A stretch of DNA of 59,431 bases from a virus (IMGVR_UViG_3300014962_000006:1-59431), one strand, 5' to 3'. Shown: positions 1 to 59,431, counted from the first letter of the stretch. Notes: generated by a model not told the origin, from the sequence alone. A program made the numbers and translations.

Positions 1-84
1 TCGAGGAGAAGAGGAACCAGTATGACGTCTTCGTTATCGTGGCGCCGACGGCCTTTGGTAAGAGTGCCATGGCGAAGACCCTGC
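1..84. repeat. Terminal overlap with 59348..59431 (circular assembly)
   Basis: 84 nt identical to the last 84 nt except position 12 (A vs T); the helicase ORF reads through the join. Confidence 0.95.
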
Positions 85-1367
85 TGAAAGCAGGATATTC
101 AGCTAGCTACATCAATCCCACGAATCAATTGGTGGACCAGTTCCTATCTACCTTTCCCGATACGCCGACACTAAGGCGGTTGGACAGCTATTGGTGCGAG
201 GATAGTCAACTCCCCTGTGCGAAGGTAAGGGCCATCAAGAAGGGTTTCTGTAAGGGATGTTCCTGCGGAACACAACTCGCCCAAGCGAAGTACCGCCGTG
301 GTCCAGGGGTGTATACCTATCACGCCTACTTGGCTCACCGCCTCTACCGGGATGTCTTAATAGTTGATGAGGCCCACCAGCTCATCCCCACCCTCCGCAG
401 TATGGGGGAAGTAGTTTTGTGGCGCCACGATTATCTTTACCCCCTGTCGGCCTATCGGCCTTCTGATTTGCTTCAGTGGGCCGAGCGACTCCCGCCCCGT
501 AAAAAGAAGACCGTCAAGGTGGAGAAACTCTTGGAAACCCTGAAGAGTAGGCATCCCGCTTACAGCGTAAGCCGTGCGGTACGGGAGTTCAATGGGAAGG
601 GAACGCGCCGAGGGGAACCAGAGGAACGGGACTGTATTGTGTTGACTCCATTAGAGGTCGGTAATGAAGCCCGACGGCTGTGGCCGTCGGATGTCAAGAA
701 GGTCATCTTGTTGTCGGCTACCATCGGACCTAAAGATGTGGAGACACTTGGCCTCTCGGGCAAACGGGTAGCATACTTGCATAGCCCGAGCCCGATTCCG
801 CCGGATAGACGTCCCTTTGTCGTGGACGATATCATCTCTGTTAATCGTGCCAATATGGAGCGGGCAGTTGGCGTGATAGCCGATTACATAAACACCAACC
901 TCCTCACGCGACACCAAGGTGAAAGAGGTCTGGTTCACGCCACCTATCAAATGGCCGACATGTTGAGAACGAAGTTAGTTGACAAACGATTCATCTTCCA
1001 TACCAGGGAGAATAAGAAGGCCAAGTATCAAGAATACTTGGATAGCAAGGACGGAGTCCTTGTTGCATGTGGTATGTATGAGGGCGTGGATTTACCGGAT
1101 GACTTAGGCCGTTGGCAAGTGATAACCAAGATTCCGTGGCCCAGTCTTGGCGACCCTGCTATAGCAGCACTCGCCGAGCGTGACCCCGAGTGGTATTTGT
1201 GGGAGACAGCGAAGACTGTCATCCAGGCTGGGGGCCGGGTATCCCGGCACGAGAATGATTACGGAGTTACGTATTGCTTGGATAGTAGTTTTATGAGACT
1301 CTATTCCGAAGGGCAGCATCTCTTGCCCCATTGGTTCCTGGATTGCCTTGTCGATGGGAGAGCGTGA
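39..1367 (+). CDS. DinG/XPD-like SF2 helicase (3' part; true start at 59281 across the join)
   Basis: Walker A APTAFGKS, Cys cluster (C..C..C..C), VDEAH, LSAT, EGVDLP, QAGGRVSRHENDYG..CLDS. Confidence 0.9.
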   Translation: MAPTAFGKSAMAKTLLKAGYSASYINPTNQLVDQFLSTFPDTPTLRRLDSYWCEDSQLPCAKVRAIKKGFCKGCSCGTQLAQAKYRRGPGVYTYHAYLAHRLYRDVLIVDEAHQLIPTLRSMGEVVLWRHDYLYPLSAYRPSDLLQWAERLPPRKKKTVKVEKLLETLKSRHPAYSVSRAVREFNGKGTRRGEPEERDCIVLTPLEVGNEARRLWPSDVKKVILLSATIGPKDVETLGLSGKRVAYLHSPSPIPPDRRPFVVDDIISVNRANMERAVGVIADYINTNLLTRHQGERGLVHATYQMADMLRTKLVDKRFIFHTRENKKAKYQEYLDSKDGVLVACGMYEGVDLPDDLGRWQVITKIPWPSLGDPAIAALAERDPEWYLWETAKTVIQAGGRVSRHENDYGVTYCLDSSFMRLYSEGQHLLPHWFLDCLVDGRA

Positions 1368-1906
1368 TGCGGTGGGAAATAATCATGGAAACAGTAACCG
1401 GCGGAACCATCATGATTTGTCCTAATGAGGGCAAAGTTTATGGCGCACTGCAACGTGACGGAACACGCAAGGAAATTGGACTGGGTAAAAAAAATGGGTA
1501 CCATACCCTTAACCGGGACCGGTATTATGAATCGTTTCGGTCGCGCCTAATTTGGTTGGCCGTACACGGAACTATTCCCCCAGACACGCAAATTAACCAT
1601 CTCAATCACAAGCGAGATGATGACCGAATCACTAACTTAGAATTAGTTACTCCCCAACAAAACTCGGCATATACTCGGAAACGTGGCGGAACCAACACTC
1701 CATTTAAAGGAGTGTACTGTAATCCTCCTAACAGGATTAAGAGTCCGTACAAAGCTGAGATTGCTTGCGATAATAATAAAACAGTGTATATTGGTAGCTT
1801 TGCCACGGCGGAAGAAGCAGCTCTGGCATACGACGCAGCAGCTCGCGAGTGGTTTGGTAGACACGCAGTCCTCAACTTTCCCGACACTGACAAGGAAGTC
1901 CCATGA
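1367..1906 (+). CDS. HNH endonuclease with C-terminal AP2 DNA-binding domain
   Basis: INHLNHKRDDDRITNL HNH motif; FKGV...YIGSFATAEEAALAYDAAAREWFG..A.LNFP AP2 signature; ATG overlaps helicase TGA. Confidence 0.9.
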   Translation: MRWEIIMETVTGGTIMICPNEGKVYGALQRDGTRKEIGLGKKNGYHTLNRDRYYESFRSRLIWLAVHGTIPPDTQINHLNHKRDDDRITNLELVTPQQNSAYTRKRGGTNTPFKGVYCNPPNRIKSPYKAEIACDNNKTVYIGSFATAEEAALAYDAAAREWFGRHAVLNFPDTDKEVP

Positions 1907-2418
1907 AAAAGAGTAAGACATTCAGCATGTCCGCTCAGTTGAAAAAAGGCAAGAAAGCTGAGAAGGACTTCCTGGAACGGTATGGTCAAGGAGCTATCGT
2001 CAGGACGGATGGCCGGAAGGGTGACCTTCAAGTGAAATGGTCTCGCGCCGTTATCGAACTCAAGACGGACTTTTATAGTAAGAGTACCAACCTCTTCATG
2101 GAGAGGTGGTCCGTAACCCCCACGCCTGAGAAGCCTGACGGAAAAGTGGGGGGACCCTGGCAAAGCATTGCCCATGGGGCAAGCTATTATCTCTACTGGT
2201 TTCCGGATAGGGATGAGCTATTTGTTTTCCGTACGGCCGCCTTAGTGGAGTACCTCGAGGCAAATCTGACGGCCTTCCGCCCCTGTCCCGTGAGGAATAA
2301 AGGCTATACCACACTAGGTTATATCGTGCCCAAAGAAAAATTGCTAAAGTTCCATGAGGAAAATCCCGATAAGAAACTGCTCGTCCCACTGGACGATGTG
2401 ATATTCTTTAGGAGTTAA
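1903..2418 (+). CDS. PD-(D/E)XK-like nuclease-fold protein
   Basis: E...GDL...IELKTD...NLFME pattern. Confidence 0.6.
   Translation: MKKSKTFSMSAQLKKGKKAEKDFLERYGQGAIVRTDGRKGDLQVKWSRAVIELKTDFYSKSTNLFMERWSVTPTPEKPDGKVGGPWQSIAHGASYYLYWFPDRDELFVFRTAALVEYLEANLTAFRPCPVRNKGYTTLGYIVPKEKLLKFHEENPDKKLLVPLDDVIFFRS
2345..2372 (+). promoter_or_regulatory. Putative sigma28 (FliA) promoter
   Basis: cTAAAGTT, TAAA-N16-CCCGATAA, 48 nt upstream of the DUF5664 gene. Confidence 0.55.
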
Positions 2419-2419
2419 T

Positions 2420-2881
2420 ATGGATACGGACGATTTCGAATGGGAAATGACAAAGAAGAAATACAACTTCAAAGACTGTCCCCTCCCACCCAGTGACCTC
2501 TTTGCTGGGGTATTGGAAGTGATGGAAAATCCCCTCCAGCATATGAAGCATCATCCCGAAACTGATGCTGGGGGAGGAGTTAAGCACGACCAAGGTAAGC
2601 CTGATTTGAGTTTAGTGCCCACCATCGCCCTCGAGTTGGAAGCGAGAGCTCTCATGTTTGGAGAAGGAAAGTATGGCCGATACAACTACACTCAAGGCTT
2701 CGAAGTATCCCGGTTACTTGCCGCAGCACTACGCCACATTCTCGCCTACCGGGACAATCAAGACCACGACCCTGAGTCAGGGATACATCATTTGGGACAT
2801 GCTCGTGCTTGCCTTGCCATGCTTCTCCATTGTGAACAACTGGGAACCTTACGTGATAACCGGTACAAAGGGGGAAAATAA
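2420..2881 (+). CDS. dATP/dGTP diphosphohydrolase-like (DUF5664) protein
   Basis: GVKHDQGKPDLSLVP...FGEGKYGRYNY...ALRH...DPESGIHHLGHARACL; SD AGGAG. Confidence 0.85.
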   Translation: MDTDDFEWEMTKKKYNFKDCPLPPSDLFAGVLEVMENPLQHMKHHPETDAGGGVKHDQGKPDLSLVPTIALELEARALMFGEGKYGRYNYTQGFEVSRLLAAALRHILAYRDNQDHDPESGIHHLGHARACLAMLLHCEQLGTLRDNRYKGGK

Positions 2882-3126
2882 TGAAACGATATGAATTTTT
2901 GATTGCCGAACAAAACAGATTACACTTAGCATCTTTACATAATTTGGGGGACGGGCAATTTTGCGCTTCTTGGGAGCCGGAAGGTTTGTGGTTACCGGCC
3001 ACTTCTTGTAGCCTATCTCCAGAAAATGCTAAAAGATTAGCCGATTGGATATACTACATGTTAGAAGAGTATGATGGGGAACTTAAACTAAGTAAGGAGG
3101 TTACTAATGGGCCTGATGAGTATTGA
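2881..3126 (+). CDS. hypothetical protein
   Basis: Translationally coupled ORF in the operon. Confidence 0.6.
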   Translation: MKRYEFLIAEQNRLHLASLHNLGDGQFCASWEPEGLWLPATSCSLSPENAKRLADWIYYMLEEYDGELKLSKEVTNGPDEY

Positions 3127-3439
3127 CACACTTTGCGACATCTGCGCTAACCGCACTGACCAGTTAGTTGACAGAGACCTGGCCAGTAACTGGGACACCC
3201 TTTACACTTGCGATAACTGTGGGGAGAGGGGAGTTCGCCGAGTTTGGTCTTTGCCCAATACTACTAAGGAGAGTTACCCTGATGGATACAAACGGGGTGG
3301 TGATTACGCCTTACTAAAAGAATCAGCTAAGGTAGAGAAGCAAGCCGCTTCAGCCAAAGGGGAAACGAAGAAGGAATTACTAAAAGCGGCTGCCGAAATG
3401 AGAACCGCATCCCGAAAAGAGAAAGGGAAGACGAGGTGA
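3107..3439 (+). CDS. Zinc-ribbon (FmdB-like) protein
   Basis: CxxC...CxxCG..VRRVWS; SD AAGGAGG. Confidence 0.65.
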   Translation: MGLMSIDTLCDICANRTDQLVDRDLASNWDTLYTCDNCGERGVRRVWSLPNTTKESYPDGYKRGGDYALLKESAKVEKQAASAKGETKKELLKAAAEMRTASRKEKGKTR

Positions 3440-3563
3440 CGCTCAAACTCCTGGTGAGTAAGACAGGGAAAGTATACGCAGCTGGTCCCCGTCCCATACA
3501 AAAGAGAACCAATACCGAAATCATCAACTCCATAAAGGAGCTATCGTTAAAGGAGAAAGCAAG

Positions 3564-3962
3564 ATGGATAGCGTTTTTCTTAATTTGATAAGGGGCAATA
3601 GGGTTACTGCCTACATGGGCCTCATGACACCAAACGGTAACCAGAACTTGAAGTTTGGCCCAGGCTACCAGTACGTGGAGATACCCCTGAAATGTTTCAG
3701 GAAGGATGATGGAACGGAGCTAGACAAAGCTAGCCCGAACCAACATATTGAGGTTGTACCTGATTGTACAATTAAAGTTAGGGGAGGTCAAGCGGTAATG
3801 GTACATTACAATCCCGCCTTCCAAGCAGTGGGTACCATGGCAGGGAGTCACATCGTGTGGCCCGGGGGTGAGGAACACACACCCGGCTTTCACGTGTCAT
3901 TTCGAAAGGGTATATCGGCTAGTGATATTGAGTGGGCAGTCCGCCTCTCTTTACTAGCCTAA
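3564..3962 (+). CDS. hypothetical beta-rich protein
   Basis: SD AAGGAG, 132 aa ORF. Confidence 0.7.
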   Translation: MDSVFLNLIRGNRVTAYMGLMTPNGNQNLKFGPGYQYVEIPLKCFRKDDGTELDKASPNQHIEVVPDCTIKVRGGQAVMVHYNPAFQAVGTMAGSHIVWPGGEEHTPGFHVSFRKGISASDIEWAVRLSLLA

Positions 3963-3995
3963 TCATCACAACTCTGGTATAATAGGAGACAGGAC

Positions 3996-4196
3996 ATGGA
4001 CATTAGTTTAGCGTTAGCAGAAATTAAACGAGCCATAGCAGAAGAGAAACTCAAATTAGATTACACACTTAGGGGAGCAGAGCTACTAGCTGACCTGCTC
4101 AATAAAGCAAATGAAGCAAGAGAAGCCGAAACAATCGAACGTGGTGAGCCTGGACTGGAAACGGCGCCAGGCACAGGCTCGCGAAACCCAATATAG
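3996..4196 (+). CDS. hypothetical protein
   Basis: SD AGGA; extended -10 TGGTATAAT at ~3975-3983. Confidence 0.55.
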   Translation: MDISLALAEIKRAIAEEKLKLDYTLRGAELLADLLNKANEAREAETIERGEPGLETAPGTGSRNPI

Positions 4197-4356
4197 TAAA
4201 TACAGGGACAAGTCTTTAGAGGGGCGGATAGCCGCCCTCGAAGAGGAACTAGACCGAGTCATCGGGGTCTTAGTAGATACCACTGAGCTGGCGGAAAGTA
4301 ACAGGGACCACCTGTTAACTCTCCTCCGCCGACTCAAGGAACACAAATACCTTTAG
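4111..4356 (+). CDS. hypothetical coiled-coil protein
   Basis: NVVSLDW N-terminus and heptad pattern; last plus-strand gene before convergence. Confidence 0.6.
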   Translation: MKQEKPKQSNVVSLDWKRRQAQARETQYSKYRDKSLEGRIAALEEELDRVIGVLVDTTELAESNRDHLLTLLRRLKEHKYL

Positions 4357-4616
4357 AAGACTGACTTGAATCCTTTTTTGAATTGGTCAACTTTACTCGG
4401 CTCCAGCTTGGGGCCCTTTCTTTTTTTCTCTTGTTCTTCGGGGGATTCGAGTTCATACTCGGGCGATTCAACTTCGGGTTCGGAATCTTCCCCATCGGAA
4501 CCAATAAGTGAGTCAAACATTGATTCCATTTTCTCTTCCCGCTCCGGGAGACCTTTTTGTCTTAGCCGTTGCAAGATACCAAGTGATGTCTGTCTCTTCT
4601 TACTTTCCGTCATCAT
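4353..4616 (-). CDS. hypothetical charged protein
   Basis: Coupled ORF at the end of the late operon. Confidence 0.6.
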   Translation of the reverse strand: MMTESKKRQTSLGILQRLRQKGLPEREEKMESMFDSLIGSDGEDSEPEVESPEYELESPEEQEKKRKGPKLEPSKVDQFKKGFKSVF

Positions 4617-4827
4617 GCTTTTCTTCCTTCTCCAAAGTTTCCCAACCCCAAGCTTCTTTAGCAGCAGCTAAGAGTTTATCATCTAAATCAGATTGTGTCC
4701 TCGTTACTAGTTTCTCGAGACCATGAATAATGGCTACCTTGAGAAACTTCTCTGTAAAGAGGGCAGTGAACATCGACAAGAGTACCTTGCCCAAAGCTGT
4801 TAACATTATTGATAATACTACTGGCAT
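4600..4827 (-). CDS. small membrane protein, possible holin
   Basis: N-terminal hydrophobic helix, charged C-terminus; start refined to MPVVLS. Confidence 0.5.
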   Translation of the reverse strand: MPVVLSIMLTALGKVLLSMFTALFTEKFLKVAIIHGLEKLVTRTQSDLDDKLLAAAKEAWGWETLEKEEKHDDGK

Positions 4828-4832
4828 GTTAT

Positions 4833-7800
4833 TTACTTCTCCCAAGGTGCGGGGGGTTTTTCCCCAGTCACATATGTTGGTATATCTTGCATCAAGATTC
4901 GGTAAAGATACCCACCCGGTGCAAAGGTTGTCAAGGCTTTCATCCCACCTTTAGTAAGCTGTTCCGAATCTCCGTTATAGACAGGCTTCACCACCCCGTT
5001 AAAGAGTGCATCGATAACAGGTGGAGTAAACATTCCTTTCTCGGTTGGAGCCCCGAGACCGGCAGCAGAAAGTAATCCTCCCACCGATTCAATGGGTGCC
5101 ATACTCCTAACACCGCCCGCTCCCAATATCTTCTTAGCTCGGTCTCCTACTTCTTTCATGTCGGGGTCCCGTTCCCAATCGCCCGTAGCAATCTTGTACA
5201 AGGTGACATCGACCGCAGCAGCAAGGAGCCATATTGCGGCGTACTTTTCCACCACCCGTGGCAGACCCTTCTGAATTCCCTTAGTCCTAATTTCAGCAGC
5301 AATATCACCAGCGGTAGCTAGTGGCCACTTGGTGAAGGTAGAAAAGAAGGGACCAGCCACTACCCCTAGTTCCGACATCGCGGCCCTGTTATATTGGTAC
5401 TGGGTCACTGATGTAAGATATGATTCGAGTATCTTTTGTTGGGCTTCCCTATTGCCTTGATTTTCTACAAGGGTGCGGCGAATAGATGTAGGCATCTTAT
5501 TGACTGCCTTAAACGCGGCGGAACTACCGGCTGTAATATCGTCCAGTATCCGACTAGCCATATTCCTAGTCACGGCAATGTTGAGAGTGTTCATCTTGCC
5601 GTAAGACCACATGGCTGCATCGGACATCGTTCTCAAGGCTTTAGCTGGGGTATTGTAGAGGAGTGTCTGTTCCGCTGAGCTAGCCAAACTTTCACTAGCT
5701 TCCCGTAAAAAAGACTTCGGTTCGAGGCCCCTCTCCGCTACTTCTTCCATTCTCACCCCAAGCTTCTTCCAATTTAGCATCACTTCCATCATGGACTTGA
5801 CAGCTGTTTCATAGCCGTATACCCCGCCCAGTTCCGGTGCATTCTTGAAAAGGACTTGAGTAAGCTGGGATAGGTGAGAACGGGGATTGAGTGCCAATAC
5901 ATTGGGATAGATATTATGTTGTAAGCTGGCCCCCAGTTCCGGAAGAAGTCTTAGCCCGTCCACGATTTTTTTTCTTTCCTCGGGGTTGGTAATTACTTTC
6001 TCCAGTCCCGCATCTAGACTTTTAGCTAGGGCAATCCTTGATTCGTTACCCAGTCTCGCCATGGAAAATTCCCGGATGCCGAGGTTGTCGGCAACAAACC
6101 GGCGGACAAACTCAGCTTCTGGTTTTGCTTTAATCTTATCTAAGTATGCAGCGTCAACTAACATATCCTTCAATGTGTTTCGGTAGTAAACATTCCGTAA
6201 GATATTCTCAGAATAGCGTCCCATTAATTTGAAGATATCCTTTTCCCTCAAGAAATCTGGGATGGCATCTTTACGTTGAAAAACAGTAGAGGCAGTAGTT
6301 TGGACTTTGGCTGATGCCCCACCACTAGAAGTGGCTATTTTAAGGGCGGACAATAATTGGGGACCATTAGTAACGGGTGTATCAGAAAAGAGATTGACTC
6401 CCCTCCGTAGTTCATCAAGTGCGGGAATGGTATTACTCAAGTGGATAAAGTCACTAACGTTAGTGGTATCCTTTAATATCTCAATATCCCCCAAGTACCT
6501 TTCCACTTCAGCTAGTTTTTCATTGAAACGGATAGCAGTCTCGGCCGGTTCCACCGTCATGTGGGGTAGACCGAATCCCTCTTTCTTGGCTATATTAAGG
6601 GGGGTGATGCCTGGACCTTCAATGGTATTTCCCCGCCAGCGCATCGTATCAAAGAAGTCTCGAATATCTGTAGCAAGTTTTTGTTGCTCGGGGGGAAGGG
6701 TATCGTACTGTTCACTATCCATGGCACGAAAGAAGTTACTGCCCTTCGCATCCCTGACATCTTTTTTTACACCGATATCTTTAGCAGCCCCGTAAAGGTC
6801 ATTCATCCTTTTTTGGTAGTCGTGACGTTCTGCGGTAAGTAAGTTATTTTGTTCCATGAAACGCAAAAATTTCGGATAAAGTCTACCTCCTGCCCTCTCA
6901 TCAGCAACAATAAATCCGTATTGTCTATCCCCCATACCGTTAGCAATTTGTTTACCAACAGAAAAGGAACCTGGACCAATCTTAATATTGAGCTTATCTA
7001 GTGCAGATTCCCCAACTTCTATAGCCATCTTGCGGCGGAATTCATCTTTAAGGTAATCTTCTCCTAAAGCTTTAGCCCTATCTAATACCGCTTCTAGACT
7101 TTCCTTAGCAGATATATCTTCAGTTGGCTTCAAGCCTGGAACATCTTCAGCAATTTGGTTAGCAAATATCTTCTTTCTTTGGGCGGTGATTTCGTTTGCG
7201 ATTGCTAGCTCATCAGTCACTGCCTCTGGAATGGGCAAGTCTTTCTCTTCCGGTGCCCTTGTTTTTTTGTAGTCGTTTATTAATTTTTCTTTAAAAACAT
7301 CAACAGTGTCTGGCTTAAGCTGCTCTTCAATAATGAGGTTAGCTTCTTCCCTAGTCAGGGGGCGGTTATTGACAATAGCATCTGCCATAGCATCGGTGGA
7401 TTTTTCAACCTTACCATAAGCTTCTTTAGTTGCGGTCTCGATATCCGCTTCATTATTCTTGAAGAACTTAGTACTAATCTCTTTAGTTGTGGGGTCGATA
7501 TCTTTGGGTGTCCTAGCTTTGGCAATCCCGGCAGCAACCCCACCAAGAACCCCACCAATCGTAGCTCCTACTAGGGCAGACTCCTTTTCAGTTCCCTCTT
7601 TGGAACCGGCCACGCCGTATACTGTTCCCGTCCCGATAGCCTCTCCGGCTTGCTTTGCAATAGTAGGTGCCTTTAATGCCTCGCCTGTAGATGTGGCAAA
7701 TTTGATAAGCTTCCCAACTGGAGCAAAGTTCCACCCTACAAACTCTACCGCACCCATCCTACCTTCAGCCAGTTCCCTAGCCTCGTCAATGAAGCGGCGG

Positions 7801-8294
7801 ACATTGGGGTCATCGGTTGCTATCTTCTTAGCAACAAAGGCAGGCAAGTTACCCAACGCGTAATTGAGTCGGCCAGCGGCAACATCGGCAGCTTTACTAA
7901 GGGACATTTCTTCAAGGGGAGGCATAGCTCCAAGAAGGGGACCTAACGCGACCGCCGTCTCCTTATCAACTCCAGTTCCTTCAGCCAACGCTTCCAAGTC
8001 AGAGGCTGGTGTTGTCTTGGTGGAGAATACCCCACCCCTAGCTGCGACTGCACCGGGCCGTATTAAGTCACCAAGGCCGTATTCGTTTCGTTCCTTAGTC
8101 AGCTCTTGATATCGTTTGAGGCCGGGAGTAGAAGGAGGAGTTGGCTGTGCAGGACTAACAGCATACTGGGCAAAGGGGTCAGCTGCTTTCGGTGTGGGAG
8201 GAGCAACCGCAAATTCAGCAAAGGGGTCAGTGCCCGCTTCCACTTGGGGAGACGGCACTGCGTATGCTGCAAATGGGTCCTTACTATTCGCCAT
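4833..8294 (-). CDS. large internal virion (DNA ejection) protein
   Basis: 1153 aa, helical, N-terminal DPFA-x-(Y/F)AV repeats, Gly/Ala-rich hydrophobic segments; last of the ejection-type cluster. Confidence 0.65.
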   Translation of the reverse strand: MANSKDPFAAYAVPSPQVEAGTDPFAEFAVAPPTPKAADPFAQYAVSPAQPTPPSTPGLKRYQELTKERNEYGLGDLIRPGAVAARGGVFSTKTTPASDLEALAEGTGVDKETAVALGPLLGAMPPLEEMSLSKAADVAAGRLNYALGNLPAFVAKKIATDDPNVRRFIDEARELAEGRMGAVEFVGWNFAPVGKLIKFATSTGEALKAPTIAKQAGEAIGTGTVYGVAGSKEGTEKESALVGATIGGVLGGVAAGIAKARTPKDIDPTTKEISTKFFKNNEADIETATKEAYGKVEKSTDAMADAIVNNRPLTREEANLIIEEQLKPDTVDVFKEKLINDYKKTRAPEEKDLPIPEAVTDELAIANEITAQRKKIFANQIAEDVPGLKPTEDISAKESLEAVLDRAKALGEDYLKDEFRRKMAIEVGESALDKLNIKIGPGSFSVGKQIANGMGDRQYGFIVADERAGGRLYPKFLRFMEQNNLLTAERHDYQKRMNDLYGAAKDIGVKKDVRDAKGSNFFRAMDSEQYDTLPPEQQKLATDIRDFFDTMRWRGNTIEGPGITPLNIAKKEGFGLPHMTVEPAETAIRFNEKLAEVERYLGDIEILKDTTNVSDFIHLSNTIPALDELRRGVNLFSDTPVTNGPQLLSALKIATSSGGASAKVQTTASTVFQRKDAIPDFLREKDIFKLMGRYSENILRNVYYRNTLKDMLVDAAYLDKIKAKPEAEFVRRFVADNLGIREFSMARLGNESRIALAKSLDAGLEKVITNPEERKKIVDGLRLLPELGASLQHNIYPNVLALNPRSHLSQLTQVLFKNAPELGGVYGYETAVKSMMEVMLNWKKLGVRMEEVAERGLEPKSFLREASESLASSAEQTLLYNTPAKALRTMSDAAMWSYGKMNTLNIAVTRNMASRILDDITAGSSAAFKAVNKMPTSIRRTLVENQGNREAQQKILESYLTSVTQYQYNRAAMSELGVVAGPFFSTFTKWPLATAGDIAAEIRTKGIQKGLPRVVEKYAAIWLLAAAVDVTLYKIATGDWERDPDMKEVGDRAKKILGAGGVRSMAPIESVGGLLSAAGLGAPTEKGMFTPPVIDALFNGVVKPVYNGDSEQLTKGGMKALTTFAPGGYLYRILMQDIPTYVTGEKPPAPWEK

Positions 8295-10093
8295 TACTTC
8301 CTCTTAGCACCGGCCGCTTCTAGCCTAGCCACTTCACTGGCCGGAACTTTTAGTAGCCGTCCATCCGGCGCTACCATATCTACAGTACCACCCCCAGCTG
8401 ATGTTGTCGAGGGTTGACTGGGAGGAGTAACCCCACCCAAGATTTCCTTTTGCTTCGCAATACTATTATCCCTTTGTTGGGTAAGTTTTGAAATTTCTTC
8501 ATTGAGTTGGGCAGCTCTGGCAGCAGCCGCCGCTTGAGCTTTTTCTTTATCAACGTTAACTCCACCCCACCAGCCCTTCTCTTCCATTTCCTCTTTTCGA
8601 ATATTGGCCCTAGCCAGAAAGTTATTGAGAGCTTTACCAAACTCGTCACTTTTTTCAGCCGTAGTAACTGCTGTAGCTGCTTGTAACTCGGCCTTCTTTT
8701 GGGCGAGAAGCGTATTGGTATTCTTGATGTCGGTATTTAACCAGGAGTAGAGTTGCTTACTTCCAGATTGTTGTGCGGATTTTTCTTCTTTGGCTCTCTT
8801 TTCAGCTGCTTTATTGGCTTCTGCTGCTTGCCGAAGCTGGTGGAGTTCTAAGCGGGTAGCCAAGTCCCTTTCTTGGGACGCCTTTCTTTCTTGTGCAGAA
8901 ACAGCTTGTTCCCCTAAACGGAGGACATTTTCCAAACCTTGCCGTTTTAATTCAGCTTCCTTGAGACCAAAACGTTCCTGTCTTTCCTTTTCCCGTTCCG
9001 CTGCCCGTTCTTGTTCCCCAATAATACCAGTCTCAGCTTCATAGGCGCGGAGAGCTTGACCGGTCCTAGCACCGTAGTCAATACTGGGTAGGGATAAGCC
9101 ACGATGGGCAACACCAGCACTGCCTGCTGCGTACGTTGCTAGTGCGTTAGTCAGATTCTGAGCAACTTCAAGCCACTCATTTCTATCGGCTTTTTCCTTG
9201 TAGGCTTGGTATGCCCTAGCCCTTGCTTGGATAAACTGATTCTTATCAGCTTCATTTATTTCGGGACTGGCTACTTGAACTTGCTTAATTTGGTCCAAGA
9301 CAGATAGTAAATCACCACGGGAAATATCCTTACCAGCCCGTAACTTATCTTCGAGTGTCTCACTTGACGCTTGTGCGGAGGCAGCAGTTTGTTGTGGTTT
9401 ACTTTTTGGTTGACGGACGGGCTCTGTCTGTGCCATCTTAGATTCGGAGGTACTTGGTACTTCCCCCCCAACAGAAGCCGGAGCAGGTGCTACCACTTGT
9501 TTCGGCTTTTCCACATCACTTTCCGTGGGCGCTTTTACAGTATCAATCTTTCCTGTCTTATCATCTCGTACTAAGTAATACCCGCTGGCGGTTGCCGCAC
9601 CAAGTACAGTTCCCACTCCGGCTGCCGTCTTCATTTTGCTGCCCGCTTTGGGAATAGCGGCTGCTGCTTCAGCAAGGTACTCAGAAGGTAAAGAAGAAGT
9701 GCCGGGTACTTTGGCTGGGGGAGCCTCGACTGATGCTAATGGGTAAGCTTCCCCGCTGGACATCTTTACTTCTGGTGGTTGGGCCACACCTTTGTATGGT
9801 TCTTGTATAGCAGTAACTACCGGTTTAGGTTCAGTTTCTTTGGCAAATTGCTGGACCAAATCATCCGAACTGAGTTTGGGATTTTCGGTAGCGGTCTTAG
9901 TTAAGGTTTCGATATCCGCTTTATAAACCGGGATGCCTTGTTCTTTAAGTTTAGTAATAGCAGCAAGTGCTTTTTCTTCTGCGCCAATTGATTCTTGAAT
10001 TGCTTTTTCGCCCATGGCGGCACCAAGCTTACTAGCTAAAGTGCCCTCACCTTTTGTTCCTACGGATTTTATTAACGACGATAGCATCCCCAT
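8294..10093 (-). CDS. internal virion/ejection protein
   Basis: Ala/Gln/Lys-rich coiled coil; C-terminal V.MVAPDGR...VPASEV...AAGAK motif. Confidence 0.6.
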   Translation of the reverse strand: MGMLSSLIKSVGTKGEGTLASKLGAAMGEKAIQESIGAEEKALAAITKLKEQGIPVYKADIETLTKTATENPKLSSDDLVQQFAKETEPKPVVTAIQEPYKGVAQPPEVKMSSGEAYPLASVEAPPAKVPGTSSLPSEYLAEAAAAIPKAGSKMKTAAGVGTVLGAATASGYYLVRDDKTGKIDTVKAPTESDVEKPKQVVAPAPASVGGEVPSTSESKMAQTEPVRQPKSKPQQTAASAQASSETLEDKLRAGKDISRGDLLSVLDQIKQVQVASPEINEADKNQFIQARARAYQAYKEKADRNEWLEVAQNLTNALATYAAGSAGVAHRGLSLPSIDYGARTGQALRAYEAETGIIGEQERAAEREKERQERFGLKEAELKRQGLENVLRLGEQAVSAQERKASQERDLATRLELHQLRQAAEANKAAEKRAKEEKSAQQSGSKQLYSWLNTDIKNTNTLLAQKKAELQAATAVTTAEKSDEFGKALNNFLARANIRKEEMEEKGWWGGVNVDKEKAQAAAAARAAQLNEEISKLTQQRDNSIAKQKEILGGVTPPSQPSTTSAGGGTVDMVAPDGRLLKVPASEVARLEAAGAKRK

Positions 10094-10095
10094 GG

Positions 10096-10956
10096 TTATA
10101 TTCTCCCCGATTCTTTAGCCGCTTCTCTTTGTCCGTAAGCTGTAGCTAGGCCGCCTGTCGCGATGAGACCGGCTCCCGCAACTTGGGCTCCGGGTACGAA
10201 CATCAGACCCGTCCCGACCGCGGTAGCAATCCCACCCAAGCCGGACCACATGGCCGATGTATTGGCCGCTTTCCGTTGGGCATCCCTCAATTTCTTCTCA
10301 GTCTCTAATTTGAGGTTGACTATTTCTTGCTTCGCTGCCTGGTCTAATTTCTGTTCCCCGATTCGGAAATTGTTTCTTTCAACTTCGGCTAGCCTATCAT
10401 AGATGGTTTGGAGTGTAGCAATATTTCTTTTGTGTAAATTTTGGGCAGTGCTAGCCCATGACTTGAATTGCTCATCACTAGCGGCAGCCTGCTTCTTGTA
10501 ATCCGCCAGTTGCCTTTCACTAAAGAAGGTCTGATTAGCGGCATCTTTTTTGAACTGGAGTTCTTGGTCAAAGAGTTCTTTCTTGGCGTTGGCATCAAGG
10601 GCAGCCAATCTCTCAGTCTGACCAAGTCTTTCTTGCCGTAGTGATTCTTGCTCCGCCCCAAGTTTTGCGGCACCGGCCAAAGCTGTTTCTCTCTGACCAA
10701 GTTGTGCAATCTGTCCAACCTGCTCCTGGGTTTGGGCAGCGCGTGCTACTTGCTGGGCTCCCGCCTGCTCAGCCATTGTTGCCCCTAACTGGGCTGCTTG
10801 TGCTGAAGTGGGGGCTTGCTGGGGAGTCATTTGGGCGATGGTCTGCTGGAGTTGTAGTGCGCGAGCTGCCTTTTGCTGGTCAGCAATTAGCTTATTTCTT
10901 ACCGGCATTTGCGTTGCCAGTCCACCTAGTCCTGTTTGTGTTAGTGTTTGGGCCAT
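10096..10956 (-). CDS. internal virion/ejection (pilot-like) protein
   Basis: Q/A-rich coil with C-terminal glycine-rich hydrophobic hairpin. Confidence 0.6.
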   Translation of the reverse strand: MAQTLTQTGLGGLATQMPVRNKLIADQQKAARALQLQQTIAQMTPQQAPTSAQAAQLGATMAEQAGAQQVARAAQTQEQVGQIAQLGQRETALAGAAKLGAEQESLRQERLGQTERLAALDANAKKELFDQELQFKKDAANQTFFSERQLADYKKQAAASDEQFKSWASTAQNLHKRNIATLQTIYDRLAEVERNNFRIGEQKLDQAAKQEIVNLKLETEKKLRDAQRKAANTSAMWSGLGGIATAVGTGLMFVPGAQVAGAGLIATGGLATAYGQREAAKESGRI

Positions 10957-11858
10957 TAGCTAGATACTCCACCTGTATAACCCGTAGCTGGCAAATTTCC
11001 TTTAGCAGCATCAGTTTCCTGCTTAGTCATCCAACTAGTATAGCTCATGGGATACCGGCCCGCAACTCGTTCCTTCTCGGCATAATCTTGATAATCACCA
11101 CTCAAGCTACCACTTTTATAAGCGCCGTAGGCTTGAGCTCCGACCATGGGGATGGACGCATAGCCTTGAATAGTGGCCTTTTGGATATCGGCTTGGGCGT
11201 TGTCCCTCGCCATAGCTACCGCCATTGTAATATCAATCTTAGCCAAAGCTTTGGTGAAGTCCCTATCGCTGGCGTTAATAGCGGATTCATTCTTATACTT
11301 CAGCTTTTGGAGTGCCAAGTTATCATCAAGGATGGACTGCTGTAATTTCTCAGTAAAAGCTATATCATCTTGAAGTCGGGCCTTAGCCCCTTCCCTCTGC
11401 AAATTGTCAACATATCTAGCATCTTGGAGTCGGAGACTAGAAGCTACCGCTTCGAGGCCCAGTTGACGCTGCTGCTCGGAAAGGGTAGCTTTTCCCTGTT
11501 CCAAATTACGGAGTAGATTTTCTGTTTGGATTCGGTTCTCAAGACGGGAGGATTGCTTTTGAGCAGCTAGTTCTTCTTCCCTTTGTCTCTGTTCCATTTC
11601 TTGTCCAGCTGCTGCTTGCTGGAGGCCGATGCCTTGAAGTTGGGCAGACTGGGCTACTTGGGCAAGTTGTTGCTGGGCTGGGGCACGGGCAGCTATTTCA
11701 CTAACAGCTAGTCCCCTCGGGCCGAGGGCAGTTTCCGGACCGACGATACCCTTCTTAGCTGCAAGAAGTTGCCTCACTTGACCAGTCTCATCAACAGTCT
11801 GCTCAGGTGCGGCTGCCCCACTTAGTGTCTGCTGTAGTTTTTCGAGTAGTGTGGCCAT
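10956..11858 (-). CDS. internal virion/ejection protein
   Basis: Q/A-rich coiled coil; start refined to MATLLEK. Confidence 0.55.
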   Translation of the reverse strand: MATLLEKLQQTLSGAAAPEQTVDETGQVRQLLAAKKGIVGPETALGPRGLAVSEIAARAPAQQQLAQVAQSAQLQGIGLQQAAAGQEMEQRQREEELAAQKQSSRLENRIQTENLLRNLEQGKATLSEQQRQLGLEAVASSLRLQDARYVDNLQREGAKARLQDDIAFTEKLQQSILDDNLALQKLKYKNESAINASDRDFTKALAKIDITMAVAMARDNAQADIQKATIQGYASIPMVGAQAYGAYKSGSLSGDYQDYAEKERVAGRYPMSYTSWMTKQETDAAKGNLPATGYTGGVSS

Positions 11859-11863
11859 GGTAA

Positions 11864-14314
11864 CTATATCCCCCACTTCTTGAGTTGTTTTCGGGCTTTC
11901 TTTGCTAAGGGTGTTTGTTCTACTTCCGAGATTATATTTCTTCCTGTTTGCTCAATTGTTTGGTAAGCGCGTTCAACTGGGGACTGTGCAGCAGAAACTT
12001 TATTTGTCGCTTCAAGAACAGCAGCCGCGTTAGCTTGTTCGGCAGCTGCATCAACAGCCGCTTGGAAGTTCCGCTGTTTACCGGCTATCCCATTCCTGGT
12101 ATTTTGTAAAACATCTAAGTATTGTTGGATAACTGCTTTTGAAGCATTGCTTGGCGCTTGTGACAGGGCATTCTTTACAGCATTTATAGCACCATCAACC
12201 TGAGACAGGGCTGCGTTTGCCTGGTCTAAGTTATTAATATTGCCAGATGAATTTCTAATTTGGTTAATTCCATCCACCGAAATCCCATTTTCGGAAAATT
12301 TGTTGTTTACTTCACTTATGATTTTTCGATTCAAGATACCAGCCAAGGTGTTATTAATCGTGGCCGCTTCCGGAAAGCCACTAATCTTTTTATCGACCAG
12401 TGCTTTAGCATCGTCGGCGTTAAACGCCAAAGAGTCAATTTCTTTTAACTCAGCATCAGTAATAACTTTGTCCCGGAAAGCAGACACCAATCCACTGAGT
12501 AGGGGACTCCCGCCGGTATCTGTCGGCTTGAGTTGGAAGGACTTGATGGATGGAACGGAACCCGCTTTTACTACCTCTTTCAGGCTGGGAATGGTACCAC
12601 CAAATTGTTTCTTTAATTCGGGAACATCTTCAGCACCAAATTTTCCGTCATGGTTAACGTCTAGCTCACTGGCATTACTGCCTGGGTAGCCAAGAGCTTC
12701 TGCTAAAATATCTTCTGATATGGCTGCGTTGATATCCGCCAAGCTCACCCCGGGAATCGCCCTTGACAAAAAGGTCTGTGGCTGATTATCGGGGATACTA
12801 TTAATATCCGCCAACTTCCCGGCCACAATATTATACTGGGACCAAAGACCGTCTTGTTTATCCAGTCCCAAAGCTGCAATTTCCCCAGCATTCAAATCTT
12901 TTATTTGGTCTGGGGGTAGCTGCGCCAAGCTACTCAAAGCGACTTGCTGCTTATCAGCAGGTTGGGAGAGGATATATTGGGCAGAGGGAGGGAGGTCCGA
13001 GAGTTGGAGCTGCTTGTCTTGCAGCTGGTCCATATTGAGACCAAGCTTCCCGAAGAGTTCCTTTTGGGTAGCTAGGGGTTGTAGTAATTTCTTGTTAGCG
13101 GCTTGGATGTCTTGATAGGAGGTAACAGCCTTGCCCGCTTCCGTTACTAAATTGGCTAAGGCATCCTTCTGTCCCCGTATCCAATTATAAAGGTCTGGTT
13201 GAGTTTTCTTGAGATTGGTGACAAATGGTGTGGTATCTTTAGGGTCTGCCAAAACTTGTTTCACGATATCAGTCATGGCGGGCGAACTTAATAGTTCATC
13301 GACCGAGTAACTATGGTCACCTACCTGTACTTGAGTTGAGCGGTCAATATCGTCAACCAAGCCGCGTAGTTGCATTGATGCAGCAGCGACTCCAGTCTCT
13401 TCAAAGGAACGGAGACTTTGGCGGAGGGCGGCTTTTTCAACTGGCGACAAGAGACCAGACGATAGGCCAGCCTCTACTTGCTGTACCGGAGCTCCGACTT
13501 GGGAAGCGAGAGTGGCCAGTTTATTTTGGATTTCCTCAATGGAGAGATTCTTGACCGCGTTACTTTCCATGTTGAAAAGACTACCCAATTCATCGTACGA
13601 CGTACCAGCCAGTCCCAAGTCTTCAACGGTGAGGGTATCTCCGATAGTCTTTTTTAGGGATGTAGTAGCAGTCTCTGCAACCGTTTCTGGTAAGTCTTTG
13701 ATAAGACCGGGAACTTCTTCCGGCTTGAGCGCGGTATCAATCGTAGATAGACCAAGGGCCGTGTTGAGGTTTCCCGTTAGGGTCATCCTTTTGGTGGGGT
13801 CTGTCTCAGTGGCTATTTGGACAATGAGGTCCCGCACTGTTTCGAGTGCCGTCGAAGATAAACTTTTCAACTTACCGGCAGCGGTATCCAATTTGAGCTG
13901 GGACTGCGCCGGAGCTTGAACGTCTTTCTTCCCGACAATATTGGTAAATGTAGTTTCAACTAAATTGTTTACCTTAGCACCAAAGGTGCCCATAGCTTGG
14001 GTAGCTAATGCGGCTTTGTTTTTCTTTTCAGTATCTTCAGGACTTTCGACGGCGGGTTGCCTAAATAGTTGGGCTTGGCTCAAATCCGTTTCGGTGGGAA
14101 GAGCTTGGGCTAGGGCAGCTTCTTTTTGCGCTGGGGTACCGGCCATCTTGGCTTGCTGGGCAGTCCCCCCGATGAGACCCGTCCCGTAGGCAGTAACAGG
14201 AGCAGCTATAAGTCCCTGCTGGGAGGCCAGTTTTTGGACAGATTGGGGCTGTTGACCAGAGAGTCCCCTGGCACCAGCAGCTACTTTTTCTTGTAAAGTT
14301 GTGGGTTTGGCCAC
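11864..14314 (-). CDS. internal virion protein with EF-hand-like loop
   Basis: 816 aa; DVNHDGKFGAED loop; first gene after the nozzle. Confidence 0.55.
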   Translation of the reverse strand: MAKPTTLQEKVAAGARGLSGQQPQSVQKLASQQGLIAAPVTAYGTGLIGGTAQQAKMAGTPAQKEAALAQALPTETDLSQAQLFRQPAVESPEDTEKKNKAALATQAMGTFGAKVNNLVETTFTNIVGKKDVQAPAQSQLKLDTAAGKLKSLSSTALETVRDLIVQIATETDPTKRMTLTGNLNTALGLSTIDTALKPEEVPGLIKDLPETVAETATTSLKKTIGDTLTVEDLGLAGTSYDELGSLFNMESNAVKNLSIEEIQNKLATLASQVGAPVQQVEAGLSSGLLSPVEKAALRQSLRSFEETGVAAASMQLRGLVDDIDRSTQVQVGDHSYSVDELLSSPAMTDIVKQVLADPKDTTPFVTNLKKTQPDLYNWIRGQKDALANLVTEAGKAVTSYQDIQAANKKLLQPLATQKELFGKLGLNMDQLQDKQLQLSDLPPSAQYILSQPADKQQVALSSLAQLPPDQIKDLNAGEIAALGLDKQDGLWSQYNIVAGKLADINSIPDNQPQTFLSRAIPGVSLADINAAISEDILAEALGYPGSNASELDVNHDGKFGAEDVPELKKQFGGTIPSLKEVVKAGSVPSIKSFQLKPTDTGGSPLLSGLVSAFRDKVITDAELKEIDSLAFNADDAKALVDKKISGFPEAATINNTLAGILNRKIISEVNNKFSENGISVDGINQIRNSSGNINNLDQANAALSQVDGAINAVKNALSQAPSNASKAVIQQYLDVLQNTRNGIAGKQRNFQAAVDAAAEQANAAAVLEATNKVSAAQSPVERAYQTIEQTGRNIISEVEQTPLAKKARKQLKKWGI

Positions 14315-14335
14315 GGCATTACCCCCGTTCCTAGT

Positions 14336-14364
14336 ACTATATCACGGCAGGGAGACTGTGTCAA
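14336..14364 (-). promoter_or_regulatory. sigma70 promoter
   Basis: TTGACA-N17-TATAGT. Confidence 0.75.
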
Positions 14365-14564
14365 GGAAGACGGGGGGTTGCTGGTGATACTACTTGGCCC
14401 CTCACTAAGTAAGGGTGCTACCTACTACTATGTAGCGGTACGTCGGTACGCTGCGGTACAAGCTTCATCGGTACGAGTCAGCTGATACTTCTTGTGAGGC
14501 ACTGCCGGTACGTATAAACTACTTTGTTTTGAACCAGTACCGAAGCTAAGCAACCGATGGTTTT

Positions 14565-14592
14565 ATTGTACCAAGGGTTGCAATTTTGTCAA
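14565..14592 (-). promoter_or_regulatory. sigma70 promoter
   Basis: TTGACA-N16-TACAAT. Confidence 0.7.
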
Positions 14593-17500
14593 CTACACTC
14601 CGGATTGGGCTTTAGTTGTCGCAGCTTGCGTGATGCCTTTCGACGTGAGACCTGCTACCACGTAGCTCATCCCCGCAATTTCTAGTGCCTCGTCAAGACC
14701 ATTGTTGCTAATCTTGACCGTCATATAGATACACTTCCGTCTTACCAAACTATGCCGTATTGAAGTCACATCTTGTCCAGCAACAGTACTGAAACCGTTA
14801 TCTGTTGGTATGTTGACAACAGCAAAGGGAGTCGTCTCGTCATATTCTTGGTAGAGGTCAGGGGCAGTGTAGAGGTAGGTATTGTCACTCATCCCCCCTG
14901 TCCTATAATTAACAACTACATGACTGACTATCTTCCTAATACCACCATTACCGAAATCGGTGGCCCGACCTTCGACAGTCATCTCTATCGCGTCCCCACT
15001 ATCCCGGTAATCTTCTGGTACATCTTCCGCCCTCAGTCTCATCACAGACCCGTTTACATTAGCAAAAAAAGCATCCTGATAAAGGTTGGCCCAACCAGTA
15101 GCGGGATGGTTAGTATACCTAGCCCATCCACCCGGTTCCTCAGTTCCCTCATTGGTGTGGTTATAGACGTAGACTTCACTATTCTCGGCGTAGCCTGGCA
15201 AACTTTCAGAGAGGAGGGGTACTGATAACTTATATTGCCTTCCCACACTGTAGTGATGACCCTGTACAATATTTAGGTAATCCTTATTAACTTTATTTTG
15301 CCAGTTTCTTTCCATGAACCGGCCCAGGTATTCAATCCGCTGATTCCTACGCAAGACGTAAATGCCCGAATCGTTAGCAAAAGCAATCCCATCCTTAGTG
15401 GGAGCGATACTATAGGGAGCGGTGCAACCCAGTCCTTGCGTCTCAATTCTTTGTACTGCATTTTTGCCTAAAGCTTTTTCGGACAAATCAACCAAATAAA
15501 TACTATTTTGTTTGAAGACAACTAAAACACCGGATTGGAGAGCTGCACCGAAAGCACTCTCACCAAAGAAAGGGATGACGCCAGTTATTTCTTGTCCGTC
15601 CGATGAGTTAATATCAATCGCAGAATCGGATAGGGAATCATCTACCGACCAAGGATTGTCAAATATTTCTGGATAGTTATTATAGCTGACAAGTATTCGA
15701 CTTGGGTAGCGGGTTACTAGTGCCTTAACTGATGTACCATTACTTTGGCTACCATTAATGTAAGTTTTATAGTTTGTTCCCCCACCGCTAATTTGAACTG
15801 ATGGTATTTGAATTTCAGCTCGGGGTTGTTTTACAATTAGCTGTCCCCCCGTATCTGATTCAGACCGGGCAACTAGCCATGGAATAAATTGCGATTGACT
15901 TGCCAGTCCCTTATTTGTCATTCTCATCGTCGCATTAATTGCCATTCCAATCCGACGCAAAATACGGATAGCGGGAGTAAGAAAGGAAACTGTATCCCCG
16001 TTATACATTCCCATATTGTAGTCACCGTCAATGTTTACTGGAACGTCTAGTGCAGTTGTCGCAAACATGGCGTAGGGCACTGTTGTGGGTGCAGTTGTTG
16101 CAAGGGGAGTAGGTACAGTAATAGTAGTATTAGTGACTGTCTGTCCGGCGGTATATGTGATTAGCGGTGAAATTCCTGTAAATGATGCACCGGTCGTTCC
16201 ACTATAAGTATATGTATTACTTCCAATTTTAACCACGCCAGATGAGGGAAAGCCAGCTGTAGATACTACGTTAACGGTTGAAACTGTTGTTCCGGTTCCA
16301 ACGGTTGTTGTGGAATTGGTAGTTGAAGAGGATACTTGCCACCAGCCAGAGTAGGCTAAATCGGAAATTGTTGATGTTCCATAATAGAGGTATACCCAGT
16401 CTTTGGCTTGAATTGACCTTGCCGGGATACAAGTAAAAGTAAAAGATGTTCCAGCTACAGTTGACCATGACGAAGTAACTACTCCACCCGTACTTTTAAG
16501 TTCGTATGTTACCCGGTCTACCATGTTGGTATCCGAACTGGTATCCTCACTATTCTTTCGAAACAAGAATTTTTGTCCGCTATACTCGGTGTATGATGTC
16601 ACTCCCGGCGTGAGGTAACTAATAGCTAGTGTTGGCCAGTCAACAACATTTCCCAGTACTAACCTATTCCCGGCGCTGGTAACATATTTAGCTCGGGCAG
16701 GTTCATCCCAGCCAGCTGGAACTGTGCTTGGTGATAAGACGCTTACCACTGCATCTATTGTTACTAGTGTGTCATTTCCTAGCTTGTCCACAAAATCAAT
16801 ATAACCATCCACTCCCGTGTAAGGCATTTGCTTAGTAGAAACTTCATAGAATACAGGAATATCGCCCAGTGCTTTAGTTGTCCACAGGGTACGACAAATC
16901 TTTAGTTCAATGTTTTTATTGCGGTAGTCATACTGGTCCCATGCTGGAAAGCCAGCAAGCCGTAAATAAACGGTATATTGGGTAGTGGCAGTAGGAGCAA
17001 TTAATGCAACAAAGTCATTAGCGCCGGTAACAGCACTAGCAACAGTAACTCCATTATTGTCTTTAATATTGAGACGAAAGGAATAACGAGCTTGATATAC
17101 TAAAGAAATTATACCGCCAGTTCCACCGGAAACAATTGCTAGCGGTTCCTCAAAAGTGAGACTGTGGTCACTTGCTGATTTTTCCACGTTACTAGCAACA
17201 GTTAAAATAATCCCACCAGTATTAACACTATCGGTGTATTTTATTACTGTCCCGACCGGAAACTGGACTTCATCGGCTTTGGAAACTACTAGTGTTCCCC
17301 CATCAGGGGCAGCCGAAACTGATATTCCGGCCAGTTTAATACCGTCAGCAACTCCAGATTTCGCAGTTAAAAAGAGACCAGGCTGCCAGGGGATAATACC
17401 TGCCCGGTACAAATTCTCGCCGTCATACTTATATACTTCATCATCACCATTGGTAAGGTACATATTGTTTTGTACCATGGCTGAGCGAAGGAAGGGCTGA

Positions 17501-19923
17501 TTTATGTAGGGATTATTGGCAAAGTAGCGGGGAATTTGGTCATTGATGAGGTTGTCGCCACTATCTTTTAGTGGCATCTCTCTTGGTAACCACCGCCGCG
17601 ACACAGTAAAGGTAGTTAAGTTAGTGGTGTCATCGTACCACGTAATGGGCTGGTCGAGGGTAATAGTATTACTAGTAACATCAATCGATGTGATAGTGAG
17701 GGGATAGGCCAATGACGAACAAGTAAGGGTATCCCCAATCACGAGGTTTGATACTGCTGGGGTATTGGTATTATTTCTCAGGGCGAGAGTAGAACTGGTA
17801 CGGAGTCCCGCGATAAGGAGACCTGCCGACAGTTCTTTATAGTCAAAGACATTACTGATAACGGAACTAAGACCGGAACTGGATTTGACAATAAGCTCCA
17901 CATCTTCTCCCCAAGCCGAGGAAAGGAGGGTATCATTCTCGATAAATTCATTCAGGGAAGAGAAAGTAAATCTATCAGTAAATATTCCCCCGAGTCCCGC
18001 TGTACCATTATCATCGTAGTCACTGGTTGTGATGGAGGGGTTTTCGACATCGATAGTAATGGAATTGGGATTGGAAAGGACGTCGTAGTCTCTTATCTTA
18101 AATGTCCCGCCATGTCTTGAGTGGGACATGTTTTTGATGGTGAGGTAGTCACCGATGGGCTGTTGAACTTCGGTACCAGAAAGTGCTGTAATACTAGGAC
18201 TAATACCAGTTAGGGTATTACTTGATTTTCCACTGTAAGTATAGAGTTCCCCCGAAACTAGTATTGTTCCAGAAGATGCAAATAAAGACGCATCGATTAA
18301 CACCAGAGAATTACTATTGGCAACGCTTGCGTTCACTAAGCTGGATGGCGTTGCTGTAATTGGAGTACCGGTTACCGATAGGGAAGGGGTTGATATTGTA
18401 TACCTTGTCCACCCACTACTAGCTTGATACTCGATACCAGATACCTGTCCCCACCCAGTTCCACCAGATGTGAAGGCAATTGTACCCCTCGTCCTAGCGG
18501 GTACATCACCAATATCACAGAATGCCGGTCCGATATTGAGCGGGGAATTTAGCCTGGACTGTAACCGGGCATAATAGGTTGGCATACTGGATTGGAATGT
18601 AGTTGGTGACTCGCTTTTCGTCAAAGCAGCAAAGAGGTTCCCACCCAAGCCAGCAACCATGTGCGTGGTATTTGGGGAGCGGTATGAGTCAAGATGGGTA
18701 ACCCATCCCTTCCTTTCTGAAAATTTCTCTTCCCCGTAAAGAGTTGCGTGGTCTAAGCCGTAAAGAGTAATTTGGGGGGATGTATCAGTTCCTGGAGTTA
18801 GTCCAGCTGCCGAAACGTACAATTCATTGGCCCTAATCGTACCGTAATTGTAACAAAATTTTCCACTCGCAGCTGATGCGGATGTATATGTTAATGTCAA
18901 TGCCTTTGTAACATCATTATATTCTTGCTTATCGGGCAGCACTAATTGTGAATTACTTCCGGACAGGGTATACAATGCCCCAAAGATGAAGGGGGAACCA
19001 ACGTTGGGGATAGTAATAGTTTGTGCTGTACCGGGACTAAACGCTGTTGTTAGGACTTGCGCGGCGGGACTGGCCGCTAAAATAAGCTTGGCAGTGGTGG
19101 GGAGTGTGGTCGAGTCATTGTAAGTAAAGTCGCAAGTTACTGTACCAGCACTACTAATACTAAAACTGTCTGGAGTAATTTCAGTCCAATTTGTAGCCCC
19201 ACTCCCGACAAATAGTTGTGGGACGATATTGTAATTGGCGAGTTGATGAGTAGCAGCGGTGACCGTTATTGAGGGTTGGGCTCCCGGCACTGTAACAGAT
19301 TGAGTTGCGGTATATGTTTCCCCCGTAACGGTGCTTCTGTCTAAGTAGTAAAGGAAGACATTTTTGGCACCGTCGCCGTTAGTATAACTAGCCGTTACGT
19401 CAAAGGAAGTACTATTAATAGAGAAGGTATCGGGATAGATTCTCTCCCCGCTAAGGTCACTATCTACTCCTGTACTGGTTGCTAAACCAATAAACATATC
19501 AGAAGTTGAGATGGTGTGCTCAGTGGCAGGAGCGGTGATAGTACTAGTAGTATTGGCTAGTAATATTTTCCTCAGTGCGGTTACCCACAAAGAGTAGTAT
19601 TGAACTGATGGCGTAGATGTAAAGGGGGAAGTAAGACTACTCCTCCCGTATGCTATAAGGGGACAGCTACTTACCCTCGTTAATTCAACACCTTCTTCAA
19701 GTGTAAAGTATATCTTATCGGTATCGTAACGGAGTTTGGTTATCCTAACTGGGATATTCCCCGCGTAAGAAACATAGCCTTTCCTTTTCCTTATCCTACC
19801 CTCAATGATATCAGCATTGACTAAGTCACGAACAAATCCTTCACGGAGTTGGTTCTCCGCCGACCTGGCGTCGATACCAAATGCAAAGGATTTCTCGTCA
19901 ACTGTAGTGTACTGGTATGCCAT
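14593..19923 (-). CDS. giant tail nozzle/packaged-DNA stabilization protein (P22 gp10/T7 gp12-like) with inserted beta domains
   Basis: N-term GID...E...DLVNADI..G.IRKRKG; C-term beta-propeller motifs (GQEITG, LVVFKQNSIY, GLGCTAPYSI, GIAFANDSGIY); Ser/Thr-rich inserts. Confidence 0.7.
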   Translation of the reverse strand: MAYQYTTVDEKSFAFGIDARSAENQLREGFVRDLVNADIIEGRIRKRKGYVSYAGNIPVRITKLRYDTDKIYFTLEEGVELTRVSSCPLIAYGRSSLTSPFTSTPSVQYYSLWVTALRKILLANTTSTITAPATEHTISTSDMFIGLATSTGVDSDLSGERIYPDTFSINSTSFDVTASYTNGDGAKNVFLYYLDRSTVTGETYTATQSVTVPGAQPSITVTAATHQLANYNIVPQLFVGSGATNWTEITPDSFSISSAGTVTCDFTYNDSTTLPTTAKLILAASPAAQVLTTAFSPGTAQTITIPNVGSPFIFGALYTLSGSNSQLVLPDKQEYNDVTKALTLTYTSASAASGKFCYNYGTIRANELYVSAAGLTPGTDTSPQITLYGLDHATLYGEEKFSERKGWVTHLDSYRSPNTTHMVAGLGGNLFAALTKSESPTTFQSSMPTYYARLQSRLNSPLNIGPAFCDIGDVPARTRGTIAFTSGGTGWGQVSGIEYQASSGWTRYTISTPSLSVTGTPITATPSSLVNASVANSNSLVLIDASLFASSGTILVSGELYTYSGKSSNTLTGISPSITALSGTEVQQPIGDYLTIKNMSHSRHGGTFKIRDYDVLSNPNSITIDVENPSITTSDYDDNGTAGLGGIFTDRFTFSSLNEFIENDTLLSSAWGEDVELIVKSSSGLSSVISNVFDYKELSAGLLIAGLRTSSTLALRNNTNTPAVSNLVIGDTLTCSSLAYPLTITSIDVTSNTITLDQPITWYDDTTNLTTFTVSRRWLPREMPLKDSGDNLINDQIPRYFANNPYINQPFLRSAMVQNNMYLTNGDDEVYKYDGENLYRAGIIPWQPGLFLTAKSGVADGIKLAGISVSAAPDGGTLVVSKADEVQFPVGTVIKYTDSVNTGGIILTVASNVEKSASDHSLTFEEPLAIVSGGTGGIISLVYQARYSFRLNIKDNNGVTVASAVTGANDFVALIAPTATTQYTVYLRLAGFPAWDQYDYRNKNIELKICRTLWTTKALGDIPVFYEVSTKQMPYTGVDGYIDFVDKLGNDTLVTIDAVVSVLSPSTVPAGWDEPARAKYVTSAGNRLVLGNVVDWPTLAISYLTPGVTSYTEYSGQKFLFRKNSEDTSSDTNMVDRVTYELKSTGGVVTSSWSTVAGTSFTFTCIPARSIQAKDWVYLYYGTSTISDLAYSGWWQVSSSTTNSTTTVGTGTTVSTVNVVSTAGFPSSGVVKIGSNTYTYSGTTGASFTGISPLITYTAGQTVTNTTITVPTPLATTAPTTVPYAMFATTALDVPVNIDGDYNMGMYNGDTVSFLTPAIRILRRIGMAINATMRMTNKGLASQSQFIPWLVARSESDTGGQLIVKQPRAEIQIPSVQISGGGTNYKTYINGSQSNGTSVKALVTRYPSRILVSYNNYPEIFDNPWSVDDSLSDSAIDINSSDGQEITGVIPFFGESAFGAALQSGVLVVFKQNSIYLVDLSEKALGKNAVQRIETQGLGCTAPYSIAPTKDGIAFANDSGIYVLRRNQRIEYLGRFMERNWQNKVNKDYLNIVQGHHYSVGRQYKLSVPLLSESLPGYAENSEVYVYNHTNEGTEEPGGWARYTNHPATGWANLYQDAFFANVNGSVMRLRAEDVPEDYRDSGDAIEMTVEGRATDFGNGGIRKIVSHVVVNYRTGGMSDNTYLYTAPDLYQEYDETTPFAVVNIPTDNGFSTVAGQDVTSIRHSLVRRKCIYMTVKISNNGLDEALEIAGMSYVVAGLTSKGITQAATTKAQSGV

Positions 19924-19937
19924 GATAAAGCTCCGGG

Positions 19938-20363
19938 CTATCCCCTTAGTCTCTGTTTAATTTTGTACTGCCTGACTTCACTTTCGTCGGCCAGATTACC
20001 AAGCATCTGCTTAGTACCTTCTGACATCGGTGCCTTGATGCAGGATTGGATATAGCCGCAAAGTGCCTTCTCGACGTGGAGGACGCCCTCATAAAAGCTC
20101 CGGTTGGAGTCGCCTGGTTCTTTGGGGAGGTCTGTTACTAAGTCGAGGGAGTCGTTAGCTAATTTCAAGGTGTCCACCGATTTACCGGTCAGGCCGATAT
20201 ATCGCTCGATGCAGCCGTCATAACCAGTCTCGTAGACGGGATACAATTCACCAAAGAAGTCGTGGTCTTGACCGAAGGTCGAGCCTTTGACGTGATTGTG
20301 GGCGTGGTGGGCGTAGAGTTGCCCGCCGCGCAAAAGGGCAGCAGTTTTCAGTAAGTGGTCCAT
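19938..20363 (-). CDS. Dps/ferritin-like protein
   Basis: H..HNHVKG.TF..DH.FFGELY......D.CIER ferritin/Dps pattern. Confidence 0.75.
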   Translation of the reverse strand: MDHLLKTAALLRGGQLYAHHAHNHVKGSTFGQDHDFFGELYPVYETGYDGCIERYIGLTGKSVDTLKLANDSLDLVTDLPKEPGDSNRSFYEGVLHVEKALCGYIQSCIKAPMSEGTKQMLGNLADESEVRQYKIKQRLRG

Positions 20364-20506
20364 TATTTCTTACCTTTGTCCTTGCGAGACTTCCCGGCCT
20401 TTTCTAGAGCAATAGCTACACTTTGTTTTTGGGGATACCCTTCTTCTTTCAGCTTCTTAATATTTTTACTTACCGTTTTGTCTGACGAGCCCTTTTTGAG
20501 TGGCAT
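20363..20506 (-). CDS. small basic phage protein (47 aa, not in ORF track)
   Basis: [42 protein letters not shown]..., read manually; SD GAGG. Confidence 0.75.
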
Positions 20507-20545
20507 ATTCTTTTCCTCGCACTGTTTGCAACCACAGTCCATATT

Positions 20546-20794
20546 TTACCATTTTTTGCAGGACCAATATCCCGCCGTCATCTTATCAGTCTTCTCATCG
20601 CACTTATGGCGGGCCCGAAAAGATTTGCGGCGGGCCGGTTCGTCTTTTCGGATTTCCATGTTGGCATCCCCAAATCGGATGAGCTTCTCTTCACCGTCCT
20701 TACAGGCCTTTACCTTAAACTTCTTGCCCCCGCTCGTTTCCCGAGTCGGTTTATTACAAGGCATCCTGTCCTTTAAGTCTTTCACAGAAGCCAT
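20546..20794 (-). CDS. small basic phage protein (DUF6321-like)
   Basis: IRFGD...ARRKSFRARHKCD...TAGYWSCKKW. Confidence 0.7.
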   Translation of the reverse strand: MASVKDLKDRMPCNKPTRETSGGKKFKVKACKDGEEKLIRFGDANMEIRKDEPARRKSFRARHKCDEKTDKMTAGYWSCKKW

Positions 20795-21771
20795 TATCTA
20801 CCTCTCGTGACAGTAAACCAGGGACGGATTGGGACACCAAATGCCTGACTTCTTTTGGCGACCCGGATAGTAGTTTCCCGTCCTGCCCACGTCTTTTGGA
20901 CCTGCTTCTCAAACTTGTCGAGGATAGCTTCCTCTTCTTGGGAATTGAGGCCAAGTTGTCGGCTAATTTCCGCAACTGCGTACTGGATGAGGAAGTTACT
21001 TGTGGGGGCCCCAAGGTACGGGATACAAGTACCTTCTGCTACACAGATGTAGTCATCCTCCACTGCCCCGATATCAGTTAGCGATGTCGACACTGGTAAG
21101 CCGACTACAGTACTTCTCGTTAACGCAGTCCTAAATGTAACTCGGTCCCCGTCGATGGAAGCGATTTGGAATGTTCCCCTCACTTCCCCCGTTTCCCCGT
21201 TAATGATGTTGACATAATTATTGAGTTGATTTGATTCAGTGGTGAGGCCCGTTCCGAGTCCTTCCACTACTACATAATTATTTGTAGTATTTACTTTAGT
21301 TACCCTACCTTGGGGTAAGACTAATGGTTCCGGTTCCTTTACGTACCAAAGTCTGGCGTCATACGTCCCACTTGGACCCGGAATGAAGTGTATCTTCCTA
21401 CCGACTACGGTGTAATAATAGGGGATAGCGGTAGTACCATCTGTCTCATAGTTGACAGCATCCCTGTAAAGGATACGCGTCACTTCCCTATAGGTATTCC
21501 GACTTGTCTTGATTTCGATTCGGACAATCCTGTCCTCGAAAACGTCACCGGGAATGGAATATTCCTGGTCGGAGCCATTCAAATCTAGTACTACATATCT
21601 AAGAAATGGGTCCGGGTAGTGGCGGCTGTAAATGTCGACCGCATACTCGAGTCCCCGGTTGAGGGCGGGCAAGATGTCTCTTTCCGTGTCAACGGAGTCC
21701 CGATTCATTTCGTCAAGACGGGCTCGAACTGCTGTTACCAGCTCGTCGGTAGTATACAACATACGACTCAT
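20794..21771 (-). CDS. head-tail adaptor protein
   Basis: T.DELV..VRARLDE...ILPALN N-terminus, EYSIPGD, PYYY...IHFIPGP; position between fibres and nozzle. Confidence 0.7.
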   Translation of the reverse strand: MSRMLYTTDELVTAVRARLDEMNRDSVDTERDILPALNRGLEYAVDIYSRHYPDPFLRYVVLDLNGSDQEYSIPGDVFEDRIVRIEIKTSRNTYREVTRILYRDAVNYETDGTTAIPYYYTVVGRKIHFIPGPSGTYDARLWYVKEPEPLVLPQGRVTKVNTTNNYVVVEGLGTGLTTESNQLNNYVNIINGETGEVRGTFQIASIDGDRVTFRTALTRSTVVGLPVSTSLTDIGAVEDDYICVAEGTCIPYLGAPTSNFLIQYAVAEISRQLGLNSQEEEAILDKFEKQVQKTWAGRETTIRVAKRSQAFGVPIRPWFTVTRGR

Positions 21772-21819
21772 AGTTCACCCCGTTTAATAGTAGCACAGAC
21801 AGAAGGACCGCAGGTCCGA

Positions 21820-22092
21820 TTACACGTACGCGTCTTCAGCTGACTCTTCGCCGGTTTCCTTCTCGAGTTGGGACATGAGGCCCCTCTTCTTGACTTCGGC
21901 TAGGAGGTCATCATCGCTGACTTTTTCCAACTCACCGGGATGCTCCGATGCTTCCTCTTCAGGAGACTCGGCACCTTCCTCTTCGGGCGACTCGGAAGCT
22001 TCATACTCGGGGCTTTCTTCAGCGGAGTCCATCTCACCGAGGTCGAATTCCTTTGGTTTGGGCATCGAGAGTTTCTTTAATTTCATCGCCAT
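21820..22092 (-). CDS. acidic hypothetical protein
   Basis: ESPEEE repeats; SDDDLLAEVKKRGL. Confidence 0.6.
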   Translation of the reverse strand: MAMKLKKLSMPKPKEFDLGEMDSAEESPEYEASESPEEEGAESPEEEASEHPGELEKVSDDDLLAEVKKRGLMSQLEKETGEESAEDAYV

Positions 22093-22093
22093 C

Positions 22094-22309
22094 TTACTTT
22101 CCCTTAAAATAGAGGCTGACAAGGAATCCCCCAGCAGCCATGATGATTGTAACCATTAGTTTCGCGTGACCCTTTAGCCATTCAATTGAGGCCTCGGCGG
22201 CGGCCAACCTACCTAAGTGGTCGTCGAGTTTAGTCTCCACACGGGATAACCTCTCGTCAACACTGTCAAATCTATCGTCTAGATGTTGTCTTAAGTCGGA
22301 GTCGGACAC
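22094..22309 (-). CDS. coiled-coil plus C-terminal TM protein (XhlA/holin-like)
   Basis: Coil followed by one hydrophobic helix and basic tail; SD GAGG. Confidence 0.55.
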   Translation of the reverse strand: MSDSDLRQHLDDRFDSVDERLSRVETKLDDHLGRLAAAEASIEWLKGHAKLMVTIIMAAGGFLVSLYFKGK

Positions 22310-22342
22310 AGCACGAGGACCTCTTGGATAAGGGGTAATAGC

Positions 22343-22371
22343 AGCATAGCAGGGTAGTTACAGTTTGTCAA
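22343..22371 (-). promoter_or_regulatory. sigma70 promoter
   Basis: TTGACA-N17-TATGCT with extended TG. Confidence 0.7.
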
Positions 22372-22374
22372 TAG

Positions 22375-23295
22375 TTACTCAGCCTCAGGAGCAACGCCGT
22401 CTAAAACGACCTTGGCAGCCATCAGCCAATGGACCAAGTGGTAATTTTCATGGCCCCGGACGTAGGTGGGGGACTGGTAGTTGCCCGTGAGGAGCAAGGA
22501 AGCCAGTAAGTAATTTCCTGCCACGCCTTGAGCGAGGGCATCTAAAGGAGCCGACTGAGCTAGAATTTTCTCAGCAATCTCCATACCATACTGGGGTCCC
22601 CCTATCTTTTTTTCCAAGTAGCGGGAGAGTAAAATTAGGTGCTGCTCATAGTCGGATTGCACAGGGCCGTAAACTACAGGTGCTAGGCGGATAACGTAAT
22701 CCCTCTGTCCGTTGCTCAATTCGTATAATATCCGCGCGATAAGCGTGATACCGTTGGGTCGTAATAATACCCTACTGATATAATATTCCGGATAGCCCAT
22801 TATCCATTTATGCTGCTCCCCGTATTGGTAGAGCCTCAGAACACTATTTGAATCCCTTGCTGCATAGAGACCTAGGATGATACCCGTTATCATATCATTA
22901 CTGGTCGTGGTAGCGGAACCATCATTATAGCCTAAGTTGCCCGGACCACAGTCAAAGAGGGGTCTCCGGGTCGGGCGGCCGTCGGGGCGGAGCGAGGCAG
23001 TCATATCCACCCAAGTAGCTCCGGCTGCCCTCGCGACGCCAGCCCAAAGAGCTCCATCACAGTCGTGGTCAGAGGGCCACCCTCCAATATTGTTCTTCGT
23101 TTTCTCTTCCAACTCAGCCAACTTATAACCATACTCTAGTCGGAGTGCCGCGATAGTATCAATGGGGACCTCTTTTTCTGCCCCGCAAGCGATTGAACTC
23201 ATTAATAGTAGTAACATTGCAAATGCCCGAGCGTTAGCTCGGAATGACAATACCATAAATAAAAAGAAATATCGTAAAGTCATGCAAGACTCCAA
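22375..23295 (-). CDS. hypothetical exported/lipoprotein-like protein
   Basis: Hydrophobic N-terminus ending SSIAC; start uncertain. Confidence 0.55.
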   Translation of the reverse strand: MESCMTLRYFFLFMVLSFRANARAFAMLLLLMSSIACGAEKEVPIDTIAALRLEYGYKLAELEEKTKNNIGGWPSDHDCDGALWAGVARAAGATWVDMTASLRPDGRPTRRPLFDCGPGNLGYNDGSATTTSNDMITGIILGLYAARDSNSVLRLYQYGEQHKWIMGYPEYYISRVLLRPNGITLIARILYELSNGQRDYVIRLAPVVYGPVQSDYEQHLILLSRYLEKKIGGPQYGMEIAEKILAQSAPLDALAQGVAGNYLLASLLLTGNYQSPTYVRGHENYHLVHWLMAAKVVLDGVAPEAE

Positions 23296-23296
23296 A

Positions 23297-23333
23297 CAGA
23301 GAAAGACCCCGCAGCTAGTGTGCCACGGGGTCT
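23297..23333 (-). terminator. intrinsic terminator
   Basis: AGACCCCG...CGGGGTCT stem then TTCTCTGTTT, after the fibre gene. Confidence 0.7.
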
Positions 23334-23358
23334 GAAGATTGTCTACCTATTTAGTTGA

Positions 23359-26300
23359 TTATGCAATACGCGTCCACTTATAGTAAGCCCTATACCTAGG
23401 AGTAGCTACTGAATAATCTGCTTGGATGTTGACATAATACGTCGTAGCAACACTGATGTTTACGTCCCTAGATACATATACTTGCGAACCTTCTGATGTA
23501 CCACTTGTGGAGTAATAGCGGGGGAAGGTAAGACCAGACGCGGTTGCAGTAGTTGTGTTGATGTTGAGAGCAAATCCGGTAACCATTGCTCCGTTCAAGT
23601 TCAAGAAACCAGCTGCTTCAAGATTGTATCGTCCAGGTTGTAAAGTTACTGCAAAGACTTGTTTCCATGCGCCGGTACCTGCAAAGTTAGTAAGAGTTGA
23701 TTCGATGCCATCAGCAAATTCACCTACATACCCACTCGCAATTGCATTCCCGGTGGTGTTTCCGGGGAGCCCGGAGGCGGACACCAGTCCCGCCGACACG
23801 CCGGGCGATACGATACCAAAACCGACTGCTGCTCCGGCACTCATTTTTCTTAAGCGCCAACGCCAAGTTGAAATTCCGCTCCAAGCAGACCCGTTAGATG
23901 CATACGTTGCACCGGTTGCCCGAAATCCACCATTCCCAAAGTAAACAGTACATGTTGTAGAATCAGTTACTTCGGACTGGACGCCGTAGGAAATACTAGA
24001 TTGCATTGTGTACGCACCTAGTCGTTTATCGATATCTACCCACTGGCCGGTACCTTGGTCTACTTGAATGATAAATAAATCAGTAGGTTGTATAACTGAT
24101 TGAAATTTAACAACCCGGCTATAAGTAGTTCCAACTGCGCCGTTAGGAATTAAAGAACCTGCTGGACCATATGCAAAACTGGTAGTGTCTGAAACAGTGC
24201 TGTCGCTTTTGCTATTTGAAGCATATTCCACATCATTCTGAGCTAGTTGTACCGTGCCAGAACCGGACCACTCCGCGATTGGTAAGCTAAACAAGCATTC
24301 AAAAGAGTCAGAAGTGCCCATTGTTATGGGGCTAGTAGCTCCGACAACAGAAGTAGCTCCGGACTGGGTAAAGTTGACCGTCGTCGCGGTATCATAAGTA
24401 ACGTAGCCTAAATAGTTGTTTGCTCCGTTATCTTTGATATTCCAAATACCAAATGTTTCCCTTGTGGCTCCCGTTGTAGCAATTTTAGTGCCATCAATAT
24501 TGAGGCTAAGGGGCATAGTCAATGTGAGTGTTCCCGTTACAGATGTAGAACTTCCTGCACTAATGTATGCTTTTACTTCGATATTGGCACCAACTCTGCG
24601 GTAGAAAGCGGACGTTGTCCCGTTACCTAACGTAAAGTTACCAAAGGTTGGTGTGAAGCTTGCCCATTCACCAACAACAGCACCTTGGGGTTGGATGCCG
24701 GGTCCCACAATCACGTTGGTGATGTAGAGGGTGTTTGCTGAGGTACGTGTCCTCTGGACGAGGTTGAGACTGTAGCTCGAAGAGCTACTGCTGTCAAAGT
24801 AAGCAGTGAACTTGCCGCCGGTTACACCCGATGGGAGGACGGTGTCGCCAGCACTATCGGTAGACAAAGCCAGTTTTGTGGAGCCCTGATACAAGGCAAC
24901 CGCCCAAGTACCGGCACTGGAGGCGGGAGTCGTAAAGAAGAACTCCACCTTTAACTTCCGATTTTGTAAACCGGATGGTAAAGTGATAGCATCATAGACG
25001 CCGCTCGTACTAGTCTGGGAGCCGAGAGCGATAGCGGCGCTCGAGGCGATAGCGAAGCTGGTGGAGACAATCCCGTTCAAGGGGCTATTTGCAGTATCTT
25101 TGGTGACCGTGTGGCTGGTGCCAGCTGCCCATCCAGTCGTGTCAGTAGCAGCGCTGGGGTTGAGGACAGCATTAATTTCCCCGCTACCGCCCGCTCCGGA
25201 GCCAACGGCAACTTCGTTACCGGCACTGTCCAACTTGTAGAGGAGACCATCCGATTTGGTGTATATCTTATTGAAGCCAGCAGAGGGGTTACTGGGTGTC
25301 GCAATCTGCTGCACTATGAGGGAGCTATTTACTTGGGGAGCCGACAAAGTCGGGCTCGTGCCGAATACCAAACTACCCGAACCAGTCTCATCGGTAACAG
25401 CGGAAGCAAGGTTGGCGCTAGATGGGGTGCCGAGGAAAGTCGCTACTCCCGCACCAAGGGAAGTAATACCGGTACCGCCATTGGCCACTGGTAATGTACC
25501 AGTAACGTCCGTTGTTAGTGCTACTTGAGAAAGGGTGGTATTGGTACCATCGGAACGGAGAACTCGGTTAGCAGTTTGTGTTCCAGCAAGGGCATTCATT
25601 GCGGCTTGTTGTGTCGTTTGACCTGTACCACCGTTTGCGATTGGCAAAGTACCACTGACATCCGTTCCCAAAGCAACTTGAGACAGGGACATGTTTGTTC
25701 CGTTGGAGCGGAGAACCCTGTTTGCTGTCTGGGTGCCGACAAGGGCGTTAATCGCAGCTTGCTGAGTTGTTTGTCCCGTACCACCGTTGGCTATTGCTAC
25801 CGTACCCGTGACGTTGGCCGAAGTGCCCGACACGTTACCAGTCACGTTGCCTGTAAGGGGACCCGAAAAGGAAGTTGCTGTAATGGTGCCAGCCGAGAAG
25901 TTGCCAGAAGCATCCCGGGCGACGATGGCGCTTGCGGTATTTAAATCGGTCGCAGTTGTTGCGGAGTTTGATACTTTACCTGCGGTGGAAATCGTTCCCA
26001 ACTTAGTATCGGAAATGGCCGCACTGGCGCTGATATCCCCGTCTACAATAACGCCGGAGGAGATTGCTGTAACCCCGGTATTCGAAATCGTAATGTCACC
26101 ACTTACTGCTGTCGATGTCGGGACGTTAAGAGAACTTCCGACCAGTATATTCCCCGATGTCAAAGATGCCAACTTTGAAAAGGAAATTCCGGCACTAGCA
26201 TTGATGTCCGTGTTGACGATAACACCAGTAGCAATTGCTGTAACGCCGGTGTTGGAGATAGTCACGTCACCACTTACCGCTGTTGATGTCGCGACGTTAG

Positions 26301-26616
26301 TCGCACTTCCGACAAGGATATTACCAGAAGTAAGGGAAGCCAATTTACTATACGCAATACCGGCTGTTGCTGATATGTTTGGGTCAGCAATGTTACTAAT
26401 AGTATTCCCGTTACCAGCAGCAACGTTTATCGTCTTATTTGTAAGGGTATCAGCTGAGTTTCTTGATACGAGGACCGCACTACTGCTTTGTTGAGGCAGC
26501 TCTACATCCACTGCCGCGCCGTATATCGTAGTCTGGTTGGGCTTGAGAGCTATTTCAAACCCATCCTTGCGGAACACCGCCGCTACTAATTCCTTGATTG
26601 AACCAAACAACTTCAT
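23359..26616 (-). CDS. long fibre protein (tail fibre-like)
   Basis: Repeats SGD(V/I)TISNTGVTAI, GTLP(I/V)ANGGTG, ARDASGNFSAGTITA; C-terminal beta domains; start refined to MKLFGSIK. Confidence 0.8.
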   Translation of the reverse strand: MKLFGSIKELVAAVFRKDGFEIALKPNQTTIYGAAVDVELPQQSSSAVLVSRNSADTLTNKTINVAAGNGNTISNIADPNISATAGIAYSKLASLTSGNILVGSATNVATSTAVSGDVTISNTGVTAIATGVIVNTDINASAGISFSKLASLTSGNILVGSSLNVPTSTAVSGDITISNTGVTAISSGVIVDGDISASAAISDTKLGTISTAGKVSNSATTATDLNTASAIVARDASGNFSAGTITATSFSGPLTGNVTGNVSGTSANVTGTVAIANGGTGQTTQQAAINALVGTQTANRVLRSNGTNMSLSQVALGTDVSGTLPIANGGTGQTTQQAAMNALAGTQTANRVLRSDGTNTTLSQVALTTDVTGTLPVANGGTGITSLGAGVATFLGTPSSANLASAVTDETGSGSLVFGTSPTLSAPQVNSSLIVQQIATPSNPSAGFNKIYTKSDGLLYKLDSAGNEVAVGSGAGGSGEINAVLNPSAATDTTGWAAGTSHTVTKDTANSPLNGIVSTSFAIASSAAIALGSQTSTSGVYDAITLPSGLQNRKLKVEFFFTTPASSAGTWAVALYQGSTKLALSTDSAGDTVLPSGVTGGKFTAYFDSSSSSSYSLNLVQRTRTSANTLYITNVIVGPGIQPQGAVVGEWASFTPTFGNFTLGNGTTSAFYRRVGANIEVKAYISAGSSTSVTGTLTLTMPLSLNIDGTKIATTGATRETFGIWNIKDNGANNYLGYVTYDTATTVNFTQSGATSVVGATSPITMGTSDSFECLFSLPIAEWSGSGTVQLAQNDVEYASNSKSDSTVSDTTSFAYGPAGSLIPNGAVGTTYSRVVKFQSVIQPTDLFIIQVDQGTGQWVDIDKRLGAYTMQSSISYGVQSEVTDSTTCTVYFGNGGFRATGATYASNGSAWSGISTWRWRLRKMSAGAAVGFGIVSPGVSAGLVSASGLPGNTTGNAIASGYVGEFADGIESTLTNFAGTGAWKQVFAVTLQPGRYNLEAAGFLNLNGAMVTGFALNINTTTATASGLTFPRYYSTSGTSEGSQVYVSRDVNISVATTYYVNIQADYSVATPRYRAYYKWTRIA

Positions 26617-26687
26617 GATTTTGCTACCTTTCTTTGGGGTTGCAGCCCCGGTTATACTAACCACTCGCCATGAGTGGCTCGTCAGAC

Positions 26688-26715
26688 GTATCGGATGATA
26701 CGCCTTTTTACTTTA
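26688..26715 (-). promoter_or_regulatory. possible sigma28 promoter upstream of the fibre gene
   Basis: cTAAAG, TAAA-N16-TCCGATAC; overlaps a small hairpin. Confidence 0.45.
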
Positions 26716-26718
26716 GCG

Positions 26719-28110
26719 TTATCTTACCCAATACATTACTCGCCATGACCCGGCTACTATACCATCCGGTAAAGTAAGGGTAAAGGAGTTATTTCCAGCT
26801 CCCCAAGTAACGTTGTCCACAAAAATTCTTTCCCCACTTACGTTATCGAAGATAACAAAATCAATATCTTTTGTTGCGGCATCGTGAGTTAGTGTGATGG
26901 AGTTGGTGCCCATCCAAGTGGATTTACTGAGGGATAATTTACTAACCGCGTATGTTTTGAGTACTCCGAGTGATGGTGCCTTTGTTTGGTCGGCGTCATC
27001 GATATTGATACTAACTGCCGCACTCTTGGCTCGGGAAGCCGTAAAGTATTGGTTACTGCCCTCACTAACGTCAGTAGTGGAGAGGGATACAGTACCACTT
27101 TGACCATTAACAGAAGTAACCGCTCCCCCCGCAGTAATTTCTTTCCAGCTTGATAGTGACGTGGGGTCACTGTCAGCAAGGATGTAAGTTTTGCTATTAT
27201 CTGTTCGAATTGCAACGTCGCCTTCTTGCGCCGATAGTGCCAACATCGCGGACTGACTACTTACCACGTTTGTGGAGGTGATGGCTAGGGAGGGGAGTTG
27301 GCTGGTCGGCAGCTTGCCGCTGGCGTCGAGGGATGCCAAGCCAGAAGGTTGGGCTTTCACTGCGGCGATACCCGCACTGACCCTGGCATCGGCGTCAGCA
27401 TCGGTATAAGCTTCGGGTATGGAAAGGGAAACGGCTCCCGTTTGGCCGTTTACTGACGTGACCGGCGCGCTGTAGGAGATATTCCCAGTTTGCCCATTAA
27501 AGCTCGTCACCCCGGCAGGGGGCACTTCAACAGTGCTCCAAGTCAGGGTACCATTTACAAGTGATAAGTATTTACCGTTATTATTGCTGTAGCTGGGCAG
27601 TAAACTTCCCGAGAGGGAACCGGTCAAGGCGGAAACGTTGACTTTGCCCGGTGTCGTAATCGTGGCTAATTTGCTATCTGTAATACCCGCATCACTGGCT
27701 ATGTCACTATTCTTAATCGAGCCAAGTAAGTTAAGGGAAGAATATCCGATATTACTTAGTAAGTTAGCACTACCCGAGATGCTCTTATTGGTAAGGGTAT
27801 TCAAAGAATCTTCGGTAAGGAGGGAGCCAGCTCCCCCCGATACATCAAAACTGGTAGCGAAAAATTTGACCGCGACGGGCTGGGCAGATGACCCGATATG
27901 TACTTCCCCGCCTGAGCCGGAGCCACCCACTTCACTGGCCTCCGGTTTCAGGACAAGGTTACCCCTTGACCTAACTTCTAAGTGGTCATTCTCATCAACT
28001 GCAAACGAAAATCCTAAATCATCTAGCCGCTGTAAATTTTGACTAGCGGGAAGGGAAAGGTCCGCTCTTACCCTTAATCTCAAATATCTAGTAAGTGTCG
28101 ATAGAGACAT
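26719..28110 (-). CDS. fibre protein paralogue
   Basis: TLTRYL N-terminal domain shared with next gene; VTSVNGQTG repeats; ASLDASGKLPTSQLP. Confidence 0.75.
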   Translation of the reverse strand: MSLSTLTRYLRLRVRADLSLPASQNLQRLDDLGFSFAVDENDHLEVRSRGNLVLKPEASEVGGSGSGGEVHIGSSAQPVAVKFFATSFDVSGGAGSLLTEDSLNTLTNKSISGSANLLSNIGYSSLNLLGSIKNSDIASDAGITDSKLATITTPGKVNVSALTGSLSGSLLPSYSNNNGKYLSLVNGTLTWSTVEVPPAGVTSFNGQTGNISYSAPVTSVNGQTGAVSLSIPEAYTDADADARVSAGIAAVKAQPSGLASLDASGKLPTSQLPSLAITSTNVVSSQSAMLALSAQEGDVAIRTDNSKTYILADSDPTSLSSWKEITAGGAVTSVNGQSGTVSLSTTDVSEGSNQYFTASRAKSAAVSINIDDADQTKAPSLGVLKTYAVSKLSLSKSTWMGTNSITLTHDAATKDIDFVIFDNVSGERIFVDNVTWGAGNNSFTLTLPDGIVAGSWRVMYWVR

Positions 28111-28149
28111 GATAATTCCTTACACAAAAGTTTGGGGATGACTGGAGAA

Positions 28150-28178
28150 AGTATAGCATGGATTTACCTTCCCGTCAA
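28150..28178 (-). promoter_or_regulatory. sigma70 promoter
   Basis: TTGACG-N17-TATACT. Confidence 0.7.
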
Positions 28179-28195
28179 ACCGGGCCTACTCGTAG

Positions 28196-30037
28196 CTATG
28201 GTCTGATAACTACAGTCCAATTTCCGGTGGGGGCAGTTGATGAAGTCAACGTCACTGCGTTATTGCTGGTCCTATCTACAGTATCTACTAAGATATCCTC
28301 ACCATTCTCATCGTAAATAGTAACGGATACTGTGGTCTTATTGAGGGAATGGGTAATACTTTTTGTTGCCCCGTCAACAGTTGCCCACGTGTAGGCAGTA
28401 GCCCCGCCACCTTGGGAGGTCACGTAAGCTTTCATCGAAGAGACAGAAGGAGCTTTGTTTGTTTCGGAACCAGAAGTTGAGTCAACAACAGCAGCGGTTT
28501 GGGCACGCCCGTCAGTGAAATAGAGGTTGGTACCCTCAGTAACAGCTGAGGTGTTGAGGGTTTGCCATGTCTTGTCACCCCGCCAATATTGCCCCGATGT
28601 ACCTGCGGCTATCGCTGGTTCCTTACTATTAAAGGTAGACCAGTCTGTTGAGGAGAGGTAGCCATTAACAATACTGGTAGCGGCTGGTATATTGACTGTG
28701 GGATTGATTGCTGGGTCCCCAGTAATGGTCAAAGGGGAACTGGCCGATACACTTGTTACACCTGCTCCTGCTCCCGTAACCCACTCAATTCCGGTCTCGG
28801 TGAGATTGACACGAAGTACAGCTAAGCTCTTTCCACTGTAGGAAGGGAGGATAGCAGCTTGTGCCGTTTCTTTAGTAGTGGCTCCCGTACCACCACTAGT
28901 AATGGGGAGAGTGCCGCTCAATTGACTCACTGGTAAGGAGAGATTTGGCAAGGATGTTAGGGTGGAATTGGTAACACCGGTGATATTGGCAGCGTTACCG
29001 GGAATATTTCCGCTAACTTGACTACCGGGTAAGGAGAGGGAGGACAACGTCGTCAAGGTACTATTACTCGTGTCAGTAATATTACTAGCCGTCCCACTCA
29101 CATTACCAGTAACATTTCCCGTGAGGCTGGCAGTAATGGTACCGGCTGAAAAATTACCGGAAGCGTCCCGTTTAACAATTGTGGAGGGACTATTACTACT
29201 TGTAGCGGCTAAAGTGGCATCAACTGAAGTGGAGACTTGAGCCGATGTCTTCCCACCTACAGAAGCGACAACTGTAGCACTTTGGGTTCCGGTCACATTT
29301 CCAGCAAGAGTTCCGGTAAAAGAAGCTGCTGAACCGGAGACATTTCCTGTAACATTTCCCGTTAATGCACCAATAAAAGAAGTAGCTGTGATGGTGCCTG
29401 CAGTAAAGTTGCCTGAAGCATCCCGGGCGACGATGGTGCTTGCTATATTGGAGCTGGTCGCTGTAGTAGCGGAATTGGCTACTTTTCCGGACGTGGAAAT
29501 AGTAGCCAGCTTTGTGTCGGCAATAGTTGCGCCACTAGCAATATTATCATCTCTGATATTGGTGAGGGTATTAGCAGTCGCATCAATACCCTTGTTTGTT
29601 AAAGTTTGAGCGCCGTCTTCAGTAACAACTTCCCCGCTATGTGAGAATACTATGGACCGATTATCACCGCCAGTACTAATGGTAAGGGTGTAATCATTAC
29701 TTTGTCCCTGAATAGAGGCCAAGTTAAGGTAATTATTGGTACTGCTCGGAAGGGAAAGGGGTGATTTTATTTTAAAGGAATTTGAATAAGCTAAGATATC
29801 TGCTGAGTTGGAATTATTTCCTAAATAGATGGTACCCGAATTGGCTACCCCACCCACGTCAGGGGATTCGGGCTCGATGAAGATGTTCCCGATAGACCTA
29901 ATCAGGAGGTCCGCTGTATTGTCAACAGCAAATGTAGCTCCAAGTGTGTCAATTCGTTGGAGGTTATATCTGGCATCAGCTGATAAATCAGCAGCGATTT
30001 TCAGTTTCAAGTATCGGGTAAGGGTGTAATCTGCCAT
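28196..30037 (-). CDS. fibre protein paralogue
   Basis: TLTRYL domain, RDASGNF(T/S)AGTITA repeats, GYLSSTDWSTFNSK, YWRGDKTWQTLNT; start refined to MADYTL (SD GGAGG). Confidence 0.75.
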   Translation of the reverse strand: MADYTLTRYLKLKIAADLSADARYNLQRIDTLGATFAVDNTADLLIRSIGNIFIEPESPDVGGVANSGTIYLGNNSNSADILAYSNSFKIKSPLSLPSSTNNYLNLASIQGQSNDYTLTISTGGDNRSIVFSHSGEVVTEDGAQTLTNKGIDATANTLTNIRDDNIASGATIADTKLATISTSGKVANSATTATSSNIASTIVARDASGNFTAGTITATSFIGALTGNVTGNVSGSAASFTGTLAGNVTGTQSATVVASVGGKTSAQVSTSVDATLAATSSNSPSTIVKRDASGNFSAGTITASLTGNVTGNVSGTASNITDTSNSTLTTLSSLSLPGSQVSGNIPGNAANITGVTNSTLTSLPNLSLPVSQLSGTLPITSGGTGATTKETAQAAILPSYSGKSLAVLRVNLTETGIEWVTGAGAGVTSVSASSPLTITGDPAINPTVNIPAATSIVNGYLSSTDWSTFNSKEPAIAAGTSGQYWRGDKTWQTLNTSAVTEGTNLYFTDGRAQTAAVVDSTSGSETNKAPSVSSMKAYVTSQGGGATAYTWATVDGATKSITHSLNKTTVSVTIYDENGEDILVDTVDRTSNNAVTLTSSTAPTGNWTVVIRP

Positions 30038-30057
30038 GCAAGCCTCCGGTCTAGTTG

Positions 30058-30086
30058 ACTTTAGCACACCACTTGAGATGTGTCAA
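30058..30086 (-). promoter_or_regulatory. sigma70 promoter
   Basis: TTGACA-N17-TAAAGT with extended TG. Confidence 0.7.
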
Positions 30087-30087
30087 G

Positions 30088-30124
30088 TAAGGGAAACGGG
30101 AAGGAGCCAAGCGACCCCTTCCCG
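30088..30124 (-). terminator. intrinsic terminator-like hairpin
   Basis: CGGGAAGG...CCTTCCCG stem then TTTCCCTT. Confidence 0.55.
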
Positions 30125-30263
30125 CGAACACCCCAGTATCAAACATGACCGGGGGTGGATGGACCGGGTAGCCCCCCGGCAGCTCACCACTATCACATCG
30201 GCGCGAAGCCTCTCGCAGGTGACGCGAGCAATAATCGGCCCAAGGGCCTTCTGTCTTAGTATC

Positions 30264-30704
30264 TTATGCTACAGTTCCCGGTTTAATCATCCATTCCACA
30301 TAAAAGGTAACTTTGCCAGCGGTAGCTGGGTTGGTCGCGACGGCGATATTCAGCTCCGAAGCGGACGTTACTTTGATGCCTGTAGCAGAACCAGCAAGGG
30401 TTTGGCTATTTACGCCAGAAGAGGCAGTTAAATCAAGGGCACCGGTGAGTGCTGTTGAACCGGCTTTAAGCGTGATAGAAGTGGCGCCGGTGACTGCGGT
30501 TTCCTCGTCCGTCCACACGTTGGTGACAATAGCACCAGCAGGTAGTGACTGGCCAAAGAGGTAGGTGCCGACTGCGCCCCCGTCCTTGCTGAAGTCATAG
30601 GTACAAGCTGAGAGTTGTTTCGCGAACTGGAGTACAGCGGCTTCCCGTTTGTTGGTTCTACCTTCCGCGAGCGGGCCAGCATTTGTTCGTTTGTAAGATA
30701 ACAT
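30264..30704 (-). CDS. capsid decoration/cement-like protein
   Basis: Directly after the MCP; YDFSKDGG, LPAGAIV, AGKVTFYVE beta-sandwich pattern. Confidence 0.6.
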   Translation of the reverse strand: MLSYKRTNAGPLAEGRTNKREAAVLQFAKQLSACTYDFSKDGGAVGTYLFGQSLPAGAIVTNVWTDEETAVTGATSITLKAGSTALTGALDLTASSGVNSQTLAGSATGIKVTSASELNIAVATNPATAGKVTFYVEWMIKPGTVA

Positions 30705-30770
30705 AGTATTTTCTCCTTAGAGGGGGACAAAGGAGCGGCGATATGCCGCCCCTTCCCCGAGTTGTAAGTA

Positions 30771-32156
30771 TCAGGTATTAGTGAAGTTTCTTATCACCCC
30801 GACCGAAGCGGGATGTTTTGCAATAAGGACGCCAATCGACTGGAGGTAGCTGACCACGGTGTTGAGGTAGCCCGAGCTGGATGGTTTCAGATGGAAATCC
30901 GTCATGCCTTGAGCTTTGACAGTTTCGAAATCGGAACCATGGAACTCGAGGACTTTCTCGCCAGCTTTCGTTTCCGGGAGACAGTAGATGCGGGACTTGG
31001 GAACATACTCGGAAGTGTAACATTCCAAGGTGTCATTGCCGTGGACGTAAGCGAAGAACTTGATACCCCGCTTATTGTCTTCCACAGTTTGGAAGCGGCG
31101 GTCGGTCTCCCTTGATTCAATCAAGGAGGCATGCGTCTCAGGAGCCATACAGAGCATCTTCCAGCGGTAGCGGTCTTGACCGACTAACACTTTCACTTTA
31201 TCCATCATTTTTTGGATATGTTTCACGTCGATGGGGTTCCCACCAGCGTCAATCTTGGAACCGGAAGTGGCGCCGCTCATCGTGATACCGTGGACAAGAC
31301 GGCCGTCGCTGGCGACCAATGATTCCAAACCGGCCATAACTTCGCTCAACGTACCATAGTCTACACTGCTTGTGATAGCAGTAAGGTCAGGAATGGAGGG
31401 TTGACCATAGCGGTAGAACACGTCACCGGAAGTGGGCTGTACCGAGATAGAGGTCATACTAGCAACTGGAGAAAGGTTGCTGTCCAAACCTTGGAGGGTG
31501 ACAGTGTTATTGTCACGGTCTTTTTCGATAACTTTCCAGTAAGCTGGCTCAGTTGCGAGGTTGGTGTCGAGGGCTGAGCTTCCTGCGGAAGCCGACTTTA
31601 GCACCAAAAGGTCCCCAAACTCGAAGAAGCCAACATGGCCACGAGCGGTGTCAGAGGAGGAAAGCGTAAAGACGAGTTGGTTAGAAGCGGGGCTGGTAAC
31701 AGCGGCAGAAGAAACTTGGCCGATAACGCCAGTTCCGTCACCATAAAGGTCCGCAGCGATACGACGCTTGGCAGCAGAGGCTTTGCTGTCGATTTCGAGA
31801 GCTAGAGGTTCCGCATATTTCTCGGGAGATTTACGTGCCCTATCCCAAATGTTGTATTCGAGTTCGATAGTTGCGTTCAATTCTTTGAACTTGGCAATCT
31901 TTTCGCCGATGGTGACTTGTTGAGCGGCGGGGAAAGAACGGTCAGCAACGCCGGGGTTTCGGTACTGGATAGCACCAGCGCCGAGCGTCGTTTGGAACAT
32001 GAAGCGGAGTTCGCGAGCTACGGAGTTTCCTACTTTTGCCCTCTTCACCATCTCAAAGTCGCGGAAGTCAACCGAAATCTGGTTACGGACGCCGTCAGAA
32101 AAGACAATCTGCAGCAAATTACCTAAGTTTAATGCGTCAATATTACTAAAAGCCAT
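30771..32156 (-). CDS. major capsid protein
   Basis: 461 aa after the scaffold; AADLYGDGTG motif; strong codon bias. Confidence 0.85.
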   Translation of the reverse strand: MAFSNIDALNLGNLLQIVFSDGVRNQISVDFRDFEMVKRAKVGNSVARELRFMFQTTLGAGAIQYRNPGVADRSFPAAQQVTIGEKIAKFKELNATIELEYNIWDRARKSPEKYAEPLALEIDSKASAAKRRIAADLYGDGTGVIGQVSSAAVTSPASNQLVFTLSSSDTARGHVGFFEFGDLLVLKSASAGSSALDTNLATEPAYWKVIEKDRDNNTVTLQGLDSNLSPVASMTSISVQPTSGDVFYRYGQPSIPDLTAITSSVDYGTLSEVMAGLESLVASDGRLVHGITMSGATSGSKIDAGGNPIDVKHIQKMMDKVKVLVGQDRYRWKMLCMAPETHASLIESRETDRRFQTVEDNKRGIKFFAYVHGNDTLECYTSEYVPKSRIYCLPETKAGEKVLEFHGSDFETVKAQGMTDFHLKPSSSGYLNTVVSYLQSIGVLIAKHPASVGVIRNFTNT

Positions 32157-32219
32157 GATAAAAATTCCTATTCGTAATTAAGTTTTGCCCTATTTGGGAC
32201 GTTAGTTGTGGCCAGTGGA

Positions 32220-33341
32220 TTATCTTTTACCAAACACTGAGCCGTATTTATTCCAATTTTTGAGTAACCCTGTTAGGTTACCATTCCTTAACATATCTGA
32301 AGCTTCTTTTTGTAGGTTGGAATTACGGTAGCCAGAAGAGACAGCGGCTTGGACATTTTCGGTAGCTTCCTGTTTCTTCTGCTCAACAGCCTTTGCTGCC
32401 TTTTTCTCAGCTTGGACGTTAATCCTTTTTCTGAGTGCGGTAGCTACTGTCTTAAATTCCTTTTCTACTAAATCAGCAGTAATTGGGAGACCTTTCTCCT
32501 CATACGGTTCTAGTCTCTTTAGTGCACTGTTCCAAAGCATTTCGTCAAACATTTGCTCAGTATCAGCATCGCCGAGTTTATCGGCAAAGCGGTACCTATC
32601 AAATGCGGGATGGACCGTACTTTCGAGAGACTTCAGCTCTGCTGCTTCCCTCTCAGCTTGGATGCTTTTCTTGAACTCTTCGTTTTCCTTGCGAATCTTT
32701 TCGACTTCGCGTTGGCGGAAGCTTTCCTTTTCCTTCGCTTCGAAGAGTTCCCGTTCAGCTGGACTAGCTTTTCTCAAGAAGTCTGCACGTTCCATTCTGG
32801 ATTTTTCCCAGTCTTGGAAAGCTCCTGGACGACCTTCAAGCAAATCAATCAGTCCCTCGACTCCACCATTTTGGTAGGCTTGCTCTAGTGTATCCCAGTT
32901 ACTTCTCAATGTAGAATATTGTGCTTCTACTTCTTTCGATTTGGAGATGGCTTGGTCGCGTTCCGCCTGCCACTTCCTGGCACCGTGGGCCATTTGGACA
33001 AACTTCTTCAGTTGGTCCTTGTTATTGAAATCGACTTCGATTCGTCGCTTACCCTTGTCATCCGTTACTGTGACGTACTCTTTCCCAGCCGGTGCAGTAG
33101 ACTTTGCAGTGGGTTCTGCGGACCCAGTCTCCTGGTCGGTGGAGGTGTCGTCAGAGAGGTTGGCATCCGGTAAAGATGACTCGACTTCTGATTCCCCGCT
33201 AGTCACGATATCTTCATGGTCATCGCCGATGTAACGGACGTTGTCCACGGAAGATGAGGGGGTGACTGCCCCTTCTGCTGCTGGTGCGGCTGCTGCTCTG
33301 GCTTGTTGCGCTGCTTGGAGGATTGCTGTTGCTGTACTCAT
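32220..33341 (-). CDS. capsid scaffolding protein
   Basis: Acidic disordered N-terminus plus coiled coil, between portal and MCP. Confidence 0.7.
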   Translation of the reverse strand: MSTATAILQAAQQARAAAAPAAEGAVTPSSSVDNVRYIGDDHEDIVTSGESEVESSLPDANLSDDTSTDQETGSAEPTAKSTAPAGKEYVTVTDDKGKRRIEVDFNNKDQLKKFVQMAHGARKWQAERDQAISKSKEVEAQYSTLRSNWDTLEQAYQNGGVEGLIDLLEGRPGAFQDWEKSRMERADFLRKASPAERELFEAKEKESFRQREVEKIRKENEEFKKSIQAEREAAELKSLESTVHPAFDRYRFADKLGDADTEQMFDEMLWNSALKRLEPYEEKGLPITADLVEKEFKTVATALRKRINVQAEKKAAKAVEQKKQEATENVQAAVSSGYRNSNLQKEASDMLRNGNLTGLLKNWNKYGSVFGKR

Positions 33342-33400
33342 GACACTAGTTCCTTTCTGTCCCGCCCGAGGGTAGGGATGAGATGGTGGTTAATGTCTTG

Positions 33401-33429
33401 ATACTAGGTAATATTGTCATTTATGTCAA
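33401..33429 (-). promoter_or_regulatory. sigma70 promoter
   Basis: TTGACA-N17-TAGTAT upstream of scaffold/MCP. Confidence 0.7.
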
Positions 33430-33444
33430 TCTTTTTTTGTAACG

Positions 33445-33837
33445 CTAAGGAATGAAGACTCTATTGCCAGAGGAGGGTCGTCTGGTTTGGAGATGTATCC
33501 ACCTTTTAGCTGGCGGTTCGTGGGTATAAAGGGGGGATTCCATATAGAGTCCTGCTTCTTCCAATAACTTTAAGTTGGCTAGACACCACTTTCCGAATTC
33601 CCCATCAGGGTCGTGGAAATCCACCGCTTCACAAGTCATGTGGGCTGACTTCTTGGCGCCCCGAGCCGATTTATTGAAGTGGCCCGGCCGGTAACCGCTT
33701 GTAACAACTAGTGGTTTCCCCCACTCTTTTCTAATCTTGTTGACCGCGTCGAGTAATCGGGTCAGATTCAGCTCAAGTTCACTATCGAGGGGGTAGTCCC
33801 TATCCCGTCCCTTCAAGATTTCGTCTCTTGATATCAT
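33445..33837 (-). CDS. Peptidase M15 family Zn peptidoglycan peptidase (endolysin candidate)
   Basis: VTSGYR...SAH....AVD...WIHLQ. Confidence 0.9.
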   Translation of the reverse strand: MISRDEILKGRDRDYPLDSELELNLTRLLDAVNKIRKEWGKPLVVTSGYRPGHFNKSARGAKKSAHMTCEAVDFHDPDGEFGKWCLANLKLLEEAGLYMESPLYTHEPPAKRWIHLQTRRPSSGNRVFIP

Positions 33838-33838
33838 G

Positions 33839-35872
33839 CTATGCGTTCTCCATCGGGGGCACTAATGGGGGTTGGCCGGGCTCGGGCTGTGGTATGGCGG
33901 AGGGCGGCACGCCCGGAGTGGGACCCGGAGTTGCTCCGGCTGGCGGCATGGTAAGGGCGGCCTTTTCCTGAGCAGCTAGTTGAATTCTGTCCCTAATGTG
34001 CTGCTTACAGAGTTCCTTTAACTGGAGCTCGAGTGATTGGAATTCTTGCGTCATGAAATATTCCAATGCCCAAGATATCATATTCTCGTGGTCGAGTAAG
34101 TCTTCGGGTGGGATATAACGGCCAGTTGCTATCATTTCATCAAAAACTTCCCGTTGACGATTTTCGGCGAGGGCCAATCTATCATACATCCCCTCAAGTT
34201 CATTGAGCTTTAGTAACTTTAACGAAGTACGGGTAGGAACACCGGCCTTCTCGAAGAGGGGTTGGAGGGTTAGTATCTCTTCGCGGCGGCTCATCGGGTC
34301 TAGGGAAAGTGATACCCCATACTCCCCGACTACGTCATATCCGCCATCAATATCAGCACCTTTGAGGTCAACAGCTTCTAAGGCATTTTCCTTACCGAGC
34401 ACATAAATTGTCCTATTAACTGGCCAATGTTTACATACAAGTTTTAGGATAGCTTTATATATTGATTCGACTACTAGGACGTACTTATTAAATATCCTCC
34501 TCCTAATCATATTGCCTTGATTAGTGGCGTAGTTCATTGATGTCCCTGAAGTTTCCCTCTTCTGTACCCCGAACATCGCGTCATTCACGCCCATCACGTC
34601 ATTGATGCCTTGAATCAAGTTCACCCGGGTAGCGGTCATTTCAGGCATCAACTGCGGCACTTCCATATAGTAGGGGGGCTGGTTGCCGCTAATCTTCATC
34701 ACGTCCCAGGGGCTATTGCTGATATTGACTTGGGCTTCGGCTGATTCTGGCAGTATCATCCTCGCCACGCCATGAGCTTGAATATTGTCCATGACGGCGG
34801 TATCTAACCGAGCCAGGCTATCCTGCAACTGAGATGCATATTCGACCGCACTCCTGCCCCACACGATGTTAGGGACATCAATATCGGTAAGGAGGTGGTA
34901 TGGCAGGGTAGCCTGCTCGGGAGTCTTCTTTAGTTTCTCTTCAACAACATCATCAGGTAGTCCACTATCTTGCATCCGGCGAGCTGCACCGGGCTGCCTA
35001 AACTTAAAGGGACTTGGTCTACAACTTTCAACCACGCCTCCCCCTGTAGTAAGTAAACAAAACCGACCAAGGTAACCATTTGTGGGGAGACCAGTTTCCC
35101 AAAACTCAATTAATTCTACGGAATTGAATCTATCGTGGGACAGGTTACTTTGTCTAGTGGCGGCGTGTTGGACGGAGCTGTCGCGGGTAACGCGGGCTGC
35201 CTTAAGGACTTCCTCTTTATCTGGCCAGCGAGCTAATGCCTCATCATAGTCTATATAAATCCGTTCAATAATCCACTTAACGTCTTTCCATGTCCTGGCA
35301 TCGGGGTCAACAAAGATATTCCAAGTAAAGGGAACGGATATGTTGATATCCCCTTCCAACTTTACTGTTCCATCCTTCTCATTCCACTCAACAATATCAC
35401 CCTTGCCGCTATCCCAAATTGTCTTAATAATTCCGGTACCGTAGAGGAGGGCGTGGAGTGAGAGCTGGTCAATTTTTTCTTGCATGTCATAATGACGGAT
35501 GGCCCACCGGACAACCCTGTCCGCAGCATCAGCCCGGCGGTGGTCATCTTGGTCAGAGGAAGTGGGACGCATGACAACAGATGGGGGGTTGGCACTCATT
35601 TGGGCGTGGAGGAACCGGAGATTTTTGAATGTGTATGCGGCGTTGAGGTCCGCACCGGACTGGTCAATTCCAGGCATGGCGCTATTGTAAGACGCTTCGA
35701 GGGAAGTCGTCATAAAGTTCATGGAGGCGAGAGTTGACGTGGCGTATACCGCCTGTTCATTTTTGAGCCACCGCTGCTCGAAGGGCTGCCTTTGCGCCTG
35801 AGAGTCCCGGTACCGTTTCATGATATTACTGGAGGCTAATTCATCATTCCAAGCTGTTACTTTGATAGACAT
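33839..35872 (-). CDS. portal protein (P22-like)
   Basis: 677 aa; ALLYGTGIIKTIWD, IFVDPDA, WGRS, ETSG motifs; Pro-rich C-terminus. Confidence 0.85.
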   Translation of the reverse strand: MSIKVTAWNDELASSNIMKRYRDSQAQRQPFEQRWLKNEQAVYATSTLASMNFMTTSLEASYNSAMPGIDQSGADLNAAYTFKNLRFLHAQMSANPPSVVMRPTSSDQDDHRRADAADRVVRWAIRHYDMQEKIDQLSLHALLYGTGIIKTIWDSGKGDIVEWNEKDGTVKLEGDINISVPFTWNIFVDPDARTWKDVKWIIERIYIDYDEALARWPDKEEVLKAARVTRDSSVQHAATRQSNLSHDRFNSVELIEFWETGLPTNGYLGRFCLLTTGGGVVESCRPSPFKFRQPGAARRMQDSGLPDDVVEEKLKKTPEQATLPYHLLTDIDVPNIVWGRSAVEYASQLQDSLARLDTAVMDNIQAHGVARMILPESAEAQVNISNSPWDVMKISGNQPPYYMEVPQLMPEMTATRVNLIQGINDVMGVNDAMFGVQKRETSGTSMNYATNQGNMIRRRIFNKYVLVVESIYKAILKLVCKHWPVNRTIYVLGKENALEAVDLKGADIDGGYDVVGEYGVSLSLDPMSRREEILTLQPLFEKAGVPTRTSLKLLKLNELEGMYDRLALAENRQREVFDEMIATGRYIPPEDLLDHENMISWALEYFMTQEFQSLELQLKELCKQHIRDRIQLAAQEKAALTMPPAGATPGPTPGVPPSAIPQPEPGQPPLVPPMENA

Positions 35873-35881
35873 TCTAACCTC

Positions 35882-36151
35882 TTAAAAATAATAACCAAAA
35901 CGTCGAAGGGTAGGTTCAATCATATCGAGGAGATTTTTGACTCGGGGGCTACTCTTCTTTTTGAGGAGGGCAGTCTTTAGCCTCTTCAACAATAAGAAGT
36001 CTACCTGAGTACCGGTACCGTCGTCAATCCTTTGAATGCAGGCTCGGACTTGGTCTTCTAAATTGGGTTGGGACTGGGTCCCTTTTGCCCCACCCACGGA
36101 TGGCATCTGGAGCTGGATTGAAATACCTATTTTACTGGAACCGTCGTGCAT
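35882..36151 (-). CDS. hypothetical protein
   Basis: ORF between TerL and portal; SD GGAGG. Confidence 0.55.
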   Translation of the reverse strand: MHDGSSKIGISIQLQMPSVGGAKGTQSQPNLEDQVRACIQRIDDGTGTQVDFLLLKRLKTALLKKKSSPRVKNLLDMIEPTLRRFGYYF

Positions 36152-37589
36152 GATTGCCTCCCCGACGCTGGATAGCCCGTCTCTGTAATTCTACTTTAGC
36201 CTTCTCAATGTTGGCTTTTCTTTTTTCGTTTTCATTGTATAGCCACGAGTGCCAGTTGGTATTAGTCTGAGGTGCGGCTTCCGCTTTCGGTTTAACATCT
36301 TGAAAATATTGAGCAGAATCAAGGAGGTGATAATCACTCCCAGAAGCAATCTTACCATCACGAGTATCACTCCATCTAGCGGATGTTATTTCTTCTATCA
36401 GTGCCTCGGCAGTGGGGGCAATTTTGAGTTGCCTACCAAGTCCCTCTTGGAAGTTTTTTATTAGTTCCGCTTTTCTGTCATTCTTTTTGTAGACACCGGT
36501 GTAAATTATTCCCATTGAGGAGGCAGTATGAATATACCAACTTTCATGGGGGTCCGATATCCTGCGCACGATATTGTAGTTTTGACTAAGTTTTTGGACA
36601 GTGGCAACTAACTCAGTGGGAACATAGATGCCCTTGATGTACTCGGCCTTGATGCAGTACCATATCCCTGTTTGGGGATTCTCAGCCCAGAGGGTATAGC
36701 CAAGGGCGGATTTGATAGCGGGGTCCACACTTTCAACATGTCTCCAAAGGGGGGAATACCCTTGCGGAATTTCCACCATGGTGCTGTAATCAAAATGGAA
36801 GACCGCGTTATCGTCACTCATCCACTCGCCGTAGAGACGGCTATTCCTAACATGCTCGGGGAGGTGGGACAAAGATGAGAGGATTTCGTTTTGTCGTTGG
36901 GGGTCCCTGTAGAGGGGGTTATCTAACATCCGAAACCGGTAGGTTTTAGCTAGTGGTGCCTGCAAATTATCAACAAAGCGCTGAACTTGGACATTCCTTA
37001 CTAAAGGAGTAAAGCTTGCCAAAAAGTAACCATTCCTAGCTTGAACGCGGCGTAAGAGTTCGTCCATCACGTCAACAGTGGGGGGTAACTCATCAATCCA
37101 AGCGATATGGGCTACGTAGGATTGGATACGTTCCCTAGCCATATTGGGGTTCTCTAGTGATTGGAAGACAATACGATTCCCGTTATCAAGTTCCAGGCGT
37201 TGGATGATGTTCCCGATTCGGACTTCTTTGTAAGTTCCCGGCTCGAGGTAGCTCCTTATTTTCGGTAGGAGGGATTCCTCGATTTGCTTACCGGTACGGC
37301 CAGCCACAATGGCAAGTAATGGCTCATTACCCCACAAGGCTGGCTTCTTCCACTTGGGGTGGGTATTAGTTAGCACCCAAGTTAGTAGTCTGGAGCAAGT
37401 CTGCGATTTTCCTGACTGGGTACCAGCCCTAATCAATTGGATATGAGTAGAGCCAAAGTCGTCAATGACTTGCTGCTGGGTAGGGGTAGGGGTACTGTCA
37501 GGACTGGCCGGGTCAAAACACTCCTGCCGACGGAGCTTTTCTAGCTTCTCCATCGCAGCAAGTAGTAATTTGTCGGTCTTTTGCTTCAT
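36132..37589 (-). CDS. terL: terminase large subunit
   Basis: Walker A AGTQSGKS, Walker B AWIDE, FTP motif, RLYGEW, nuclease SVDPA and DYHLLDSAQY. Confidence 0.9.
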   Translation of the reverse strand: MKQKTDKLLLAAMEKLEKLRRQECFDPASPDSTPTPTQQQVIDDFGSTHIQLIRAGTQSGKSQTCSRLLTWVLTNTHPKWKKPALWGNEPLLAIVAGRTGKQIEESLLPKIRSYLEPGTYKEVRIGNIIQRLELDNGNRIVFQSLENPNMARERIQSYVAHIAWIDELPPTVDVMDELLRRVQARNGYFLASFTPLVRNVQVQRFVDNLQAPLAKTYRFRMLDNPLYRDPQRQNEILSSLSHLPEHVRNSRLYGEWMSDDNAVFHFDYSTMVEIPQGYSPLWRHVESVDPAIKSALGYTLWAENPQTGIWYCIKAEYIKGIYVPTELVATVQKLSQNYNIVRRISDPHESWYIHTASSMGIIYTGVYKKNDRKAELIKNFQEGLGRQLKIAPTAEALIEEITSARWSDTRDGKIASGSDYHLLDSAQYFQDVKPKAEAAPQTNTNWHSWLYNENEKRKANIEKAKVELQRRAIQRRGGNHARRFQ

Positions 37590-37637
37590 GTACCTACCGA
37601 AGGGAACCGCACTCGCGTCAGCTAGTGGGGGAGAAAA

Positions 37638-38018
37638 TCACTCCTCCATCAAGGTTTGGACACTAGATACCGTAACCGAGGAAGCGCCGTTCGTAGTAAC
37701 AACTATTTCCCCAAGGGAAAGGAGGGGTAAAATACCCGCAGTAGTGTCCACGTCACTGTTTACTTTGATATAAAAGTTACCAGCCCCGGTCAATGCTACC
37801 GTTTTTCCGGTCGCGTTAACTGGGGTACCGCTGCCCATACTGGAGCGGAGTTGGGCAGTGACGGTACCAGCAGCAGCGCTGACCGTAATTAGCACAACCA
37901 TGTTCTTGCTACCCCCGGCCGTGATGGGGAATTTTTTACTGATGGGGACATCCGCTTGGGAAGCACCGATGGCAGAAAGTCCCGGTAATGTTACTGTGTT
38001 AGGTATCCAAGCGTTCAT
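37638..38018 (-). CDS. small beta-rich virion protein
   Basis: Thr/Ser/Gly-rich; SD GAGG. Confidence 0.55.
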   Translation of the reverse strand: MNAWIPNTVTLPGLSAIGASQADVPISKKFPITAGGSKNMVVLITVSAAAGTVTAQLRSSMGSGTPVNATGKTVALTGAGNFYIKVNSDVDTTAGILPLLSLGEIVVTTNGASSVTVSSVQTLMEE

Positions 38019-38055
38019 GTAAGTACCTCGTAAGGGGATTTACCCAGTCCCTAGT

Positions 38056-38085
38056 AAGATACCATAATGACGATTCTTTTGTAAA
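38056..38085 (-). promoter_or_regulatory. sigma70-like promoter
   Basis: TTTACA-N18-TATCTT with extended TG, just after a terminator. Confidence 0.5.
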
Positions 38086-38090
38086 GCCCT

Positions 38091-38120
38091 AAAAAGAAAG
38101 GGCCCCCCTAAAGGAGCCCC
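38091..38120 (-). terminator. intrinsic terminator
   Basis: GGGCTCC-TTTA-GGGGGCCC hairpin followed by TTTCTTTTT. Confidence 0.7.
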
Positions 38121-38147
38121 CGGAACATCAGCTATCTTATTTCAAGA

Positions 38148-39980
38148 TTAAGCTGGTTGGTCCCCGTTTTTGTACATGTAGCCGCAACGGAAGAGGTCTC
38201 CAGCTTCTGGTCCCTCTTCGCTGGACATGAAAGACTCAGAGAAAGTGACTCGTGTTTTACCACTTACAGTGGACAAGCTATAGTCATCAGTCTCGTGGCA
38301 AGCCAGGCGGTCGATGAAGACGTGGGTAGAAGAACCAAGTACCACATGGTCCAAGTCAACGTAACCGTTAGAGATGTCTGTAGAAGAAAGGGTTTTTCTT
38401 ACTTTAGCGTGGCGGGGAAGTTCGGCAGCCCGAGTCGAAGACTCGAGTGCGTCAGCCGCTTCGCGAGCAGATTGTTCTGCCGAGTCAGCAGCAATACGAG
38501 CAGATTCTTCAGCGTCGATGTTGTCTTGGAGGGTGTTGTCAGCAGAGCTTCGTGCGTTAGCTTCAGCGGTATCAGCAGCTTGGCGAGCAGAGGCTTCATT
38601 GCCAATGCTGGTCATGATATTGGTAGCAAAGTTGGCGTCGTCACCAATTGCGTCAGCCAATTCTTTCAAGGTATCCAAAATGGCTGGGGCACCGTTAACT
38701 AAAGCAGCAACTTGGCTGTCGGTGTAAGCTTGAGCATCATCAAAGCCTTGAGTCATTGCTGCATCAAGGTCAGAGATGCTTTGCTCGAGGTTAGAAACTG
38801 CGGTTTCCCGGGCGTTTACTTCAGCAACAATAGCTGCGTCAAGTTTGCTATCAGCATCTTTGAGGCTGACAGAAGAACCGAGGTATTGGCTACCAACGGG
38901 AGCGGAGTAGGAACCATCTACACCAAGACCGGCACCGGACTGGGTAGCGTCCAACTCAGATTGGATACCGCTATCAGCAGCCATTCGAGCAGCTTCTTCA
39001 CCGGAAACAGCGGCCTGTCTGTCAGATACTTCTTGGTCAATAGCAGCTTGAAGGTCGGCATCGGCAGATTCACGTGCTGATTGCTCAGCAGAAACAGCTG
39101 CTTCTCGGTCAGATGCTTCTTGGTCAACTCGACCATTTAGGTCCGTGTCAGCTTCTTGACGAGCTTGTGCTTCACTGTCAATGGCAGCAGAAAGCAGTCC
39201 TTCCACTTCACCAGCACGAGCAATTTCACTATCCAAATTAGCTGCTAATTCATCAATAGCGGTTTGTCTGTCGCTGACTTCTTGAGCAAGGGCAGCGTCA
39301 TTGCTGAGGACGTAAGAAGCAAAAGCAGAATCATTTTCCGTATCAACGCTGTTGATAAGGTTAACGATTTCAGCAAAGCTATCCTTGTCGGCATCCGAGG
39401 CCAAGAGGATAGCGTCGATACGGGCTTTTTCCGTATCAATGTTACTTTGGAGAGTGGTATCAGCAGCTTGACGCGCCGCAATTTCATCTTGGAGAGCGGT
39501 AGCGGAGCTAGCATTGAGTGCGTCAACAGCGGCCTGAAGGCCGGCTTCCACACCTTCAGCGCGGGATTGTTCAGCGTCAATTGCAGTTTGAAGTTCTGAC
39601 TCAGCAGTGGTTGCTCTTTCAATTTCTGAGTCAAGGGCACTTTGAAGTGCTTCTTCAGCGGCTTCCGCACGAGATTGTTCAGCTGCAACAGCAGCTTCCC
39701 TAGCAGCTTGCTCAGCTGCGTCAGCTTGGACGCGAGCAGCAGCTTCTGCTAGTACTTGTGCATCAACGTAGCTTTTCCGTGACAGGTCGTTACCTGCGAC
39801 GGGGTCGGAGCCATGACGAGGCATTTGGAGGAATTGGAAGATGTTGCTATTGTCGAGCTTAAAGAGCTCCACATCAACACCCGACGATGATTTGGCGCGG
39901 AATGATTCGTTGTTGGAGAACTGAACTTTTGCTCCATCAACTGCATTGCTCGCCAGGAATTTCTTCTTAATCTGGGCCAT
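38148..39980 (-). CDS. coiled-coil fibre-like virion protein
   Basis: Many E..AR.AAD / LQ.AID.E repeats; APAILDTLKELADAIGDDANFAT motif typical of fibre proteins. Confidence 0.7.
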   Translation of the reverse strand: MAQIKKKFLASNAVDGAKVQFSNNESFRAKSSSGVDVELFKLDNSNIFQFLQMPRHGSDPVAGNDLSRKSYVDAQVLAEAAARVQADAAEQAAREAAVAAEQSRAEAAEEALQSALDSEIERATTAESELQTAIDAEQSRAEGVEAGLQAAVDALNASSATALQDEIAARQAADTTLQSNIDTEKARIDAILLASDADKDSFAEIVNLINSVDTENDSAFASYVLSNDAALAQEVSDRQTAIDELAANLDSEIARAGEVEGLLSAAIDSEAQARQEADTDLNGRVDQEASDREAAVSAEQSARESADADLQAAIDQEVSDRQAAVSGEEAARMAADSGIQSELDATQSGAGLGVDGSYSAPVGSQYLGSSVSLKDADSKLDAAIVAEVNARETAVSNLEQSISDLDAAMTQGFDDAQAYTDSQVAALVNGAPAILDTLKELADAIGDDANFATNIMTSIGNEASARQAADTAEANARSSADNTLQDNIDAEESARIAADSAEQSAREAADALESSTRAAELPRHAKVRKTLSSTDISNGYVDLDHVVLGSSTHVFIDRLACHETDDYSLSTVSGKTRVTFSESFMSSEEGPEAGDLFRCGYMYKNGDQPA

Positions 39981-40003
39981 AAATTTTCCTTTGGGGAAAG
40001 AAG

Positions 40004-40381
40004 TTAATAAAAGTAGTTTACTTGAATAATATCCCCAATCTCAAGTAAACCATCCAAACCATATCCATCCCAAGAGAGGGTTAGACCATCTACAATGAAG
40101 TCTTCATTGATGAATTGGGCAGGGCCGCCATGGGGGAGGATAGTCACATTATACCCTAAATGGGGGGCATGTGTCAAGTTGGCCGCTTTTGCTGATAGTA
40201 TGGCTGCAGTAATTGTAATACTTTGTATTTGGGGGCGGGGTAAATCGGATTGAAAATAGGAACGGAGGTTGGCCATCGAGGCCTTTCTTGTGGAAAGGGT
40301 AGAAATATCAACTACAACAGCAAGGTCATCGCTAGTTACTTCTGATAAATCATCTAGTTCACTAATCTTTTTGTTGGCCAT
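40004..40381 (-). CDS. virion structural protein
   Basis: MANKKISEL...DDLAVVVD N-terminus. Confidence 0.6.
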   Translation of the reverse strand: MANKKISELDDLSEVTSDDLAVVVDISTLSTRKASMANLRSYFQSDLPRPQIQSITITAAILSAKAANLTHAPHLGYNVTILPHGGPAQFINEDFIVDGLTLSWDGYGLDGLLEIGDIIQVNYFY

Positions 40382-40416
40382 TGTACGCTCCCTTCAGTCG
40401 CTTCTATTGGGTACAA

Positions 40417-40803
40417 TTATAATCCCAAGTAATCGCCTGTTTCAAGTAGTAAAAAGCCACTACTATCAGCAACGCCTGCAGGACCCCAATACGTTAACTC
40501 GACATCGATGCCAACATCGTTCTCCCAACAGAAAGTAACTTGCTTGGTATTGACACTCCCTGAGGAGTAGGTATTGGTAGTGAAATACCCCGCTGCGTTA
40601 AGGGCGGAATAGAAACGGACTTCTTGTCCTAACTGCCTAACGCGGAAGGTGATATTAGTTGAGCCGTCCGGAAAGGTGTACGATACCCTGGTGCTGGGAT
40701 TGACGCGGAGAGCGGTGACCACGATGTTGTAGGCAGGGGCAACTGCGGTGTTGGTAATTTCAACAATACTGCCGGAAGACCCGGAGGGGGTAACAGCTGC
40801 CAT
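40417..40803 (-). CDS. virion structural protein
   Basis: Beta-rich; C-terminal LLLETGDYL. Confidence 0.55.
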   Translation of the reverse strand: MAAVTPSGSSGSIVEITNTAVAPAYNIVVTALRVNPSTRVSYTFPDGSTNITFRVRQLGQEVRFYSALNAAGYFTTNTYSSGSVNTKQVTFCWENDVGIDVELTYWGPAGVADSSGFLLLETGDYLGL

Positions 40804-40805
40804 TC

Positions 40806-41435
40806 TTAGCCCCCACTTTCAATAATTCTGATATCGCAGGGGCCGTCTACTGCAGTTGCGTATAGTTCCACACCGGCTTGGATATCCAAGCCAAGGGCAT
40901 CCTTAGGTCCGATGGGCCAACCTTTTCCAGGCTGGGCTTTAGCTATGGTCTCCCCCACATAGATTATTCCGGATGTAGACCAGTTTTTCAACGCAATCGC
41001 ATTTCGGTCTACTAGTGAAGCGGGAACGAGAAGGGATACCACGCTATTGACAGTTTTTTGACTAAACTTGAGCGAGGCCCCACCCAAGATGCGGGTATCG
41101 GAGGAACCGGTGGATACTGCTCGAGCAGACAACTCAAAGTTGCAGGCAGCGGTATGAGTCACTTTGATGCGGAGTCGGGTGGGAACAGTACCAGTTCTCT
41201 TTTGCAAAATTTCTAGGGTAGGGGCATTGACTACAGGAAAGGAGAGGATGAAGACTTCCTTATTATCACTATCAAGGATGCCATAGACTTCCACTGTGAT
41301 ATTGCCGGAAGTGGAATTCACCCAAAGGAGGAAGAGAGCAGCGTCTGACTGAACAGAAATATCCTTAGTAATGACACCGGCTGCTACTGGTGCTGATTGG
41401 AGTACAACTTCTTGTAATCCTGTTTTGAGCAGCAA
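40806..41435 (-). CDS. virion structural protein
   Basis: R.AIALKN....IYVG......GWPI beta-sandwich pattern; TTG start with SD GGAG. Confidence 0.55.
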   Translation of the reverse strand: MLLKTGLQEVVLQSAPVAAGVITKDISVQSDAALFLLWVNSTSGNITVEVYGILDSDNKEVFILSFPVVNAPTLEILQKRTGTVPTRLRIKVTHTAACNFELSARAVSTGSSDTRILGGASLKFSQKTVNSVVSLLVPASLVDRNAIALKNWSTSGIIYVGETIAKAQPGKGWPIGPKDALGLDIQAGVELYATAVDGPCDIRIIESGG

Positions 41436-41446
41436 TGTTATTACTC

Positions 41447-41986
41447 CTACCCGTTGGGGGACTCCGTAGTCTCATCTAATGTATCAGGCTGGGAAGGGGT
41501 TGTCAATGGTTCGGGAGATGATAAGTACCGGAGATTGCGACGGACGTAGTCCTCAAGCTCGGAGCGGGAGAGGGCCTCAAGTCTGGTAGCTGGGGAATCC
41601 TCAATCTTTTTGGGCATCTTGCTAGCCGCCTCGAGAACGAGTTTGGCAGATGCTACTTTAGCAGATGCATTAGCATCGGGGTCAGAGAGGACCTGCTCTA
41701 GGGAATCGAGAGCGATATCGGCAAGATACTCTAACCTCTCCCTAAACTCCTCCCTATTTTGGAACCACTCTTGGAAGCCGGGAAGGGTCCACCACTTAGA
41801 TAGTCTCTTGTCAGAGCTTATTTGTTGGACAGAGGCTAGGGTTACTGAATCAGAGGAGAGGCTGGTGGGGGCATCCGCGAAGCGGGACCAGAAGGCGGCT
41901 TTGGCTCGACGCATGTCCGGAGTAGGGGAAAAGGTCAAGTCAGTGGAAGCAGCAGCTAGTATCTTATTAATGTCCTTCAAGCTCAT
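41447..41986 (-). CDS. putative terminase small subunit
   Basis: Helical; ASAKVASAKLVLE and LSRSELE patterns; first late gene; start refined to MSLKDI. Confidence 0.55.
   Translation of the reverse strand: MSLKDINKILAAASTDLTFSPTPDMRRAKAAFWSRFADAPTSLSSDSVTLASVQQISSDKRLSKWWTLPGFQEWFQNREEFRERLEYLADIALDSLEQVLSDPDANASAKVASAKLVLEAASKMPKKIEDSPATRLEALSRSELEDYVRRNLRYLSSPEPLTTPSQPDTLDETTESPNG
41478..41506 (-). promoter_or_regulatory. sigma70 promoter
   Basis: TTGACA-N17-TACATT inside the 3' end of the TerS-like gene. Confidence 0.65.
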
Positions 41987-42049
41987 CTTATACTCTAGTC
42001 CGTATGGAGTAATAGCATGTAGTAATGATACTATAGCATAGAGCATATA

Positions 42050-42530
42050 GCCACTACCACTACTAAGTTACTATTTAGTACTTAGTAGCTACTTTACTTA
42101 GTAGCTTCGTGTCACGTAGCAGCTTGGACACAGCTGCGATATGCTCCTGTCTTAGTGACACTTCGGTACCTTCTACTACTCATCATTATACCCAGTAGAT
42201 GAGTAACGAGTAGTAAGCGCGGAACTGGCCAGGTGGCCAACTTGCCGGGAGCTATTCAGTGTTACTTGTTGCTAGCTAAGACTGGGATGCCCACCATCTT
42301 TTTACTCCCCCGTGTCCGGGGTCGCTCCTGAATCGAAGGGGGGCGGTGAAAGAATCACTAACCACACCCAACCAGTTTCTTAGTTCGCTCTAGGTAACTG
42401 TCTCGAATTATTGGTCCAGTTCTTGCCTGCAGGCTCGGTACTCTCAGTTCGTTACTGACTCAACAGTGATTCTTCGCCCGGTAGCTTGGATTCCGGATAA
42501 CCCGTTACGGTAGCAGTAAACTGCCGCTTC
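42050..42530 (-). ncRNA. candidate long structured RNA/leader
   Basis: No ORF of 60 aa or more; many nested inverted repeats; downstream of a sigma70 promoter. Confidence 0.4.
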
Positions 42531-42533
42531 TTC

Positions 42534-42563
42534 ATTGTATCATGACCGTAACGGGCGTGTCAA
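42534..42563 (-). promoter_or_regulatory. sigma70 promoter
   Basis: TTGACA-N18-TACAAT with extended TG. Confidence 0.7.
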
Positions 42564-42593
42564 TATGTTGTCTGGCTGTCAACGTACTGGGGA

Positions 42594-43193
42594 CTAGAGG
42601 GTCTCCCTACCGCTCTTTTCGAGGAAGACCTTAGCAATCTTTAGTACATGAACTATGAATTCGGACTTGTCCATGGCCATTTTCATCTTATTGCAGGTAC
42701 CGCAGCAGGGGGTAACATTCCCAGCAACGTAGCCAAGTGAGGAGTCAACCCTATCAATTCCGTTCATTGTCGTTTTGATAGTTTTACCCCGCTTAGAAAA
42801 CCTCCCCTCATATATCCTGGGTGGGGCATCGCAATAAGTACAGTCTTTCTTTACTAATTTCAGGAACTCCTCAGGGGAGAGTCTCCACTCGATGCCCCGT
42901 TTCACGGCCGATTTGATGTAGCGGAGGTGCTGCAATCTCATAGCTTTAGTCCACCCTCTAAGCTTTGCTCCAGTAGTAGCAGCTTCGCTAAGCATTTCAG
43001 TATGATACTGACAGTCACCGCAGGACTTAATTTTACCGCCAGCCGCGTCGGAACCCCTCACTTCCTTGATTTTCCCACAGTCACATTTAGCCATCCAATA
43101 CACTCCCTTACCAGAACCACCACTCCTGGTGGGGTAGAGTAACGTAAGATGGTAGTATTTCTGACCTTTGTGGTCCCTTCGTCGCGCAGCCAT
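42594..43193 (-). CDS. HNH-like endonuclease
   Basis: W..KCDCG, KSCG, CTYC, NGIDRVDSSLGYVAGNVTPCCGTCNKMK. Confidence 0.85.
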   Translation of the reverse strand: MAARRRDHKGQKYYHLTLLYPTRSGGSGKGVYWMAKCDCGKIKEVRGSDAAGGKIKSCGDCQYHTEMLSEAATTGAKLRGWTKAMRLQHLRYIKSAVKRGIEWRLSPEEFLKLVKKDCTYCDAPPRIYEGRFSKRGKTIKTTMNGIDRVDSSLGYVAGNVTPCCGTCNKMKMAMDKSEFIVHVLKIAKVFLEKSGRETL

Positions 43194-43210
43194 AACTGTC
43201 CTCCAAGTAT

Positions 43211-43239
43211 AGAATATCATAGTGGGAAATGAGGGTCAA
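43211..43239 (-). promoter_or_regulatory. sigma70 promoter
   Basis: TTGACC-N17-TATTCT. Confidence 0.6.
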
Positions 43240-43635
43240 GTGGGTGGGGGCTTCATCGGGCGTAAGCCCGTGTGTGGAGTGGTAAATTCTTGGTCCGGGG
43301 GCGGGGGGCGTCGGCACTTGTCGCCATTCTAATGGCTCATCCTTCTTGTTGGTGGTGATAGAAGGTGGGGGAAATGAACAACTTCGCCCACGACCAATCA
43401 ACGGGTTACAGCGCAAGCGGTAGCTTGACCCAAAAAGAAAGCGGCACAATTGGCTCCGGTTGAGTTTGCCGGGGGTACCCCATGGGTAGATACCCCGCTG
43501 AAATGGGCGAAAGGGACACGAAATGTCCGTTACGGGTAGCTAGAATTGGTGACCATATCCTTAATAGCACCTTCGGTGGTTTGAGCCATACCGGCGACTG
43601 AGGCAAGGGGACAAAAAATAATTTTTGAAGTCCAC

Positions 43636-43662
43636 TAAAGTTTTTTTGTGAGATGCCGATAC
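43636..43662 (+). promoter_or_regulatory. sigma28 (FliA) promoter, first of the early arm
   Basis: cTAAAGTTT, TAAA-N15-GCCGATAC; A/T tract upstream. Confidence 0.8.
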
Positions 43663-43710
43663 AGGTGTTATAAACAACGGCCTGGTGGCCAAAGATGAGG
43701 AACAACAACC

Positions 43711-44103
43711 ATGGCATATAACCCCTACTCAATTACCCTCCTAAAATGGGAGGACATCGCGACTGCCGAGTCTTCCGAATTCGGTGAGTACGAGAGAACG
43801 GGCGAGGACATGAGGGAATTAACCTATAACTGGGACCTGACTGGACTACTTCAAGCGGCCGACCAATTCGTTTGGTGGATAAGTCAGCACGTTGGACCCC
43901 ATGAGCGGCCGTCACTGGACGCCCGTTTGCGGTTTGATTACGCGTGGGAGACCGTCTATGGCGAAGATGGCGTTGAAAACTATACCAACGGAGAGACCGC
44001 CTATACCAGAGTTACGGTTTTGTTTCCCGAGGGCTTCACTGACCGCGGTCGTTTAGCTTTCAATGCGGCCGTCGAGAGAGCGCTTAATAAACTGGCCAAA
44101 TAA
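43711..44103 (+). CDS. early hypothetical protein
   Basis: SD GAGGA; first gene after the sigma28 promoter. Confidence 0.75.
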   Translation: MAYNPYSITLLKWEDIATAESSEFGEYERTGEDMRELTYNWDLTGLLQAADQFVWWISQHVGPHERPSLDARLRFDYAWETVYGEDGVENYTNGETAYTRVTVLFPEGFTDRGRLAFNAAVERALNKLAK

Positions 44104-44161
44104 ATAATTTAACCGGGCCCCTCGGGGCCCCTAGTGAAACTTTTGTAACAAAGGAGTTATT

Positions 44162-44359
44162 ATGCTTTTTTCTTTTTTAATAAGCAATGAGGACCAAACG
44201 GTCTTCAGAAATGAGGTCACGGGCCTCATTCTCACAGCAAGCGCCAGAGACTTGTTATTATGGGGCTCCGAAGGGCGGTACTGCGGTACTGTCGTCAAAT
44301 GGAGCCAGTATTATGTTGGTTCTAAACCGTTTATTCACGTGACGGAGGTTGTGTCATGA
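44162..44359 (+). CDS. early hypothetical protein
   Basis: SD AAGGAG. Confidence 0.65.
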   Translation: MLFSFLISNEDQTVFRNEVTGLILTASARDLLLWGSEGRYCGTVVKWSQYYVGSKPFIHVTEVVS

Positions 44360-44505
44360 CCCCAGTGCAAGAAATAACGCACCTAATAGGTGCAATAGAC
44401 CGTCTACGGTCTGAGGCTGATAGCGGTGAAGCGCTGGAGCGCTTGAGAACCCTGGAATTGTGTTTAATTGAGGCGGCCCGCCGCCTCGGACAGGAGGCCG
44501 TATGA
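44356..44505 (+). CDS. early hypothetical protein (49 aa, not in track)
   Basis: SD GGAGG; ATGA overlap; MTPVQEITHLIG... Confidence 0.6.
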   Translation: MTPVQEITHLIGAIDRLRSEADSGEALERLRTLELCLIEAARRLGQEAV

Positions 44506-44591
44506 TAATATTCATACTTCTCTATCTATCCCTAATTATTCTTTCACCGTTCCTGATTGTTGCCCTAGTGACTAGGGCATTGAGCTAAAAC

Positions 44592-44629
44592 AAAAACCGG
44601 CCGGGCCCATTGCGGCCCGGTTTCTTTTT
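44592..44629 (+). terminator. intrinsic (possibly bidirectional) terminator
   Basis: CCGGGCC-CATTGC-GGCCCGG then TTTCTTTTT; A-tract on the left. Confidence 0.7.
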
Positions 44630-44657
44630 AGTGGAACTAAGCCAATGCACACCCCTG

Positions 44658-44733
44658 TCACATCACACCGACGATGCGTCACACCGCTATCACATCACAC
44701 CGACGATGCGTCACACCGCTATCACGTCACACC
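44658..44733. repeat. 32-bp tandem repeat, 2.4 copies
   Basis: TCACATCACACCGACGATGCGTCACACCGCTA x2 plus TCACGTCACACC. Confidence 0.9.
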
Positions 44734-44871
44734 CCCGTCACCTATTTTCTTTTCACCGCCCAAAGCCTGAACAGGTAAAGGCGGCAAAGGACAGTGATAA
44801 CTGCCCGATACAACAGGTAAAGGCCGATGGCATGATAGATGCAATATAAATAGCAATAAGAGGAGAGACGT

Positions 44872-45084
44872 ATGGAAACTTTCTACCAATTTCTCGAGGA
44901 CAATCATTATTTTTGGGATAGGAAAGACCAGAACCACATATGGGTAGCCTTAAATGGCTACCGTTGCTATGACGATAGGCGCACATCGCTTGAGGCTGCT
45001 GCTAAACAGGTAAAGGCGGTTCTTGTCGGAGAAGATTTCGATTCCCATTCCGGCAAAACGTTTTATGTCTTTAAACATAAATGA
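44872..45084 (+). CDS. early hypothetical protein
   Basis: SD AGGAG. Confidence 0.65.
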   Translation: METFYQFLEDNHYFWDRKDQNHIWVALNGYRCYDDRRTSLEAAAKQVKAVLVGEDFDSHSGKTFYVFKHK

Positions 45085-45094
45085 GGTAAAGACC

Positions 45095-45259
45095 ATGAGC
45101 ATCAAATATAAATTGGACCTTAGTAAATACAATTTGGTGGAGCTCGAGTGCTTCCTCGAGGAAGGCATCATCACCGTTGATGAACTTGATAGCGAGGTAA
45201 AGGCGCGAGGCTTGACTCACGACTGGGTCACACCCCATGGTAGTAAAGTACAGCACTAA
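45095..45259 (+). CDS. early hypothetical protein
   Basis: SD GAGG; start refined. Confidence 0.6.
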   Translation: MSIKYKLDLSKYNLVELECFLEEGIITVDELDSEVKARGLTHDWVTPHGSKVQH

Positions 45260-45299
45260 TCGTCAAGGGCACTTTAGTGCCCGATACAGGAGACCCATT

Positions 45300-45527
45300 A
45301 TGCTCTTTTCTATCAGGTATGGTATGACAGGTAAAAGCCGGGAATGTGAAGCAGAAGTTTGCTATCGGACGGGTACCCTAGTTTCCGGCTACTGGCTCGA
45401 TGATGACTCTGAAATGACGGACGAGGACCTCCTGATGGTAGAAGAGGCCTTCGAGTATGAACTACGGGAAGAGGCCATCGGCTACCGAGCTGAAGAGGCT
45501 TACGACAGGTGGAAGGACGGAGAATGA
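45300..45527 (+). CDS. early acidic hypothetical protein
   Basis: SD AGGAG; start refined. Confidence 0.65.
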   Translation: MLFSIRYGMTGKSRECEAEVCYRTGTLVSGYWLDDDSEMTDEDLLMVEEAFEYELREEAIGYRAEEAYDRWKDGE

Positions 45528-45567
45528 TTGGGTACTTTGTTGAAGTAAAAAAGTTGCAAAATAGTAC

Positions 45568-45594
45568 TAAAGATTTTTTACGTTCGTCCGATAA
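45568..45594 (+). promoter_or_regulatory. sigma28 (FliA) promoter
   Basis: TAAA-N15-TCCGATAA; nearly identical to 50936. Confidence 0.8.
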
Positions 45595-45800
45595 GTAAGT
45601 TATAAGACGCGGACAGGATGCCGCACCAAGCTCCAAATATACTCCAGTTTAGCTACGTTAGGACAAATTGTCAAGGACACGTAAGTGTCCGCTACAAGTC
45701 AAGGCTTACCACCACAACGCTATGGACGGCGTTCCTCCCTTGACACTACCCAGTAATCAACGCCATACCTTTGTATGGTATCACAATAGGAGACCCCGAT

Positions 45801-46130
45801 ATGAGCACGATTTACAACAAGGCAGTGAAACTCTTCAAAGTGAGACCCGAGTTACTCGAAGATGCCAAAGATGTCGTTAGTTTTTGGACCGAGGATGAGC
45901 TCGAAACTCAGTGCAATGACTTGCTTGACGAAACTTTACCTGAAGTAGTTATCGGTAACTATTCCTATTCCCCTTCTCGTGTCTTGGCTGAAGTTGACCC
46001 CATCGCTCACCGCCAAGAGGTACTAACATATATTGACAACATGGACGTGGTAGAAGTCAACGGACTTTACTTTGACCAAAATGAGATGGAAGATTTTATT
46101 GAACAACACACCACCAGCGAGGTTATATAA
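45801..46130 (+). CDS. early acidic hypothetical protein
   Basis: SD AGGAG; LDE..PEV.IG..SYSPSRVLAEVDPIA. Confidence 0.7.
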   Translation: MSTIYNKAVKLFKVRPELLEDAKDVVSFWTEDELETQCNDLLDETLPEVVIGNYSYSPSRVLAEVDPIAHRQEVLTYIDNMDVVEVNGLYFDQNEMEDFIEQHTTSEVI

Positions 46131-46131
46131 T

Positions 46132-46362
46132 ATGCGTCGTGAAACTGCCACAATAGCCGAAATTGATACCATCCTAGTTGGGAATACCCCCCACCACTTT
46201 GTGCAGGTATATTATACCAGCTCCGATAATAAATTATCGGGGTGGCTACGGTCTACCCAGCCCCACTACATTGGTGCCCTTGTTGAGGTAGCCTTCACCG
46301 AGAAGCAGGACAGATTAGGGAATAGTTACGAGCAACCCTCTATCGTGGGGGTAATCAGATGA
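46132..46362 (+). CDS. hypothetical protein
   Basis: SD GAGG; start refined. Confidence 0.6.
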   Translation: MRRETATIAEIDTILVGNTPHHFVQVYYTSSDNKLSGWLRSTQPHYIGALVEVAFTEKQDRLGNSYEQPSIVGVIR

Positions 46363-46679
46363 GCATCAGTACCATACTAATTACTGGTGGTGGACTTCTA
46401 CTCGGATACTTCTTTGGCAAGAATCTTTACATCCTCTACCGAGTCAAGAAGATACTAACTGAAGGCAAAAATGCCCGCTTTGAGATTGAATGGGCTAGCG
46501 GTGCGGTTACTTATCGGATACTCAAATACGCCGAGGAGAGACATTTACCGATGCTGTGTCGGATACTAGCCACAGTAACTATGAGACAAGACGGGGATAC
46601 CCTAGTATCTGACCAGGTAAAGGCCGTGAAGATTGTTCATAGAAACTGGCCGGACCAGGAAAAGAGTGCTGCGTTATGA
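46359..46679 (+). CDS. membrane-anchored hypothetical protein
   Basis: N-terminal TM helix. Confidence 0.6.
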   Translation: MSISTILITGGGLLLGYFFGKNLYILYRVKKILTEGKNARFEIEWASGAVTYRILKYAEERHLPMLCRILATVTMRQDGDTLVSDQVKAVKIVHRNWPDQEKSAAL

Positions 46680-46849
46680 AAACCGAAACCTTTTTTATGG
46701 ACAGTGAAGGGGATGCATTAAAGTTCGTGGCCAAATGTGCCGAGGAGGGGATAGAAGCGGCGTTGTTACCAGCCAAAAAAGAAGATGGCCGCTTAGTTTA
46801 CCCAGTCAAAGTAAAGTATCACTTCAAGAATGTGGCTAAGGAAGATTAA
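46676..46849 (+). CDS. hypothetical protein (57 aa, not in track)
   Basis: ATGA overlap; MKTETFFMDSEG... Confidence 0.55.
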   Translation: MKTETFFMDSEGDALKFVAKCAEEGIEAALLPAKKEDGRLVYPVKVKYHFKNVAKED

Positions 46850-46896
46850 CCCAGCGACAAAGGACAGCATAGCTGTCCGTTACAGGAGAACATGCC

Positions 46897-47115
46897 GTGA
46901 ACGACGTAATCGGATTTGACAATGTAGCTTACTTTGATTCAGCACAGGAACGTGAATGGTTCTTGGCCAATGTGGAAGGTATCCCCGCTGTGACGATGAC
47001 CAAATTACCCGCCATAACTCGAGACGATATCGAAATGTGGCCGTTGGTTATCGTCTTTGGGGAACCGACCGAGACCCCAATTGACTTACCACCCACTATC
47101 AACGTCCCATTTTGA
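46897..47115 (+). CDS. hypothetical protein
   Basis: GTG start, SD AGGAG directly after a hairpin element. Confidence 0.6.
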   Translation: MNDVIGFDNVAYFDSAQEREWFLANVEGIPAVTMTKLPAITRDDIEMWPLVIVFGEPTETPIDLPPTINVPF

Positions 47116-47126
47116 GAGGAGCTTTT

Positions 47127-47417
47127 ATGAGTAAGAGTGAAATCACTTCCAGTATCCAACTCGCAGCCCGGTTAACAGATGCCCTTTACCGGGAGGGAAT
47201 TGTCAACTCCGACAGCGCTCAAGCCCTGTTTGATGTCCTCGCCGACGCGCTCGAAAAAAGACCCGATGTGGTAGCTTCGGTTAGTGAGGACCTTACTACC
47301 CGGCAACAGGATATCGATGCCTCCTTCAGGGAAGTACTCAATCGACTCGACGAGCTAGAGCAAGACTATCTCCGTACCTATCACAAAACCATCGAGGTGC
47401 GTTCCAATGAAGACTGA
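47127..47417 (+). CDS. hypothetical coiled-coil protein
   Basis: SD AGGAG. Confidence 0.6.
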   Translation: MSKSEITSSIQLAARLTDALYREGIVNSDSAQALFDVLADALEKRPDVVASVSEDLTTRQQDIDASFREVLNRLDELEQDYLRTYHKTIEVRSNED

Positions 47418-47501
47418 GATGAATCCAACCAAGTTACTAAGGAAGAGACTTGTTTATAACTTAAGCGCCAGAATTAATAAGCTAAAAAAGGAGGGTAAAA
47501 T

Positions 47502-47879
47502 ATGAGCGACAATAAAAAAGACAATGTCATTCCCTTCATTAAGGAAAAAGAGACGAGAGCTATTATCAAGTTCCAGTTTAGTGAGGCGAGTAAGAGGAAA
47601 GTAAAGGAAACTCTAGACAATATTAACGCACAAATGGAAGACTTAAAGGAATCAGTAAGGAAGCAGAGGGAATACCTTTCAGGTACGGCACATGTTGAGA
47701 TGCTCGCCCCCGAGGAAAGGCGGGCCGAAGAGATGACCAGCACCCTCAATGAAAGTGAATTAGAAAAAGAGTACAGGAGAAAGCAAGATGAGATGCGGAA
47801 AAAAAGAGAAGAGAATAACCGGAGCGTTACTAGGTCTTATAATCTCCGCCATCCTTCTCGGGACGACAGGAAGAAGTGA
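47502..47879 (+). CDS. charged hypothetical protein
   Basis: SD GGAGG; DNVIPF N-terminus; N.SV.RSYNL C-terminus. Confidence 0.65.
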   Translation: MSDNKKDNVIPFIKEKETRAIIKFQFSEASKRKVKETLDNINAQMEDLKESVRKQREYLSGTAHVEMLAPEERRAEEMTSTLNESELEKEYRRKQDEMRKKREENNRSVTRSYNLRHPSRDDRKK

Positions 47880-48405
47880 GCCACTGGGTCCCCTCGCACC
47901 CGAATTAATGGCTTGGCATGATTGTGGGGTAACGCTGGCCAGCGACAAGGCTGTAAATCCTGAACAGGTAAAGGCCGCGATGTACGCTCTCGGTACGAGC
48001 AGCGTTGATACCTCGCCCCGCTTCTTGACCTTCGCTGCTACTGTTATCGCCGCCGAATCGGGTTTCAATCACCGAGCCGTTTCAGGCTCGGGTGCCTACG
48101 GCCTCATGCAAGTCACCCTCATAGGAGCAAAGGAGGCAGCCATCCAGTGCCGCCTTCCTTTTGCTCGGGGGGTTGAAGACAGTGTCCTCCTAGCGAGGCT
48201 AATGGATAGCCGAGCGAATGTCAAGTATGGAACCTGTCTCTTGAAGTATTATTTGGACCAAGTGAATGGGGACCGTACTTTAGCGTTAGTTCTTTATAAT
48301 GGGGGCTATGTCCAGTTGACACGCTTCCTCAATACCGGTACCTTATCTAAAGAGACAACGGAGTATGTCCTCCGTGTCAGTTCTTACCTTGGGAGATGTA
48401 GATGA
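47788..48405 (+). CDS. lytic transglycosylase (SLT domain), N-terminal membrane anchor
   Basis: IAAESGFN..AVS.SGAYGLMQV, NVKYGT.LL, AL..YNGG, ET.EYV. Confidence 0.9.
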   Translation: MRCGKKEKRITGALLGLIISAILLGTTGRSEPLGPLAPELMAWHDCGVTLASDKAVNPEQVKAAMYALGTSSVDTSPRFLTFAATVIAAESGFNHRAVSGSGAYGLMQVTLIGAKEAAIQCRLPFARGVEDSVLLARLMDSRANVKYGTCLLKYYLDQVNGDRTLALVLYNGGYVQLTRFLNTGTLSKETTEYVLRVSSYLGRCR

Positions 48406-49109
48406 AGTCTTTTATCCTCACTTTAATAGCGCTGTTTTGTAGCTCAACTGCTTTTTCAAAAGGGAAAGTTGAGTTTGACCCAGCTAGGACTATCCTCCTT
48501 AATGGAGTAATTAGTGGTGAAATATATGAGCCGATGGTAAATACTATGAAAGCTTTGGCCAAAGAAGGGGACACTATCAACATCATCATCTCCTCACCGG
48601 GTGGGGAAGTAGTTGCGGGCTCCCTCCTCATCGACAGAATGGAACAGATGAAATTGGCCGGTATCAAGTTCCGATGTGCAGTAAGGGATGTGGCTGCATC
48701 CATGGCATTCCAAATACTGCTACACTGTAACGAGCGGTATGCTACCCCTCATTCCTTTCTCCTCTGGCACCCAGTTAGAATATTTGCTCGTGGTGTGATG
48801 ACATCAGACATGGCGTATACTTTGGCTAGTCAATTAGCGGAAGCGGATGAGGTCGCATTGCACGACCTGAAAGCGTACCTGATTATGCCTGAAGCTGAGC
48901 TACTATGGCACTTCCGAAATGAGACACTCCACCAAGCTATCAACCTAATGCTCCTATCACCATCCTTCTTCAAGAAAGTAACGAATGATATCAATGGACT
49001 GTACTCATCTGATGTTGCCCTTGATACCTCTTCCCTCTCTTCCGGTTTCGGTATCAATCAAGTCATTTACATCCACGAGAGATTCCTATCACCGAAGAAG
49101 AATAAGTAG
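48402..49109 (+). CDS. ClpP/crotonase-like protease with signal peptide
   Basis: L.GVISG, IISSPGGEV, AASMAF (catalytic Ser), LLWH (His); N-terminal signal peptide. Confidence 0.8.
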   Translation: MKSFILTLIALFCSSTAFSKGKVEFDPARTILLNGVISGEIYEPMVNTMKALAKEGDTINIIISSPGGEVVAGSLLIDRMEQMKLAGIKFRCAVRDVAASMAFQILLHCNERYATPHSFLLWHPVRIFARGVMTSDMAYTLASQLAEADEVALHDLKAYLIMPEAELLWHFRNETLHQAINLMLLSPSFFKKVTNDINGLYSSDVALDTSSLSSGFGINQVIYIHERFLSPKKNK

Positions 49110-49224
49110 TAAGTAACAGGTACCTTGCGACAAAGGACACGCCGCTCTCATGGGGAGAGCGCCCTAAAGGGCTGACCGAAGGTCAGGCGACATCTCTGAT
49201 GCCCGTTACAGAAAGGAAAAGAAT

Positions 49225-49491
49225 ATGAGACTCAGACTAGCGTTCAAACTTCATGGTGAGGAAGCGGAGTTAGCCCGGCAGATGGCCGATGCTGCAGGCA
49301 TCGAGCCCGATAAAATAGCCAAGCTTGCGATGCAAAGATATATGCAAGATGTAATGGACCGAGCTTACGCTTACCAAAAAGAAATGGAGAAGAACAATGT
49401 ATCAGGACAATCCAGCAATCCCGACTCAGTCAACTCTTCTGGAGTTGTTCCGTCTCCATCGGACGCCCTTCCTAGCCAGACACCAGGATAG
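49225..49491 (+). CDS. putative ribbon-helix-helix DNA-binding protein
   Basis: RLAFKL strand, helix, AG.EPDKIAKLAMQRY helix. Confidence 0.5.
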   Translation: MRLRLAFKLHGEEAELARQMADAAGIEPDKIAKLAMQRYMQDVMDRAYAYQKEMEKNNVSGQSSNPDSVNSSGVVPSPSDALPSQTPG

Positions 49492-49639
49492 CCGTCGGCT
49501 CTGGAAGATACTTGGCTTCGGGCCGAATGGTGATTACGTGGTTGGGTGGGTGGTCGGCTACGACAATCCGGAGTTGGTCAAGTTAAAGAAAGATGAACGG
49601 GCTTGGGTGTATATCAACAGTGTGGGACCGAATGAGTGA
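49397..49639 (+). CDS. hypothetical protein
   Basis: SD GGAG; overlaps the previous ORF. Confidence 0.45.
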   Translation: MYQDNPAIPTQSTLLELFRLHRTPFLARHQDSRRLWKILGFGPNGDYVVGWVVGYDNPELVKLKKDERAWVYINSVGPNE

Positions 49640-49646
49640 GGCCAGT

Positions 49647-50591
49647 ATGAGTTTACTTAATATCAATCTAACGAACTTATTCTGGTCCGGCATTGCTGAT
49701 GACAGGGAGAAGCATTCGGAAGGGGAAGTTGCCAAGCTTGGAAACCTCCGGGCTGGGGACAGCTCGGTCATGACCAAGGGTGGCGATATTATTGGGGGCT
49801 GTCACAGGAAGTCCTTCATTCGGAGCTTCGCTGGTATCGAAGGGGAAGTTCCCGAACCTGACAATCTACTGATGTTTGAGCTGGGTAAAGCTAACGAGTT
49901 GATATGGATGGATAAACTGAGACGCAGCTGGCCCGGAGCAATTAAGCAAGAAGAAGAAATCCCCATCAAGTGGACGACATCGAGGGGTGTTGCTGTTACA
50001 GGTCGACCCGATATCGTACTCTGTAAAGCGGACAATAGTCCTGTACTCGGCATCGAGCATAAAGCAATCTGCTCCATATGGACAGCGAGGGATGTATCCT
50101 TTGAAGTTGCACCGAAAGTTAAGCATCTTATCCAAGCGGCCCACTATGCGTGGAAGTTGGGAGTCCCTTACCGGTTGGTATATAGTCAATATACTAACTT
50201 CGCCATACCTGATTGGGCTGGTAAGATGTTTCCACCTTCTCATCCTTTAGTAGAAGTAAATGAAAAGGGTAATCCCAAACATGTCAAACCCCATATCACT
50301 GTCTACGAAGTAGGCTTCGGGCAGGGCAACGTTATCCAATACCGTATCGAAGGTGCCCCGACGTGGAGTGTTACCCCTTGGTCAACATCTGACATCGAAC
50401 GATTTTATGAGTACGTTTCTTCTATGACCGAGAAGAAGGTGCTAGGTCCCCGGCCGACACCGGTAAAGGTGGATGGCAAAAAGGCTAGCTACAGTGACTG
50501 TTCCTATTGTCCCCTGGTAGAAGTGTGTGATAAATATGAAAACAACTGGGAGAAGTGGCATGAAGAAGTCAGTAAATTTGGGAAAAGCTAA
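49647..50591 (+). CDS. Cas4-like PD-(D/E)XK exonuclease with Fe-S cluster
   Basis: N-terminal GCHR, GRPD...IEHK, Q...Y, C-terminal CSYCP...C. Confidence 0.8.
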   Translation: MSLLNINLTNLFWSGIADDREKHSEGEVAKLGNLRAGDSSVMTKGGDIIGGCHRKSFIRSFAGIEGEVPEPDNLLMFELGKANELIWMDKLRRSWPGAIKQEEEIPIKWTTSRGVAVTGRPDIVLCKADNSPVLGIEHKAICSIWTARDVSFEVAPKVKHLIQAAHYAWKLGVPYRLVYSQYTNFAIPDWAGKMFPPSHPLVEVNEKGNPKHVKPHITVYEVGFGQGNVIQYRIEGAPTWSVTPWSTSDIERFYEYVSSMTEKKVLGPRPTPVKVDGKKASYSDCSYCPLVEVCDKYENNWEKWHEEVSKFGKS

Positions 50592-50868
50592 TTTGTCCGA
50601 AGAGGAACTTGATGAGTATTATAAGGAAGCGGCTATGGACAGCCTCCTTTACTGGGTGAACTGTACCATATCAGCAGCGGGAGCCAATGCCACATTGACT
50701 ATCCTTACTGAGATGCTGGCAACATCCATTACCCACCTCGTCCCAGTGAAGCAAGTTGATAGGGCAGAGACAGTCATCTTGGACTTGATAAAGGAAAGCT
50801 TTGATATTGTGAGGGAGGGCAGTTCTGATGAGAATAAGGTGTCCAGTAAATCCCCCGACTTAAACTGA
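50560..50868 (+). CDS. hypothetical protein
   Basis: Coupled ORF; start refined. Confidence 0.55.
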   Translation: MKKSVNLGKANLSEEELDEYYKEAAMDSLLYWVNCTISAAGANATLTILTEMLATSITHLVPVKQVDRAETVILDLIKESFDIVREGSSDENKVSSKSPDLN

Positions 50869-50935
50869 TGTATCGGACACCTTCGGCGTCCTTTGTCGCA
50901 TGGTTCTGGTGCTAAGATAGAAGTAAAAAAAGTAC

Positions 50936-50962
50936 TAAAGTTTTTTTACGTTCGTCCGATAA
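50936..50962 (+). promoter_or_regulatory. sigma28 (FliA) promoter upstream of the SSB-like/PolA genes
   Basis: cTAAAGTTT, TAAA-N15-TCCGATAA. Confidence 0.85.
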
Positions 50963-51020
50963 GAGTAGTATGAATGAACTGAGCATGTCGCTCAGTCTGT
51001 ATCAAATGAGGAATAGTTTT

Positions 51021-51305
51021 ATGGCATTCAACAATCAGTCTCAAGGGAATCGTTTCGGTAACAAGTCTGCTGGTAAACCAGCCAGCTCTGGTACTCCCCG
51101 GGCCGCAGGTCCCAAGCCCGAAGTAGTTCTCTCCTCCGGTCTCTTCAAGCCCAAGTCTGAGAAGAGCAAGGCTCTCGCTTCCGTGGCCACGACTATCGAG
51201 CAAGACATCCCAGCTGGTACGACTGTGTATATCGACGTCTACGCGAACGAAGAAATCGTGGACGGGAAACCCACCCACAAACTCCTTATTAAAAAGCGTG
51301 CCTAA
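51021..51305 (+). CDS. small basic protein, possible ssDNA-binding (PC4/OB-like)
   Basis: SD GAGGA; SGLF...KS, N......KPTHKL pattern; biased codons. Confidence 0.5.
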   Translation: MAFNNQSQGNRFGNKSAGKPASSGTPRAAGPKPEVVLSSGLFKPKSEKSKALASVATTIEQDIPAGTTVYIDVYANEEIVDGKPTHKLLIKKRA

Positions 51306-51364
51306 TAACAAAGAGCGGTCGTAAAGAAGGCCGCTTGGTAGCCAGTCTTTGAGCGATTGGTACT

Positions 51365-51389
51365 GGGAGGTGTAGCGCCCTCCCTTTTA
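51365..51389 (+). terminator. terminator-like hairpin
   Basis: GGGAGG...CCTCCC then TTTTAT. Confidence 0.55.
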
Positions 51390-51632
51390 TATTAGTATGT
51401 TAGCTAATTACGAGTAGCGTTGGCGGGACTACTTTACGCAGTTGCTACTGGTAAAGACATAACTTCATGATATGAGGGATGAAATGATACTCGCAGTCTT
51501 CATTTACTTCTGTGCCCATCATGGTTTATTAATTGCCACTCCAGTTGTAATCAATACAATAGCAGTAGGTGCCGTGGCCACTACATATAGTGACAAGGTG
51601 AAAGTTAACTTGCTGCCAAAGTGAGGACATCC

Positions 51633-53837
51633 ATGGACCACGTTACCCTTACTACCCATCCCCGTTTCGTACTCATTGAGCCGAAACCGACACCCGCACG
51701 AACCGGCAGTAACTACCAAGTAGTGTGCCCCCCATGCATCGACCACGGGGAGCGGTTACTCAAGTCCGCCCTCGCTTCCCCGGTAGTGGCCATCGACTTC
51801 GAAACACGAGGCAACGATTACTCGCTCGTATTTACGGAGTCTTACGTAGTGGGCGTCGGCCTAGCTTGGGACAGAGGTAGTTGTTATTTCTCGACAGATG
51901 ATTTATCAGACAAAGAACTGGAACTACTAATTGAACTTTTGACCGAGCATAAGGGATTGATAGCCCACAACGTTTACTTTGACGGGGGGTGGATAAGGCG
52001 TGACCTAAGTCAGCATGCCAACTGGTTAGCGTGTACGTTCGGTCTCTACATGCAGTGCGCTAGTGAGGGTTTCGAGGGCCAAAGGTGGGGTCTCAAGGAA
52101 GCTATGGTGGACGTCTTGATGTGGCAATCAACCAATGAAATTGACTTGGATGAATGGCTGATTGCTAATGGATACAAGAAGCAGAACAACGCTCCCCTGA
52201 AAGGGGAAATGTGGAGGGCACCTGCGTCCATACTTGGGAAGTATTGTGTGTTGGATGCCGAGGCCACGTACTTACTTTACACGGAACACCTAGCCCCGCT
52301 TCTTAAACGGTTCCCCAAACTAGCCGATTATCACCGGCAAGATTTCTTGCCGCATGTCATGGTTCACATCGACCAAAAGATAGCCGGCATCATGACGGAT
52401 AGGAAACATTGGGTGGGGTATGCTACTGAGTTGGAAGCGGCTATCGTAAATAGTGAACAGACGTTCCGCAACCATTTCCTAGTCAAACCGCACGTCGATG
52501 CTTGGGAAAGGGAAGCCCTTGAGGGATTCCTCGCGACTGAGCCCCCCCGCTACAAAAAGAAAAAGGAACGGAAGGAACCTGCTAGGTACACCAAGAGTGG
52601 GGAAGTATCCAAGAACTGGCTGAAGTGGAAAGCCCTTGAAGAGGAGCCGCCAGTTGAAAGTCTTAACTGGAAAAGGTGGCATGACAAAAAGGTTGGTATT
52701 GAGTTTGGTATCGAGCCCAGCTACTCCTTCAACCTCCAATCGGGTGACCACTTGCGGTGGCTCATGTACGAGAAGCTCAAGCATAAGGTATTGTTGCAGA
52801 CCGAGAGCGGCTTACCTGCGATAGGTGAGGATGCTTTGCAAAGTATGGGAGACGTGGGCCAGGTCCTTATCGGGCGGGCGCTCAAGGTGAAGGAGCTCAG
52901 CTATGTATCGGATTATATCGAGCGAGTGGAGCATCGGCCCACGATTCACCCCTCCTTTAAGATGCCCGGTACTGTGACGGGTAGGCTAGCTGGGAAGTCA
53001 CCCAATCTCCAACAGTTGCCGAAGACGAAGGGTGCCCTGTCGGGTTTCATTTCCCGGCCCGGCCATAGCTTCGTCGACTGTGACGTGAACGCATTGGAGA
53101 TGGTGGTGACAGCGGAGCTGTCGCAGGATAAGAACTTGTTGGCTTTGTATGGGCCAGGTGCCAAGAAGAATGACATCTACCTCTTCTACGGTAGCATGAT
53201 GGCGGGCATTGGTCCGCGACTTACGTCGCTGGGATATAGTCCCTATGACCCAATACCGGAAGTAATGGATGCTACGAAGAAGGCATTTAAGAAGGAGAGG
53301 TCAATCGCTAAGCTCCTCATCCTGTCCGATAACTACGGCTCGGGAGTGAAAAAGAAACAGAAGATACTCTCTTTGAATGGTGTGGATATGTCCCTCCACG
53401 AAGTGGAGGATATGCACGATTCCCTCATGGCTGCCAAAAGCGGAGTGCTGGAGTATGTAGCTTGGTTACAAGATGAGTGGAGAGCGAATGGTGGCTGGGT
53501 TGAGAATGGGTATGGCCGCCCGATATGCGTCGATGAAAAATACCTTAAGGATATATTAAACCGCGTGGTACAATCTACTGGACACGACATCCTCCAACTA
53601 TACGCACGTATCGCAGCTGACTTGCTTACGGCGGCTGGTGTGAGTTGGCGTCCAATAGTGATGGACTGGCATGACGAAAGTATCATCGAGGTACCCGACG
53701 AACAGGTTGAAGACGCGAAACGAATAATGGAGATTGACGCATACCGGGAATTGAATAGAATTCTAGGTGGAACTTGTCCCCTGAAGGGGAGTGCTGCCGT
53801 GGCGAAGACCTTAGCGGGAATCAAATTAGAAGAATAA
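51633..53837 (+). CDS. polA: DNA polymerase family A with 3'-5' exonuclease
   Basis: ExoI AIDFET, ExoII AHNVYFD, ExoIII YCVLDA; TGRL...PNLQQLP; motif A DCDVNALE; motif B R..AKLLILSDNYG; motif C WHDES. Confidence 0.95.
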   Translation: MDHVTLTTHPRFVLIEPKPTPARTGSNYQVVCPPCIDHGERLLKSALASPVVAIDFETRGNDYSLVFTESYVVGVGLAWDRGSCYFSTDDLSDKELELLIELLTEHKGLIAHNVYFDGGWIRRDLSQHANWLACTFGLYMQCASEGFEGQRWGLKEAMVDVLMWQSTNEIDLDEWLIANGYKKQNNAPLKGEMWRAPASILGKYCVLDAEATYLLYTEHLAPLLKRFPKLADYHRQDFLPHVMVHIDQKIAGIMTDRKHWVGYATELEAAIVNSEQTFRNHFLVKPHVDAWEREALEGFLATEPPRYKKKKERKEPARYTKSGEVSKNWLKWKALEEEPPVESLNWKRWHDKKVGIEFGIEPSYSFNLQSGDHLRWLMYEKLKHKVLLQTESGLPAIGEDALQSMGDVGQVLIGRALKVKELSYVSDYIERVEHRPTIHPSFKMPGTVTGRLAGKSPNLQQLPKTKGALSGFISRPGHSFVDCDVNALEMVVTAELSQDKNLLALYGPGAKKNDIYLFYGSMMAGIGPRLTSLGYSPYDPIPEVMDATKKAFKKERSIAKLLILSDNYGSGVKKKQKILSLNGVDMSLHEVEDMHDSLMAAKSGVLEYVAWLQDEWRANGGWVENGYGRPICVDEKYLKDILNRVVQSTGHDILQLYARIAADLLTAAGVSWRPIVMDWHDESIIEVPDEQVEDAKRIMEIDAYRELNRILGGTCPLKGSAAVAKTLAGIKLEE

Positions 53838-53860
53838 TAAGATGCAAAGGAGAAACTAAG

Positions 53861-54085
53861 ATGATGACCCCGACCGAAGTATTCTTTTGGGTAGCCTTTA
53901 CGATGTGCTCTGAAACGAAGTTGATACTACCCCCCGGCGAGAAGGAAACAGCAGAGGACAGGTCTGCAGTAGCCCGAGCCAAGCATCACTGCCCGGAGTT
54001 GTATGAGAATTCCCCCTGCGCTAGGGTAGTGGAACGACGCGCCCACCTCAACTACTGGGTAACTTGCGGGGGATATGACAAATGA
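53861..54085 (+). CDS. Cys-rich hypothetical protein
   Basis: SD AAGGAG; C..LY..SPC...NYWVTCG. Confidence 0.6.
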   Translation: MMTPTEVFFWVAFTMCSETKLILPPGEKETAEDRSAVARAKHHCPELYENSPCARVVERRAHLNYWVTCGGYDK

Positions 54086-54288
54086 CCATCCTCGATACCA
54101 TTCATTACTTCATCCAAGAGCACCTAGATAGTACTGGGGAATACCCAGATGTACTCTACCTGAGGCAAGATGAGTATGACTTCTTCATCGAGTGGGCTTC
54201 AGCATACAAGATGAGTACAACTCACTATAATCATTACAGTCTCCCCCACAAAGTAAGAATAGAGTGGGATGGGAAGGTACTCCATTAA
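54082..54288 (+). CDS. hypothetical protein
   Basis: ATGA overlap. Confidence 0.55.
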   Translation: MTILDTIHYFIQEHLDSTGEYPDVLYLRQDEYDFFIEWASAYKMSTTHYNHYSLPHKVRIEWDGKVLH

Positions 54289-54298
54289 GAGATTCTAC

Positions 54299-54325
54299 TA
54301 AAGTTTTTTTACGAACAGCCGATAC
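54299..54325 (+). promoter_or_regulatory. sigma28 (FliA) promoter
   Basis: cTAAAGTTT, TAAA-N15-GCCGATAC. Confidence 0.85.
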
Positions 54326-54359
54326 TATAATAGTGTCCAGTAAGTGATAAGGAGACATT

Positions 54360-54857
54360 ATGAAGTATTGGTTAGTGACTCTCTTCTTGTTGGTTAGCTG
54401 TGGTACTACCGAGCATTGCCGAAGTACCCCAGCCTTTCACGGTAATGACGGGAAGCCCGGTCCCTGCTACCCTTCCCAAATAGCATACCGTATCCACCCC
54501 ACTGTGGAGTACGCAGTGGAACAGTTCGCAGCTGACGCAGTAGGCAGGGATGTTCCTTGCTACACTGTGGACACGGTGGGTTTCCTATCCAAGCTACCCC
54601 CGGAGCTGGAGGATAAAGATGTAGTCGGCTTCTGTAAGTTTCCCATCGAAGTCCGCTTCATGAAAAGGTTTTGGGACAACGCATCAGCCAATCAAAGGCT
54701 AGCGTTAGTCTACCACGAACTGGGCCACTGCGCTTTGAGACTGGAGCACGATGACACGATGCCAGATATTATGAATAGTTATCTACTACCCGAATACTTT
54801 GTTGAGAAAGAATGGGATAGTCTCGTCAATAAACTTTTCGAAAGGGCAAAGAGATGA
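54360..54857 (+). CDS. lipoprotein zinc metalloprotease (metzincin-like)
   Basis: Lipobox LVSC; HELGHCAL.LEH plus Met-turn IMNS. Confidence 0.8.
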   Translation: MKYWLVTLFLLVSCGTTEHCRSTPAFHGNDGKPGPCYPSQIAYRIHPTVEYAVEQFAADAVGRDVPCYTVDTVGFLSKLPPELEDKDVVGFCKFPIEVRFMKRFWDNASANQRLALVYHELGHCALRLEHDDTMPDIMNSYLLPEYFVEKEWDSLVNKLFERAKR

Positions 54858-55087
54858 GCAGTTCTTACGTCAAGGCTAGAGCAGACCAGAAGAGGAAACT
54901 GAAGGGTACCTATCACGATAAACTCTTCATTGCCGCAGCGCAAGTCCTACCTTCCGTGGTACTCCGCTCCCCTCCCGACGCTACTGAAAGTGAAATGGTA
55001 GATGAGGCTGTCATCTTAGCGCGGTCCTTACTAGCGGAACTTGGTTACAAGTATCCCGGGATGGGAGAAGAAAATGAACCCGAGTGA
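54854..55087 (+). CDS. hypothetical protein
   Basis: ATGA overlap; AV.LARSLLAEL. Confidence 0.6.
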   Translation: MSSSYVKARADQKRKLKGTYHDKLFIAAAQVLPSVVLRSPPDATESEMVDEAVILARSLLAELGYKYPGMGEENEPE

Positions 55088-55244
55088 TATGGACATTGCC
55101 GAGGAACCGATTAGGTGGCTGGTGGTATTTCCGGTGGGGTTACTGGCCTTGTCTTTGACAGCCTTCCTCGTGGCCATATCCTGGCCCCCTTATATCGTGT
55201 ACCGACTTATCCGGTACGCTTACTACATCCTCTCGGAGAAGTAA
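55074..55244 (+). CDS. small membrane protein
   Basis: Long hydrophobic stretch. Confidence 0.5.
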   Translation: MNPSDMDIAEEPIRWLVVFPVGLLALSLTAFLVAISWPPYIVYRLIRYAYYILSEK

Positions 55245-55245
55245 C

Positions 55246-55548
55246 ATGACAGTCTTTATAGTGGTCTCCTACTTCCTGGCCTTTGCCCGAGTCCAAATTG
55301 TCGAGAATGACAACGGTAACTACCGACATCTCTTCTCCTTTCGGGATAGTCAGAATAGGGATATCCTACTTCACTGGGAGGGGAAGACTAGACTCGGCGA
55401 TGAAGATACCCGCATGTGGATTCATATTCACGAAATGGAATGTAGTCGGGTGAATACTATAGATGAGATTGAGACGGGGGGTTCCCTTTATCAAGCATCT
55501 AGTAGGACTTGGCTATGTACCGCTAAACTTGTGCAAGGGGATAGATAA
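55246..55548 (+). CDS. hypothetical protein
   Basis: SD GGAG; N-terminal hydrophobic segment. Confidence 0.55.
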   Translation: MTVFIVVSYFLAFARVQIVENDNGNYRHLFSFRDSQNRDILLHWEGKTRLGDEDTRMWIHIHEMECSRVNTIDEIETGGSLYQASSRTWLCTAKLVQGDR

Positions 55549-56072
55549 TGATAAGTAAGAAAACGAAACTCTACCAGAATGTTGATAGATTGAAGGGACC
55601 CCTGACATACGGGAGTGTCCTCGTCATTGACCCCTCGATAGGGAGTACATCCTCCTCACCTGGGTGGGCCTATTACCAGGCCGGCCACAAGATTGACAGT
55701 GGTATTATTCACACCGGGGGGAGTCACCTCCACCTTTGGCAGAGGGCAAGGAAGCTTGGCCAGTCATTGAATGTACTATGTAATGAATACAAAGTGGATG
55801 TCCTTGTCTACGAAGATATCCCAGCTACTAGCGGCTTCAATCAAAATGCTATTGCTAGTCTTCTCAAAGCAGTCGGTATCGTGCTAGCATGTACTACAAG
55901 CTCCCACGTACTGGGAGTCCACCCCGCATCTTGGAAGAAGTATGTCAGACCAGAATATAAAAAAGGCGACGAAGCAGATGCCATCGAAATCGGACATATC
56001 GTTATCTCCCTCGCCAGACATATCCAAGCTGCCGGAGATACTGATGGTGATGGGAGTTCCCTTTCGGATTGA
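55548..56072 (+). CDS. RuvC-like Holliday junction resolvase
   Basis: VLVIDP...GWA, VLVYED, V.PASWKK, DEADAI.IG. Confidence 0.8.
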   Translation: MISKKTKLYQNVDRLKGPLTYGSVLVIDPSIGSTSSSPGWAYYQAGHKIDSGIIHTGGSHLHLWQRARKLGQSLNVLCNEYKVDVLVYEDIPATSGFNQNAIASLLKAVGIVLACTTSSHVLGVHPASWKKYVRPEYKKGDEADAIEIGHIVISLARHIQAAGDTDGDGSSLSD

Positions 56073-56343
56073 GCTAACCGATACCGGGGAGGAGAATGTC
56101 GGGGAGACACTCGGCCTCCACCGGAAGATAGCCATCAGTCAAGACCTTGATAAGAAAAGGATATGGTCAGTTTTAGTTCACGAGTGGGCGCACGCGGTGT
56201 TGTACGCGAATGGGGTAGCTAACATCTTAGACGAGAATGTCGAGGAAGTAATAGCTCAAAGTTTGGAGCATGCTGTTGAGGAGTTACTCAAGCAGATTGG
56301 CCCCGAACTAATTCACGTCTTTAGTAGTGAAGAAAGAGACTAA
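55942..56343 (+). CDS. HExxH metallopeptidase-like protein
   Basis: VLVHEWAHA...EE; start uncertain (overlaps the RuvC-like gene). Confidence 0.7.
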   Translation: MSDQNIKKATKQMPSKSDISLSPSPDISKLPEILMVMGVPFRIELTDTGEENVGETLGLHRKIAISQDLDKKRIWSVLVHEWAHAVLYANGVANILDENVEEVIAQSLEHAVEELLKQIGPELIHVFSSEERD

Positions 56344-56368
56344 AGTTTTTTAGTCTTGGTGCCGATAG
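56341..56368 (+). promoter_or_regulatory. sigma28 (FliA) promoter
   Basis: cTAAAGTTT, TAAA-N16-GCCGATAG. Confidence 0.75.
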
Positions 56369-56394
56369 TAATATTGTAGTACGGGGAGGCAATA

Positions 56395-56571
56395 ATGTAT
56401 TACATTATATTGTTCACTTTCCTTTTATCATCATGTGCCCATCCAGCGCCGAGAGAATGGTGGCCATCCGACCACCGCAAGATGATGGGCGAATGTCAGG
56501 CGATGTGCAGAAATCAAGTCAAGTCTTACAACTCCAATGGAGGGGAATGTCTATGTCACAAAAGAAAGTAA
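56395..56571 (+). CDS. 58-aa Cys-rich lipoprotein (not in track)
   Basis: SD GGAGG; MYYIILFTFLLSSC lipobox; CQAMC...GECLC. Confidence 0.75.
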   Translation: MYYIILFTFLLSSCAHPAPREWWPSDHRKMMGECQAMCRNQVKSYNSNGGECLCHKRK

Positions 56572-56900
56572 AACAAAATTCGAAGCCGGCTGAAGAGAAA
56601 ACACTACCGGACCCAGTTTGTAAAACGTACTTCCTCCTCGCCCCCGATGTAATTGACTCTACAGCTACGTACACTAAAAACCGTGTTACGGTTGTCCATG
56701 ACGAAGATTCCTACATACGAGTAATTGATAACGGTAACGGGTATGAGATTACTGATGTGAGTCCGAATGGGGGTACCAAGAAGATTGATATGGATTACGC
56801 TTTGGCCGCTGATTTGTTTGCCGCGCTTAAGATATTCTACCATAATGCCGGTAAGGTTAACGGCGAGTATTGGACCATCTTTCAAGGGGAGAAGCTATGA
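56553..56900 (+). CDS. hypothetical protein
   Basis: Start refined to MSQKKV, SD GGAGG. Confidence 0.6.
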   Translation: MSQKKVKQNSKPAEEKTLPDPVCKTYFLLAPDVIDSTATYTKNRVTVVHDEDSYIRVIDNGNGYEITDVSPNGGTKKIDMDYALAADLFAALKIFYHNAGKVNGEYWTIFQGEKL

Positions 56901-57193
56901 AAGCTACCCTATCATTCAATCTGCCAGAAGAGAGGGACGAATTCGAGACGGCGGTTAACGCCGGGAAGTACCGGGCTGCATTACAAGAAATAGCCCAGTC
57001 AGTATTCCGTCCTGCTAGGAAGCATGGCTACGCGGATGCCAGGATACAAACATTGGTGGACAAACTGGACCTAGTGAAGGTACCGTCGATGTACGGTTAT
57101 ACGGAAGAGATGGTTGGGGGAGGAACTGAACTAATTTCACAACTCGAGAAACTTTTCTATGAAATCTTGCAAGAAGAGGGAGTGGAGTTATGA
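56897..57193 (+). CDS. conserved phage hypothetical protein
   Basis: MKATLSFNLPEE..EF..AVN N-terminus. Confidence 0.7.
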   Translation: MKATLSFNLPEERDEFETAVNAGKYRAALQEIAQSVFRPARKHGYADARIQTLVDKLDLVKVPSMYGYTEEMVGGGTELISQLEKLFYEILQEEGVEL

Positions 57194-57411
57194 CCCAGGA
57201 AAAGAAAACATTTACGGTGCGACACTTACATACTGGAAAAGACCTGGGAATATTTGACACTGCAGAAGAAGCCAGGAATTTTTGTCAGGAGAATAAGTTA
57301 ACTCCAGTTACTATTCCCCATGGTCACCAATTTATAAGTCCTTTTCCGCTTCCGGATAGCCCCACTGACTTTGTTATGTTTGCTTATTTTGAGGAAGGGA
57401 TTGAACTATGA
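57190..57411 (+). CDS. hypothetical protein
   Basis: SD GGAG; ATGA overlap. Confidence 0.55.
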   Translation: MTQEKKTFTVRHLHTGKDLGIFDTAEEARNFCQENKLTPVTIPHGHQFISPFPLPDSPTDFVMFAYFEEGIEL

Positions 57412-57552
57412 AAGACAATGTCTATCGACATTGCAGTAGCTGTCAACGTACTGTCTTGTCTCGCCACTATAAAATACATATTTGCTCCAGTGTCGGTGAT
57501 ATGCTCCGACTAAAGGAAGAAATTGCTAACACGGTGTGGAGGACTAAGTAAT

Positions 57553-57753
57553 ATGAAGATACTATTATCTGCTAAGAATGCCATAGGGGATGTGGCTGAT
57601 TACGAAGTGGAAGTTGATAACTTGGTTGAGTTACAAACTGCCATCCATAAACTGTACGCGAGGCCTGGCATCACTAGGGTAACGATGCCCGACGCCACAA
57701 TAAATCTACTTGAAGAATGGGCCGACCAGTGGGAAGGTTTCGATAATACTTAA
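57553..57753 (+). CDS. hypothetical protein
   Basis: SD GGAGG; start refined. Confidence 0.55.
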   Translation: MKILLSAKNAIGDVADYEVEVDNLVELQTAIHKLYARPGITRVTMPDATINLLEEWADQWEGFDNT

Positions 57754-57767
57754 CAAAGGAGCGCACT

Positions 57768-57992
57768 GTGCAAGATATCACAAACGCAGTTGACTTAGTA
57801 GAAAACAAAATTTACGAACACCTAGAATCTATAGACCAGTTAAAAAAAGAAAGACAAAAAATCCAGGCCACATGTCCCCATCCCCACGACCAACAAAAGC
57901 TAACACTTTCGAATGGCGGCCCATGGGACCACTACAAGTGTTTAGTTTGTTACAAACTTTATACGAAACCATCAAAGGCAAGTTTTGAGTAA
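57768..57992 (+). CDS. small Zn-finger-like protein
   Basis: SD AAGGAG; CPH...CLVC. Confidence 0.6.
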   Translation: MQDITNAVDLVENKIYEHLESIDQLKKERQKIQATCPHPHDQQKLTLSNGGPWDHYKCLVCYKLYTKPSKASFE

Positions 57993-57999
57993 CCGATAA
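57973..57999 (+). promoter_or_regulatory. possible sigma28 promoter
   Basis: CAAA(G)-N15-ACCGATAA. Confidence 0.45.
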
Positions 58000-58071
58000 C
58001 AAGCCGCGGTCATTCACCACTCGCTTTAGCTAGTGGGGGATGGCCGTACAACAGTAACAGGAGGGTATCAA

Positions 58072-58257
58072 GTGTTGTACCAGTGGGACTGCAAGAAGTG
58101 TGGGAAACAAGTGGACGTCATGAGGAAAGTCGCTGACCGCGATGTCCCTCCGGAGGAGGGGTGTGAGGTGTGCGGCTGCACGGATTTCATCCGTGTCGTG
58201 TCAGGTGGTACGGGGTTTAAACTATTAGGTGGAGGGTGGTTTCGGGATGGCTACTAA
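58072..58257 (+). CDS. FmdB-family zinc ribbon protein
   Basis: YQWDCKKCG...CEVCG...RVVS...F.L.GGGWF.DGY. Confidence 0.85.
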   Translation: MLYQWDCKKCGKQVDVMRKVADRDVPPEEGCEVCGCTDFIRVVSGGTGFKLLGGGWFRDGY

Positions 58258-58438
58258 TCTCTTTGAACTTAAGGCATTAATCGGACTGGGACTTATTGTT
58301 GGGTTGGGCGGTATCGCCCTCATCACCTACAAGCTACAGCAATTGATACGGGCTATCATAGATTTACACTCGGATATCAGTGTCATCCGACTAGACAATA
58401 GCCGGACAATGGCCGAGATTCGGAGACGGTACCGGTAG
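58247..58438 (+). CDS. small membrane protein
   Basis: Single TM helix. Confidence 0.55.
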   Translation: MATNLFELKALIGLGLIVGLGGIALITYKLQQLIRAIIDLHSDISVIRLDNSRTMAEIRRRYR

Positions 58439-58450
58439 CCGTATGTGCAA

Positions 58451-58477
58451 TTATCGGACATATAATCCGAAAGTTTA
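58451..58477 (-). promoter_or_regulatory. antisense-oriented sigma28-like promoter
   Basis: cTAAA-N15-TCCGATAA on the minus strand. Confidence 0.5.
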
Positions 58478-58525
58478 GTCTCTATATCCGAAAGTAGCGA
58501 TAACATTTAATACTTTGGTACCAAA

Positions 58526-59293
58526 ATGAAAGATAAACTTTATGGCTTGGACCTTTTTAGTGGCATCGGAGGAAATACCCTCGCCCTCAGAGAGTGGGTT
58601 AAAACCGTCGCTTATTGTGAAGCGAACCGACACGCTCAGTCTGTGCTCCTTTCACGGATGGGGGATGGAAGTATTGAGTCGGCACCAATTTGGGACGACA
58701 TCACGACACTCAAAGGAAGCATGTTTGATGTCCCCATTGACATCATCATTGCAGGATTCCCGTGTCAAGATATCAGCCTTGCAGGAAAGGGTGCAGGACT
58801 GGAAGGAAAGCGAAGCGGACTTTTTTTTGAAGTCATGCGCTTGGCCAGAGAAGTCAAGCCCACGTTCTTATTCCTTGAAAATGTCCCAGCAATCAGAACG
58901 CGGGGACTGGATACAGTTATCGAGGAACTTACCGAAGCAGGGTATGATAGTCGATGGTGTATGCTATCCGCTGCAAATATTGGTGCAAACCACAAAAGAG
59001 AAAGATGGTTTTTATTGGCCCACTCCAACCAGCAAAATGACAAACCGCAGTCGCGAGGCTTGGGAAAAACACCGAGCTCGCCCGAACAACAAGTCAGGGG
59101 GAATGGATTTATCGGTAGCGGTCCAAGAAATTCCAGACAATGGTGGACGGTTGAACCCAGTGTGGACCGAGTGGTTAATGGGCTTCCCTTTAGGATGGAC
59201 AGAATTGAGCGACTGGGCAATGCAGTGGTACCAGCCCAAGCCAAAGAAGCCTTTGAAATTCTAATTGGAATAAAAAAGTCATGGAACTCTTAA
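58526..59293 (+). CDS. dcm: C5 cytosine DNA methyltransferase (alpha frame; lacks motif IX)
   Basis: DLFSGIGG (I), AGFPCQD (IV), ENV (VI), HKRERWF (VIII), LGNAVVP (X). Confidence 0.92.
   Translation: MKDKLYGLDLFSGIGGNTLALREWVKTVAYCEANRHAQSVLLSRMGDGSIESAPIWDDITTLKGSMFDVPIDIIIAGFPCQDISLAGKGAGLEGKRSGLFFEVMRLAREVKPTFLFLENVPAIRTRGLDTVIEELTEAGYDSRWCMLSAANIGANHKRERWFLLAHSNQQNDKPQSRGLGKTPSSPEQQVRGNGFIGSGPRNSRQWWTVEPSVDRVVNGLPFRMDRIERLGNAVVPAQAKEAFEILIGIKKSWNS
58728..59264 (+). CDS. overlapping alternate-frame MTase beta subunit (TRD plus motif IX)
   Basis: Open frame 58542-59264; SD AAGGA before ATG 58728; WPTP and LNPVWTEWLMGFPLGWT. Confidence 0.7.
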   Translation: MSPLTSSLQDSRVKISALQERVQDWKESEADFFLKSCAWPEKSSPRSYSLKMSQQSERGDWIQLSRNLPKQGMIVDGVCYPLQILVQTTKEKDGFYWPTPTSKMTNRSREAWEKHRARPNNKSGGMDLSVAVQEIPDNGGRLNPVWTEWLMGFPLGWTELSDWAMQWYQPKPKKPLKF

Positions 59294-59431
59294 AGCATTT
59301 CCCGTACAAAGTGATACGGGACTTTCAAAAGGAAACACTGTCACTTCTCGAGGAGAAGTGGAACCAGTATGACGTCTTCGTTATCGTGGCGCCGACGGCC
59401 TTTGGTAAGAGTGCCATGGCGAAGACCCTGC
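59281..59431 (+). CDS. DinG-like helicase 5' part (continues at 85)
   Basis: MELLKHFPYKVIRDFQ Q-motif leading into APTAFGKS. Confidence 0.9.
   Translation, partial: MELLKHFPYKVIRDFQKETLSLLEEKWNQYDVFVIVAPTAFGKSAMAKTL

Follow-up and report, generated by a model that had tools for sequence, protein, structure and literature searches.

Sigma28-type promoter-like sites precede the early/replication genes of an uncultured phage

The window analyzed here, a single stretch of 59,431 nt, is a complete 59.4-kb genome of an uncultured phage, whose replication arm is encoded on the plus strand and whose virion arm is encoded on the minus strand. The replication arm carries a series of TAAAG-N15/16-CCGATA sites that would be read by host RNA polymerase together with a sigma factor of the FliA/SigD/WhiG (sigma28-type) family, and we consider it probable (roughly 0.6) that they are the sites at which a holoenzyme of the host, carrying a FliA-family sigma, starts transcription of this early/replication arm. 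A bipartite core, variable spacers, orthologous positions in relatives and replacement by sigma70-type promoters support the view that these candidate promoters behave as members of the sigma28/FliA class. Transcription from them would cover the early ORFan genes and then successive replication blocks of the plus arm, together with one tail-fibre gene of the minus arm; for the remaining virion arm, transcription would start at primary-sigma promoters close to consensus (TTGACA, about 17 nt, TGnTAnnnT).

The arms are laid out as follows, the replication arm continuing over the ends of the record.

43711-59293, plus strand: early/replication arm, first part, with ORFans, SLT lysozyme, ClpP-like protease, Cas4/RecB-like protein, g60, PolA (51621-53837), RuvC and C5 methyltransferase
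39-4356, plus strand: early/replication arm, continuation, with helicase, HNH endonuclease, g3, MazG-like gene and small genes
4353-43220, minus strand: virion arm, with TerS-like gene, TerL (36132-37589), portal (33839-35872), SU10-type adaptor (20794-21771), tail fibres and proteins of 1776 and 1153 aa

No cultured relative of this phage was found, and a methyltransferase search of genome contigs returned relatives at 26-29% identity, none closer. The 1776-aa and 1153-aa proteins gave no match in PHROG, Pfam and PDB searches; the larger of the two lacks a DxDxD motif, and the conserved repeat-like blocks of its C-terminal region have, by eye, a structural appearance.

Five plus-strand sites named by the first-pass annotation (43636, 45568, 50936, 54299 and 56341) are all present at these coordinates. 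Comparison with shuffled sequence, which that annotation had proposed as a check, places the sigma28-type pattern far above chance at both pattern widths: TAAA-N14..17-CCGATA has 8 matches on the two strands against 0.50 expected, with none of 100 shuffles reaching 8, and TAAAG-N13..16-CCGATA has 6 plus-strand matches and 1 minus-strand match against 0.035 and 0.05 expected (200 dinucleotide shuffles, maximum 1). The site at 2345, previously classed as a weaker match, is actually a full match, situated inside the 3'-terminal part of a coding sequence, with the following gene 49 nt further on; those at 44785 and 57973 are weaker, as had been stated, both having CAAAG at -35. In the E. coli aer promoter, a CAAAG change (the aer213 mutant) lowers activity about tenfold (PMC2859248, Table 1). 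Two minus-strand matches had escaped the earlier annotation, one at 26715-26689 and another, carrying TAAAC, at 58477-58452. The sites of the window lie upstream of transcription units and co-oriented with them, 9-70 nt before start codons, at positions that are orthologous in relatives.

43636-43661, plus strand: sigma28-type promoter-like site, TAAAG-N15-CCGATA, 50 nt before the first plus-arm gene (43711-44103)
45568-45593, plus strand: sigma28-type site within the early ORFan region
50936-50961, plus strand: sigma28-type site before g60 (111 aa) and the PolA block, followed by a leader hairpin
54299-54324, plus strand: sigma28-type site before a 165-aa lipoprotein gene; position common to G001 and G004, and two genes further upstream in G005
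56341-56367, plus strand: sigma28-type site (N16) before a 155-aa lipoprotein-like gene; same position in G001 and G002
2345-2371, plus strand: sigma28-type site (N16) in the 3' end of g3, before the MazG-like gene; kept in G001, G002, G004 and G005
26689-26715, minus strand: sigma28-type site (N16) in the virion arm, 25 nt before a 1101-aa tail-fibre gene; same place in G001, G002 and G004
44785-44810, plus strand: weaker site, 62 nt before an ORF (44872-45084)
57973-57998, plus strand: weaker site, 35 nt before a gene (58033-58257)

The gene that follows the 50936 site, g60, had been labelled SSB-like, a label that finds no support in sequence searches of PHROGs, Pfam and PDB, all of which returned nothing.

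The fit to the cellular consensus was tallied over 39 replication-strand sites, from a search that fixed TAAAG or TCAAG, CCGA[TA] and two spacings only. In E. coli the sigma28 consensus is TAAAGTTT-n11-GCCGATAA (PMC2859248, Table 1), and all six positions left free in the search agree with it. Within the -35 element, the free positions after TAAAG follow TAAAGTTT with T in 25, 27 and 27 of the 39 sites; within the -10 element, GCCGATAA is matched by G before CCGA (20/39) and by A and A after CCGAT (30/39 and 25/39). The spacer is 15 nt, which is canonical (11 between the octamers), in 20 of the sites and 16 nt in the other 19.

Scanning related phage genomes, likewise proposed earlier, recovered the motif on the replication strand in five of the eight other members of the family that were analyzed. 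Counts on the replication strand, on the virion strand and in a reversed-sequence control were 7, 2 and 1 in G001, 9, 2 and 0 in G002, 5, 3 and 2 in G004, 7, 0 and 0 in G005, and 5, 0 and 1 in G009; among 100 shuffles, the observed count was reached by none for G000, G001, G002, G004 and G005 and by one for G009. As background, the loose pattern has 3 matches when a 50-kb stretch of E. coli K-12 is reversed; in the real stretch, its sole match is the tar promoter. Orthologous positions are occupied before g60 and the PolA block, the best example, in 6/6 motif-bearing genomes, before the MazG-like gene in five, and before the lipoprotein gene and the tail fibre in four each; as the 2345 site sits in conserved coding sequence, constraint on the protein may explain why it is kept. 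Between relatives the spacers are unrelated, with the two boxes retained at a fixed distance, and across genomes the conserved part of the PolA-block site consists only of the two boxes and a T-run. Three of the eight other genomes are motif-poor, and in two of these a sigma70-type promoter takes the place of the motif: at 4719 in G011, before the PolA block, and at 20069 in G003, before the MazG-like gene. Extended -10 sigma70 sites on the replication strand number 3 and 4 in the G011/G003 pair versus 0-2 in motif-bearing genomes. This turnover, together with the co-orientation of the sites 9-70 nt before genes, the divergent spacers and the shuffles that exclude chance, makes it very improbable that the sites are compositional accidents or are bound by a phage DNA-binding protein in replication, packaging or repression, even though the copies in G000 have extra bases in common (ACTAAAGTTTTTTTACG), as repeated operators would.

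The virion arm carries a different promoter class. The assignment of sigma70-type promoters to this arm is borne out, in the extended -10 form (TTGACA, 16-18 nt, TGnTAnnnT, before genes), and a generic scan recovered all ten of the minus-strand sites named previously. Overall that scan was barely enriched (28 vs 22.3, 29 vs 19.2 and 27 vs 24.5). Stricter patterns show a strong strand bias: TTGAC[ACG]-N14-16-TGnTAnnnT has no plus-strand and 7 minus-strand matches against 0.15 and 0.13 expected, and TTGACA-N16-18-TAnnnT has 2 and 12 against 0.82 and 0.62. At TerL-flanking loci, sigma70-type matches on the TerL strand versus the other strand number 45 vs 4, 12 vs 0 and 16 vs 3. Positions of these promoters before gene blocks of the virion arm are common to relatives.

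43211-43239, minus strand: sigma70-type promoter, extended -10, TTGACC-N-TGATATTCT, at the head of the virion arm, before an HNH-like 208-aa gene
42534-42563, minus strand: sigma70-type promoter, TTGACA-18-TACAAT with TG, before the TerS-like gene
41478-41506, minus strand: sigma70-type promoter, extended -10, before g39; same place in G001, G002, G003, G004 and G005
38056-38085, minus strand: sigma70-type promoter, TTTACA-18-TATCTT with TG, just after a terminator-like hairpin (38121-38098) and before a gene (37638-38018) and TerL
33401-33429, minus strand: sigma70-type promoter, TTGACA-17-TAGTAT, before a 373-aa gene
30058-30086, minus strand: sigma70-type promoter, extended -10, before a 623-aa structural gene
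28150-28178, minus strand: sigma70-type promoter, extended -10, before a 463-aa tail gene
22343-22371, minus strand: sigma70-type promoter, extended -10, before the adaptor-gene block; same place in five genomes
14336-14592, minus strand: two tandem sigma70-type promoters (14592-14565 and 14364-14336) before an 816-aa gene

The first-pass annotation had read this arrangement as an inversion of the usual logic, with early genes served by sigma28 and virion genes by sigma70. Strand bias upholds the division in outline; the conserved sigma28-type site before the tail-fibre gene, found in four genomes, means that it is not absolute. As to timing, sigma28-driven expression may come early and sigma70-driven expression late. 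Both arms might instead be expressed together from these same promoter classes, with sigma28 providing low-level enzymes, sigma70 providing high-level virion proteins and copy number setting the time, an arrangement that we regard as possible and on balance unlikely. Several observations favor it: the virion-arm promoters are near-consensus in both the -35 and the extended -10, they share no visible operator-like element, the late tail-fibre gene has its sigma28-type site, and in an unrelated viral contig, G021, both the portal gene and the exonuclease gene are preceded by sigma28-type sites. It is unusual for late genes to have strong sigma70 promoters of consensus type, and no feature seen in these genomes accounts for how such promoters would be kept silent early. 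Against joint expression, the two promoter classes are strictly separated by strand in five genomes, which suggests that the arms are regulated separately.

A further question is whether a phage specificity factor, rather than a host sigma, reads the sites. Such a factor could be a highly divergent sigma or a sigma-appropriating pair like T4 AsiA/MotA, whether carried in the virion or expressed from a sigma70 promoter. The motif precedes even the first early gene, so the factor would need to arrive together with the DNA, which counts against it. We consider this distinctly less probable than joint expression of the arms. In its favor, most early ORFs are orphans, matching no known family, and the window phage has an SU10-type adaptor, SU10 being a phiEco32-like phage. 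In phiEco32-like phages a sigma is phage-encoded (PMC8948821, PMC12276001). Consistent with the statement in the first-pass annotation that no phage sigma or anti-sigma gene could be recognized, Sigma70_r2, Sigma70_r4, FliA and FlgM profiles found no match in six frames of the window (for PF04542, PF04545, TIGR02479 and TIGR02937, at E up to 1-10), with positive controls matching in 10-14 of 14 genomes. TIGR02937 (sigma70-family) also had no match in the five other motif-bearing genomes, so that none of the six shows a sigma70-family region in six frames; sigma70 regions 2 and 4, the hallmark of phage-encoded systems of the phiEco32 gp36, SPO1 gp28 or T4 gp55 kind, were not detected with these general profile HMMs, none of which is specific for the T4 gp55 type and which would miss a sigma of very high divergence or a small protein acting as appropriator. 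The phage RNA polymerase profile PF00940 had no match in the window, and its control likewise matched nowhere.

The gene g3 (1903-2418) would be a candidate for such a factor by its distribution, being present in all five other genomes that bear the motif and absent from the three motif-poor ones. Its AlphaFold2 model, of low confidence (pLDDT 44), combines strands and helices and is not all-helical, which argues against this role. By eye, its sequence looks nuclease-like, a further point against. The agreement with the cellular sigma28 consensus at every unconstrained position also speaks for a host sigma, as do unrelated viral contigs. The exact 16-base sigma28 consensus occurs in at least 120 stretches of viral contigs, and among the 80 stretches listed 11 hold 2-4 matches; with the reversed pattern as control there were 40 stretches, each holding a single match. 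Five unrelated contigs have 3-11 co-oriented sites each and no protein family common to all, and in two of the five, G017 and G021, a check for phage genes confirmed their presence. Promoter clusters shared without a shared family are better explained by a conserved host factor than by a shared phage factor. No phage precedent for sigma28-type promoter use was found in the literature searched.

If a host FliA-family holoenzyme does read the sites, early/replication expression in a phage that encodes no detectable sigma would depend on sigma28 being active in the cell it infects. Flagellated bacteria release sigma28 only after its anti-sigma FlgM has been exported through the finished hook-basal body. 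With sigma28-type sites before early/replication genes and housekeeping promoters before virion genes, infection may depend on the motility state of the host.

Among known systems, the class 3 flagellar and chemotaxis promoters of E. coli and Salmonella (PMC2859248, Table 1) have the same -35 and -10 octamers and spacing as the phage sites. They differ in that they serve motility genes, whereas the phage sites stand before putative early/replication genes, and in that 19 of the 39 phage sites have one extra spacer base. Of 140 attack-phase promoters mapped in Bdellovibrio bacteriovorus, 92 have TTAAG-N16-CCGATA (PMC3627812); they resemble the phage sites in the CCGATA -10 element, in the N16 class and in the idea of FliA driving a large non-flagellar program. 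Their -35 element is TTAAG, however, whereas that of the phage is TAAAG or TCAAG. A one-mismatch scan of G000-G003 found no co-oriented TTAAG...CCGATA site, the sole match of that form lying on the wrong strand of G001, versus 5-9 replication-strand sites per motif-bearing genome for TAAAG or TCAAG alone; the link to Bdellovibrio drawn in the first-pass annotation is without support, and in their -35 element the sites do not match the attack-phase kind.

In phiEco32- and 7-11-type phages, the alternative sigma serves middle and late genes. These phages have their own sigma and an inhibitor of host sigma70 (PMC8948821, PMC12276001). They encode their sigma, whereas none is detectable in the window phage, and they resemble it in relying on the core polymerase of the host and on promoters of a class other than the primary one. 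Structural kinship with them is distant, via the SU10-type adaptor. T4, through sigma appropriation and the late sigma gp55, makes its own specificity factors, and its early genes use sigma70. The window phage would share with T4 a temporal gene class defined by promoters that are not recognized by the primary holoenzyme in its unmodified form. Where T4 assigns its early genes to sigma70, the window phage appears to place alternative-sigma promoters on the early arm and sigma70 promoters on the late arm.

The window, a single complete IMG/VR record of 59,431 bp (CheckV completeness 100%), is organized as two arms on opposite strands:

~43.2 kb down to 4.35 kb, minus strand: virion arm, with TerS-like, TerL, portal and SU10-type adaptor proteins, tail fibres and several very large proteins
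43.7 kb, across the record ends, to ~4.36 kb, plus strand: early/replication arm

The plus arm encodes a family-A DNA polymerase (PolA), a Cas4/RecB-like protein, RuvC, a helicase, a C5 methyltransferase, a MazG-like protein, a ClpP-like protease, an SLT lysozyme and orphan early ORFs. Neither tRNA genes nor Rfam matches were found in the window. Searches for cultured relatives returned none by DNA with the window, PolA protein matches only 23-26% identical, a single, uncultured match for TerL and no match for the portal, and the ESM Atlas returned viral terminase clusters only; the only kin of the methyltransferase found among genome contigs (26-29% identity) lie in Lachnospiraceae, Clostridia and Cytobacillus records and are uninformative for the host. 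Related phages were gathered through PolA (three related records) and TerL alignment (65 loci), and nine full or near-full genomes were analysed. Apparent direct terminal repeats in G001, G005, G006 and G011 measure just 55-127 bp and were taken as circular-assembly overlaps, and thus are uninformative on which DNA end enters first. In G001 (47765-50962) and G002 (48941-52075) the PolA ORF encodes 1065 and 1044 aa, about 300 more than the 738 aa of the window's PolA, which points to an inserted element, for example an intein or additional domain.

Inspection of the window confirmed all five plus-strand sites that the first-pass annotation had likened to promoters of the flagellar sigma factor, sigma28 (FliA), and bore out their enrichment: TAAAG-N13..16-CCGATA has six plus-strand matches and one minus-strand match, where 200 dinucleotide shuffles give 0.035 and 0.05, and the broader TAAA-N14..17-CCGATA gives 8 matches against 0.50 expected, with at least 8 in 0/100 shuffles. 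A site at 2345 that had been called weak is in fact a full match, lying within the 3' end of a gene; those at 44785 and 57973 are indeed weaker, both reading CAAAG, a change that, in Table 1 of PMC2859248, weakened a sigma28 promoter of E. coli about tenfold. A minus-strand full match (26715-26689), previously overlooked, stands 25 nt upstream of the 1101-aa tail-fibre gene. Since strong terminator-like hairpins (23304-23333 and 38098-38121, minus) follow both tail-fibre genes, this fibre gene looks like a separate unit within the sigma70 arm, having its own sigma28-type promoter and terminator.

A scan of the window and related genomes with a variant pattern indicates that the motif is present in six of nine, as judged from replication-strand counts and shuffles.

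Matches to T[AC]AAG-N15/16-CCGA[TA] (replication strand / virion strand / reversed-sequence control), and shuffles reaching the observed replication-strand count
G000 (the window): 6/2/0; 0/100
G001: 7/2/1; 0/100
G002: 9/2/0; 0/100
G004: 5/3/2; 0/100
G005: 7/0/0; 0/100
G009: 5/0/1; 1/100
G003 (motif-poor): 2/1/1; 8/100
G006 (motif-poor): 0/0/0; 100/100
G011 (motif-poor): 1/0/0; 30/100

A 50-kb flagellar region of E. coli K-12 served as positive control: there the pattern picks out the tar promoter and nothing else, and the reversed control finds 3; the loose pattern is stringent, with a background above zero. A de novo search for 6-mers enriched between genes was noisy and yielded no alternative motif for either G003 or G006. 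In G011 (52.1-55.5 kb), several early intergenic regions contain a repeated palindrome, CTGTCAAGGA..ATACAGGT, that looks like an operator.

Spacer sequences are unrelated from genome to genome, as fits a bipartite element. The sites take the form TAAAG/TCAAG...CCGATAAG in G000-G005 and ...CCGATGTTCTA in G009, the -10 extension being CCGATGTTCTA in G009 and CCGATAAGA in the other genomes. TCAAG is a known -35 variant of sigma28 promoters in Pseudomonas. It is not given as such in PMC5300878. At all six consensus positions that the search pattern left free, the 39 replication-strand sites match TAAAGTTT-n11-GCCGATAA, the E. coli sigma28 consensus as set out in PMC2859248: T occupies the three positions past TAAAG in 25/39, 27/39 and 27/39 sites, G precedes CCGA in 20/39, and A fills the two positions past CCGAT in 30/39 and 25/39. 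Spacing, for which the pattern admitted N15/16 only, is canonical in 20 of the 39 and one base longer in the other 19. An earlier proposal of a link to Bdellovibrio found no support: attack-phase promoters there carry TTAAG at -35 (TTAAG-N16-CCGATA in 92/140 mapped promoters, according to PMC3627812); the window's phage family has TAAAG or TCAAG, and the sole TTAAG site found in a one-mismatch scan of G000-G003 is on the wrong strand, in G001.

Among the relatives, sigma28-type sites occupy orthologous junctions:

upstream of the block of g60 (a 111-aa gene) and PolA: 6/6 motif-bearing genomes
upstream of the MazG-like gene: 5 genomes
upstream of a 165-aa lipoprotein gene: 4 genomes
upstream of a 155-aa gene: 3 genomes
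upstream of the tail-fibre gene of the virion arm: 4 genomes (G000 26690, G001 19137, G002 17107, G004 43220)

At the PolA block, only TAAAG, a T-run and CCGAT are conserved across genomes. In two of the three motif-poor relatives these junctions hold sigma70-type promoters instead (PolA block, G011 4719; MazG-like gene, G003 20069), and extended -10 sigma70 sites on the replication strands number 3 and 4 in G011 and G003 versus 0-2 in motif-bearing genomes. The best case for the sites being promoters is made by this turnover between sigma28-type and sigma70-type sequences at shared junctions.

Examination of the surrounding DNA revealed further elements:

50968-51010, g60 leader: a hairpin of ~7-11 bp, with counterparts in G001, G002, G004, G005 and G009
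51365-51384, between g60 and PolA: a stem-loop with a conserved GTAGCGC loop
~51410-51450, after that stem-loop: an element containing AGCGTTGGCGGGA, in G000, G002 and G004
44648-44741, early region: an iteron-like tandem repeat, period 16/32, 2.7-5.9 copies
43240-43635: ~400 nt of G+C-rich non-coding DNA separating divergent sigma70-type and sigma28-type promoters
42594-43220, minus: first virion-arm gene, encoding an HNH/endonuclease VII-like protein

The g60 leader hairpins vary in sequence, begin ~15-20 nt past the sigma28-type -10 box (single folds, z-scores -0.5 to -4.5) and may serve as a stem for stability or autoregulation. G005 has the GTAGCGC stem-loop alone, and this region has no Rfam match. 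The tandem repeat, which runs into a doubtful ORF with a TTG start, may represent an origin or an array bound by a protein; a different tandem repeat lies at the record ends of G001. The 42594-43220 protein, whose gene is conserved in both the motif-bearing and the motif-poor genomes, has weak PHROG matches, over the same residues, to the T4 Srd and 'decoy of host sigma70' families.

All ten sigma70-type sites that had been assigned to the virion arm were recovered. A generic sigma70 scan is barely enriched (28 vs 22.3, 29 vs 19.2 and 27 vs 24.5), and two stricter patterns are both enriched and strand-specific in the window: TTGACA-N16-18-TAnnnT (2 plus and 12 minus vs 0.82 and 0.62) and TTGAC[ACG]-N14-16-TGnTAnnnT (0 plus and 7 minus vs 0.15 and 0.13). 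Virion-arm sigma70-type sites are likewise common to relatives at orthologous positions, and those in TerL-flanking loci are strand-specific in three identity bands (45 vs 4, 12 vs 0 and 16 vs 3). A sigma70-like match before PolA (51533-51560) was rejected as a promoter, as it falls within the ORF of a conserved small membrane protein and G004 does not retain it. Late genes with near-consensus sigma70 promoters would be transcribed immediately unless restrained, so the two arms may be expressed together; sigma28 would then keep enzymes at a low level and sigma70 bring virion proteins to a high one.

The absence of a recognizable sigma or anti-sigma gene, reported in the first-pass annotation, held in six-frame profile searches of the window, where FliA/WhiG, Sigma70_r2, Sigma70_r4, sigma70-ECF and FlgM were all unmatched (profile controls gave a signal in 10-14 of 14 genomes); nor did a sigma70-family match turn up in the five other motif-bearing genomes. 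A search of the window for a T7-type polymerase gave no match, its control also matching nowhere, and no virion polymerase features were found in the large virion proteins (1776 and 1153 aa). A phyletic screen returned two genes present only in the motif-bearing genomes (5/5 others, 0/3 motif-poor):

1903-2418: g3, 171 aa
4600-4845, minus: membrane-protein gene, 81 aa

By eye, g3 looks like a PD-(D/E)XK nuclease; its AlphaFold2 model, of low confidence (pLDDT 44), mixes strands and helices and is not all-helical, and a PDB profile search for g3 as a hidden factor yielded chance-level matches only.

We ran an exact scan of IMG/VR for the 16 defined bases in the E. coli sigma28 consensus, with the reversed pattern as control. 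At least 120 stretches contain it, with 2-4 matches in 11 among the 80 stretches listed, against 40 stretches, every one single, for the reversed pattern. Five multi-match contigs (G017-G021, GC 32-55%), all incomplete records, hold 3-11 co-oriented TAAAG-N15/16-CCGAT sites each, ten of them inside the first 5 kb of G017 (L229-L230); in G021 (L231-L232) the sites diverge from ~13.3 kb, upstream of portal and exonuclease genes. The check for phage genes covered these two, identifying a RecE-like exonuclease, a ParB-methyltransferase and a PAPS reductase in G017 and portal, terminase and head-morphogenesis genes in G021. The five contigs show no relatedness to the window's family and no protein family common to all, and these incomplete records gave no sigma match besides one weak one of 85 aa. 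These clusters suggest that the phenomenon is wider than the window's family, and a conserved host factor is favoured by the recurrence of one consensus among phages that are not related.

As the best reading, we put at about 0.6 the probability that host polymerase carrying a FliA-family sigma would transcribe the early/replication arm, and that the primary sigma would serve the virion arm. A broader proposal is more doubtful: that in several unrelated uncultured phage lineages host sigma28 holoenzyme drives the early/replication programme, and in some nearly all genes, with no sigma of the phage's own. If true, productive infection would be gated by host motility state, meaning a finished flagellar export apparatus and exported FlgM, an arrangement suited to phages that locate hosts via flagella, and the sites would form a general, overlooked class of phage promoter. 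Annotation, which normally scans for sigma70 only, would gain one promoter class, together with a sequence-only host clue, a FliA-family sigma being expected in the host; the turnover at shared junctions amounts to a natural experiment on phages switching regulatory dependence.

Literature searches on phage use of sigma28/FliA promoters turned up no phage with sigma28-dependent early or replication genes. Phage transcription by host polymerase is already known; we regard the route through the flagellar sigma as the new part. Textbook lytic phages use the host housekeeping sigma first, and their own factors then alter polymerase specificity; in a phage family whose earliest genes had flagellar-sigma-class promoters alone, the start of infection would depend on motile cells and free sigma28.
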